NCBI GenBank assembly: GCA_951406725.2
Contig: OX597824.1
Coordinates: 45,942,001-46,006,000 of the forward strand
DNA from: Octopus vulgaris
Taxonomy: Eukaryota
Reading direction: 5' to 3'
Length of the DNA stretch: 64,000 nt
Shown here: piece after piece, positions 1 through 64,000 of the stretch
Layout: the number at the start of each line of letters is the position of its first letter
How positions within the stretch are numbered: position 1 is the stretch's first letter
Program-made: the position numbers and the translations under genes
Notes under the pieces: model-generated
The model's database searches: none
The model's input: the letters and a program-made list of their open reading frames with translations, nothing else
Told to the model about the DNA's origin: nothing

Positions 1-199
1 TTCTTAGTAAAGTCCTGGATTGACTAAAGTCCTGTGAATGGGTTTGGTAAATAGAAACTGAAAGAAACCTAGTATATCTGTGTATACACACTCACATACA
101 CACACACGTGTGTGTGTGTACCCTTGTTTTGGCATCATGTGATGAGCATCACCATCATGCAAATAATTTTATTTGTTTCCTGTCTTCTGTGGTGAAATA

Positions 200-415
200 G
201 TGGTTTCAAATTTTGGCACAAAGCTAGCAATATTGAGGGAGGGTTAAGTCTATTACATTGACCTTAGTGCTCAAATAGCACCTATTTTATAAACCCCAAA
301 ATGATGAAAGGCAAAATCGACCTTGGTGGAATTTGAACTCAGAATGTAAAGATGCATGAAATGCCACTAAGCAGTTTGCCTGGTATGCTAATAATTGTGT
401 CAGGTTACTGCCTTC
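200..415 (-). mobile_element. SINE family B (tRNA-derived), decayed
   Basis: Contains gaaaggcaaaatcgaccttggtggaatttgaactc; the reverse complement gives a B-box-like gagttcaaattcc. The same motif recurs at ~2530-2640, 3812-4030 and 59673-59888. Confidence 0.7.
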
Positions 416-1609
416 TTACCATGATTTTTATGTCTCAATAGGATAATTTGCTACTTAAGTTTTAATTTTTGAACTAATAACCTCCTCTATTAAGAAAAGG
501 TATTGTTTGATATTTACATCTACACATCATTTCGATGGGTTTGATCTCTAATCCTTATTAGGTGTCCTAATCTAGATGGGATTTAAATGGGAGAATTGTA
601 CTTCTAAACTAGGATTTATAACACTCTTAACTCTTAAGCTACTGATGGATGTTCAAGTACATAATATTTTAATTAGACTCAGTTTAGAAATTAAGTTTCC
701 TAATTCAAATCTAGTTTGAAGCTTTGAACTAACTTAATGACAATCAAAGGTTAACCAATTGAAATATTGTTTAGCTGTAAATATTTAACACATTTTGTTT
801 CTAAAAATAGAGATTAATAGTCTAAAAATATTTTTAAATGCATTGTAGTTCTATTGAATGTTGGAGACAAATTGTAAACAAAAGCATTGTTGTGAAAGAA
901 ATATACTTTAAAGTTCAGTGGTTGGTCTATTTTATTGCTGATTGATGGTAGTGTGGAGACTAACTAAATCTCAACTGTTTCCAGAAGCAAATGCCTAGCC
1001 CCAAGTACATTTACAGCCTCTCCACTCATGTAGATGCTATGAAGTAATGATAATATATATCAATATATCTGCAGCATCCTTGGAACCTGAGGGAATGCCA
1101 GATATTGGTTAAGTATGACCATACAAATCTACCTTTGGGTCAGTCTTCCTTGAATGTTCTTTAGGGGTTTACTCCCTTAGCCTTTCCTTAAACGCTCTAT
1201 AAATTGCCTCACAAAGCAGCAGAGATTTATTATTATAGTGAGTGTGGTTTGTGCAGAGCCAGTCCTACTCTCTCGTTTTTCAAACATCTGCTATTTCAAA
1301 CATATGCCACGAACCCAGAAGTTATCAGAATGCAGGATTTGTATGGAAATACTTTCTTTTAGATAAGCAGCTCAAGAGGTGAAGGGCATCATCTTCCCGA
1401 GGTGTGTTGTTGTTTTGGAGACAATTCTATAACATGCTAATTAACTCAAAGCTGGGGCCCTGATAAGTGCTATTACTCAGGAAACAAAAGTGGTTAACAG
1501 GTGGTTCCACACAATGCAAAACCCTGGAGCTCTTGAACCAGGGTGCCACCACTAGATGTTGTTTAAAGCCATACCCAGGACATATTAAAGTTGAGTACCC
1601 TTAAATATT

Positions 1610-1768
1610 TCCAAGGTAAATGATTTTTGTATGTCTAAGAATTAACTGGAAAAACAACAAAACATTTTCTTGAGTGGTTTGAAGATTACTTCATGTGTGA
1701 AACTAGAGAACACTGCAACTCTGCTGGCCTTGATCCAAAGTATAAAATATTTTTGATATTAGATAATC
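1610..1768 (+). pseudogene. pogo/Tigger-like transposase fragment (DDE_1 region), copy 1
   Basis: Translates to IFLEWFEDYFMCETREHCNSAGLDPKYKIFLILDN, resembling the pogo F.xWF...LLILDN motif; duplicated at ~3243-3357. Confidence 0.55.
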
Positions 1769-2039
1769 AAGGATAAATTTCAAGAACACAAGAACCTTTT
1801 GAGTCATATCTGCACTGAGAAAAATGATGAATCTTTAGATTTTACAAATTCATAAATATACGACTTAAAATTACTGCTTTTGTATTATATTAAATAACTG
1901 TTTTTTCATATGGTTATGTAGCAACCTCATTAGCAACTTCAAGTTTGAATGCATTTCACAATGAATGTGAAATTTCTGCTGGGCAAAGGGTTCTTCATGC
2001 CTGTTTTGTATGCTGAAAATATTTATGGATATTCAATAC

Positions 2040-2300
2040 TTTACTTTTCATTGACCTTGTCAAAAAACCGCAGAGGTTTAAGAGGTGTAGATATGGATGC
2101 ATTAAAAAACATTTAGACAAGTTTTCAAAGGAGATACCGGATAAACAAACAGAAATGCAGTTAAGGTCAGTTTTGTCCAGCTCAATGATTTACCAGAAAA
2201 GAGGGAGATGGGAGTGAAATTAATTAAAATATCACACCAATGGCAACGCCCCATCATGGCGACAGCCTGTTGTTGAAACAAATGAAATTAAAGAAGGAAT
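2040..2300 (+). mobile_element. Decayed LINE 3'-end fragment
   Basis: Frameshifted translation resembling LRGVDMDALKKHLDKFSKEIPD, a typical RT-ORF C-terminus of CR1/Jockey-group LINEs. Confidence 0.35.
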
Positions 2301-3242
2301 ATATTCAACACTGAAAGTATGTTTCCATACAACAATAGCTGGTTAGTTATTTGTTTTCTGCATTTAACATATCTGCATAAACTTTATTTCACATTGTGAA
2401 ATGTTATGTTTTTAAGACCAGCTTTTGAACTTAACAGTGTATCATATTGTTTGCATACAGTGACTCAAGGCCACAGATCTAATGTGAAATGATATACACA
2501 CAGCAATGAAATCACGGAGTCATTAGAGTGTTGGACAGTTATATCGATCTCAGTATTCAACTGATGCTTATTTTATTGACTCCAAAAGGGTGAAAGGCAA
2601 AGTTAACCTCAGTGGAATTTGAACCCAGAATGTGAAGATAGTGGTATTTGTTTGAACTCTCTGTGCCCTGAGTTCAAATCTTGCCAAGATCAAATTCACC
2701 TTTCATCCTTTTAGGGTTGATAAAAAGTACCAATCCAAGTTGGTGAATTTGTGGTATTTTTTCTGGCTCTTTGCATTGTGAGTTGAAATCCATCCATTAC
2801 CTAATTAGTTGGTAGACTTAACCTATTGTTCTCACTACCCAACATTGTACATGGTTTTAGCAGAGTGCACTCTGTTGCAAGCATTTCAGATCTGGTTTGA
2901 AGTTACATACCTTTCTCCCACCAATCTCAGAGAGAGTCCTTGTAACAAGTTATGAGCATTGCCTTCCCTCTAAAATATATAGACAATTTAATAAAGTAGA
3001 GTCTCTCACTGGTTTGGACTTCACAAAACTGGCACTCCACAGTCTGACATTTCCTGTGGTTTTGCTTATTTTGAATCTGTTACCATTAGTTTGTTGATAT
3101 GCTATGAAGGTGAAACTGTTAGCAGTGATAAGCTGTTAAGCTTCGTTTACCCTAGCCAAGTGTTTTGCTGATGTTTCTGATATTTAGCTGGGTTACAGCC
3201 CTTCAGAATGTCATCCAAGGGACTAATAAAAAAAAATTCTTA

Positions 3243-3490
3243 AACAATAAAATATTTTCTTGAATGGTTTGAAAATTACTTCATGTGTGAAACTAGAGAA
3301 CACTGCAACTCTGCTGGCCTTGATCCAAAGTATAAAATATTTTTGATATTAGATAATTGTTTGGCACACCTCAAAGTAGATCTCTTTGATAAAAGACAAT
3401 GTTTTTGGAATATAACTCCTTACTCTCTACACCTCTGTGATTCAGCTCTATAACCAGGCCATACTTTGTTCATTGAAATCTAAATACTCT
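3243..3490 (+). pseudogene. pogo/Tigger-like transposase fragment, copy 2 with continuation
   Basis: IFLEWFENYF...LILDNCLAHL, then TSVIQLYNQAILCSLKSKY, matching the pogo LDNCSAH and TSLIQPMDQGII motifs. Confidence 0.6.
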
Positions 3491-3811
3491 GTTTACATAA
3501 TATTTAGATTCCAATGACTCCTTAGGGACCAATTTATGCTAACTGGCATTTTTCCATCATCTGGTAATGGCCATATTCCAAGGTTGTCTGATTTAAGAGA
3601 TTTAACCTGTACTCATTTATTGATACATAGAGATGAACAACAAAGAGGACACTGATGGGATTTGAACTAATAAAACTGAAGAACAAAAGTTAAGATAATT
3701 AAAATCATTAATCAGTTGTTCTGCTATTTCTGTTATTCTGGTAAGCTATATAATATTAAGACTAGGTCCATTTTGATCAGGGGTACGTAGAAATATGAAA
3801 TCCATCTAGTA

Positions 3812-4030
3812 ATGATGATTTCAAATTTTAGCACAAGGCCAGAAATTTCAGTACGAGGGGTTAAGTCAGTTATATAGATCTCAGTGTTCAACTGATGCTT
3901 ATTTTATTGGCTCCAAAAGGGCGAAGGCAAAGTTAACCTCAGTGGAGTTTGAACCCAGAATGTGAAGATAGCTGAAATGCCACCAAGCATTTTGCTCGGT
4001 GTGTTAACAATTCTGCCAGCTCATCACTTT
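3812..4030 (-). mobile_element. SINE family B
   Basis: Homologous to 200-415 and 59673-59888. Confidence 0.7.
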
Positions 4031-4340
4031 AACCCTTTTTGTAATAAAGATTTTGTTTTGTTGGCATAAGGAAAATGTTTGCATTCAGTGATGTACAATC
4101 AGCACAAGCACATATAAACAGGATGCTCATATCTCTCAAGTAACACTTCTAGAACTCCTGGTGTCTGTTCCCCCACAGCAAGTGAATATGGAAGTTTGTG
4201 TCATAAAATTTTGAATTAAAAATATACAGTTCCAGTCTGAAGAGAGTTGGAAATTATATATCAGAACTTTTGCCATTTTATTCTCCTGCTCAGTTATTCT
4301 TTACATGCCCTTTTGAATGCAAGAATTATTCTGAATTGAT

Positions 4341-4710
4341 ATGGCTGTGTGGAAAAGAGCTTGCCTTCCAACCACATGGTTCTAGATTTGGCCCACTGTG
4401 TAGCACCTTAAGCAAGTGTCTACTACTATAGCCTCAGGTCAACCAAAGCCTTGTAAATGGATTTGGTAAATGGGAACTGAAAATAAGCCCATTGTATATA
4501 TACATATGTGTGTGCGTGTGTGTGTATCTTTGTTTCTGTGTTTGTTCCCCACCACCCCTTGATAACCAGTGTTGGTTAGTTTATATCCCCATAACTTAAT
4601 GGTTTGGCAAAATATACTGATAGAATAAGTGCCAGGCTTAAAGAAAACTCTTCAAAGTGTTGCAGCAGCATGGTCACAGTCCAATGACTGAAACAAGTAA
4701 AAGATAAATG
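4341..4710 (+). mobile_element. tRNA-derived SINE family A, near full length
   Basis: A-box-like tggctgtgtgg head, ccttaagcaagtg core, internal (TA/TG)n and tail aatgactgaaacaagtaaaagataa; many copies in the window. Confidence 0.8.
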
Positions 4711-5467
4711 ATGAATACTGTTTGACAATATATTTAAATAAAAGGAGCCTCCTGATTCTACTAGAAGTAGCAGCTATGTCTCCCTCATATCACATCTTGT
4801 CCTCATAAAAGAAACAAGGCACACTGGATAATGTAGTCTGGTGGGACACTGTGCCTAGAAAAGTAAAAATGATGAGATAGCTGTAGTTGAAATACCTTTG
4901 ATCACAGGTTTGCTCAATATGTTTTTGGCTTTCATTGCAGACTTTCTTTACTTGATTAATTGTCACTTTCTTTTCCTTTTTTCTACTCTTTTGCAATGAG
5001 TTGTAGGGTTTCTGAGCATTATCATTATTATCATCATCACTGCTGCCATTACTAGCACCATCACAGTTGTGGGAGGAAAAAAAGCTACTACAAAGACTCA
5101 CATTTGAAAAGGCATGAATATCACATCTTATTTTCCTCTGCTCTTACAGAATTACTCAAGCTTTTAAGGCATATAAGAAGCGAGTGACACTGGCCATTCT
5201 CCGTGGCAATACCATCACTGTCATTACTGTATGATGCAGCTGAGCACACATTTCATTCTGGGGTATGTGGTCCATCATCCACCGTCCATCTTCCACTGCT
5301 TTACTCCCTCCACATTTTTATCTTTTTCTTTCTTTCCATTTCTTATCTCTCTTCTTTCCACTTTCTTTGTATTTAAATGTTCTAATAAGATTCATGTTAT
5401 CTCGATATTTGACAAGTATTCTTAAAAGAACTTACTAATATGAAGATTCATATGAAGATTCATATGA

Positions 5468-5620
5468 AGTTGGCTGTGTAGTAAGACATTTGCTTCCTAA
5501 CCAAATGATTCCAGGTTCAGTCCCACTGTATGGCACCTTGGGCAAGTGTCTTCTACTATAGCTTTGGGCTGACCAAAGCCTTGTGAGTGGATTTGGTAGA
5601 TGGAAACTGAAAGTCTGTCT
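5468..5620 (+). mobile_element. SINE family A, 5' half
   Basis: tggctgtgtag head, B-box ggttcagtccc and ccttgggcaagtg core. Confidence 0.75.
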
Positions 5621-5657
5621 TATGTATATATACATACATAATATATATAATACGATA

Positions 5658-5708
<51 letters not shown>

Positions 5709-5727
5709 GTAAAAAGTGACTTTCTCA

Positions 5728-5769
<42 letters not shown>

Positions 5770-5871
5770 TGTATATATAATTATTAATTTAACATATAAA
5801 TTGCTTATTCCATGCTGACTACCTGATAATAATCATTAACATGATTTTTATCCTTATTTCATGTATATATA

Positions 5872-6131
5872 TTAGGAAGTTAAAAGTTATGGTCAGTCAT
5901 AGCACTTAGAAGTATAAGTGATTCATCAGACGCAAATGGCTGAAGGCGTATAACTTCTCAAGAACTGAAAGGGTTATGTGCCTTCAGCCATCTGAGTCTG
6001 TTGAGTCACCTATACTGCTAAGCATTTTATAGGTGCAAGACTAACAGTTACTTTATGACCAATCATAACTTTTAACTTCCTAAAAAATACATCACTGCTC
6101 TAATGCTTTAGAGTGTGCTTCTTTTTCAGAT
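5872..6131. repeat. Long imperfect fold-back (~210 bp) followed by a conserved tail motif
   Basis: Arms ttaggaagttaaaagttatg...ggctgaaggc and gccttcagcc...cataacttttaacttcctaa; tail acatcactgctctaatgctttagagtgtgcttctttttcagat. Confidence 0.8.
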
Positions 6132-7401
6132 ATGTGAACAACTGACGATATATAAGTATGTGTATGTGTGTGTGTGCGTGGTGGTGGGGGTGGGGGTGGT
6201 TAGCTTTGTGCTTGTGTTTGTCGCCCAGTATCACTTGACAACCAGTGTTGGTGTTTTTATGTCCCTGTAACTTAGCGGTTCGACAAAAGAGACCGATAAA
6301 ATAAACGCCAGGCTTAATAACGATTCATTTGACTAAGAACTTGTCAAGGTGGTGCCCCAGCATGGCTGCTGTCTAATGACTGAAACAAGTAAAAGATGAA
6401 AGGCAAAAGAAATATAAATATATATAAATAAATAAAGAGAAGAGACAAGCTTTTAAATACAACCAATTTTGTTGGCTGAATTAAGTCTCAGGGAAGCAAA
6501 AGGACAGAAAATCACTACATCATTGCTCATTATTGACTTTTAGCATTGAAACTGTCTTTTCACATCCTCTCTCATGAGTAAGTTGAACAGGAAACAAGAT
6601 ATGACTAAACTTTATATAATGATTAAGATCAGTGTGAATGTGTGTGTGTGTGTTTGCGTGTGTGTGCATGTGTGTGAGTGTGTTTGTGTGTGCACATGCA
6701 AGTGTATGTGTGCGTCTGATTATGCAGGGAGAGAGAGAGAGAGAGAGAGAGGAGAATGAGAGAGAGTGATACAGAGAGAGAGAAGGAGGAAGAAATATTT
6801 ATTCATATTGAGGTGATAATGACAATCTTCCTTTTGAGAATTATCAAGGGAAGTAACTGGTCTTCTGCTGAATTCGACCTTTTCCGAATCAGTTTAAATC
6901 TACTTGAAAGATTTCACAAGTAATTGTTGTTATAGTTGCTGCTGTTACTACAGTAGTAATGGTGGTAGCGTTGTTGTTTTTGTTGTTATTACTTTTTTGA
7001 CTTCATTTACATTGTTGTTAAATAGCATTATTTTGTTCTGCTTCAGTGAAACCATAACTAAAGCTCTTCTGAATAAGGATATCATCTGCAGAATAAAGAA
7101 ATTTATTCAGCTTTAGCAAATGAATCAACCAATAGCAAATATAAAGAAAGGCTTTAAACCCCTCAAAATATGGATACCAATAAATATTCATTCCAATATA
7201 TATATATGAGGAGGTACCCAAAAATAACTGGAAACATTCTCTGTGGAACAAGCCTGTTGTAGTTCAGGCTTCTGCTACTAGAAGCCACTTTATGCGACCC
7301 TCAGGTATCAGTCTGCCAACTAGTGGTATCCTGCAAAGTCGTACTGCCACATGCTGCATCTTTGTTTTGCAATGCTTCTCCCCTGTTCATTGATTTTTGC
7401 G

Positions 7402-7533
7402 ATGGTTGAAACGAAGGAATTGTGTGCTTCCATGAAATTCTGTTTCCTGTTGAGGAAAACCGTGGCCAAAACAGTTGTCATGCTTCAAACAACTTACAAG
7501 GATGCTGCCATGAGCAAAACACAAGTTTACAAG
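7402..7533 (+). pseudogene. mariner transposase N-terminal (HTH) fragment
   Basis: MVETKELCASMKFCFLLRKTVAKTVVMLQTTYKDAAMSKTQVYK resembles the mariner IKFCF..GKT..E...ML..AYG..AMSKTQVY.W motif. Confidence 0.7.
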
Positions 7534-8139
7534 CGACATTCAGTCAACATCTTGGTATTTGGGGTGATTACTAGTGATGGTAGTGTTAAGTCTCCATTCA
7601 CCTTCCCACACAACCTCAGACTCAACACAGAAGCCTACATAAAGTGCCTGGAGGAGGTAGTGCTGCCCTGGGCCAAGAGGGTTGCTGCTGGAAGACCCTA
7701 TGTCTAGTAACAGGACTCTGCACCATGCCACAAAAGCAGGAGAACTCAGTCATGGCTGTCAGACAATTTTTGTGACTACATCACACCTAATATTTGGCCA
7801 CCTAACTCCCCAGACTGCAACTCCCTTGATTATTATGTATGGGATGCAGTTGAGTGAGAGATCAACAAAACTCCTCGTAACACCAAAGATGAATGGAAGG
7901 CAAGGATTATGGCGGCATTCCCAACATAAGCAAGGAGACCATCTAGAAGAGTTGCAGGAGATTCTGAAGTCGTCTGGAGGCTGTGGTTGAAGTCAATGGC
8001 AATTTTATTGAATATATTTACTCTTTAGTATTTCCAGATATTTTTATGTAATTTTGGTAAATATATCTGTTAAAATGAGATGTCAGTATTATTTTCATTT
8101 TTGTGTTAACTTAGACAACAGTTTATTCACCACACCCTG
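7534..8139 (+). mobile_element. maT/DD37D transposon 3' portion with right TIR
   Basis: QDSAPCH...WPPNSPDCNSLD with 37 residues between the catalytic aspartates; in-frame stops; ends caccctg followed by TA. Confidence 0.8.
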
Positions 8140-9065
8140 TATATGTGTGTGTGTGTGTGCATTTGTATCTATATCTATGTGTGTTTGTTCCCCAATACTA
8201 CTTAACAACCAGTGTTGGTGTGTTTATGTTCCCACAACTTAGCAGTTTGGCAAAAGAGACAGATAAAATAAATACCAGGTTTAACAAAATATAAGTACTG
8301 GTGTTGATTCTTTTGACTAAATTTTCTTCAAAGCTGTGCCCCAGCATGACCACAGTCTAATGACTGAAACAAGTAAAAGATCAAAGATCAAAGATATATA
8401 TGTATACACACACACACACACACACATGCACACACACAGGTGTAGCTGTGTTAAGAAGTTGAGAAGCTTGCTTCCTAACTACATGATTTCAGGTTCCGTC
8501 CCATTGCATGGCATTTTTGGGCAAGTAGCTGCTACTATAGCCCTGGGCTGGCTAAAGCTTAATGAGTGACTGTGGTAGAAAGAAATTGAAAGAAGTCTGT
8601 CTGGTGTATGTGTGTGTGTGTGCGTGTGTGTGTGTGTGTGTGTGTGCATGTGTGTGTGTAAGTATATATCATAATCATCCTCATCATCATTGTCATCGTC
8701 GTTGTTGTCATTGTCATCACCATCATCATCATCATCCCCATTTTCATCATCATCATTTTCACATCTACTTCTGCATGCTTGCATATGTTGTATGGAATTT
8801 GTTGAGGTGGATTTTCTAAGGCTGGGTACCCTTCCTGATGTTCCCCATCACCCTACATTTTCTTGCAGAATATTGGAAATGGATGGTGCTGCTTATATGA
8901 CAGTGACAGTCATTTACAGCTATCATGTGGTGTCAAGATAAAGACATACACACACACAATAGGCTTCTTGCAGTTTCCATCAACCAGTTTCCATCTGACC
9001 CATGCAAGTATGGAAAAAATGGACATGAAATAATAATGATGATGATTTTATACATACATATATAT

Positions 9066-9248
9066 ATCTGTAAATGTAATATGTAACAATTATTCAGTAG
9101 CCATGATAAAACTCCGAGTTTCGGATGGTGAGGTGGAAATCCATGCCGCCATCTCTTCAGTTATCCGGCCATTGGAAAAATGCTATCCTCCGAAACTCGG
9201 AGTTTTATCATGGCTACCGAATAATTGTCACATATTACATTTACAGAT
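9066..9248. repeat. Fold-back inverted repeat (Penelope-like pLTR remnant)
   Basis: ~60-bp near-perfect arms atctgtaaatgtaatatg...actccgagtttcgga and ccgaaactcggag...catattacatttacagat. Confidence 0.8.
9105..9165 (-). ncRNA. Minimal type I hammerhead ribozyme, near intact
   Basis: Minus strand reads gataa-CTGAAGA-gatgg...ccatcc-GAAA-ctcggag-TT-ttatc: stem I gataa/ttatc, stem II gatgg/ccatc with one extra C, quasi-palindromic stem III and GUU cleavage triplet. Confidence 0.65.
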
Positions 9249-9310
9249 AAATTCCTCTATTTACATAAGATCAAAGTCTCTTTCTTTCTTTTGTTGTCTT
9301 ACCATTTTTA

Positions 9311-9348
<38 letters not shown>

Positions 9349-9349
<1 letters not shown>

Positions 9350-9671
9350 TACAAATAAGAAAATGGAGGAACAGATTCCTTTCAATCATCAATTTACAGA
9401 TAATACCAATTCATATAATTTATTAACTAATTAAATAGGAACATCCAAATCCAACAGAATAAAACAATATACATCAATAAGTAAGATAATACCATAATAA
9501 TAATACATATAAAATGGATCTTACAGCTGTTTCAGCCTGTAGATAAAGGTATCTCATTGTGCAGGCACAATTTGGATGTTCCTATTTAATTAGTTAATAA
9601 ATTATATGAATTGGTATTATCTCTAAGTTGATGATTGAAAGGAATCTGTTCCTCCATTTTCTTATTTGTAT
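9349..9671. repeat. Fold-back inverted repeat with a half-hammerhead in the loop
   Basis: ~100-bp near-perfect arms; the loop contains cttacagctgtttcagcctg...caggc (reverse complement gcctg..caggctGAAACAGCTGTAag). Confidence 0.8.
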
Positions 9672-9869
9672 TATGAATTTGAGGTAAAACATTTTACCTT
9701 CGCCCATCTAATACAATAAATGAACTAATTGCATTGCAATTGTAAGCATTTATGTATTAGCCTTTTGGGTACTTCACTGGCGGTATATTGGATAACTGAT
9801 ATCCCATAGTGGGTTACACTCATAACCCCTATCTCACTTTGTATATAAAATATATATATATAATGGATT

Positions 9870-11195
9870 CTCCTGTCAGTGTTGATGTAGGAGAATCTGA
9901 CAACCTACTCTTTTTTTGTCTGTCAAAATGCTCATGCTGAATGTGACATTTAAGTCCCACCAACGATTTGCAAAGTAGCCCATAGTTACTGCAAGTATGA
10001 GGATTATAGGTTAGTGCAGGTGGTATACTTGCAGCCACTTTTCTCCTTTGCCTTGTTCTTCTAAGCCTGTTAATGCTAGTTGCAACAAAGTTTCTTATAT
10101 CATTTTGACACAGTGATCTCACTTTTGTTTGCTCAAAGGCTGTTCACTCAAAGGTGTGAGCTATCTTCAATGCTGAGAGGTTACTCTTCAGCTTGTCCTT
10201 ATATCTGAGCCACGGTTGACTAACATTCCTGTGCCCACTATCAAGGTGGCTGTACATGAGGACTTTGGGTATTCTTTCATCATTCATTCTGACAACTTGG
10301 CCAGCCCAGCTCAATTGTGACTATGTAAGGAAGCTCTAAATTCCGCCAATCTGACACCTGCTAAACAGGTCAGCATTAGAAACTGTCTATTAGTGAATAA
10401 CCACAGATTGACCAGAGACAGGCTTTGTGGAAAGTGTCTAGTTGGTTAATGTATCATCTATAGGGTGTCCATGATTCTGAGCCACACAAGAGAGTTGTAA
10501 GAATGGCAACTTTGTAGACCTGTACTTTGGTGTCAAGTTTAATGCTGCTTTCATTCCATAGGCAGTAGCAGAGTTTGCCAAAGATATTGGTTGGCTTTGC
10601 AAGACAGTTGACGATTTCATCAAGGGAAGCATTTGAATTCACTTTACTACTAAGATATGTAAATGACTTCACATAATTTAGGTTTTTCCCCATCAACCTG
10701 TATAGGAGTGTCAGAAAAATTATGAACCAGTGTCTTCTGCTTGACACTTCGAATTTGCTTAGGAGTAGAGCCAGGTTGGTGGAGTACTTCCATCTTCTTC
10801 ATGTTGATGGTCAAACCAAAGGCTTTACATGCAGTAGAAAACTGTTTAAGAAATTCCTGAACTTTCTCTTAGGAGGTTGCTACTAGTGCAACATCATATG
10901 CAAAAAGTAGATCATGAATGATACTGGTGAGGAGGAGTGTTCTGACTTTGAAACACTGATGATTGAATAGTCCACCACTTGTTCAAAACTGGAATTTGAC
11001 ACCATTTTGTATGTCATCAAAAGCATACCTCAGCATCACGTAAAAGAAGAGTACAAACAAAACAGGGGCCATAACAAAACACTGTGCAACAAACAACAGG
11101 GGTCCAAGAACGGATTCTTTTGGTACACCAGTTGTCATCTCAAAAGGAGAAGAATGATGTCTTAGAATTGTGCCTACCTCTTTTCTGTGGCTCAA
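9870..11195 (-). mobile_element. RTE-clade LINE, 5'-truncated and decayed
   Basis: Fragments APVLFVLFFYVML, DLLFAYDVALV, YVKSFTYLSS...KLDTKVQVYKVAILTTLLCGSESWTPYR and C-terminal HTCSNYGLLCKSLVGLKCHIQH. Confidence 0.85.
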
Positions 11196-11549
11196 AAGTG
11201 TATGTATGTATGTATGTATGTATGTATGTATGTATGTATGTATGTATGTATGTATGTGTGCATGCATGTATGTATGTATTGGTGTATGTGTATATGTATG
11301 TGTGCATATATCTATGTGTCTGTGTATGTATGTATATATCAATGTTTATGGATATATGTGTGTATGTATATTTATATGCATAAAAGTGTCTATAATACAT
11401 TCTTTTACACACACATTTCTGTATACATTTATCTCTATATATTTTTCAATCTTCAGTAGCATACAAATAAGCACACTCAACTAATTCTCTTTCCCTGTCT
11501 ATCTCTCTCTCTTTCTAGTCACTAACATACATTCATGCAAGCACACGTG

Positions 11550-11580
<31 letters not shown>

Positions 11581-11625
11581 AGACACTTCAACTTACATAC
11601 ACACATGCACACGCACTCACACACA

Positions 11626-11682
<57 letters not shown>

Positions 11683-11829
11683 GAACACTTGTATATTATA
11701 TGCTTGTTTGTTTGAGTGTTAGAATCTAAAGTTTGGTAATTCAGAAATAATGACATTTTACATCATATCAGAAATTAGATAAAAAAAAAAGAAAAATGAA
11801 TGAAGCAAAAAAACAAAACTATTTATAGT

Positions 11830-11995
11830 GATAATGATGATGATGATGATGATGAAGATGAAGATGATGGCGATGTTGACGAGAATGATGACAATGGCAA
11901 TGGTGGTGGTAGTGGTGGTAATAGTGATGACAACAAAAACAACAGTGATGGTGGTAATGATGATGATGATGATGATGAAGACGATGGTAATGATT
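11830..11995. repeat. Compound (GAT)n/(GGT)n trinucleotide repeat
   Basis: Read directly from the sequence. Confidence 0.9.
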
Positions 11996-12149
11996 GAGAA
12001 GAAAATAATATTAACTGACATTACAAAAACTTAAACAATTGACAGCAGGTTTAGTTGCATAAAATAGACAATAAATTTAATGAAATAACAAAAATGAAAT
12101 GATTAAATGAGATGGAGAAATGCATAGCTAAATGGATGTATGATTAGAG

Positions 12150-12420
<271 letters not shown>

Positions 12421-12620
12421 GATAACTAAATATATTTATATCTGTCTGCATATATATGTATATATATATACATGTATGTATGTATGCATGTATACATGTA
12501 TGTGTGTGTGTATATATGAATATATGTATGTATGTATATATATGTATGTATATATGCTTATATATATATATATTGATAGATAGATAGCTAAATAGATGGA
12601 TATATATATATATATACATA

Positions 12621-13256
12621 CATGGTCTGATCAATAAGTATTTCAACTATTGCCATAGTAATGAAGCTAAAGCACACAGTGTGAAGCTGCTTCACACAGA
12701 TTGACCTTTGCTGTGCATGCACACTCAGTTTTAACATTGTAGCTCACTTCAGCTGTTTACAGCAGTGCTTGGAAGGAAGGTGTGTAGCGTGTGATCATTA
12801 CATTGACTATGATAGAGGAAGCTGAGCAGAGAATCTACATCAAATTTTGCCAAAAGCTTGCAATAGCTGCTCAGAGGTCTATGTAAAGTTTTCAAAAAGT
12901 TTTCATTGTCCTCGATACAATCAAGATCTTGTGCAACTGAAACCTGTCTTTTTGGTCAGTTGAAAGCAGTTTTGGCACAAAATTTGCTGACATGCATCTC
13001 ATACCCAAATCTTCAGTGATAATGGACTGAACTGAACTGTAACTAATCTGCACAGCCTTTGATAACTCACGGATGGTGATTTGACAATTTCCCCGCACAG
13101 CTGCATGCACATCTGTGATGTTTTTCTCAGTTCTGCTGATTGTGGGGCTCCCAGAATGTTTGTCAATATCGACAATTTTTGGCCATCCTGGAAATGTCTG
13201 AATCACTCGTACACTTGTGTGCAGGTCATACACTCCTCTCCATACACTTTCTGTAT
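12621..13256. mobile_element. mariner 5' fragment with internal inversion
   Basis: The plus strand has a TIR-like ggtctgatcaataag and EQRIYIKFCQKL. The continuation QKVYGEECMTCTQVYE...ITIRELS...FVPKLL is on the minus strand at ~12893-13256. Confidence 0.75.
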
Positions 13257-13346
13257 GTGAGTATATAATGGAGTTAGAGAGTGAAAGAAAGCAAAGTATA
13301 TGAATATATAATATCTGTAGAAAGGTTGTTGTTGTGTGTGTGGGTG

Positions 13347-13437
<91 letters not shown>

Positions 13438-13541
13438 GTATGTATGTGTTTGTGTGTGTATGTATATATATATATATATACATATGCAAGGACATACAGA
13501 TAAATAGATATAGATACACATATATACAATACATACATACA

Positions 13542-13577
<36 letters not shown>

Positions 13578-13622
13578 TGTATGTATGTATGTATGTATGT
13601 ATGTATGTATGCATACACACTC

Positions 13623-13660
<38 letters not shown>

Positions 13661-14126
13661 AGAGAGAGAGAGAAGGTGGATACAGTGGGAGTAGAGGGAA
13701 TGAAAAAGACTATAAGCTAAAAATGGAGAGAAATTGGAAATAAAAAGATAGAAAGAAAAAATCAAGATTGGGAAAGAGAGGAAAGAGGGGAAAGTTTGTA
13801 ACAAATATATTTAATGAAAAAGTTAAATGAAGAGAGTGTGTGTATGTGTGTGTATGCATGTTTGTGTGAGGAGAGAGAGGGTGAACAGAGAAAGACAGTA
13901 TATAATGGAATTATAAAAAAAAACTTTTCTAATATGAGTGATAGATACATGTTCAGATGGATAGATAACTTGTTGAATAGATTGAGTAGATAAGTAGACA
14001 GACAGACAGACAAACAGATAGACAACTCGATTGATAGACAGATATATAGAGTTAGGTAGTTATTTTGATAGACAGATAGAGCCAAATAGATAAAGAGACA
14101 TAAATAAATAGATAGAGACAGATAAG

Positions 14127-14192
<66 letters not shown>

Positions 14193-14719
14193 GATAGATA
14201 GATAGATATGAAGGAAAATAAATTTTATAAAGAATAAAACTGAGGTTGATAGTTAATATATTTATTTATTCATTTATTTATATATTTATATACTACAACA
14301 TAAAAAAACCCTAAAAAATACAAAAATAAATTTTAAAATGCAATAAAGAAAAACAGAATAAAAGGTAACAGTGATGGAATTGGAAATTGAAAATATATGA
14401 AAAAAAAAAAAAGAACGAATGGAAAAAAAACTTAACCAACTGATTATTTAGAGACTGTGGTAGACTAGAGCAAAAGATAGCTTTTCCACAGAAATGTCTT
14501 GAGAAGTATGAATGTTGCATGCCACCTTATTTCCTCACCATTAACAAAATTGAAGCCTAAGAAATAGTAGAACTCTGATACCAATGCCAAATACATTGTA
14601 ATTTCTGTTTATTTAAGCAAACACATTCAACACGTTCAACTGTATATAATTACATCTTAATTATATACAGGCCAGCTATGAGTAGTAAGCTACGGAATTC
14701 TTATATTCTCTTGATTTCC

Positions 14720-14990
14720 TGTAATTCAGACCACCTGATGATTCCAGCAGACAAAATGGAAAAGGTGTTGCCCCGGAAGATGTCAAGGGCAATGCACTGA
14801 AACAGTCCCTCTGTCTCATGGGCCTCACACTTGCAGATAGCCATCTCCATCCTGATAGTGGCATGCAAGGATATGGTCCAGGGGCTGAGAATGCTGAAGG
14901 CCTCCACTGCCATGTTGTTTGGCTCAGGTCAGTCCTGATTGAGCAGAGGTATTCCAGCAGTGATAATCCAGTCTTTTTTGAAGGTGTCAT
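14720..14990 (-). pseudogene. RLE-type (CRE-like) non-LTR retrotransposon C-terminal fragment
   Basis: MAVEAFSILSP...ETEGLFQCIALDIFRGNTFSIL resembles the PxAVET.G.WG...FLFQRISIAIQRGNA C-terminus. Confidence 0.45.
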
Positions 14991-15314
14991 TAAAATCCAT
15001 AATCTAAGGTATTCTTTCTTTACTGTTACTTCTAGCAGATTGAATGACCATACAGATGCTATCTCTAAAAAAATGTTGGCATGTATTGCAAGGCTGTGTG
15101 GTTAAGAAGTTTGCTTGAAAACTATGTGGTTTTGGTTTATGTCTTGGAGGTATCTTGGATCAATGTCTTTGACTATAGTCCTGACCCTAACAATGTTTTG
15201 TGTGTGAATTTGGTATATGGAAACTGTATATCATGTATACACGCACACACAGACACACACACACGCGCATGCATGTACGCGCGTGCACGCACACACACAC
15301 ACACACACATACTC

Positions 15315-15667
15315 TAGTCCCATCACCCTCTCTATATACCCAGGTTTTCACCACTCACTGCATTCTCCACTACTCTACTCACATTTCTTTGGCAATGCCC
15401 TGCCATTTATATTATGACCTCCATACCACAAGGCACTTGTCACCATCTATATCTCTCTCTTCTGTTACTCAACCATCCCATTTATATTCTGATCCCAACC
15501 TCTTGTGAGTATGCCTGGCACTCTGCCACTATAAAAACCCTACCAGCTATAAAAACCGTACCAAAACAGACACAGAAGTCTGGTGTAGGCTTCTGCTTGG
15601 CTGGCTCTGTCTGGACGGCTCCTGTCAAATCATCCAACCCATGCTGTGTGAAAAAGATGAGTTAGAT
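15315..15667 (+). mobile_element. Old non-autonomous retroposon: pyrimidine-rich body plus RTE-X-like tail
   Basis: Body motif ccatcccatttatattctgatccc is shared with the reverse complement of 55034-55057; tail tcaaatcatccaacccatgc. Confidence 0.55.
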
Positions 15668-15977
15668 CAGGAGTTCTCAACCATTTCTTACCTGTGGACC
15701 CCTTTCATTGCTATTTTATTCTGGTGGACCCCCATAGTCAGTTGATGTTTAAAAACTAGTTTTATAAGATTCCTATTTTGTTTTTCACACATTAACTTGT
15801 ATAGGGTGAACTAATTTAAAATCTCAGAGAAAGAAATTTAGCCATTACTTGCAATAAAAACATTTAAAGCAAAATTCTTATATGGACCTTTAAAATGCTA
15901 CTGTAGATTCTTGATTTACGATTTTGCTTGCGTGGACCTCACCAAAATCTTATAAGGACCCCGGTTAAGAAACACTG
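15668..15977. mobile_element. hAT-type MITE
   Basis: Imperfect TIRs caggagttctcaacc / ggttaagaaacactg; 8-bp TSD agttagat / tgttagat with one mismatch. Confidence 0.75.
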
Positions 15978-16374
15978 TGTTAGATGATGTTGTAGTCTTG
16001 GGTTCCCAGCATTCAGGAAAAAAAAAACCCTACTGAATGGCCACAGTTGGATTATCTTTGATTATAGCTCTGCTTAGTCAGGGCCAGCCTGGGACCAAAC
16101 CCCAGCACCACCATCACCACCACCACCTACAACAACAACATCAACCATAATAACTCACCATCTCTTCATATAAGAAATCAATAGTTTAGAAAGTGTAATT
16201 GTTTTTATTGTTTTTGTGGTTACTAATTAGTTTTTGTATATATTTTATTAAATTGTTGCAATCAATAAATTTGTGTGTTTAACTCAGTAAAGAAGGGAGA
16301 GAAGAAATAGGTCAGATTGAGAAGTTAACAATGGCGGTATATGTTAGAGGGAAGGAACTGTTCTTGATGTTAAT

Positions 16375-16992
16375 ACTGGTGGTGTTAGTGGTGGTGGTGG
16401 TGGTGGTGGTGGTGGTAGCGTTAATGGTGGTGGTGTTAGTGATGGTAGTATTAGTGGCAATGGTGGTGTTAGCGGAGGTGGTGTTAGTGTTAGTGATGAT
16501 GGTGGTGATGATGGTGATGGTGGTGGTGATGGTGGTGGTGATGGTGGTGTTAAAGCTGGAATTGATTGTGGTTGAGGTGGTGATGGTTATGATCATGGTC
16601 GAGCTGATGGTAATGGTGGTAGTGATGGTGGCACTGGTTGTGATTGAAGTTGCGGTGATAGTGGTTGTGGCAATGCTAGTTGTTGAGGATGTATTTGTGG
16701 TGGTGGTGGTGGTAGTAGCAATAAGGGTTGTGGCTGTGGTTGTTGTTTGCCATGTTTGTGATGGTTGTTGTATTTGTGGCAGTGCTGGTAGTTGTGGGTT
16801 GTGGTTGAGGTGGTGGTAGCGATGGTGTTAATAGAAGAAGAAGAAGAAGAAGGGGAGGATGAAGAGGAGGAGGAGGAGAAGAAGAAGAAGGGGAGGAGGA
16901 AGAGGAGGAGAAGAAGAAGAAGAAGAAGAAGAAGAAGAAGGGAAGGATGAAGAGGAGGAGGAGGAGGAGGAGAAGAAGAAGAAGAAAAAGAA

Positions 16993-17024
<32 letters not shown>

Positions 17025-17046
17025 AGAAGAGGAAGAAGATGAAGAA

Positions 17047-17078
<32 letters not shown>

Positions 17079-17170
17079 AGAAGAGGAAGAAGATGAAGAA
17101 GAAGAAGGGGAAGAAGAAGAAGAAATAACGAGAGAGTAAGAAAGAAAGAAAGAAAGAAAGAAAGAAAAAG
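16375..17170. repeat. Compound degenerate (GGT/GAT)n followed by (GAA/GAG)n and (GAAA)n
   Basis: Read directly; accounts for the poly-V, poly-K and poly-S ORFs in the track. Confidence 0.9.
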
Positions 17171-18004
17171 AGCAGTAGAAAGAAGAGGAGGACAATGACG
17201 AAAAGGTGGATGAGAAGGAAGGAAGAGAGGGATAAATGTAAAATTACCAGAGAAAGAAAACAACTGTAAAAATTGAATAGATTAAAAGTAGAAGAGGAAG
17301 AAGTGAAGAAGAAGGGGAAAAGGGAAGAGGGAGCGGTGGAGAAGGTTGGAAATGGAGAAGTAGAATAGAAATAGAAATAAAGAGGAACTAGAAAAGGAAG
17401 TGAAGAAGAAATGTATCGTTAAATATTCTGATTTACTTAATTATATATTTGTATTAATTATGTGAAAGCCACAACTAGTGGTTGGGTCAATGAGTATTGA
17501 ACTGTGTGGTAAAGGGTCAATGGTGCATAACCTGTGCTTTTCATTGATGTCTAATGTTCATAGATTATATCATTTCTGTGGTCGGTTGACCTGCAAGAAA
17601 AGAACAAGCAAACATCCCTCAAATCTCTCAAATATCCCTACTGTCTTGAATATAGAATGGACACACTAGAAGAAGGCAGTCTTACGGATCTTTTAATAAA
17701 GGCTGGATGCTCATGGCTGGAACCTCTTTGATCTTAGACTTGTCAAGTCAGGATTGACTTGAAGGCTAAACAACAACAATGACAAAATCAACAATAACAA
17801 CAGCAGCAGTATTAAGAACAAGAACATCATCATCATCATCATCATCATCATTAATATTATCATGAACAACAACAATGATATAGCTTGTTTTTATTTTATT
17901 TACATGCTAGTACAAGCTGCAAAAGCACTTTCAAATCACACCTGACTATTAAAAGGAGAGCTTATATCAGTTTAATAGATATTTTTTACCAATTTCTATT
18001 TATT

Positions 18005-18163
18005 AGGAACAGTTATAGCTGTGTGGTTAAGCAGTGTGGTTCTCCACTACATGGTTTCAGGTTCAGTACCACTGTGTGGTACCTTAGCCAAGCATCTTCT
18101 GCTATAGACCTGGGATGAACAAAACCTTGTGAATGGATTTGATACATGGAAACTGAAAGATCC

Positions 18164-18168
<5 letters not shown>
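18005..18168 (+). mobile_element. SINE family A 5' half, host of the large insertion
   Basis: agctgtgtggttaag head, B-box ggttcagtacc and ggaaactgaaaga, followed by (TA)n. Confidence 0.7.
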
Positions 18169-18211
<43 letters not shown>

Positions 18212-18480
18212 TCATCATCATCATCATCATCGTCGTTAACGTCCGCTTTCCGCGCTAGCACGGGTTGGACGGTTTGACCGGGTCTGGGAAGCCAGGGGCC
18301 GCACCAGGCTCCAGTCTGAATCTGGCAGAGTTTCTACGGCTGGATGCCCTTCCTAACGCCAACCACTCCGTGAGTGGATTGGGTGCTTTTTACGTGCCAC
18401 CTGCACAGGGGCCGGAGGGTCCGGCATCGTCACGATCGGTTCGAGCATTTTAACGTGTCAGCGGTACGGGGGCAACGAAG

Positions 18481-18528
18481 TCCGGGGTACTTTGGGGATC
18501 CAGGGTACTTTGGGGATCCGGGGTACTT
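18481..18528. repeat. 18-bp tandem repeat, ~2.7 copies
   Basis: tccggggtactttgggga / tccagggtactttgggga / tccggggtactt. Confidence 0.9.
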
Positions 18529-18592
18529 AGAATGAGTAGGGGGTATGTGGAATTGCTGCAGAAAGCAGCCCGGGTCTTTGTAGTTACAGCAT

Positions 18593-18948
18593 TTATCGTC
18601 ACTGAGTAACGTAATTAGGTAGAGGAAAGAAATACAGATATTCTAGAGTTGAGTTGGGGAGGGGAGGTCCAGTTGAGGCGGGTAATATAGGAGAGCAACC
18701 AGTGGGGAAGGTTGGGGTAAGGAGGAACGATGGCAGGAAGGGTTGGTGTAGGTTCCTAAGAAATAAAGACATTCGTTATCGTCACTGAGTAACGTTATTA
18801 GGTAGAGGAAAGAATACAGATATTCTAGAGTTGAGTTGGGGAGGGGGGTCCAGTTGAGGTGGGTAATATAGGGGAGCAACCAGTGGGGAAGGTTGGGGTA
18901 AGGAGGAACGATGGCAGGAAGGGTTGGTGTAGGTTCCTAAGAAATAAA
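18593..18948. repeat. ~183-bp tandem duplication, 2 copies
   Basis: ttatcgtcactgagtaacg starts at 18593 and 18776; both copies end ggttcctaagaaataaa. Confidence 0.9.
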
Positions 18949-19182
18949 AACGTAGGATATTACGAGGCGGGAGGGTGCTAAAGGGGATAGTCGGAATGAG
19001 GCAGTGTCAGGAGGAAGCGTAAGATCGGTGGGCAGTTGATGAGCTATGGCGCTAGCAGCTTGTCTTTTCACAGTGAAAGCATATGAGGAGAAGGGGTAGT
19101 GAGGGGAGGAGGAGGGAGTAGGGCGTACCCGGTGTAGATGAGTAAGGCGTATCCGGTGTAGATGGTGAGGACAGGGTATACT

Positions 19183-19306
19183 GGTATTGGTGGTGGGGGG
19201 TGAGGAACAGTGTTCACCGGTATTGGTGGTGTTGGCGGTGAGAACAGTGTTCACCGGTATTGGTGGTGGGGGTGAGAACAGTGTTCATCGGTATTGGTGG
19301 TGGGGG
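19183..19306. repeat. ~35-bp minisatellite, ~3.5 copies
   Basis: Unit ggtattggtggtgggggtgagaacagtgttcacc with length variation. Confidence 0.85.
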
Positions 19307-19321
19307 TGGGGGGGCGGGCGC

Positions 19322-22300
19322 ACCGCCAATGGCTGAAAGATGGGAAGAGATGGGATTACGGCTTGAGGTAGCCTAGCCTAAGGTTAAATTTTGTAGAGAG
19401 AGAGATAGAAAGATAAATCAAGTTATGGCGAAGGCTTGAAAGTAGCCTAAAAAGGTTAAATTTTCGTAACAATGTATGAATAAACGTAGTAACAACGAAT
19501 AAAATAGTAAGATAAATTTTTAAGAACTTGCTGCGGACATCGATCGGGAGTTGAAATTGAAGAAGAAAGTAAGTTGAATTGGGAATTTAAATTGTAGAAT
19601 CGTAATGGTAAGAGGAGGAAAAAGACCGCCAATGGCTGAAAGATGGGAAGAGATGGGATTACGGCTTGAGGTAGCCTAGCCTAAGGTTAAATTTTGTAGA
19701 GAGAGAGATAGAAAGATAAATCAAGTTATGGCGAAGGCTTGAAAGTAGCCTAAAAAGGTTAAATTTTCGTAACAATGTATGAATAAACGTAGTAACAACG
19801 AATAAAATAGTAAGATAAATTTTTAAGAACTTGCTGCGGACATCGATCGGGAGTTGAAATTGAAGAAGAAAGTAAGTTGAATTGGGAATTTAAATTGTAG
19901 AATCGTAATGGTAAGAGGAGGAAAAAGACCGCCAATGGCTGAAAGATGGGAAGAGATGGGATTACGGCTTGAGGTAGCCTAGCCTAAGGTTAAATTTTGT
20001 AGAGAGAGAGATAGAAAGATAAATCAAGTTATGGCGAAGGCTTGAAAGTAGCCTAAAAAGGTTAAATTTTCGTAACAATGTATGAATAAACGTAGTAACA
20101 ACGAATAAAATAGTAAGATAAATTTTTAAGAACTTGCTGCGGACATCGATCGGGAGTTGAAATTGAAGAAGAAAGTAAGTTGAATTGGGAATTTAAATTG
20201 TAGAATCGTAATGGTAAGAGGAGGAAAAAGACCGCCAATGGCTGAAAGATGGGAAGAGATGGGATTACGGCTTGAGGTAGCCTAGCCTAAGGTTAAATTT
20301 TGTAGAGAGAGAGATAGAAAGATAAATCAAGTTATGGCGAAGGCTTGAAAGTAGCCTAAAAAGGTTAAATTTTCGTAACAATGTATGAATAAACGTAGTA
20401 ACAACGAATAAAATAGTAAGATAAATTTTTAAGAACTTGCTGCGGACATCGATCGGGAGTTGAAATTGAAGAAGAAAGTAAGTTGAATTGGGAATTTAAA
20501 TTGTAGAATCGTAATGGTAAGAGGAGGAAAAAGACCGCCAATGGCTGAAAGATGGGAAGAGATGGGATTACGGCTTGAGGTAGCCTAGCCTAAGGTTAAA
20601 TTTTGTAGAGAGAGAGATAGAAAGATAAATCAAGTTATGGCGAAGGCTTGAAAGTAGCCTAAAAAGGTTAAATTTTCGTAACAATGTATGAATAAACGTA
20701 GTAACAACGAATAAAATAGTAAGATAAATTTTTAAGAACTTGCTGCGGACATCGATCGGGAGTTGAAATTGAAGAAGAAAGTAAGTTGAATTGGGAATTT
20801 AAATTGTAGAATCGTAATGGTAAGAGGAGGAAAAAGACCGCCAATGGCTGAAAGATGGGAAGAGATGGGATTACGGCTTGAGGTAGCCTAGCCTAAGGTT
20901 AAATTTTGTAGAGAGAGAGATAGAAAGATAAATCAAGTTATGGCGAAGGCTTGAAAGTAGCCTAAAAAGGTTAAATTTTCGTAACAATGTATGAATAAAC
21001 GTAGTAACAACGAATAAAATAGTAAGATAAATTTTTAAGAACTTGCTGCGGACATCGATCGGGAGTTGAAATTGAAGAAGAAAGTAAGTTGAATTGGGAA
21101 TTTAAATTGTAGAATCGTAATGGTAAGAGGAGGAAAAAGACCGCCAATGGCTGAAAGATGGGAAGAGATGGGATTACGGCTTGAGGTAGCCTAGCCTAAG
21201 GTTAAATTTTGTAGAGAGAGAGATAGAAAGATAAATCAAGTTATGGCGAAGGCTTGAAAGTAGCCTAAAAAGGTTAAATTTTCGTAACAATGTATGAATA
21301 AACGTAGTAACAACGAATAAAATAGTAAGATAAATTTTTAAGAACTTGCTGCGGACATCGATCGGGAGTTGAAATTGAAGAAGAAAGTAAGTTGAATTGG
21401 GAATTTAAATTGTAGAATCGTAATGGTAAGAGGAGGAAAAAGACCGCCAATGGCTGAAAGATGGGAAGAGATGGGATTACGGCTTGAGGTAGCCTAGCCT
21501 AAGGTTAAATTTTGTAGAGAGAGAGATAGAAAGATAAATCAAGTTATGGCGAAGGCTTGAAAGTAGCCTAAAAAGGTTAAATTTTCGTAACAATGTATGA
21601 ATAAACGTAGTAACAACGAATAAAATAGTAAGATAAATTTTTAAGAACTTGCTGCGGACATCGATCGGGAGTTGAAATTGAAGAAGAAAGTAAGTTGAAT
21701 TGGGAATTTAAATTGTAGAATCGTAATGGTAAGAGGAGGAAAAAGACCGCCAATGGCTGAAAGATGGGAAGAGATGGGATTACGGCTTGAGGTAGCCTAG
21801 CCTAAGGTTAAATTTTGTAGAGAGAGAGATAGAAAGATAAATCAAGTTATGGCGAAGGCTTGAAAGTAGCCTAAAAAGGTTAAATTTTCGTAACAATGTA
21901 TGAATAAACGTAGTAACAACGAATAAAATAGTAAGATAAATTTTTAAGAACTTGCTGCGGACATCGATCGGGAGTTGAAATTGAAGAAGAAAGTAAGTTG
22001 AATTGGGAATTTAAATTGTAGAATCGTAATGGTAAGAGGAGGAAAAAGACCGCCAATGGCTGAAAGATGGGAAGAGATGGGATTACGGCTTGAGGTAGCC
22101 TAGCCTAAGGTTAAATTTTGTAGAGAGAGAGATAGAAAGATAAATCAAGTTATGGCGAAGGCTTGAAAGTAGCCTAAAAGGTTAAATTTTCGTAACAATG
22201 TATGAATAAACGTAGTAACAACGAATAAAATAGTAAGATAAATTTTTAAGAACTTGCTGCGGACATCGATCGGGAGTTGAAATTGAAGAAGAAAGTAAGT

Positions 22301-25300
22301 TGAATTGGGAATTTAAATTGTAGAATCGTAATGGTAAGAGGAGGAAAAAGACCGCCAATGGCTGAAAGATGGGAAGAGATGGGATTACGGCTTGAGGTAG
22401 CCTAGCCTAAGGTTAAATTTTGTAGAGAGAGAGATAGAAAGATAAATCAAGTTATGGCGAAGGCTTGAAAGTAGCCTAAAAAGGTTAAATTTTCGTAACA
22501 ATGTATGAATAAACGTAGTAACAACGAATAAAATAGTAAGATAAATTTTTAAGAACTTGCTGCGGACATCGATCGGGAGTTGAAATTGAAGAAGAAAGTA
22601 AGTTGAATTGGGAATTTAAATTGTAGAATCGTAATGGTAAGAGGAGGAAAAAGACCGCCAATGGCTGAAAGATGGGAAGAGATGGGATTACGGCTTGAGG
22701 TAGCCTAGCCTAAGGTTAAATTTTGTAGAGAGAGAGATAGAAAGATAAATCAAGTTATGGCGAAGGCTTGAAAGTAGCCTAAAAAGGTTAAATTTTCGTA
22801 ACAATGTATGAATAAACGTAGTAACAACGAATAAAATAGTAAGATAAATTTTTAAGAACTTGCTGCGGACATCGATCGGGAGTTGAAATTGAAGAAGAAA
22901 GTAAGTTGAATTGGGAATTTAAATTGTAGAATCGTAATGGTAAGAGGAGGAAAAAGACCGCCAATGGCTGAAAGATGGGAAGAGATGGGATTACGGCTTG
23001 AGGTAGCCTAGCCTAAGGTTAAATTTTGTAGAGAGAGAGATAGAAAGATAAATCAAGTTATGGCGAAGGCTTGAAAGTAGCCTAAAAAGGTTAAATTTTC
23101 GTAACAATGTATGAATAAACGTAGTAACAACGAATAAAATAGTAAGATAAATTTTTAAGAACTTGCTGCGGACATCGATCGGGAGTTGAAATTGAAGAAG
23201 AAAGTAAGTTGAATTGGGAATTTAAATTGTAGAATCGTAATGGTAAGAGGAGGAAAAAGACCGCCAATGGCTGAAAGATGGGAAGAGATGGGATTACGGC
23301 TTGAGGTAGCCTAGCCTAAGGTTAAATTTTGTAGAGAGAGAGATAGAAAGATAAATCAAGTTATGGCGAAGGCTTGAAAGTAGCCTAAAAAGGTTAAATT
23401 TTCGTAACAATGTATGAATAAACGTAGTAACAACGAATAAAATAGTAAGATAAATTTTTAAGAACTTGCTGCGGACATCGATCGGGAGTTGAAATTGAAG
23501 AAGAAAGTAAGTTGAATTGGGAATTTAAATTGTAGAATCGTAATGGTAAGAGGAGGAAAAAGACCGCCAATGGCTGAAAGATGGGAAGAGATGGGATTAC
23601 GGCTTGAGGTAGCCTAGCCTAAGGTTAAATTTTGTAGAGAGAGAGATAGAAAGATAAATCAAGTTATGGCGAAGGCTTGAAAGTAGCCTAAAAAGGTTAA
23701 ATTTTCGTAACAATGTATGAATAAACGTAGTAACAACGAATAAAATAGTAAGATAAATTTTTAAGAACTTGCTGCGGACATCGATCGGGAGTTGAAATTG
23801 AAGAAGAAAGTAAGTTGAATTGGGAATTTAAATTGTAGAATCGTAATGGTAAGAGGAGGAAAAAGACCGCCAATGGCTGAAAGATGGGAAGAGATGGGAT
23901 TACGGCTTGAGGTAGCCTAGCCTAAGGTTAAATTTTGTAGAGAGAGAGATAGAAAGATAAATCAAGTTATGGCGAAGGCTTGAAAGTAGCCTAAAAAGGT
24001 TAAATTTTCGTAACAATGTATGAATAAACGTAGTAACAACGAATAAAATAGTAAGATAAATTTTTAAGAACTTGCTGCGGACATCGATCGGGAGTTGAAA
24101 TTGAAGAAGAAAGTAAGTTGAATTGGGAATTTAAATTGTAGAATCGTAATGGTAAGAGGAGGAAAAAGACCGCCAATGGCTGAAAGATGGGAAGAGATGG
24201 GATTACGGCTTGAGGTAGCCTAGCCTAAGGTTAAATTTTGTAGAGAGAGAGATAGAAAGATAAATCAAGTTATGGCGAAGGCTTGAAAGTAGCCTAAAAA
24301 GGTTAAATTTTCGTAACAATGTATGAATAAACGTAGTAACAACGAATAAAATAGTAAGATAAATTTTTAAGAACTTGCTGCGGACATCGATCGGGAGTTG
24401 AAATTGAAGAAGAAAGTAAGTTGAATTGGGAATTTAAATTGTAGAATCGTAATGGTAAGAGGAGGAAAAAGACCGCCAATGGCTGAAAGATGGGAAGAGA
24501 TGGGATTACGGCTTGAGGTAGCCTAGCCTAAGGTTAAATTTTGTAGAGAGAGAGATAGAAAGATAAATCAAGTTATGGCGAAGGCTTGAAAGTAGCCTAA
24601 AAAGGTTAAATTTTCGTAACAATGTATGAATAAACGTAGTAACAACGAATAAAATAGTAAGATAAATTTTTAAGAACTTGCTGCGGACATCGATCGGGAG
24701 TTGAAATTGAAGAAGAAAGTAAGTTGAATTGGGAATTTAAATTGTAGAATCGTAATGGTAAGAGGAGGAAAAAGACCGCCAATGGCTGAAAGATGGGAAG
24801 AGATGGGATTACGGCTTGAGGTAGCCTAGCCTAAGGTTAAATTTTGTAGAGAGAGAGATAGAAAGATAAATCAAGTTATGGCGAAGGCTTGAAAGTAGCC
24901 TAAAAAGGTTAAATTTTCGTAACAATGTATGAATAAACGTAGTAACAACGAATAAAATAGTAAGATAAATTTTTAAGAACTTGCTGCGGACATCGATCGG
25001 GAGTTGAAATTGAAGAAGAAAGTAAGTTGAATTGGGAATTTAAATTGTAGAATCGTAATGGTAAGAGGAGGAAAAAGACCGCCAATGGCTGAAAGATGGG
25101 AAGAGATGGGATTACGGCTTGAGGTAGCCTAGCCTAAGGTTAAATTTTGTAGAGAGAGAGATAGAAAGATAAATCAAGTTATGGCGAAGGCTTGAAAGTA
25201 GCCTAAAAAGGTTAAATTTTCGTAACAATGTATGAATAAACGTAGTAACAACGAATAAAATAGTAAGATAAATTTTTAAGAACTTGCTGCGGACATCGAT

Positions 25301-28300
25301 CGGGAGTTGAAATTGAAGAAGAAAGTAAGTTGAATTGGGAATTTAAATTGTAGAATCGTAATGGTAAGAGGAGGAAAAAGACCGCCAATGGCTGAAAGAT
25401 GGGAAGAGATGGGATTACGGCTTGAGGTAGCCTAGCCTAAGGTTAAATTTTGTAGAGAGAGAGATAGAAAGATAAATCAAGTTATGGCGAAGGCTTGAAA
25501 GTAGCCTAAAAAGGTTAAATTTTCGTAACAATGTATGAATAAACGTAGTAACAACGAATAAAATATTAAGATAAATTTTTAAGAACTTGCTGCGGACATC
25601 GATCGGGAGTTGAAATTGAAGAAGAAAGTAAGTTGAATTGGGAATTTAAATTGTAGAATCGTAATGGTAAGAGGAGGAAAAAGACCGCCAATGGCTGAAA
25701 GATGGGAAGAGATGGGATTACGGCTTGAGGTAGCCTAGCCTAAGGTTAAATTTTGTAGAGAGAGAGATAGAAAGATAAATCAAGTTATGGCGAAGGCTTG
25801 AAAGTAGCCTAAAAAGGTTAAATTTTCGTAACAATGTATGAATAAACGTAGTAACAACGAATAAAATAGTAAGATAAATTTTTAAGAACTTGCTGCGGAC
25901 ATCGATCGGGAGTTGAAATTGAAGAAGAAAGTAAGTTGAATTGGGAATTTAAATTGTAGAATCGTAATGGTAAGAGGAGGAAAAAGACCGCCAATGGCTG
26001 AAAGATGGGAAGAGATGGGATTACGGCTTGAGGTAGCCTAGCCTAAGGTTAAATTTTGTAGAGAGAGAGATAGAAAGATAAATCAAGTTATGGCGAAGGC
26101 TTGAAAGTAGCCTAAAAAGGTTAAATTTTCGTAACAATGTATGAATAAACGTAGTAACAACGAATAAAATAGTAAGATAAATTTTTAAGAACTTGCTGCG
26201 GACATCGATCGGGAGTTGAAATTGAAGAAGAAAGTAAGTTGAATTGGGAATTTAAATTGTAGAATCGTAATGGTAAGAGGAGGAAAAAGACCGCCAATGG
26301 CTGAAAGATGGGAAGAGATGGGATTACGGCTTGAGGTAGCCTAGCCTAAGGTTAAATTTTGTAGAGAGAGAGATAGAAAGATAAATCAAGTTATGGCGAA
26401 GGCTTGAAAGTAGCCTAAAAAGGTTAAATTTTCGTAACAATGTATGAATAAACGTAGTAACAACGAATAAAATAGTAAGATAAATTTTTAAGAACTTGCT
26501 GCGGACATCGATCGGGAGTTGAAATTGAAGAAGAAAGTAAGTTGAATTGGGAATTTAAATTGTAGAATCGTAATGGTAAGAGGAGGAAAAAGACCGCCAA
26601 TGGCTGAAAGATGGGAAGAGATGGGATTACGGCTTGAGGTAGCCTAGCCTAAGGTTAAATTTTGTAGAGAGAGAGATAGAAAGATAAATCAAGTTATGGC
26701 GAAGGCTTGAAAGTAGCCTAAAAAGGTTAAATTTTCGTAACAATGTATGAATAAACGTAGTAACAACGAATAAAATAGTAAGATAAATTTTTAAGAACTT
26801 GCTGCGGACATCGATCGGGAGTTGAAATTGAAGAAGAAAGTAAGTTGAATTGGGAATTTAAATTGTAGAATCGTAATGGTAAGAGGAGGAAAAAGACCGC
26901 CAATGGCTGAAAGATGGGAAGAGATGGGATTACGGCTTGAGGTAGCCTAGCCTAAGGTTAAATTTTGTAGAGAGAGAGATAGAAAGATAAATCAAGTTAT
27001 GGCGAAGGCTTGAAAGTAGCCTAAAAAGGTTAAATTTTCGTAACAATGTATGAATAAACGTAGTAACAACGAATAAAATAGTAAGATAAATTTTTAAGAA
27101 CTTGCTGCGGACATCGATCGGGAGTTGAAATTGAAGAAGAAAGTAAGTTGAATTGGGAATTTAAATTGTAGAATCGTAATGGTAAGAGGAGGAAAAAGAC
27201 CGCCAATGGCTGAAAGATGGGAAGAGATGGGATTACGGCTTGAGGTAGCCTAGCCTAAGGTTAAATTTTGTAGAGAGAGAGATAGAAAGATAAATCAAGT
27301 TATGGCGAAGGCTTGAAAGTAGCCTAAAAAGGTTAAATTTTCGTAACAATGTATGAATAAACGTAGTAACAACGAATAAAATAGTAAGATAAATTTTTAA
27401 GAACTTGCTGCGGACATCGATCGGGAGTTGAAATTGAAGAAGAAAGTAAGTTGAATTGGGAATTTAAATTGTAGAATCGTAATGGTAAGAGGAGGAAAAA
27501 GACCGCCAATGGCTGAAAGATGGGAAGAGATGGGATTACGGCTTGAGGTAGCCTAGCCTAAGGTTAAATTTTGTAGAGAGAGAGATAGAAAGATAAATCA
27601 AGTTATGGCGAAGGCTTGAAAGTAGCCTAAAAAGGTTAAATTTTCGTAACAATGTATGAATAAACGTAGTAACAACGAATAAAATAGTAAGATAAATTTT
27701 TAAGAACTTGCTGCGGACATCGATCGGGAGTTGAAATTGAAGAAGAAAGTAAGTTGAATTGGGAATTTAAATTGTAGAATCGTAATGGTAAGAGGAGGAA
27801 AAAGACCGCCAATGGCTGAAAGATGGGAAGAGATGGGATTACGGCTTGAGGTAGCCTAGCCTAAGGTTAAATTTTGTAGAGAGAGAGATAGAAAGATAAA
27901 TCAAGTTATGGCGAAGGCTTGAAAGTAGCCTAAAAAGGTTAAATTTTCGTAACAATGTATGAATAAACGTAGTAACAACGAATAAAATAGTAAGATAAAT
28001 TTTTAAGAACTTGCTGCGGACATCGATCGGGAGTTGAAATTGAAGAAGAAAGTAAGTTGAATTGGGAATTTAAATTGTAGAATCGTAATGGTAAGAGGAG
28101 GAAAAAGACCGCCAATGGCTGAAAGATGGGAAGAGATGGGATTACGGCTTGAGGTAGCCTAGCCTAAGGTTAAATTTTGTAGAGAGAGAGATAGAAAGAT
28201 AAATCAAGTTATGGCGAAGGCTTGAAAGTAGCCTAAAAAGGTTAAATTTTCGTAACAATGTATGAATAAACGTAGTAACAACGAATAAAATAGTAAGATA

Positions 28301-29334
28301 AATTTTTAAGAACTTGCTGCGGACATCGATCGGGAGTTGAAATTGAAGAAGAAAGTAAGTTGAATTGGGAATTTAAATTGTAGAATCGTAATGGTAAGAG
28401 GAGGAAAAAGACCGCCAATGGCTGAAAGATGGGAAGAGATGGGATTACGGCTTGAGGTAGCCTAGCCTAAGGTTAAATTTTGTAGAGAGAGAGATAGAAA
28501 GATAAATCAAGTTATGGCGAAGGCTTGAAAGTAGCCTAAAAAGGTTAAATTTTCGTAACAATGTATGAATAAACGTAGTAACAACGAATAAAATAGTAAG
28601 ATAAATTTTTAAGAACTTGCTGCGGACATCGATCGGGAGTTGAAATTGAAGAAGAAAGTAAGTTGAATTGGGAATTTAAATTGTAGAATCGTAATGGTAA
28701 GAGGAGGAAAAAAGACCGCCAATGGCTGAAAGATGGGAAGAGATGGGATTACGGCTTGAGGTAGCCTAGCCTAAGGTTAAATTTTGTAGAGAGAGAGATA
28801 GAAAGATAAATCAAGTTATGGCGAAGGCTTGAAAGTAGCCTAAAAAGGTTAAATTTTCGTAACAATGTATGAATAAACGTAGTAACAACGAATAAAATAG
28901 TAAGATAAATTTTTAAGAACTTGCTGCGGACATCGATCGGGAGTTGAAATTGAAGAAGAAAGTAAGTTGAATTGGGAATTTAAATTGTAGAATCGTAATG
29001 GTAAGAGGAGGAAAAGACCGCCAATGGCTGAAAGATGGGAAGAGATGGGATTACGGCTTGAGGTAGCCTAGCCTAAGGTTAAATTTTGTAGAGAGAGAGA
29101 TAGAAAGATAAATCAAGTTATGGCGAAGGCTTGAAAGTAGCCTAAAAAGGTTAAATTTTCGTAACAATGTATGAATAAACGTAGTAACAACGAATAAAAT
29201 AGTAAGATAAATTTTTAAGAACTTGCTGCGGACATCGATCGGGAGTTGAAATTGAAGAAGAAAGTAAGTTGAATTGGGAATTTAAATTGTAGAATCGTAA
29301 TGGTAAGAGGAGGAAAAAGACCGCCAATGGCTGA
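19322..29334. repeat. Tandem array of 33 x 303-bp units plus a terminal 15-bp copy of accgccaatggctga
   Basis: accgccaatggctga starts at 19322, 19625, 19928 ... 29320. Only four variants were seen: A-run indels near 22176, 28711 and 29012, and a G>T at 25566. Confidence 0.97.
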
Positions 29335-29400
<66 letters not shown>

Positions 29401-30013
29401 AGATAGATGTTTCCTAATACCCTAGTCACATTTGGTGACAGTTAGAATCCTCTTTTTTGGTGAAACATTGCAAACTGGTGTTTATATAAATGTTATATAT
29501 ATATGGCATAAGATGTGGATGACTTCTTGCAATATACTCTGTGGAGTATGGAAGCGTGTGCATATGTGTGTAAGTCATCTAGGAGTCCATAAGTCAGGAA
29601 AAAAATGCACTCGTATATTTGTTGATAATGTACAGTATTTTATATCCATTATGGCCGATCTTACCAATCAGTTTTGTGCTAGGGAATCAACAGTGTTTGG
29701 TAACAATCTGATCATGCAACTCTACGCTCATCTGAGGTAGCTGGTATGGAATGAAATAGGGCAACTGCTCTCTAATGTTGAAGGTGAATAGACACACCCA
29801 GTTTGCAGTTGCTGTGAATTCAGAGGAATATAGTGTCTGGGCAGATACTGTAGTAGCTCTCAATTATGCAACTGCTTGTACTCTGTGCAAGGGAAATGTG
29901 TATAGGTCATTATAACTATAAGAATATGCTGTATGACACACCATAAAATAAGAGGAAATAAAATTTTAAGGATGTACCAGTCTCCATATTCTCAGTTGTT
30001 ATAATTATTGCCC

Positions 30014-30072
<59 letters not shown>

Positions 30073-31392
30073 AATTTTATAGTTCCTGTGCATCTTCTAA
30101 ATATAAATACTACTTTCTCTGATAACTTTCCTGTTATTCCACTGCACCTCTTGTGTGTCCACAGATTACACTGAATATGCCATATGGAATTCCTGCCTAG
30201 ACCTTTCCTACAAACTGAGCAGGGCCATTTACCTGAAGTGGGTAGGGTCCTCTCTGTTTTCTTGCTCACTAAAATCTTAATCTTTGCTAAGTTAACCTAA
30301 AGCTCTTAGGTTTAGCTTCCACATTCAGAATTTCTTTTCTAGCTCTGATATAGAATCTGCTATGAGGGCAAGATTATCAGCATATAGAAGTTTTCAGGGG
30401 CTGCCAGTCTTGAACTCCTCTGTTATAGCCCTGAAGGACAATGGTTAAAAGGAGGAGACTGAAGACTGAGCCTTAATAAATGCCTGATTTTCTCAAATGC
30501 CTTGGAGGCTCATTAGTGGTAGTGGATAATTTTTGAAATCTAAGGGACCAAATTAGTAGTGGAGGAGGATGTATGAAAAGTGTAATGTCTAGAATAAGAA
30601 TAGGTTGAAGAAAATTCAGAGAGCTTTTACCTCTGAATTCAACCAAAGGTCTCTCCCTCCAAGTCAAAGGAAGATTGTATGATGCATACATATGAACAGA
30701 AATTCTATATTGTAGAGAAACATGGGCCCTGAATGCAGAGAACATGCAAAGGCTAGAGAGGAATGAGGCTAGTATGCTCTGCTGGATGTGCAATGTCAGT
30801 GTACATTTGGAATGCTAGTGTGCTGAGAGAAAAATTAGGCATAAGAGGAATTAGATGCAGTGTGCAAGAGAGAAGACTGTGCTGGATTGGTCATGTGGTG
30901 TTGATGGCTGTTGACAGCTCCATAAAGAAGGGCCAATCACTCAAAGTGGATAGAACTCATGGAAGAGGAAGACCCAGGATGACATGGGACAAATTACTGA
31001 AGGACAACTTCAAGACACTGAACCTTATGGATGAGATGGCAAAGGACTGAGATATCTGGCACATTGCTGTACTCAAAAAGACCCATCCTCCACAGCAGAA
31101 GTATTAAGGTTTCTTCCCCGGATGAAGAGGATTGGTTTGCAAAAGACCTGTGCTTGTATCTTGTAAAAAACACATGTGCTGGCTCCATGTAACAGTACTC
31201 ATGCAAGTGCCATGTTAAAAGCAACCAGCACACACTGTAAAGTGGTTGGCATTAGGAAGGGCATCCAGCTGCAGAAACCAAGCCAAATCAGACTGGAACA
31301 TACTGCAGCTCTCCTGCTTGCTAGCTCTGGTCAAACCATCCAACCCATACCAGCATGGGACATGGATGTTAAAGGATGATGATGATGATGAT
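30073..31392 (+). mobile_element. RTE-X-like LINE, 5'-truncated with inverted 5' segment
   Basis: Minus 30073-30472 encodes LLYADNLALIA and WPCSVCRKG...WTHKRCSG. Plus 30473 onward continues DFLKC...LREKLGIRGIRCSVQERRLCWIGHV...GRGRPRMTW, then a 3'UTR and (GAT)n tail. Confidence 0.85.
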
Positions 31393-31607
31393 GAAAATAT
31401 ATATTTACACACACACACACACATACACACGTGCATGCACATGTGTGTTAGATAGCTACATCGATGGATAGAAAACCCTTTATGGATGAGAAACCCAAGG
31501 TAATCCCATAAACCGGCCTTCCCCATTTTTGATATATACTGCTCTACATCTTAGAGTGGGCTTCTTCTTTTGTGTTTTTGTTTCTTACAGACGATATATA
31601 TATACAT

Positions 31608-32030
31608 ACTCTTTTACTCTTTACTCTCTTTTACTTGTTTCAGTCATTTGACTGCAGCCATGCTGGAGCACCACCTTTAGTCAAGCAAATCAACCCCAGG
31701 ACTTATTCTTTGTAAGCCTAGTACTTATTGTATCAGTCTCTTTTGCTGAACTGCTAAGTTACAGGGACGTAAACGCACCACCATCATCCATTGTCAAGCG
31801 ATGGGGGGGGAGGATAAACACAGACACACAAACATATACACATACATACATATATATATATATTCGTATATACGACAGGCTTCCTTCAGTTTCCGTCAAC
31901 CAAATCCACTCACAAGGCTTTGGTTGGCCCGAGGCTATAGTAGAAGACACTTGCCCAAGACATGCAGTGGGAATGAACCTGGAACCATGTGGTTGGTAAG
32001 CAAGCTACTTACCACACAACCACTCCTGTG

Positions 32031-32032
<2 letters not shown>
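31608..32032 (-). mobile_element. SINE family A, near full length
   Basis: Runs from tail ttttacttgtttcagtcatttgactgc to head accacacaaccactcctgtgcc. Confidence 0.85.
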
Positions 32033-32082
<50 letters not shown>

Positions 32083-32220
32083 AGAGAGTAAGGGTATTAG
32101 TTGCCAATTCTGTACAAGACATTGTAGATCTTTAGCTGGGCTAAAAAGTCACATTCAATCACAGCACCAGTAACAGTTAAGCTTCATGCAATGGCCATAC
32201 TCAATAACGAGGGGGCAGCC

Positions 32221-32258
<38 letters not shown>

Positions 32259-33229
32259 GTTTGTCACTCTGTTTATCTGTTGATACCTACCTACCTTTCT
32301 TTCTATCTATCTATCATACTACTTTTCTTTCTATTGATGTATGTCGCTGTCTACTCTGACAATATGGATAAGTATTTAAACCTAATATCAAAAGAAATAA
32401 AAAAAAACTCGAATAATGGCAGTGCCCCAGCATGGTCACAGCATCCAGGCTAGAATGTGTAAAAGAGTAAACGAATAACATCCACAGCTGTTTGCTAACT
32501 TCGGTTATTTCACTTTAATTTAATTATCTATCAATAAATCAAGTTATTCCTCTTTCTATTTTCTATTCATCAACATATCTATCTACCAGCTACATCGATG
32601 GATAGAAAACATGAAAACATTTGAATATTAAAACCTCTAATGGCAATCACACTTTTAGTTTTAATGCCTGTCACAATATTGTATTATTAAACATAACTGC
32701 ACAGATGTGCACACTTGCTTTCTCTCTTTCCCACTTTTCTCTCTCTTCCTCTCCTCTCCCTCTCTTTATCTCCCCTCTCTTTTCCTTTCCCTTCCTCTCT
32801 TTTCTTCTTTCAACAATACTGCATCCTGTACTAAACATGTTTTATTTCTCTTTTCCTTCCTCTCTACCTCTTTCTTCAACTAACTATTCAACCACATAAC
32901 ATAATAGTAATCCCTTTCTCTTAGCTCTCCCCACTAACACTATTCTCTCTCTCTTCACCTCTTCCTTCAATTAACCACTAAAGCCAGATCAGCAGGGGTT
33001 GATGGGCTTCTGTCAAACAAATTAACTCTAGTACTAATTTTTAAAGACTGGTACTAATTCTACCAGTTTCTTTTGCTGAACCGCTAAGTTACAGGGATGT
33101 AAACAGATTAACACTGGTTGTCAAATAGTGGTGGTGGGAGGCAAACACAAGCACAAGATACACACACACATAGATATACATACATACATACATACATACA
33201 TACATACATACATACATACATACATACAC

Positions 33230-33475
33230 TATTTTCCATGCTGGCATGGGTCAGATGGTTTGACTGGAGATGATAAGCTAGAGAACTGCACCAAGCTCCA
33301 ATTGTCTGTTTTGGTTTGGTTTCTACTGCTGGATGCCCTTCCTAACACCAACTACACCACTGAGTGTACTGGGTGCATTTTATATGTCACTGGCATGGGT
33401 ACCTTTTATGTGTCACCAGCCAGGGTGCCTTTTACATGTCACTGGCATGGGCATCACCAGCACTGGCCATGACCA
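33230..33475 (-). mobile_element. RTE-X-like tail fragment
   Basis: ttccatgctggcatggg...ctggatgcccttcctaacaccaac, homologous to 18240-18400. Confidence 0.7.
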
Positions 33476-33757
33476 AAATTACTGGCTTCAACCACAAAAA
33501 CTGACGACATATGTAAATACCAAAAAAAAAAAAAAGATAAAGTGTTGTTTATTAAATCGACTGCTATGAGGGTATCATCTGATTTAGTTCACATATGATC
33601 TCTTTCTTTCTGTCTTTTATTAACTCATCTTTTTCATTCCCATGTGCATTGTACATATATATACTTGTATATGTATATGTATACACACACACACATACAC
33701 ACACATTTTATCTATATTTCTCTCTCTCTTCTCTTTCCCTCCCACGTACACTTCTAA

Positions 33758-33814
<57 letters not shown>

Positions 33815-34214
33815 GTTTATCTGTTTGTCTGTTTGTCCGTTTGCCTATCTATTGACCCATCTTTCTTTCACTTTCTTATTAACTACGTGTTACATACTTT
33901 CCCTTTTTCTGCTTTCTCTTTACATATTTCTATAGGCATGTATGTGTGTTTGTATGTGTGTACGTTTGTGCATGTGTACTTTGAAAGAGGATATTTTTCT
34001 TTTTTTTCATTACTCATCTATTTGCCCTTTTCTTTTGTCTTCTTTCTTTTTCTAATCCTTACTTTGTCTCTCCTGCCCTTCTCTCTTCTCTCTCCCACCT
34101 CTCTCTCTCTGGCTATCTCTTTTTTTAACTCTACTATCTCTTTTGCATTTAAAATCCCACCCATTTTCTCAGAGCTATTGCCCTGTTATCTCTGAGTAAA
34201 TATATGCATGTGTA

Positions 34215-34265
<51 letters not shown>

Positions 34266-34544
34266 TATATGTATGTAATTTAGGGCAGCAGCTGAGCAAG
34301 CATTCCATTGATATGTAGACTAATGATTGTAGTAATGCTACATTACAACTAGGAAAATTAAAACTTTGTCTCTCCATCTTCACTCTAATGGCATCCGTCC
34401 TCCATTCTCGCTGCCTGCTTTATTTACAATTTACAAACATAAAAATGAGTTAAGTTGTTATACTCAAATTCAATAATTAGAAAATTTAAAATGTAAAATA
34501 TATTCAGATAAGTAATAAAAAAATAATAATAATTGTGACACATA

Positions 34545-34958
34545 GGTGCAGGCATGGCTGTGTGGTGAGAAGTTTGGTTCCCAACCACTTAGTTCTGGGT
34601 TCAGTCCCACTGCATGGCATCTTGAGCAAGTGTCTTCTACTATAGCCTAGGGCCAACCAAAGCTTATTGAGTGGATTTGGTTGACAGAAACTGAAAGAAT
34701 CTTGTCATGTATATGTGTGCGTGTGTGTGTGTGTATGTGTCTGTGTATGTCTTTGCATCTGTGTTTGTCCCCCACCACTGCTTGACAACCCATGTTTACA
34801 TCCCAGTAACTTAGCAGTTCAGTAAAAGAAAGCGATACAATAGGCTTTAAAAAAAAAGAGCACTGAGGATGATTCACTTGACTAAAAATTCTTCAAGATG
34901 GTGCCCTAGCATGGCCACAGTATAATGACTGAAACAACTAAAAGATGAAAGATAAAAA
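34545..34958 (+). mobile_element. SINE family A, full length
   Basis: ggtgcaggcatggctgtgtgg (A box), gggttcagtccc (B box) and tail aatgactgaaacaactaaaagat. Confidence 0.85.
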
Positions 34959-35221
34959 GAAAAAATTATGCTTAATCAAAATCAGTATTATTTTTTATAA
35001 TCTTGTTTGGGACAATGGGAGACAACTTGAGATGCGTTTCAGTTTTTTGTGTCTCATCAGTGGAAATGCTTCAAACTCACCATAGCTTGTTCACAATACA
35101 AAAATTTGATAAGAAAACAAAACATTTACGAAATTTAATATTTTAGCAATGTCACTTCTTTCTTTACACAATGATACTTTCTGCAGAGAGAGAGAGGGGG
35201 GAGATAGGGAGGGAGAGAGAT

Positions 35222-36036
35222 GCAGTTTTGTACTTACTCCTTCCACAACACTAATCTCAAAAAGTCTTCTTGTGAATGTGATCTGGGCGTTATTGTCGAC
35301 AGTGATTTACGTTGGACAAAACACATTGCTAAATTTGCTAAAAAGGCTGAGGGTGTCTTGGCATCACTCACCAAGTCCTTTATGAGCCGTTCTCTGGCTA
35401 TCTATCTGCAGCTTTATATAGCTATGGTACGACCTCACCTGGAATTTGCATCACCAGTCTGGAACCCCTATCTTGCCCAGGATATTAATTGTCTGGAAGC
35501 CATTCAGCGATGTGCAACCAAGAGAATACCCTCCATCGGGCATTTGCCATATTCTGAACGCCTTACTTCCCTGGGCATAGATACAGTGAAACTCCAACAT
35601 CTGGCAGCTAACTTGGCAGATACCCATAAAATTATCAACCATCTTACAAACAATAACTCTGAGCACCTTTTCAAACTCCATCTGTCTGACACCCGCGGAC
35701 ATGTTTACAAAGTCAGAAAACAGCACAGCTCCCATGACTTTTGGAAACATTTTTTCATGCTAAGAGTTACTGAAGCATGGAACAAACTGCCGGCATCAGT
35801 AGTTAGTTGTTGGAGCACTGCATCCTTCAAAACTTCTATGCTTCCTGAGATTCGCCAACACTACACCTGATTTTCTCCCCTCCATACACATGCAAGCATG
35901 TATCTGACTCATACACTGTTCACTTTCGAGACATTTCTACATTACTGCTTATACTTTATGCGCACTTTTTGACAAGTTGTGGTGCACCTAAGCACTGTAT
36001 ACAATAATTTCATTATTATTATTATTATTATATTAT
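35222..36036 (+). mobile_element. CR1-like LINE 3' end (RT C-terminus, 3'UTR, (ATT)n tail)
   Basis: ORF 35220-35870 contains DLGVIVDSDL, LYIAMVRPHLEFASPVWNPY, LPYSERL, TRGH, FFMLRVTEAWNKLP. Confidence 0.9.
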
Positions 36037-36039
36037 ATA

Positions 36040-36975
36040 CATGACTTAAATCGAAAAATGACTTAAATTGAATTAAATTGTCTCTAGGCTAGGCCGAATT
36101 TACTTGTCTCTAGGCTAAACTGATAATAACATTCCCAGTTCTGTACTTCCAGCATTATAGCATGATGCTTAGCACTTTCACTATGAATTTTCTTAGGAGC
36201 CATAGGGGCAAAAAATAAAGTCACAAATGAATGAGAATGAGAAAGTAGCTGATAAACAGACGTAAATAATTCTGGATTCAAAATAATCATAGGAATCATG
36301 AGTGACAACGGCACCTAATGGTAGATATTGGAACTACAGAGCAATATGGGTTCTGAAAGACCAACAAATAAGACAACATGGCTGATTTCGCAATTTCATT
36401 CACTAAGCTACATTATTTTATGATGTGTGTCTTAACATAAACTGTATTCTTTTATTCTTTTACTTGTTTCAGTCATTTGACTGCGACCATGCTGGAGCAC
36501 CGCCTTTAGTCGAACAAATCGACCCCAGGACTTATTCTTTGTAAGCCTAGTACTTATTGTATCAGTCTCTTTTGCCGAACTGCTAAGTTATGGGGACGTG
36601 AACACCAGCATCGGTTGTCAAGCGATGTTGGGGAGACAAACATAGGGACGCAAACACATGCACACACACACACACACATACATATATACGATGGGCTTCT
36701 TTCAGTTTCCGTCTACCAAATCCACTCACAAGGCTACTTACCACACAGCCATGATTTTATATGCTTTTATTCTTATTTATTGTACAGTAACATGATTTTA
36801 TGTGCTTTTAACAGCTTTCTGGTGATTTTACGATTCCACTATTTGTGGTAAACAGACATAAAGTCGAGTAAAATGACTTTACTTGATTTTTATTTTCCCA
36901 TATATCATGTTTGAAAACCAACATATAATTGAGAACAACTTAAATCGAAATGACTTAAGCTGAGGTATGCCTCTG
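36040..36975. mobile_element. Tigger-like non-autonomous remnant interrupted by a SINE A copy (~36447-36752, minus)
   Basis: Repeated gacttaaatcga / gacttaagctgagg subterminal motifs at both ends. Confidence 0.35.
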
Positions 36976-37033
36976 TGTGTGTGTGTGTGTTTGTGTCTGA
37001 GTGTGTGTGTGCGCGCGCATGTGTGTGTATATG

Positions 37034-37253
37034 TTTACAAGCAGTTAAATATATGTCTGGTCATAGAGTGACCAATGGGTTCACATCCATAAAGTGCTAG
37101 ACCTTATAGATGGTTTATGAGTGATGAGCTGTCTATAAGGTCTAGCACTTTATGGATGTGAAACTGTTGGTCACTCTATGACCGAACATATATTTAACTG
37201 CTTGTAAATACATTACTGCACCATTCTTTAGGGCATGCTTTTATTTTTCAGAT
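37034..37253. repeat. Fold-back (~175 bp) followed by a conserved tail motif
   Basis: Arms tttacaagcagttaaatatatg...gaccttataga and tctataaggtc...catatatttaactgcttgtaaa; tail acattactgcaccattctttagggcatgcttttatttttcagat. Confidence 0.85.
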
Positions 37254-37278
37254 ACATGATCCATTGATAATACACACA

Positions 37279-37315
<37 letters not shown>

Positions 37316-37316
37316 G

Positions 37317-38200
37317 CAGGGTGTCCCAAAAATAAGGCAATCAGCATTTCTCAATTTTGCCAAAGCATAATATTGTTATATTTCGAGTTCAAGCATTGCA
37401 ATGCAATGGTAATGGAAAAACAATTATGACACTACTATATTTACTTGATATGACCACCTCTGTTTTGAGTTACAGCCTTAAATCTAGGTATGAATACTTC
37501 ACATGCAGCACTCAGCTGTTCTTGTGGAACTGAAGCTCATTTCTGGTGCAGTTTTGCCTTCAGAGCATTGAGCGAAACATGAGGAGTCCTTGAGACCCTC
37601 ATCTCCAAATTGGACCAAACAGAAAAATTCAGTAGGTTCAGATCAGGGTTTCTTGAGAGCCATAAATCCTTGTCTACAAACGATGAAATGTTTTTTTCTG
37701 AATCTAGTGCTGTGTCTGTTTGGAGCTGTGAGATGGTGCTGAGTCCTGTTGGAGGATCCAAGGAGCACCTTGAAAGTAATCATTTGCCCATGGAAGCAAT
37801 TCAGCTTCCAGAATGTTGCTATTGTATCGGTGGGTGTCAAATTTAACACCCAAGGACATAAAAACGAAGGGAGACCTTCCAGTAGATGTCACAGCTGCCA
37901 AAAAGATAACTGACTGGGGAATTTGATGTTGATTTACGAGTCTACCCTTGGCGGAACCAGATACACTCCAAAGTTGGTCATTCTGGTGGTTTACTGTCTG
38001 TTTGATGTCAAATTTCTTTTCATTAGTGAAACCAGGCTGGGCTGCATGCCTTCAACCAACTGATGCTGGATAAGATGACTTCTCTCCAGTCTGATGGCTT
38101 TATAAACTTGTGTGATGTCATAACAACAGATCATCTTGTAGGGGTAGGTCCTGAGATCCTCCTTCAGCACTCAATACATTGATGTTCAGCTTCTTTTAAC
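37317..38200 (-). mobile_element. Decayed maT-like (DD37D-type) transposon
   Basis: TIR-like cagggtgtcccaaaa; fragments ILEAELLPWANDYFQGAPWILQQDSAPSH and LWLSRNPDLNLLNFSVWSNLE. Confidence 0.7.
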
Positions 38201-38659
38201 CCTGAGGTTATCAAAAACTGATCGAGACTTACTATTGTTCAATGGAATAACAAATGAACGTTTGGTTTCTCTCCTTCCTTTAACAAAACCCTTATGCTTA
38301 GGGCTTTATTGGTTGACCATTTGACTTTAAGTAGTTATTCCACAAATCTAGGAGGAGTGATTGTTTACGAGTACAAAGCCATAACACCAACAAGACTCCA
38401 ATATATTCAAGACTTTGTTATAGTTATCCATGGAACAGGAAATAATATATAAAGTTAGGTTTATAAACTTTAGCAATGCCAAAACACACAGCTAATTGTA
38501 TTGAAGCAATAATCTCATCCTTATGTTACTAATTTTAAATAATTTTCCTGCTTAATTCTTAACCAAACATTTTGGTAACATATGGGTTATTGTGATCAGA
38601 TTGCTTATCTTTCATTTATTTTGAAATTGAAATACCCTGGTGTTGTTTTACATTAAATG

Positions 38660-38695
38660 ACAATCCTGAGCAATGCCGGGTAAACTGTTCGTGTA
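38660..38695 (+). mobile_element. Possible Helitron 3' terminus
   Basis: cctgagcaatgccgggtaaactgttcgt resembles a subterminal hairpin plus a degenerate CTAGT end. Confidence 0.35.
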
Positions 38696-38721
38696 TATAT
38701 AAATAAATATCATTCTGGCTG

Positions 38722-38820
38722 AGTCAGTCTCTTGCTACTCTGAGTTTCACCTGTAAGTGCACATGATCTTCAAGCAAGTTAGTCATAACAGGTGAAACTC
38801 AAAGTAGCAAGAGACTAACT
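38722..38820. repeat. Inverted repeat with 33-bp arms
   Basis: agtcagtctcttgctactctgagtttcacctgt / acaggtgaaactcaaagtagcaagagactaact. Confidence 0.85.
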
Positions 38821-39001
38821 TGACTGAAATAAAAGCTATTAATCTCAACTTTGTGGTACTGAATATGTTTTTTTTTCTGACAGTGAACACAAAACAGATA
38901 CACACACATGTGTGCACATATGCAAGCGCACCCCCCCCCCCCCACATACACACACTCACACATGCACACACACACACTCACACATGCACACACACACACA
39001 C

Positions 39002-39067
<66 letters not shown>

Positions 39068-39949
39068 CATGTATATATGCACTACAGTTCTAAATGTCCT
39101 AACCTTAATAAGTTTCAGATTGATAAACAATTTTATTAAAATGAAAATTATTTGTTTCAGATTCTAAATGTCTAAAAAAATATTAGAGGTTTTAACAAAA
39201 ATCCAGGCTAAAATGAATAAATGTCAAAGTGATTTGCAAGTTTTAATGTTCATGTCCTTCCCAAGAGCATTAGTAATGTAAATAAAATGAGCTGGTTACA
39301 TGTAAAATTAAAACCTGGTTACAATGGTACAGCAAATGGAATTTAACATTTCATAATCACAATTACCATGAAGATAAAGAAATTTTATAGTATAGATATG
39401 TATTAAACCTGACTCAAGCATTTCACCCTTATTTAGTAGTGGAGTGTCCATCATTGACAAAATCAAGCAAAGTTGAAATCACATGACCTGGTGGTCTAAA
39501 GTAGTCCCAAGTCTGGTCCCAAATAGTCATCTCCACCCACAAGAAGTAACAACACTTTGGATCCATTAGTTACTATTGCCCCTGCAAAACTGTTATCACT
39601 GTCACTACCAGAGAAACTTTAGGAAACTCTGATCATGCTATGATCATTGTCAACCTGTTTCTTCTGAGGAAGAAAAGCTTTCAGCACCTTCAAACTGCTC
39701 ACTTTGGTTGGAACAAAGCTGAGTGAAACTTAGATTGCGCAACATCCAAACTTGTTTGTATTTTATAACTCTGGAGTTGTCAGTACTATCCCAAATCAGT
39801 TTTTGCCATTCATCTCTTCATTGTTGACAAAATAACTACTAGCATCTACTAGGGGGTGATTCAATTGAGTATAATCCTCTTCTATATATTTATGACTTTA
39901 AGCCAATGTTACTAAGCCTGATACTTATCTTTGGTTTCAGTAGCCTTAA

Positions 39950-40169
39950 CCCTTTCATTACAGTATTTATTTTGAGATGCTCTGTGTTTCTTTCAATTAC
40001 TTTAAATATAACAAAGAATTTAGTAAAATAACTTAGTTATCATTCAGCTAGTGTTAGGAATATAAATTGCGACTAAGGTTTGGTGGAAGATTTTAATTTA
40101 AAACTTATGAAAACAAAACATTTGTACTCAGAGCCAGAGCCAGTTTCAGCAGGGTTGGTAACAAAAAGG
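39950..40169. mobile_element. piggyBac-type MITE
   Basis: TTAA on both sides; imperfect TIRs ccctttcattac / gtaacaaaaagg. Confidence 0.7.
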
Positions 40170-41110
40170 TTAAATGAAGTGACAAATCTCTTCTTGATAT
40201 CAAACTCCCTGTTGATCCATTGTAAGTAGCTTTTCTTTTTACCCAAAGGAGAAACTGAATTCACTGCTGTAAATAAATCATTCACCATTTCTTCAGTTCC
40301 ACAGTGCTTCTGTCACTTCTAATAATGGTGACACGACATGCAATGTGTAAATATAAATAGCATCAAATGTATTTGATTATTATTGGTTAAATGTCTTGAT
40401 GATAGGCACATATGAAACACATACTAAGCAGGATACACACTGCTGATCTCTTGGTTGGTTGTCAGGTACCTTATCAAACTTATCTGTGTTCTCTGTGGCA
40501 GTGTAGGAAATCAATATTTAGTCAGCCCTTAAACATTCTGCCAAACCTTTTCCCTTCACTGCTGCATAAAAAAAGTAGGACTTTTACAACATGGTCTCCC
40601 CTGTAGAAAGCTTTTAGTAATTTGAAATTCATATTTTGCTATCTTTAGGAGATAATCTTTTGTTTCAATACATAAATATGTCTATGTGCTTATCTCTCAC
40701 AGCAAGATATTTACAGAGCCAAATATGCTATTCAAAATATGAAACATAAATAAACAAAATATTGCTTGCAATACCTATTCCCTTAAAATAAGGCAAAAAA
40801 GAAAAATCAATAACATCTTTTAAAAAAAATCAATGCAATTAATTTCTTTGGTTAGGAAACTTATATGTAGATAATGATAGCAACATATGCCTTGCATCGG
40901 GCTACACAGCTTGCCAGCATAAAAATGCACACACATACACACACATGTGCACGTGCGTGTATATACTTTGACATAGACACTATGTTGGTACTAGTCAGAA
41001 CACTGTCCTTGGGGTATTTTACTACTAATCACTATAAAGATAAATAATAAATAAATATAGATACACATGCATACATATATATAAATATACATAAACATAC
41101 ATACATATAT

Positions 41111-41450
41111 TACTCTTTTACTCTTTTACTTGTTTCAGTCATTTGACTGCGGCCATGCTGGAGCACCGCTTTTAATCAAGCAACTCGACCTCAGGACTTA
41201 TTCTTTTGTAAGCCCAGTACTTATTCTATCAGTCTCTTTTGCCGAACCGCTAAGTAATGGGGACATAAGCACACCAGCATCGGTTGTCAAGCAATGGTTG
41301 TCAAGCAATGCTAGGGAGACAAACACAGACACACAAACACACACACGCATATATATATATACATATATATGACGGGCTTCTTTCAGTTTCCGTCTACCAA
41401 ATCCACTCACAAGGCTTTGGTCGGCCCAAGGCTATAGTAGAAGACACTTG
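41111..41450 (-). mobile_element. SINE family A lacking the head
   Basis: tcttttacttgtttcagtcatttgactgcggccatgctggagcacc through ctatagtagaagacacttg. Confidence 0.85.
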
Positions 41451-41479
41451 TATGTATGTATGTATGTATGTATGTATAA

Positions 41480-41650
41480 GACATTTTAAGATCTACAAAG
41501 ATCAGAACTTAACTGCAGCTCTTAGTGGTCCAAATTGGATATGCAATCTATGTGGGTGTCTTTTCAAAACATTATCTAGTTTAAAAAGCCACATCAGATG
41601 CCATGATGGTTCTAAGGTGGTCAAACTCTGCATAAGGAGTAGACAACCAC
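41480..41650 (+). mobile_element. RTE LINE extreme 3' fragment (C2H2-like motif)
   Basis: WICNLCGCLFKTLSSLKSHIRCH, similar to the C-terminus of the RTE copy at ~9930-10000. Confidence 0.5.
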
Positions 41651-41672
41651 CATGCATGTATAAAAATGTATA

Positions 41673-42934
41673 AAAATGTTGGACAAAATAATGAGAACAC
41701 CACTTTTTATTCAACTACTTTTTTCTGTTGGCAATATGACAAATTCAAACTGTTCTAGTCTATACATATGTATTCATATCCATTGTGTATACCTTGTACT
41801 TCATGATACAGCCATCTGTTATTCTTTTTTTGCAGATATATTTATATAGGTTAAAGGGTTTGACCTGTCTGATTTCCAAAGAGTACAAATTGTTGGAGTA
41901 TGGATGGCTGGAAATTCTATCCCTAAAACTGCTGAATTGTTTAATGTTTCAAGCGGTATAGTGTCTAAAATTATTTTGACATTCCAAAACTAGGGTGAAA
42001 CCAGCTCTGGCAAGCATAATTCTGAATCGAAGGCAGAGCTCAAAGAGATGGACTGCAGTATAGGGAAATGTATTGTGTCTAAAAACCATGGAAATTGGCA
42101 GCAAAAGTAACAACATAGCTAAACCACCACATTGCCAACTCTGTGTCAATGAAAGCTGTTCATTATAAACTCCATAAAGCTAGATACCATGGGAGGGCTA
42201 CAGTTGCTAAACCTTTCCTGTTCTCCATCAAAACTGATAAATGGAAAAAATGGTGTCTAGACAACAAGAAGCAATCAATGGCTCAATGGAACAATGTTAT
42301 CTTTGCCAATGTATCATCGTTCACCTTTTTTCCCATTTCGAGATGAGTTTATATCTGGAGACAGCCCAAAGAAACCTTCAACTCTGACTGATTAGCCCCT
42401 GCTATAAAGCATGGAAGTGGCTCTGTAATGATTTGAGCAGCTGTATCAAAGAATTCTCTTGACCCTTTAGTTGTTTTTCATGGCAGAGTTAACACTAAAG
42501 ATTATCTGAAACTTTTAGCTGACCATGTCTATCTTATGGTATAAACATTTTTCCTCAGTACTAATACAATCTTCTAGGATGATAATGCACTAATCTACTT
42601 GGCCAATGTTATTCAAAATTGATATAACATGAAGAAAAGGGAAATAATTCACTTGGACTGGCTCCCACAATTACTGCATCTTAATATAATCAAACATTTT
42701 ATGGTGCATTTTGGAGCAGCATGTGAGAAGTTGCTTTTCTCTGTTGCTGCTGAAACAGTTAGAGCAGGTTCTACTTGAAGAATGACTCAAAATTCCACTA
42801 ACAATTGTTCAGAACCTGTATGAGTCAATTCCTTGACATATTAATGCTGTGATTGTTGCCAAAGTTGGGCCAACTCTGTATTAAAAAAAAAAAATTTCCA
42901 TTTAGCAAAGTGATTCTATTTGGTCCAACCCCTG
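41673..42934 (+). mobile_element. Decayed full-length Tc1-like element related to 47201-48471
   Basis: TIRs gttggacaaaataat / gtccaacccctg; fragments DLSDFQRVQIVG, LHKARYHGRATVAKP, SSFTFFP and DDNAL; many stops. Confidence 0.85.
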
Positions 42935-43325
42935 TATTTGCACACTTATAATAGCTTAAGATAATTTTCTTGACACTGACATTGAAGTTTCACCAGTATT
43001 TGATGTCAGACAATACTAAACCCCTTGTGCCATTTATGTAGTTGGGTCTGTCAAAATGTTAGCAGGATTGGTATGAGATAGAGAGAGTTCATATATTTAT
43101 GCATGCACATGTGTGTGTCTGTGTGTGTGTATGTGTGTGTTAGTACACACAACACACACACAAACCTCCCACATACACACACAAACAAACAAATAACCTC
43201 AAAAAATAACTGTCTATATTGTTATATACTGAAAGTCTTTTGTTTTTGAAGTTGTGTTGACAGACTTGCACTTAAAATTTCCCCACATTTTTAATTAAAA
43301 CTTGTTAGTTACTATGGTGACAATG

Positions 43326-43327
<2 letters not shown>

Positions 43328-43395
<68 letters not shown>

Positions 43396-43460
43396 GTCTG
43401 TCTGTCTGTCTGTCTGTCTGTATGTCTATATATCTATCTATCTATCTATCTATCTATTTG

Positions 43461-43505
<45 letters not shown>

Positions 43506-43545
43506 TTACCTATCTAGCTAGCTAGCTATCACACACACACACACA

Positions 43546-43580
<35 letters not shown>
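43328..43580. repeat. (TATC)n/(TGTC)n/(CA)n/(CT)n microsatellite cluster
   Basis: Read directly from the sequence. Confidence 0.95.
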
Positions 43581-43584
<4 letters not shown>

Positions 43585-43734
43585 TATTTCTCTCTCAACA
43601 GCAACAACCTTTTTTCCTCCCTTTTTCTGAAAAAACTTCGTGACATATATTTTGATTCCTCCTCTTCTTTCCCTTCCTTAAATAGATGTTGTGACAGACA
43701 GACAAACAGAGATCTGCTTCTCTTTTATAACATA

Positions 43735-43855
43735 GACTTACAGCTGTTTCCAGTTGTCATTATAGGATCATTTTTGATTGGTTTACTCAATCAGTCCATT
43801 GATCTGTTGAGTAAACCAATCAATAATGAACCTATAACAACTACAGCTGTAAGTC
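43735..43855. repeat. Fold-back with hammerhead 3'-half motif
   Basis: gacttacagctgtttc...gattggtttactcaa / ttgagtaaaccaatc...acagctgtaagtc. Confidence 0.75.
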
Positions 43856-43946
43856 AAATATACTACAATGTAAATGTATATAATGACCATTATTAATGCT
43901 TTGTCTTGTATATGAATATAAATACGATATTTTGAGTTCATTCTGC

Positions 43947-43989
<43 letters not shown>

Positions 43990-44439
43990 TCACCATGATT
44001 GATCGCTAAATCCACAAGTTTTTTTATTCTCTCTCTGTTTATTTCCTCATTTTCCTTTCTGTTGAAGAGCGTGGGCTTGAAACGTTAAGACTTTCTCACT
44101 TTCCCAAGTGTCAAACTAATACACCTGCCTGTTGTTCATACACCAGTCTTCCACTTTTGTTTTTCTGTAAATTTCAATTATGTGTATGTTTGTGTTAATA
44201 TAAGATATAAGATCCAAGGGTCGACGTGTAGGAAGAAAGTTAACTTCAAGCAATCCATAATAAATATAAAAGACTTTCAGGAGCAATAGTGGTTTATTGA
44301 GGTGAAAGGTTGTGGATTTTATCGTATTGAAGTATGATAAGCTGAAAAAAATTCTTTTTATATTTCACTGTAGGCAACCAGGGTAGCTGAGTATGCAAAT
44401 AAGAATACAAAAGTTAAGGAATGGAGTAGATAAGATCTG

Positions 44440-44523
44440 GGCTACATATGTTTCATAGCAAGTGGAATCTCAGAAGTGGTAAATATCCAAGCAAGGTGTA
44501 TACTGCAGGCTACTTGCCAGGCC
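44440..44523 (-). ncRNA. Decayed minimal hammerhead ribozyme
   Basis: Minus strand ggc-ctggcaa-gtagc...gctat-GAAACATATGTA-gcc; stems I, II and palindromic stem III intact, CUGANGA core mutated. Confidence 0.45.
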
Positions 44524-44609
44524 AAGGAAATCTTGATTAAATGAAAGTTTACACTATTGCAAGGAGGTACATGTTAGCACATGGAAGATTTGATCAGAAT
44601 ATATATCTA

Positions 44610-44832
44610 CAGGGTGGGCCAAAAGTAAATATACATTTTTTAACTTAATTTATTCATTTTTTTACAGGTACCGTGAATAATGGCAAATAATTTGAGTCAA
44701 GAACAAAGGAAGTAGAGTATTTATGAAATTAAACTGTGTTCAATAAATGTAATTGTAATAAATAAGTGTAAATGTAATAAAACGAAAAAATTTTAAAGTG
44801 TATACCTACTTTAAAGTGTATAGCCCACCCTG
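44610..44832. mobile_element. Tc1/mariner-type MITE
   Basis: TIRs cagggtgggc / gcccaccctg, with TA on the left. Confidence 0.7.
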
Positions 44833-46875
44833 CATATATATGTATGTGTGTGCATGAATCTGTATATATGTGTATGTATCTACATATGCACACACACATG
44901 CACATGCACACACACACACGCATGCCTGCATGCGTGTGTGTGTGTATGCATAGTATGGTTGGTGGAGCTCTCCAACCCTGCAAGATGATTCATCTGAGAG
45001 AAGGCCTCTTTAATGTAAAACTTATGGCTTTCTGGTCATTGCAGACATCTTAGCTGGCTGAGCCACTGTGGTCAGATCTTCAAGTCTAAAGAGTGGGATC
45101 AGATTACACACAGTAGCCTGGGAACAAAATTTGCTTTTCAGGTGCAAACTCAGGTCCAATTTTTTTACAAACAAGGCTAACTCTTTTCAATCTTAATATC
45201 AAAATAAACACAGGTATGATAATAATAATAATTAATATATATGGAAAAGTAATGCATAGAATCATTCCAAAAAATTTTCTATACTTGTTCATTTTGATAA
45301 TAAAATTTTCCAAGAGGTGGTCCAAAGTATTTTCATTGCACAAGTTTTTATGTACATGCATTACGGCACAGTGTGTCAGATGGTGTCACATCATTGTGAT
45401 ATGGAGTCAGGTCTTCAAACAGTGAAGTGTGCTGAACATTCTCTTACTTGATGCAACAGACACAGGCTTGCAACATAATAACATTTTCATCACAAAGGCT
45501 GGTCCATAGCGCTTTCAGAAGAATGGTGATTTGGTGAACAAAATTCAATGCATCAGTGACCATGGAAACCATATTTCGAATTTCTTAGAAAAATTTTCTT
45601 GCTTTGGGAGGGGTTGTTGTCCAGAGTTGGTATAATTGCACAGTTGAATATGATTATAATTATATAGTTTGCAACTGTTGATTTTACTATTATACCCAGT
45701 AGATATCTAGGTGATTTCTGGGTTTCAATGAAAGTCTGGACCAACACTGCCACTGTAAAGGATCTTTCTACTGTTGATTTGGTGGTGGTTTGGTGTCATA
45801 CTTTTTTACTAGTGCATTGAATCCCTGGAAGATGAGTGAAGGTACAGTCACATATTAGAAATAATCTTTTGTATTGGGAATAGCAACAGATTTCTGGATT
45901 TCAGTTTACATGTATATAAGTTATTAAGTGTGATTTAGTGTTTAGTGGTGGTGGTGGTGTTGCAAGATGTGTGGTTTGGCGTTGGCTGGTATTGCTTGTA
46001 CAAATTGTGCATCTTGTCCTAGGTAAATGGACGAAGTTACAGTCACTGCATATGCATAGTCTCCCGTGTTGAGAATAGCAGCATATTGTGGGGTTTCACG
46101 TGTTCATTATTTTATTTACAGTTGACAGATTTATCATGGAGTTGCCAGGTATACATTCAGATTGAGGTGGACAGTGGTGGGGGATAGCGTGATTCTTCAC
46201 TAATTGGAATAGTAGTAGTGGTGATGGTAATAGCAGTAGAATAGGATAACAATAGTGAGGATGGATCTCTTGTGTCACTCTGAGAAGAATTCAAGTGGCC
46301 TGTGTTGTTTAATGGTTCCTCAATTGTGCTAGTAGTGAGGAGTGGCTGTGGTTGTTGTTTCACACACACACACACACACATACAAATTTTTTTGATAAAT
46401 ATATATATGTATATTATATGTATAATTTTAATTTTGAGGAAGCTTTAGTTTAGTAATATATCTTTCTAGGAATTTTGGGGTATTTTCTTTTTATTTAGTT
46501 TTGTTCTTCGTTCTTATTTTATGAAGAAACCTAACTTCAAACAACTTTTTACAGATCAGTTTTTAAACACTATTTTTCTAAGCCTAGGAAGTGCAATACT
46601 GAATTTTGCACCACCACAAAATTAGGAGGTGGAGGAGAGGCAAATGCAACCCCTGTTTCTGGGCCCTTGATTACACAGACTGGCTCTCACTTTAAAACTA
46701 CCAAGTGCAGGCAAGAAGAAAAAGTCTTGCAGCATCAAGGATTGGTTTACATAACCAATTAAGGGTGTGCATTTCTTCCTCACGATCTTCAGTCATGAAG
46801 AAACTGGTATCATATATACATACATTTGTATGTGTATAAACACACACACACACATGTCTGTGTGTGTGTGTGTAT

Positions 46876-47089
46876 GAGGGGTTGCTGAAAATTCCTGGCT
46901 TTGGGTAAAAGAAAATACAAGAGGATCAGTTAATTGTGGTTTTGATCTACATCTTCCCCTCTCAGATTCACATACTTATTGCAGTGGTATTTCAGTTTTT
47001 CTAAGCCCTGCAGAAGAACTTGGAAGGTTGGGCCTCCAACCAAGCCTTACATGACATCCTTAGAGCCAGCAACTTTTCAGAACCTCCTT
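46876..47089. mobile_element. mariner-derived MITE
   Basis: gaggggttgctgaaaattcctggct / agccagcaacttttcagaacctcc; a solitary related TIR lies at ~50021-50048. Confidence 0.6.
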
Positions 47090-47157
47090 CTGTGTGTGTG
47101 TGTGTGCGCGCTCGCGCATGTGCGTATGTGTGTGTGTGTGTGTGTGTGCGTGTGTGC

Positions 47158-47200
<43 letters not shown>

Positions 47201-47203
<3 letters not shown>

Positions 47204-48471
47204 GGGTTGGAGAAAATAATAGAAACACCTTAAAATTTCAAACAAATTTATTTTAATATGGGGAAGGACCACCTTTGGCATTAATTACAGCTTGAATTGT
47301 ATGAGGTATGGTTTGTACAAACTTTGAGTTGTTTCCAAAGGAATTTTTGTCCATACTTCTGCTAAAACAGTCTCCAGTTCTTGTAGTGATGATGGTGGAG
47401 GATATCGACTCCTTACTTGTTTTTCTAAAATGTACCATTAATGTTCAATAATATTGAGATCTGGGTTTGTGGTGGCCAGATAAGATGTTCAACTTTACTA
47501 GAATGTTCTTTGTGCCATTCAGTAACAACTTTAGTTGTGTGAATTGGTGCATTATCATCCTGAAAGATTGCATTTCTCTCCTGAAACAGTTCTGCAACAA
47601 TAGGATGAATTTGATCAGATAAAATGCTTAAATAGTCTTGACTATTAATTCTGCCATGAAGGGAAACCATTGGGCCAGCAGATTTCCAAGATATAACCCT
47701 CCAGATCATCACAGATACTCCTCCATGTTTAGCAGTTGGAAGAAGGTAGTCTGGGTCAAATGCTTCCTTTGACTGTCTCCACACGTATACTCGGCCAGTG
47801 GTCGGAAATAAAGTAAAGGATGACTCGTCCAAGAAAGTAACATTCTTCCACTGCTCTAGAGACCAATTCTGTAGGTTTTTACTCCACTCTAAATGCTTTG
47901 CAACACTTGTTTTTGAAAGTAGCAGTTTTCTCATTGCAGCCCTCCCATGAAATCCAGCTTTGTGCAGCTCCCAGCGAACAGTTTTTGTGGAAACTAGGTT
48001 TTCAAGGTGGATATTAAACTCTGCAGTAATTTTGGGAGCTGTACTTTTGTGATCCTTTCTAACAATTCGCGTAAGAGTCCGACAGTCCCTATCTGAAAGT
48101 TTTGGTTTTCTTCCAGAGTTTTGTTTTGATGGGGAGGTTTTTCCCTCTTTCTCAAGGGCTGTCATTACTTTTGAGACAGTACTTCTTGGTACACCAAACA
48201 TTTCAGCTGTTTTCATTATGCTAGCACCTGCCATACGAGTACCAACAATTTGACCTCTTTGAAAGTCCAATAGGTCTGTCATTTTAATGAATTCTAATTA
48301 CCTTTTCCTGATGATATCTGAAAAGAAACAGCAATTTTAGCAAAACCAATTAGGCAACACTAATATTAAAACAAAAAACATAAAAATGAACAAGCTTTTG
48401 ACAGTTTTATTGATATTTCAAAATTATGATGTTGTGATGCTAGGTGTTGCTATTATTTTGTCCAACCCCTG
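47201..48471 (-). mobile_element. Tc1-family transposon, DD36E (Incomer-like), full length
   Basis: TIRs caggggttggagaaaataatagaaacacct / aggtgttgctattattttgtccaacccctg with TA on both sides; ~1.27 kb. Confidence 0.92.
47253..48282 (-). pseudogene. Tc1-like transposase, disrupted near the C-terminus
   Basis: 285-aa ORF with HTH, LDESSF and FQDDNAPIH; a frameshift after WPPQ hides PDLNIIEH and is followed by a stop; C-terminal IQAVINAKGGPSPY. Confidence 0.9.
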
Positions 48472-49310
48472 TATATACATTTATATATATTATATGTTTA
48501 AATTTTATATACTGTATAAAAATGATATATATGTTTGTGTGTGTACATATATATATGCATGTATATATCTCTACACAAATATATATATAAACTCACATAC
48601 ATACATATAAATATAAACATATACATATTGACAATCAGATATATATATATATATTCACATGCATACAAGTTCATACATAACTAATTCCTCATATCCAGTA
48701 CATACATAGATATATTCATAAAAGGCATGGACATGGACATATTCACATGCATGTACACAAACACATGCATGCACACACAGAGAAATAAATGTTTGAACAC
48801 ATATAAAAATACACACACATACAACAGCACACACAAAATTATTCCCATTGCTTTTATAAAGCTTGTTAAAAGCATGACTTCAACCCAAGTAGGAAAGTGA
48901 TTTAAATGATATTAAAAATGAAAAAAAAAAGACACTGCATATGTCAATCAATGCTAAGAGCATAGGATGCAGAAAGGGAAAGTATGAGAATGAAAGAGCA
49001 TAAGGAAAGAGAATAGAAAAAAGGGTGTGTGCGTGTGTTGTGTGTGTGTGTGTGCATGTGTGTGCGCGTGAGTGTGTGTCTGTGTTTATGCATGTGTGTA
49101 TATGTGTGTGTTTGTGAATGTGTGTTTATGCGTGTGGTGTGTGTGTTTGTGTGTGTGTGTGTGTGTGTACACTTAAGCTGTAGATAAATTAATGTCGGCT
49201 AAATAAAGTTGACTGCAATTTGTCAGCTTTTATATGTATGTATGTACGTATGTATGTATGTATGTATGTATGTATGTATGTATGTATGTATGTATGTGTG
49301 TATGTATGTA

Positions 49311-49342
<32 letters not shown>

Positions 49343-49355
49343 TATACATAAATAT

Positions 49356-49701
49356 AGATTAAAGCAGAAATGAAAAGGCAAACGGTTTGGCGAGACTTGG
49401 CAAGGGCATTAATTTGGCTATATAATAGAAGGGTTTACATAGTCTCTAACAGCTATTTCTAAAATATCCCAGCTATTGGAATATTGTGTCAAGCAAGGAT
49501 TCCATAGGCTGAGTACTTTGTCATCAAAGAGAAAGGTGGAATACTCAGCCTAAGGAAGCCTTACTTGACACAATGTCCTAATTGCTGGGGCATTCTTGAA
49601 ACAGTTGTTAGTGACTATGTAAGCCTATTTATTATAAAGCTAAATTAATGCCCTTGTCAAATATTGCCGAACAATTTGCCTTTACATTTCTGTTTAAACC
49701 T
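49356..49701. repeat. Long decayed fold-back containing a hammerhead relic (minus 49444-49531)
   Basis: ~165-bp diverged arms. Minus strand reads ctct-ttgatga-...gtactcagc...gctgggatat...-gaaatagctgtt-agag; the right arm has gaaacagttgttag. Confidence 0.7.
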
Positions 49702-49870
49702 GTATGTACTGGCTCAAGAGGAAGCCACTTCTAGCTACTTTAGAGAGGCAGTCACAAAATCACATGTTCAACTGCAATTCAAACTGTGGCATACCAGCTT
49801 GAACACTCAGACCACATACCTATTACTTCGAGTCACCCCAAGGAAAACTACATATATCTTTTGCACACAT

Positions 49871-49923
<53 letters not shown>

Positions 49924-51728
49924 CTATCTATGTATCTGTCTATCTAGTTAGTTGTCCATCTGTATGTATGTATGTATGCATGCATACATACAAACATACA
50001 TATATATATGACAGCCTTAAAAGCCAGGAACATTTTAGCACCCCCACATCCATATATACATAGATGCAGCACGGATTTTTGTCAGTGAACAGGTCATGGA
50101 TTTTAGCGACGAAAATATTTTGACAAATTAAACTTAAATGTTGAAGTGAATCGAACAGCTTTTGTGTGTTTCTTAAATGGCTTATAAACACCTTCCACGC
50201 TGCAATTGTCTTCGTTTCAGCACACGATCTCAGATCAAATTACTTGCTATGCGAGTACATCTCCGTAATATATATATATATATATATATATACACATGCA
50301 CACATACATACATGCATGCATGCATACATACATACATACATACATACATACATACATACATACATACATACATACATACATACATACAAGATCCCCAAAA
50401 GCCAGATTATACCTGAGAAATATATCAGCATTGACTGTCAGATCACTAGTATTTTGTTTATTTATTGTTTTTTCTTCAATATTTTCCCATGCTTAGCAAC
50501 CATTATTAATCTCTTCCTTCTTTTTCCTTTAGTAAACTAGGACATTTGAGGAGCAAGAACAAGATTGACCTTTTGTGCTAAATTTTTTTCTTTGTTGATG
50601 GTCTTAATTTTCTTAAGCTTACAACCTGAGGTAAATAATATGTTTTAGAGAATAGATATTGGTATTCAGAGAAAGGTAGCAATGATTTTATTTATTTATT
50701 TATTTATTTACTTTTGGTCCTTTCCTATCCATATTTGGGATATAATACATTGCCTATGAATTTCAATTAATATTAGAAAGTATTCAAAAATTTTAAGGGA
50801 TTAAGTAGATTATCTAACTTTGTCATTATGATGGTAGCAGGCTGGTAGAATTGTTAGAGAAATGGAAAAGATGCCTTGGTGTATGTTTTCCAACTTTTTG
50901 TATTGAAAATTCAAATCTAGCCAGGGTCATCTTTGCTTTTTATTGCTCAGAGGAGGACAATAAAATAAATTACTAGTTGAGTATTGAGTTCAATGTAATC
51001 AACAAATGCTTCCCATAAGCCTGTTGAATATACGTCTTGGGTTTAGTCCTGCTGTGTGGCACCTTAGGCAGGTGTTGTCTTCTGCTTTAGCCCGAATACT
51101 AACTAGTATTCAGCTAACCAATTACTAGTAAGTGTACCATTTGGTTGATGGAAATTAAAAGAATCCAATCGTATATTATCTATGTTTATATATGTGTGTG
51201 TGAGTGTGTGTGGAGGTGGGAGGGGGGTACTGTCCCCTTACCCAATTTCATGTGGTAATTGTAAAGGAATGTTACTATCATGAAAGTGGTTCCTTCATTT
51301 CAAATTTTTCTAAGAAAGCCTGTCTAGTTTTGGAAAATATATTACATTGCTTGGAAACATATAAGGACAGGTGACAGGGAGGGCATCCATCTATAGAGAG
51401 ATCTACCTCATTAAATTCCATCCAACACATGCAAGCATGGAAAAGTGGTCAATAAATCATGATGATGATGATGATGATGAGATATGTGTGTGTATGTGTG
51501 TATGTATGTGTGTGTGTGTGAGGGGGTGTATGCAGAATAAACAATGAATTTTGTCAACTGATGTAATGTAATAGGTATGTACTATGAGTGCTCAGTTTGT
51601 ATTATTTGTTTGATTAGGAAACAGTGTTACATATTCTTATTTTACTCTGATCTACCCCCAGTTTTGACAAATTGGAATATACTGATATCCTCAACTGGGG
51701 ATATTTCTTCATTTTCACTCTTCCCTCT

Positions 51729-51810
51729 CTGATGATGGAATACTCAGCTTATGGAATTCTTTCTCAATATCATGATTCACATGCTTGGCAACTCTAGAAA
51801 CAGCTGTTGT
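51729..51810 (+). ncRNA. Decayed minimal hammerhead ribozyme (Penelope-like)
   Basis: CTGATGA-tggaatactcagc...gcttggcaactcta-GAAACAGCTGTT; the start of stem II is shared with 49537-49550. Confidence 0.5.
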
Positions 51811-52629
51811 TGAGACAACATGATTATAATTCTCAATCTAAATTAAATGTTTTTTCAACTCCTTTTTTACTTTGATCTATGTATATGTGTGTGTGCGTAT
51901 GTTTGTCTCCGTATCTTGACATTGCACACTAGTTGTAAATGCGTGCATGTCCAAACCTTGAGAATATATCACCTTACTTGGAAACAGGTGAGATTTAGCA
52001 GCACGATGGGCATTGGTAGTTGAATTCTGTTTGACCAATGCAAGGAAGGAAGAGTGGACATTAAAGCGATATTGATAATGATGACGGTGGTGTAAATTGG
52101 CAAAGTTGTTAGAGCATTAAATTAGATACTCTATGATATTTGATTTTGGTTCTCTGGGTTCAAATCCTGCTAAGGTTAACATTACCTTTCCTCTTTTTGA
52201 GGTTAATAAATAAAGTGCCAGTACAGAATGGTGGATTAGCAAAATTGTTTGATTCTTTGAAGTATTTATTATGACTTTTATGTACTTGTGTGATTGTGCA
52301 TGTGTGATTGTGTATGTGTGTATGTGTGTGCATGCATGCTAGAGCATGTGTATGAATAAATACATGTTCATGCATGCTTATGAATAATTTGTGTACGTAG
52401 ATAAGCATTAAGAATTCATTACATATGTATAAGCATATACTTATATGAATATATATATGTATATGCTCTTGGACCTAATCAACAGCAGCATTCGTATATG
52501 TATATAGCTCTTGGAGCTAATCTATGGCACCATTCATCCTATATTTCTGGACTGCCATATTAGCTTGGCGATAACTATTAATATCCAGTACCGCTGCCAT
52601 AGTCTCCTTTAGAGAGACTTAGAAATAAG

Positions 52630-52697
<68 letters not shown>

Positions 52698-53458
52698 CAT
52701 ACATATGGCATATATTCATTGCAGATAATACATACACACACACACACACACATACATATATGTACATACCTACATATATATGTATATACACATGCATATA
52801 TGGGTACAGGATATAAAAAAAACGTGGACAGAATGAGAAAAGAGAACATAAAAAACAAAAACATAGAAAACAAACTATTTTTGAACAACAGAAAAAACAA
52901 ACAAACAGAGAAATGTGACATGCAACAAAAAGAACATTCCCTTCATCAGTTGTCCCCTGTTTTATCTACTCCGTGTTTCGAAGGTAAGGACGAGATGCAA
53001 CTTCATTAAAATAGTCCTTCCCACAAAGCAAATTAAATAAAGTTTGGGATTTTTTGTGGAGAGTGAAAGTGGTACCAAAGACAGGACAGTGAAAACAAAA
53101 CAGTAAAAACAAATGGTGAGGGCTGTTAGCCAAGACGATGTGAAGTGCTGACTGCTGGAAAAACGAGCTTTGAGAAGAGACAGATAAAAGCATGTCTTGT
53201 CTTTAGGAAGGAAGTGGAAGAAAGAGAGAATGGCCGTTAATCACGTGTGATCAATGAGAGAGTCAAGGAGGAAGAGAGGGAGAGGAAGAGGGAACGGTGA
53301 AGGGGAGAGGAGAAGAATAGGGAAAGGGTAGGAGAGAAAAACAGAAAGGAAGAAGAAGAGAGGGAGGGAGATAGACAGAAAACACACACACATATATACA
53401 TATGCACAGACATCTAGTATAGTAACCACATCATAGTATTACACACATGTGTGTGCGT

Positions 53459-53496
<38 letters not shown>

Positions 53497-53546
53497 CTGG
53501 TGTAATAACTGTATGATAGTATTGGTATCCTACAAGTTGTTGTCAC
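53497..53546 (-). other. Candidate 50-bp exon
   Basis: Minus-strand acceptor atcatttctctcag, donor cag|gtgagt; one open frame VTTTCRIPILSYSYYT. Confidence 0.4.
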
Positions 53547-54423
53547 CTGAGAGAAATGATCCAATTAGATCTGACTCACTATTGTGTTGAGACAACCGGA
53601 TTTCACTTGATGAGTGTATCCAACCATTTGCTTGCCTTATCTCGTAGAACATTCATCCAAATAGATTTGTGTATCTGATAAAATAGTCAGTATAATTTGT
53701 TTCATATAAATCATCTCTTTTAATTTGATTTACTCTATCTCTTACCGGTTGCTTGATTTACAGTTAGCATAACCAATATTATCTATTTGCCTAATTGAGT
53801 CAAAATAACATTTACCAGTAAAGCATTTAACCTGTTCTCCAGAAGAAGTATCACATAATACTCATGTGTTTGTCTCCATGTTTTACAAGATAACAAATGG
53901 AAAGTAAGCAGATTCTTAAAAGCAAATTGACTGAACCTTTAACTCTTTGGAGACTGAGCCTCATTTGGAGTTTCAGTCTCAAGAAGACAGAGCCCTTTTC
54001 ACAAGCCCTACAGAGGGCATGCACTTATTTTTGAAAAGATATTATAAAAAATAAAGTAATTACTTTACATTATGTAAAACTGTATATATTCTTGTTGGGA
54101 ATTGACTGAATTAATACAGGATTCTTCGTAATATGACTTTTCAGCTTTATAGATTGGCCTTATAATTTCCTAAGGCTTAAAAATGTTCCACTAAATTTTT
54201 TAAAATGATTGTTTAAAATATCTTTATCAGCTAAATCACCCAACTAATCTAAGTATAAACAGATGTCCCCTCCTCCATTTACTACACACCTTTCACAATC
54301 ACTGGCTTGGTGCCTCAATTTAAGTACCTAATTCAAAGGAATCTTAATTATATATGTTGTTGACAGTGACTTTGAAGTTTTGGCCAGCTAAGCCATCATC
54401 ATCAGATGGCTTATTTGGCCATA

Positions 54424-54854
54424 TCATCATCATCATTCAACATCTGCTTTCCATGTTGCATGGGTTGGATGGTTTGACAGGAAATGGCTAGCCAGAAGAC
54501 TGCACCACGCTCCAGTGTCTGTTTTGGCAGAGTTTTTTTGGCCAGATGCCCTTTCTAACACCAATCACCTTGCAAAGTAGACTGAGTGCTTTCTTTGTGG
54601 TACCAGCACTGGCGACGTATGTTTTGGAATGGTTTTTACAGCTGGATGTCCTCCAAAACATCAACCACTTTACAGTGTGGACTGAATGCTTTTTATGTGT
54701 TACCAGCACAGGTGGAGGTCATCAAGTAACTTGCAAGACATTAGAGGAGGTGGCCTTGTGCAGGTGAGGAGAGGAATAAAAGCAGGTATCTTGCTGTAGA
54801 GGAGATACATGGTTATCCAGTCAGAGGGAGATAGTAAGAGAAAGAGAGAGAAAG

Positions 54855-54911
<57 letters not shown>

Positions 54912-55250
54912 GTGAGTGAGTGAGTGAGTGATCAAGAATGAGAGAGAAAGCAGAAGAAAGCAAGAATGTGAGAGTGCATGAGAGAACAGAAGAGAGATGG
55001 TGGTGAAGTGCCATGGTATACCTTCAAGGTACAGGGATCAGAATATAAATGAGATGGTAGAGTATTGCTAAGAGTACACGAGCAGGGAGTAGGGACTTTA
55101 GATGTATGCAAAGGGTGTGGGGGTAGGAAATGCAGTGACTGGTGAAACATGGATATATAGTGGAGGTGGGGGACCATAGGGTAGCAATGATACAGTGAGT
55201 AGGGCAGTGAGGACAGAATTGGGGAATAAAAGATAAGCATATGCTTATCT
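54424..55250 (-). mobile_element. Old non-autonomous retroposon: RTE-X-like tail plus purine-biased body
   Basis: catcatcatcattcaacatctgctttccatgttgcatgggttgg tail, followed by a body homologous to 15315-15520. Confidence 0.55.
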
Positions 55251-55303
55251 CTTGCTCCCCAATCCTGTATATATATGGGGGGAGAGAGAGCGAGAATACT
55301 TAA

Positions 55304-55349
<46 letters not shown>

Positions 55350-55360
55350 CTGTATATATA

Positions 55361-55530
55361 TAGGTGCAGGAGTGGCTGTGTGATAAGAAGCTTGCTTCCC
55401 AACTACATGAGTTCAGTTCCACTGCATGGCACCTTGGGCAAGTATCTTCTACTATAGCCTTGGGCCATCCAAAGCCTTGTGAGTGGATTTGGTATACAGA
55501 AACTGAAAGAAGCCCGTTGTATATATATGA
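55361..55530 (+). mobile_element. SINE family A, 5' half
   Basis: ggtgcaggagtggctgtgtg through ccttgggcaagt to gaaactgaaagaagcccg. Confidence 0.8.
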
Positions 55531-58500
55531 TAATATAAATAATATATATATATGCGTATATGGGTACAGGACGTTACCAACTGTAAACAACATGAAACGC
55601 AAACGAGAGAAAATTAATGGAAAATAAGACAAGTAACACAAAGAACGCCCCCCCCCCCCCCCATCAGTTGTCAGGTGTCTATCCACTCCTCACCCCAACC
55701 ACTCAATGGCAATATAAGTCTTTGAAGACAACTGTTCCCATAAATTCCAAAATGAAATTTTGGACCCATGGAGGGTCAAAGTTGGGAACAAAAACAGAAC
55801 AGTGGAGACATAGAAGGAAACCAAATGAAAACAAACATGGAGGATCATTAGACCAGAATGAGGGGGGGGGGGATAGTGAATCCTGGGAGAAATATTTTCT
55901 TTGAAAATAGATGAGAGGGATAGAAGACGTCTAGTCATTAGGATGTTGTGCAGGAAAAGAAAGATGGTCACATGAGGAAGAGAAAAATGGATGATAGTCA
56001 TGTGTAAATAACGAGAGAAAAGAGAAAGAAGGGGCTGCAGTCAAATTCCTGAAACAAGTAAAAGAATAAAAGAATATGTGTGTGTGGAGAGAGAGAGAGC
56101 ATAATTTGAAATTAAATAAATGACAGAGGTACAGGAATATATACTCAACTTCATTAGCTGACAGATGTTTCTGCTATAGCATGCAGCGCACTCAGAACGG
56201 AAGTTGATCATGTAATTCCTGTTTCCATGTCATTTATTTGATTTCATGTTATGCTTTGTACTCACCTAATTCTTTATTCTGAAGCATAGGTATATTGTGT
56301 TCTAACACCTAGTTATTTGTACTGCTATGCCTAAGCGAAATCTTAATATATGAATATTGTGTGTGTGTGTGTGTAGTGTATTTATCCATTACCACTACTT
56401 GGTAATTATTGGTATGCTCACATTCCTGTAACTTAACAGTCCAGCAAAAGAGACTGGCAAAATAAGTACCAGGCTCAAAAAGTAAGTACTGGGGTTGATT
56501 CGCTTGACTAAACTCTTGAAGACAATACCCTTGCATGGCTGCAGTCCAGTGACTGAAACATAATAAAAATAAAAGAGATTCATTTAGCCAGAGGAGTAGC
56601 AGCAAGAGGAAGAAATATTAGAAGAGTCCTACATTATATCAGAATGATTTGAGATTCCAGTGAGGTGATTGCTCTTTAGCCAGCAGAATTTCTAAATAGA
56701 AACTTGTTTAGAGATTTTGATAACAGGAAGGTTTACTAAATGAAGTAATGATAGTTAAGCTCGGACTTTAGCAACAGGGTGAAATTCTAAGAATATCAAA
56801 AGTCCTGTTATATATTATTTTTTCTCAAGCTTTGTATTGAAATTATCAGCTATAAGCCATACAAATAATTAATTATGGAGAGTGAGTGATATAAATTGTA
56901 AAAACTATATTATACCGCTTCCTTAATGCTATGAACTTGTATAAACAGTGCAGCAAATATGTGCCACACATTTTATTTCAGCTATACATAAGTATAATGT
57001 GTATGTATGTGTGTGTATATATATATATGCATTTTTGAACTTATTTGTCTGTAATATGTTTGTATGTATATATGCATGTATGTATGTATGTATGTATGTA
57101 TGTATGTATGTATGTATGTATGTGCATATGTATGGACATATACACATACATATGTATATGTGTATTCACATACACGCAAATATTCAACCACCCATATGTA
57201 CATACACACACAGACACAACAGAAATACATACATTACAAAATGAGTACCATAGAATATGAGATAAGCTTCTAGGAAAGTAAGCCTGCAACCTAATTTTAA
57301 ATCCTGATTGTAGCTATTTTATTTATGCTACTGATCCCTGTAATCAACAAAATGTTAAGCTCTATTTATATCACTAACATATGGGAGAAATATTTAAATA
57401 ATATTTATTTTTATTTTCATATATTGGAAAGGGAACAAATAGCTGCAATTATAGACAATTCTTTCTTCCAGAAATTCAATTTGATTTTAAATTCTGAAAT
57501 CAACTATTGATTGAGATAAATTTACCATTTCATTTTATTGCACTCTAGCAAGAGAAATAAACCCTACCTCAAGTTTATTATAGGAAAAAAAAAATTAGAA
57601 GACTAGTGTTTGTAAATCTAAAAATTACAAATAGATTTCATTCCCCAAAATATCTCAGAAATCAATTTCTATTGATCTCACACTATTGAACCAATGCCAA
57701 GTGTCCAGTATAAAGAGCCAAATTACCCTTTACTCTGATAGCGTCTAAAGAAAGTAGTAACACTACAACCTACTACAGAAAGTATCTTGGAATTAAGCTA
57801 TTTAAAGTCTTCACTGCAAAATTAAAGAAGTCCCATGTTTTGTTTGCTTTCACCACAGACCAACACTTTTAGTATAGTACTAATGTACTAAGAATCTACT
57901 TACATCAGCATCTGATTTGCAATAACCTTGATACAGCAAAATACTTTACCTTGTCATGTTAAAATAGAAATGTTATCCAACTGTAACTTTTCTAGATCAA
58001 TCCTATGGTAATAATTTACAAATCCTGAATGAATACTGTATAAACATTTTTTCCCCTTTTTCTTAAAATACTGGCTATTTCCAGATTAAACTTGTTATGA
58101 TCCAGTATGTTCCCCAGGAGGATACAATGGAGTTGAAGCACTTTTCAAGGGCATTAGTGATGTGACATAAAATAGCTGAAGAAGTGACTAAACCTCAAGT
58201 TGTAAATTCATTTTGCCAAAACCTCTGTGCCACATTACAACACATACATATATCAGTTCATGCAGCATGTCTGAATGGCTAAGGAGTTTTGCTTGCAATC
58301 ACAAGTTCCTTGAGTGCAATCCCAATGTATGGCATATTGGGTAAGAATCTTTTACTATTGTCTCAGGGCTTCCCAAGCCTTGTGAATGTGAATGCGTAGA
58401 TGGAAATTGTGTGAAAGCTGTTGGATGGTTTGTACCTGCAGTTCAAAGGTTCAGCCTTGTCATGCTATCATTCTGATTCTGCCCAAGGATTACATTAAAG

Positions 58501-59672
58501 ATACATCTGCCTGTGGAATACTCAGCCACTTACACACTAATTCAATGAGCATATAGTTCAGTCGATTGAACAACTGATACGCATCATAGAAACTCACAGA
58601 GATCCATCTACTTTTTAACATACAATTCAATAGGGAATATATTTAATTACCTTGTAGCATGGTTATAATGAGAGACTTGTCAGTTTACATACATCATTTA
58701 TTGCTATATTAATATAGGTGTTCATGTAATACAAGAGGAGTTAATTTTATTGACAATTAACAAGTCCCTTAACCCCTTGGAGGCCACTGGAGCACTGCTG
58801 CCATATAATGTATCTAGGGTGAGAAAGCCTGGCAGAGTCCATCCCTCTCCAGGCTAAACTCATTTCTACAGCTGACTAGACTGGAGCAACATGAAATGAA
58901 GTGTTTTGCTCAAGAACACAACACACTGCCTGGTCCAAGGATCAAAACCACAATCTTACGGTCGTGAATCCAACACCCTAACCACTAAGTGATGCACCTC
59001 CATTTTATATGCAGAAGCAGGAGATCTTCATCAGAAATTCGTTATTATGTGTGTTTTTTCAGATAATGCATATTCATATAATTCAGATAATTCTTCATCT
59101 ATCGCACAAGGTTGAGTATCAAATGTGAGAACAGCTATTAAGGATAGTCACACTATGTTCAGTATGTAACTATGAAATCAGTTATTAGAAAGAGAAATTC
59201 ACCAAGGACTGAATTCACTCATGGTTTAGAATTCACTTTAGCTTTTTCGCACTAAAACCAACTGTATTTGTAGCCTCTACTCACAGAAAATTCTAATGAT
59301 TGTTGACAGGCTATCACATGAACAAAGAGTGCTAATTAACTAAAATGGGGTCTACATGCATGATAAACTTGTGATTTACAGGTGGCAGAAAGTGGGGTCG
59401 AAATCAACTGTTATAACCTTTTTTCCCCCTTAATGCACTTTTAAATGACTTTAGTTGAGGAAACACTCATTAGTAATGTAGTGCTCTAGCTGCTAACAGC
59501 AGTGATCTTACACTACCCCATGGAATCCATTTACTACTAGCTGGACTGAGATAATGGAAGTTGGTTATCTATGTATAAAACATATAGCTAGTGATGGTGT
59601 CTGAACTTTTAAACTTTTAGTCAGCAGATTGATTGTCCAATGCTGGCCAGCTGTAACTCTCAGTTTAGATAT

Positions 59673-59888
59673 TGGTTTCAAATTTTGTCACAAGGTCAGC
59701 AATTTCAGGGGAGGGGGGATGTCTATTAGATTGACCCCAGTGTTCAGCTGGTACTTTTGTTATTGATCCTGAAAGGATGCTAGGCAAAGTCAACCATGGT
59801 GGAATTTGAACTCAGAACATGAAGACAGTTGAAATGCCACTAAACATTTTACCCGGCATGCTAAAAATTCTGTCTGTTCACTGCCTTC
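59673..59888 (-). mobile_element. SINE family B flanked by a ~40-bp diverged direct repeat
   Basis: Homologous to 200-415; flanks ggccagctgtaactctcagtttagatat / ggccagctgcaaacctcagtttaaatat. Confidence 0.75.
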
Positions 59889-60569
59889 AACTGTCTGATG
59901 ATGGCCAGCTGCAAACCTCAGTTTAAATATCACAATGATATGATTCTGATTGTTACTTTAAGTCATCTTACATTGAAGGAATATATGCTAAGAACATGGA
60001 TGGTTAAGTTGAAAGGTTATTGGAAATCAACCAAGAAATCAGCACTTTCTATCTAGCTACAAACACTGTGCTTGTGTCTACAGAGATGATACTTGTTCCG
60101 GAAATGTTCCAGTTGAGTGTCACTATAAATAGATAGCACTGACAGGCAACAACTTGCTACCATAACCAATTGAATCATTGTAAAACTAATGTGTGTTATG
60201 TTAATTTGCCATGCTAAGTTCAATTCCTGAAGAGGGATGAACTCTGTCAAAGTGACTGGCCCTTGATACTTTACATGAATTAAATTGGTCTGAATTGATA
60301 CTTTACATGTTTTTGAATTGAACTGAATTGAATTGAATCGGTACTTTACATTAATTAAGGGTTTTTCAATGGCCTCAGAATTCATGGGATTTAGCCAGCT
60401 GCAGTCCCAGGAATTTTTTGAAGAGAGGGCACAAAGTCAGAAGGGAATACAATACTAGGAGAAAAGGGTGTAATAACATTATGTAGAAGGGTGCACTTCT
60501 TTTCTTGAGGGGGAAGGGGCATGTACCTCTCAGCCCCCCTCCTTCCTTCCTCCTCCTCACCTCTTATTC

Positions 60570-61417
60570 TTATTTTAAAGCCTGGTACTTATTCTCTCAC
60601 ATTTGTTGGAGTGATAAGCTACAGGGATATGAACACACCAACACCAGTTGTCAAGTTGTGGAGCAGGGACAAACACACACACACACACACATGATAGACT
60701 TCTTTCAGTTTCCTTCAATCAAATCTATTCACGCTTTGGACAACTAAAGTCTTGTGAGTGGATTTGGTAGACAGTAACTGAAAAAATCTGATCATATATG
60801 TGTGTGTATGTCTTTGTGCCTGTGTTTGTCCTCCTCTACACAACTTGACAACCAGTGCTGGTTTGTTTACATCCCCATAGTGGCTCAGTAAAAAAGATTG
60901 ATAGAAAAAGTACCAAAGTTTAAAAAAAGTACTGGGGTCGATTCATTGTTCAAGATAGTGTCCTAGCATAGTCACAGTCTAATGACTGAAACAAATGATA
61001 AAAGATAAAAGATACTTTTATTCTTTTACTTGCTTCAGTCATTTGTCTATGGAGTAACACCTTAAATGGTTTTAATCGAAGAATTCAACCCCAGGACTTA
61101 TTCTTTATAAGGCTAGTACTTATTCTATCAGTCTCTTTGGCTGAACCCCTAAGTTACAGGAACATAAACATACCAGCATCGGTTGTCAAGTGATGGTGGG
61201 GAGATAAACTCAGACATACGCACACACACACACATACATACATACATACACACACAATGGGTTCTTTCAGTTTCCATCTACCAAATCCACTCAAGTGGCT
61301 TTGGTTGGCCTGAGGCTATAGTAGAAGACATTCACCCATGGTGCCATGCAGTGAGATTGAACCTGGTATCATGTGGTTGGGAAGCAAGCTTCTTACCATA
61401 CATCCATGACTGCACCT
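60570..61417. mobile_element. Cluster of SINE A copies in opposite orientations
   Basis: Minus fragment ~60570-60745, plus 3' half ~60745-61012 and minus copy ~61015-61417. Confidence 0.7.
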
Positions 61418-61644
61418 ATATATATCTGACCTCAGAAACACACATACCAACCCACCCAAATGAAGAAATAGTCAACAGCATTCCAAAATACTTGGCACTT
61501 TTCACAGAAATGTTTTTAAGCAATGTTTGCTTCAGTTTATATTTTTACTACCGACACCTTTTAACAATATTTCAGTTATCTTGATAAGAACTATTAAGTC
61601 ATTTTGTGGATATTTATTTATTTATTATAATGTTTGTATTAATA

Positions 61645-62194
61645 ACAAGCAAAACGCCCCCCGTCCAATGGACGGTGCTGAATCATATCTGCTGAATAAA
61701 AAGCAATCAGTGTTTTCTTTTCATTAAAAAATAATTAAGCATGCCTTTATTTCAATGAAATTTTTGTTTTTGTTAAACGAAGTTAAGGCAAGAAAAAACT
61801 TCTTGAGAAACCAAATAGTTTTTCCTTCCTTCATGCCAAGTTTGAAGAAAATATCTCTTTTGCATCTTACTTTTTTGGTCTCTTAATTATACTACATTTT
61901 GTGGCATTATTTCAAGCCAGCTGGCTTTTTTTGTGCAAACTGCACGTGCATTTTTCTTGTGTACACACAGTATTGATTGCAACAGCTGATGTACTTGCAC
62001 GTACAAATGCACATTCCCACGGCTTTATCGATCGCATTCTCACCTGGAATCGATTTTTGTAATTTTTTGAAGACTTATACACGCCCTGATACCGTTGGTA
62101 TCTACATATCAAATTTGAGCACAATCGGATGGAGGATGCCTGAAATTCTAGAAGACACACAGACAGACAGACAGAACAGATTTTATATAATAAA
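61645..62194 (-). mobile_element. Non-autonomous Helitron-like element
   Basis: Minus-strand 3' end has hairpin ccgtccattggacgg, an 11-nt spacer and cttgt; the 5' end reads tattatataaaatctgttctgtctgtctg with a (GTCT)n tract. Confidence 0.6.
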
Positions 62195-62689
62195 TAATAG
62201 TAATTACTCTTATCATCATTATTTTGTTATTGTTGTTAAAGTTTATTTAAAAATTTTTTGTTTATTTATCATTTACTGTTATTATTTCTGTCAAATGATA
62301 TCATTCGAAATTAGCAGTATGTTATATTCACAGTTAATATAGCAGTAAATAATTTTCTGAGAGAATATCAGTAAAAGAAAAAGGAAACATGGCTCAACGC
62401 CATTCTAGAAATGCCATCTATATTCAAACTTTCTTTTATTTTATCTGTTATTTTTTTCAAGCAGTAATCTGTGAACTGCTTGAATTTGCCCTTTATTGTA
62501 ATTTTGAACAAAAATAACATATGATCTTTGCCAAGGCAAACAAAAGAAAACAAATGGATAAAAATATGTTTTAATATTTACGAAAAATTGTTGACATTGC
62601 AGTTTGGTTTGATATAGATCTTACTTTAAAACTGTGAAGGTTTGTCAATGTGTACACTGCATTTATATCATCATCCTCATCATTGTCAG

Positions 62690-63285
62690 AGTATGAGTAG
62701 AAATGCCTGGATTCACCAGCAGTAAAGAAATTCAAGATTCAGCCTTTGACAGAAAATGTGATACTAACTATTTTGGGGGATGCAGAAGGGCCTTTACTAC
62801 AAAAGGGGCCTACAGCCACCAGTGTTGACTACAATGAAATGCTGACCAACAAACTGATATTAGTAATCCATACTAAAATGCCAAGGACCATTATCAAAGC
62901 AAACATTGTTGTACGATAATGCATGCTCACATACAGCTGTCCACACCATTGAAACCATTGAAAATTGGGTTTTGAGTTGCTGGAATACCCAGCATACAGT
63001 CCAGATCTTGCCCCTTTCAACTATAATGTCTTTGGGCCACTCAAACATTTTCTATAAGGTTGTTGATTTGATATGGACATAGAAGCATAGAGGTAGTGTA
63101 TAAGAGGCTGTGTTACCAGACAAAAAATTCCTTCTTTGATGGAATAAACAAGCTTGTGGACCACTGGAAGAAGTATACTGAAAAGTAAGGAGACTATTTC
63201 AAAACATGATGTAACTGTTCAACTCCTACTTTTGTTTTAATAAATTACAGAAACAAAAGGACATATAATTTTTTACTTACCCTCA
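62690..63285 (+). mobile_element. Decayed mariner transposase 3' portion
   Basis: YDNACSHTA and YPAYSPDLAPFNY resemble the mariner HDNARPH and YSPDLAPSDY motifs. Confidence 0.7.
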
Positions 63286-63429
63286 CACTCACATACACAC
63301 ACATGTACGCATGCATGCACACACACACACACACTCACACTGATGACCGTATAAGAATCTTATAAACTTTTGAGAGAATATGAAATAATTCTTTTTTGGA
63401 ACAGCAGGTCTCTAAGCACATAAAGCTAT

Positions 63430-63578
63430 AAATATTGGGTTGAAAATCCCTTTTGGATAGAGAAAGCCAAAGGCTGCCAACAGTACAATGCTTGTCATGT
63501 CTAAAGGATATGTGGATTAATGTTCCACAGGTAGCCTTTGACTTTTTCCATCCACAAGTGTTTCTGAACCCAATATTT
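63430..63578. repeat. Fold-back inverted repeat
   Basis: aaatattgggtt...gaaagccaaaggctgcc / ggtagcctttgactttttcc...aacccaatattt. Confidence 0.75.
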
Positions 63579-63598
63579 CATACTATCATATCTGTGTG

Positions 63599-63657
<59 letters not shown>

Positions 63658-63664
63658 TGTGTGT

Positions 63665-63705
<41 letters not shown>

Positions 63706-63707
<2 letters not shown>

Positions 63708-63834
63708 ATCATCATCATCATCATCATCACCATCATCGTTTAACGTCCGCTTTCCATGCTAGCATGGGTTGGACAATTTGACTGAGGACTGGCGAACCAG
63801 ATGGCTGCACCAGGCTCCAATCTGGTGCAGCCAT
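63706..63834 (-). mobile_element. Short 5'-truncated RTE-X-like tail copy next to (TG)n
   Basis: (CAT)n cgtttaacgtccgctttccatgctagcatgggttgg, close to 18208-18320. Confidence 0.8.
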
Positions 63835-64000
63835 AACAAGTATATTATTGACATTGACTTCAAAGTTTTGGCCAGTTAAGCCATTGTTGGACTGCAATGC
63901 ACTGAAGTTGATCTTGGCTTTATATAGTTTCTGTTGAGTTAAAAATCTTTCTTGGATATGTGGGTTTGAGTGGAGTGGTAATTAGATTTCAAGGTGAGTT

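Follow-up and report, generated by a model that had tools for sequence, protein, structure and literature searches.

An RTE-type LINE with a 5' tandem monomer array and its probable internal-deletion derivative in Octopus vulgaris

Anatomy of the element

The window analysed here is a stretch of 64,000 nucleotides of Octopus vulgaris DNA, in which an element of about 11 kb lies on the minus strand between positions 18208 and 29334. It combines a series of nearly identical 303-bp units with a CpG-rich body of 1.1 kb and ends in (GAT)n. The 5' end of the element is represented by the last 15 nt of a truncated monomer (29320-29334), followed by 33 tandem 303-bp monomers (19322-29319), which are putative promoter units. 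This number is the count in the assembled sequence, where the array is present as the initial annotation had claimed: 29 of the 33 share one sequence, while among the other four, three deviate at one homopolymer base and the last carries a single substitution. The monomer is AT-rich, with a GC content of 36%.

The body contains, from 5' to 3', two segments of the 5'UTR of a parent LINE, described below, the first of which (18950-19321) includes a GC-rich core common to sister RTE subfamilies (19289-19321), a 34-bp repeat (19164-19308) and a 24-bp repeat (19116-19164). In the second segment (18593-18949) the terminal ~181 bp of the same 5'UTR are present twice, as compared to once in the parent. 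After the deletion junction at 18592/18593, what is left of the final ~45 codons of the long parent ORF (18458-18592; 92% by tblastn) is followed by the parent 3'UTR (18232-18457) and by (GAT)8 (18208-18231), an ending shared with the parent copies and already recognised in the initial annotation. Translation revealed that an 18-bp repeat in the remnant (18481-18528) is the coding STPDPQ repeat of the parent. With respect to the tandem periods previously listed for the body, those of 24 and 18 bp stand and that of about 35 bp measures 34 bp, but the 183-bp period was wrong and measures 181 bp. The longest stop-free stretch in 18208-20000 covers 115 codons.

The observed/expected CpG ratio reaches 0.80 for the body and 1.35 for the monomer, as compared to 0.19-0.23 in the remaining window. 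Old tails at 31215, 33230 and 54424 gave values of 0-0.27, in agreement with the earlier view that CpGs are kept in the element and lost in older tails.

The parent LINE

The same genome contains copies of a LINE that carries a variant of the monomer (336-352 bp), matching 5'UTR repeats, a long ORF and a matching 3' end. The monomer, the GC box, the 34-bp and 24-bp repeats, the 181-bp unit, the 18-bp repeat and the tail are all collinear parts of this one autonomous LINE, and the identity between element and parent modules is about 96-99% over aligned bases. In particular, 297-306 of 306-311 aligned bases are identical to the parents in the stretch of 18950-19321 that was tested, and 237-239 of 241 in the 3'UTR (19/19 parent copies). 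The 5' tandem array is likewise common to parent and derivative, and has a parallel in the different monomers of sister RTE subfamilies.

The long frame of the parent (1,101 aa) matches the Pfam families Exo_endo_phos and RVT_1 above cut-off and PHD weakly; the PHD-like finger is located in the long ORF, after the reverse transcriptase (RT) domain. At least 1,000 codons of this endonuclease-RT frame (~1,100 codons) are open in 21 of the 35 copies examined, and 18 parent ORFs are 0-10 substitutions apart in 3,003 columns. Twenty parent loci derive from the junction list described in the next section, and more were found in further searches. The nearest homologues, mostly unnamed, show 53-59% identity, and the solved structures give only L1 and R2.

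RTE elements are defined by a single ORF with AP endonuclease and RT and by a rudimentary or absent ORF1 (PMC3905857, PMC13708176, available text), and are set apart from RTEX in the available part of PMC3905857. The parent has a single long ORF of this composition and, like its derivatives, a (GAT)n microsatellite 3' tail; its upstream frame has only 61 codons, and the SGNH esterase ORF1 expected of RTEX is absent. Its anatomy therefore fits RTE rather than RTEX, an assignment based on anatomy and not on a tree with named references. The suggested mobilisation by an RTE-X machinery, represented by the LINE at 31215, was abandoned. The element tail is indeed homologous to the end of that LINE (31202-31394), but with only 75% identity; the window LINE is an old relative of the parent (50-64% amino-acid identity) and not the partner of the element. 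Its 39 other best-scoring relatives are 80-85% identical to it, and the tails of long-frame relatives (n=20) are mostly 78-87% like that of the element.

Internal deletion and dispersal of the family

With respect to the parent, the element lacks 3,153 bp. The missing part begins 3 nt ahead of the short upstream ATG and extends almost as far as the long-ORF end, so that the ORF is removed. The deletion measures 3,151-3,154 bp against 15 of the 16 parents measured and 3,141 bp against the remaining one. The 21-mer spanning the deletion junction occurs 173 times and the undeleted one 35 times (controls, 0), and the 181-bp unit has two starts in 74/74 deleted copies and one in 24/24 parents. Both the deletion and the duplication may have a single origin, in which the template was switched where short matches adjoin the upstream ATG.

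The 20-mer at the monomer-body junction has 84 exact occurrences in the genome (G000), as compared to none for the reversed control. Among 83 loci with the exact junction, 61 lead to the deleted body, 20 to the full LINE ORF and two to other sequences. A first look had returned 1,267 candidate matches, which are not usable as copy number. Median divergence is 0.41% among deleted copies and 0.85% between deleted and parent copies, with fixed differences from the parent and two sub-lineages, as results from multiplication as a unit after the deletion. Recurrence of the body-monomer junction, variable monomer counts and 5' truncations bear out the proposal of a dispersed, young, non-coding retroposon family.

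Since the modules derive from the parent and the deleted copies have a common deletion junction, the element is a bipartite non-autonomous RTE, that is, a member of an already known class, whose 5' and 3' parts are both traced to a single autonomous LINE. We consider it highly probable that 18208-29334 represents a recent copy, with an internal deletion, of an intact RTE-type LINE present in this genome, and we infer copying in trans, promoter activity of the monomers and array regrowth as further parts of this reading.

Insertion site

On the left, an old SINE-like repeat is represented by its 5' half (18020-18207, plus strand), which is 74% identical to the copy at 31621-32030 and ends with an (AT)n run (18168-18209, plus strand). 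The right flank is only a (GT)n(TA)n microsatellite (29335-29405). The initial annotation had placed the element in the TA/TG microsatellite of a SINE; the other half of the repeat is absent on the right side.

A TA-type 3' flank was observed in 55/75 deleted and 24/29 parent copies (4% of random window positions), and a TA-rich 5' flank in 37/49 and 14/24, respectively (1.7% at random). This shows a strong preference for TA-type microsatellite flanks. No clear target-site duplication emerged at this locus or in the other family copies: one 21-nt match lies in repetitive DNA, and the others do not exceed 9 nt. Contigs examined for an empty site end before the far side of the microsatellites that flank the element. 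The near-identical 3' end and the common target preference suggest that the element is mobilised in trans: the parent endonuclease-RT would copy it from an RNA likely beginning inside a monomer, recognising the retained 3' end and priming reverse transcription in (TA)n.

Size and variation of the arrays

Among the matches listed, the longest arrays contain 40 units in the parent and 121 units (39 kb; G000:C2:127450220-127490400) in the derivative, and arrays of 23-46 units are spread over several contigs, with a distinct unit class in each array. In 31 deleted arrays, substitutions per unit pair are 0.19 within and 4.3 between arrays. Most arrays consist of a single class throughout, with almost no shared internal variants. 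When pairs of copies with identical bodies were considered, 21/27 carried different monomer classes, the difference being a variant present in most array units.

Singleton rates in the arrays are of the order of private rates in the same copies. In 14 deleted copies they are lower in arrays than in bodies (19/58,888 vs. 5/5,423; P=0.047), which leans towards some growth after insertion. Rearrangement at the DNA level is visible as a repeated four-unit block in L223, as mosaic arrays in L073 and L242, and in the 121-unit array, which has two parts.

Origin of the arrays

The class difference in 21 of the 27 body-identical pairs implies regrowth from one unit between source and copy, and it is likely that arrays are regrown in this way at or soon after insertion. 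The route might be that the 5' monomer is copied repeatedly while reverse transcription or second-strand priming proceeds, which we put just short of an even chance; early unequal crossing-over is a realistic second candidate, and whole copying from long-array sources appears improbable. A broader and rather speculative reading is that this invertebrate RTE lineage independently evolved monomer promoters like those of mouse L1, with different monomers on sister subfamilies, and that its RT would rebuild uniform arrays, up to tens of kb, from one unit in one step per insertion, the deleted family being a natural minimal template.

The most serious competitor, which we regard as a substantial possibility, keeps the same origin but has the long arrays expand solely after insertion and apart from retrotransposition, through unequal crossing-over or replication slippage. 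Arrays of 39 and 14 kb are long for a single reverse-transcription event, the rearranged loci and the lower singleton rate in the deleted copies point the same way, and the 50-monomer mouse promoter is so interpreted in the available text of PMC6454616. On the other hand, most arrays are of one class and share hardly any internal variants; the copies are very young, with bodies only 0.4% apart, and therefore little time was available for many rounds of growth; and array singletons are not less frequent than ORF singletons in four parents (10/13,125 vs. 4/11,959).

That arrays were inherited whole from a few long-array sources and only shortened by 5' truncation is unlikely. Eight monomer classes do occur at more than one locus, the class is common to both members in six of the 27 body-identical pairs, and potential long-array sources exist; the other 21 pairs contradict it. 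An assembly artefact behind the length and uniformity of the 33-unit array is less credible still. Arrays adjoin assembly gaps at several loci (L069, L224, L247), three of the four variant window units differ in homopolymer length only, and the 121-unit array looks noisy in its distal part; but one window unit bears a private substitution, the 23-46-unit arrays have their own classes on several contigs, and in two DNA-type runs the depth over the monomer is several times that over the body (summed contig depth, which weighs little). Moreover, family and parent are independent of the exact unit count.

Finally, the SVA-like composite of the initial annotation, in which unrelated modules (a satellite monomer and VNTRs) are joined to a borrowed LINE tail, is hardly tenable, because, despite an outward anatomy with several tandem repeats, no ORF and a tail only distantly like the nearby LINE, every module is collinear in one parent LINE and the 18-bp "VNTR" is its coding C-terminus, so that the parent loci rule it out unless they are assembly chimeras. 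Nor was a SINE small-RNA head (tRNA, 5S, 7SL) found in the element, which has no tRNA gene and no Rfam match near the gathering score. Primate SVA is non-coding, CpG-rich, LINE-dependent and provided with tandem repeats, features that the octopus element shares. It is, however, pieced together from unrelated donors and ends in poly(A), whereas the octopus element comes from a single LINE and ends with (GAT)n in place of a poly(A) tail with a clear target-site duplication. The SVA parallel no longer stands.

Comparison with known systems

Bov-A, derived from Bov-B, and WALLSI3 are bipartite non-autonomous RTE elements, alongside RIME and Vingi derivatives, and RTE is one of four clades for which bipartite derivatives are reported (PMC5786205, available text). 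As in these elements, only the 5' and 3' parts of one LINE are retained, the ORF is lost and the tail is a microsatellite; unlike them, which are short and SINE-sized according to the same text, the octopus derivative, which includes the parent tandem array, extends over 11 kb at this locus and attains about 40 kb elsewhere in the genome. In the available part of PMC5786205 the word "tandem" does not appear.

The array resembles that of mouse L1Md, which, in the available texts of PMC6454616 and PMC5381506, has 5' monomers in variable tandem number, followed by a tether and the ORF, together with 5' ends within monomers, YY1-like motifs, different monomers on related subfamilies and rare very long arrays (50 units). 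The octopus element differs in its single-ORF RTE-type clade, its host, its AT-rich monomer and the putative nature of the promoter role. Furthermore, it is not rare for its arrays to comprise 20-120 units, and these are nearly uniform; the same available texts call the 50-unit array of mouse non-homogeneous.

RTE-2_OV, a full-length octopus RTE, also encodes endonuclease, RT and zinc finger in a single ORF of about 1,100 aa (PMC9115989, available text), but its 3'UTR is described there as mostly microsatellite, and that text mentions no monomer array. It is not the parent, which five of its published primers match only with 6-7 mismatches, a background level. In the literature consulted, no report of a 5' tandem monomer array on an RTE was found, and the passages searched in PMC8490949 and PMC11203168 gave nothing relevant. 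The unusual part of the element is this array, which recalls the monomer promoter of mouse L1; as a deletion derivative, the element is of an ordinary kind.

Putative promoter role and 5' ends

By analogy with mouse L1, the monomers, which precede tether and ORF in variable number, are likely promoters. If each monomer were a Pol II promoter unit, a truncated copy would stay transcribable. In a set including some loci from a full-monomer search, 18 of 78 5' ends fall at monomer positions 2-21, a number reached in 0/2,000 uniform simulations; the cluster is soft, the four ends mapped to position 14 begin in a longer monomer variant, and a second hump lies at positions 93-148. TA matches to the target could be behind both clusters. 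Seven units contain 11 YY1-like motifs as compared to 1.25 in shuffles, with the motif picked after viewing the sequences, two units homologous and two devoid of any motif. In contigs of runs guessed to be RNA, the junction is bridged by just 30 and 17 nt. Neither an Rfam search nor a crude descriptor scan of seven regions, run without positive control, gave an HDV-like ribozyme at the 5' end.

Monomer upkeep and satellite-sized arrays

For mouse L1, the available text of PMC6454616 treats as unresolved the way in which LINEs prone to truncation retain or rebuild their 5' monomer promoters. The octopus family offers the same architecture in another clade, with very young copies, long arrays and unit variants marking each locus, and its intact parents stand side by side with a minimal non-coding derivative, making the upkeep of such putative monomer promoters directly testable. 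The regrowth question can therefore be addressed by long reads and a trans assay.

About 1,000 monomers in total were counted via two exact 16-mers. The presence of satellite-size arrays agrees with the suggestion that they can seed satellite DNA, and outlines a route from a LINE 5'UTR to satellite-sized arrays; such arrays adjoin assembly gaps and are expected to be annotated as tandem repeats. Among the matches listed, the monomer does not behave as a free satellite: of 20 monomer loci, 19 run on into the body or the parent, as do 7/7 further arrays outside the junction list; the one exception, L066, joins another repeat.

Anatomy and dispersal of the element

On the minus strand of the window, the element (18208-29334) is formed, in this order, by an array of monomers, a 1,114-bp body and a (GAT)8 tail. 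The array contains 33 tandem units of 303 bp (19322-29319), 29 of which are identical, and a partial 15-nt unit then reaches position 29334. The tandem repeats of the body have periods of 34, 24, 181 and 18 bp; among the values proposed in the initial annotation (about 35, 24, 183 and 18 bp), that of 183 bp is corrected to 181. The CpG retention it had described was confirmed, with observed/expected ratios of 1.35 in the monomer and 0.80 in the body, as compared to 0.19-0.23 in the rest of the window. The element, which is real and very young, is flanked by the (AT)n of a SINE-like 5' half on one side and by a (GT)n(TA)n run on the other.

In the source genome (G000, with contigs indicated by C numbers), body matches are 96-100% identical across many contigs (best 40 of 1,267 candidates scored), and monomer matches are likewise of high identity and on multiple contigs (best 35 of 240 scored). 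The expected dispersed loci with a common body-monomer junction were found, since the genome contains 84 exact copies of the 20-mer across this boundary, distributed over 83 loci, and none of the control. Monomers accompany the body at 27 of 30 body loci, the other three showing the predicted 5' truncation within the body, and the linkage also holds in the opposite direction, 19 of 20 monomer loci continuing into the body. At L066 (G000:C29:27270137-27278260), monomers are attached to another short repeat, in which a ~190-bp unit is present in duplicate and is accompanied by a microsatellite and by an RTE tail with 85% similarity to that of the element; this locus is a chimera, perhaps originated by a template switch.

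The parent LINE and its deletion derivatives

When the 83 junction loci were traced, 61 showed the short body, 20 a full ORF and 2 something else. Full-length LINEs akin to the old LINE of the window start with tandem units and continue with the GC-rich core found in the element's body. The parent starts with monomers (336-352 bp, longer or shorter in a few copies) and a 5'UTR of the element's type. An upstream frame of 61 codons precedes the long one, which has ~1,100 codons and encodes endonuclease and RT domains, with a weak PHD-like match beyond the RT; the 3'UTR and (GAT)n close the LINE. Of the 35 parent copies examined, 21 have an open frame of 1,000 codons or more, and the substitutions separating 18 parent ORFs have a median of 5 over 3,003 columns. 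Aligned with 19 parents, the element matches 237-239 of 241 bases in the 3'UTR and 297-306 of 306-311 in the 5'UTR; each full unit of its monomer shows 8-12 substitutions, in addition to indels. Two parent copies on contig C28 (L265 and L266) have an identical truncation point and 5' flank and different 3' flanks, and may derive from a chimeric source or a duplication.

The element corresponds to the parent minus 3,153 bp (3,151-3,154 bp in 15 of the 16 parents measured, the other three of the 19 not being measurable). All its parts are collinear with this one LINE and the body repeats, including the 18-bp coding repeat, are parental, which refutes the SVA-like composite initially proposed. 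The 5' break is 3 nt ahead of the upstream ATG. The 3' break (window 18592/18593) is ~45 codons short of the end of the long ORF, and therefore the 18-bp repeat is the STPDPQ coding repeat of the parent. Since GATA and ATG are present within a few bases on both parental sides, the sequence suggests that the deletion occurred via a template switch.

The final 181 bp of the 5'UTR are present twice in 74/74 deleted copies and once in 24/24 parents. Divergence is 0.41% among deleted copies and 0.85% between these and the parents, with fixed differences. In a sample biased towards window-like copies, the 74 deleted copies form two sub-lineages, 31 long (including that of the window) and 43 without ~128 bp. 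The exact deleted junction occurs at least 173 times in the source genome and the exact undeleted one at least 35 times, both lower bounds because five further parents do not contain the exact undeleted 23-mer. The simplest reading is a single deletion followed by independent spread. Part of the stretch was contained in 20 of 24 sequencing runs (organisms A, B and C and one metagenome). In a DNA-type run of organism B, a contig extends over the deletion junction by 25 nt on one side and 36 nt on the other, the shorter stretch not reaching the 31-nt criterion, and the run of organism C shows solely the parental continuation at 18592.

Two deleted-family copies lie head to tail at L234 and L235 (G000:C19:47673373-47689895), the downstream one having monomers shortened to 276 bp. 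At 809-3928 of L063 (G000:C2:58922811-58930922), another LINE, CR1/L2-like by eye and with an (ATCA)n tail, has an intact endonuclease-RT frame of 1,040 codons; the 5' part of this LINE is present a second time, and a copy of the deleted family lies in (TA)n between the LINE and this repeated part. At L035 (~2750-3385), an older short element has an upstream part that is body-like by eye and ends with an RTE tail; blastn against the extracted loci matched the tail only, and an earlier deletion family is a possible origin.

Array length and probable regrowth

Exact counts with two 16-mers gave 824 and 172 monomers in the source genome. Monomer number is variable, as anticipated: against 33 units in the window, the longest arrays have 40 units on one parent and ~46 and 121 on deleted copies. 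The 121-unit array spans 39 kb with no internal gap, its proximal block being uniform and its distal block noisier. Arrays or 5' ends adjoin assembly gaps at L069, L224, L247 and L255, so that true lengths may be greater at these loci. The parent copy L250 (G000:C1:70539800-70549400) has 16 units of an 86-bp monomer sub-piece, and enlarged units of 472-499 bp are found at L237, L244, L249 and G000:C6:86462317-86472400.

In 31 deleted arrays, substitutions between units were 0.19 within and 4.3 between arrays. The majority monomer class differed in 21 of 27 pairs with zero substitutions in the body. Singletons in arrays were 19/58,888, of the order of the private rate outside them though lower (5/5,423; 14 deleted copies), and the corresponding values for 4 parents, in which the array rate is not lower, were 10/13,125 and 4/11,959. 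Uniform arrays, class differences at identical bodies and rates of a similar order indicate that arrays were likely regrown from a single unit near the time of insertion. Regrowth might be carried out by the reverse transcriptase or, alternatively, by early unequal crossing-over. For the R2 enzyme, PMC2718515 reports end-to-end template jumping, and PMC6454616 considers the two models for mouse arrays.

Insertion sites

A survey of 116 separate loci, of which 76 were deleted, 37 parental and 3 unclear, revealed TA-type sequence 3' of the tail in 55/75 deleted and 24/29 parent copies (4% of random window positions), and before the 5' end in 37/49 and 14/24, respectively (random, 1.7%). A clear target-site duplication was looked for at these loci and none was found. 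Thirty-eight loci were set aside as open, gapped, unmapped or truncated within the body; of the 78 usable 5' ends, 18 fell at monomer positions 2-21, exceeding all 2,000 uniform simulations, and a second hump covers positions 93-148. The cluster is soft, as four position-14 ends are in a longer variant, some loci come from the full-monomer search and TA matches to the target may explain both cluster and hump.

Relation to known elements

Non-autonomous LINEs of the bipartite type have been described in RTE, Ingi, Vingi and R2 (PMC5786205, in part). The element has all their testable features and is a variant of this already known kind. According to the portion of PMC3905857 consulted, RTE has at most a rudimentary ORF1, unlike RTEX. 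Judged by ORF anatomy, the parent, with only a 61-codon upstream frame, would fit RTE, and not the RTE-X machinery first invoked. RTE-2_OV was rejected as the parent (comparison with part of PMC9115989), since five of its published primers align to the parent with 6-7 mismatches, no better than background. Tandem 5' monomers are described as peculiar to the promoters of mouse L1 (PMC6454616, in part), and the lizard clade-1 L1 5'UTRs show no tandem duplication (PMC5381506, in part). The interest of this RTE lineage lies in its array system, which is L1Md-like at the sequence level.

RTE families with recent activity are listed in a 2026 annotation of octopus repeats (PMC13282606, in part); the words monomer, non-autonomous and deletion are absent from the text searched and one supplement, repeat library aside. 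The searched part of PMC12988792 holds nothing further on these elements. Neither this family nor RTE 5' monomer arrays were reported in the openly available literature searched; a database entry may exist, because Repbase, Dfam and subscription papers were outside the search.

Sister subfamilies and other repeats

Sister RTE-type LINEs, ~76% identical to the parent, form four groups separate from it and have upstream units of ~109, 162, 303-313 or 426-490 bp, followed by the same core; 20 of 46 sister loci gave no core match with the search pattern, including the 162-bp type, whose core is a variant one. Some sister units are distantly related to one another (69-79%), and none of those compared is related to the parent's unit. 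Several subfamilies (L270-L289, L151-L180) have intact frames of 1,040-1,060 codons, and their core continues with the ETS-like ACCGGAAGT; several sister monomers contain a TATA-like site. YY1 (in invertebrates), GC box, ETS and TATA are names that we assume for sites in the monomers and core. YY1-like motifs, chosen post hoc, numbered 11 in seven units versus 1.25 in shuffles, the YY1 core sequence being that quoted in PMC6454616 and PMC5381506.

The window also contains, at 30090-31392, an old RTE-type relative with 50-64% amino acid identity to the parent. This is a 5'-inverted insertion, its upstream part (30090-30441) having the opposite orientation to the rest (30504-31392). Further old RTE tails (33233-33390, 54423-54612 and 63711-63824) are 74-84% identical to that of the element. 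A 220-codon RT fragment of another LINE (35208-35867, plus strand) is 32% identical to the intact L063 frame. A 290-codon open frame on the minus strand (47428-48297) presumably encodes, by eye, a Tc1-type transposase, and shorter mariner-like frames are present at 7324-7704, 12895-13353 and 37707-38051.
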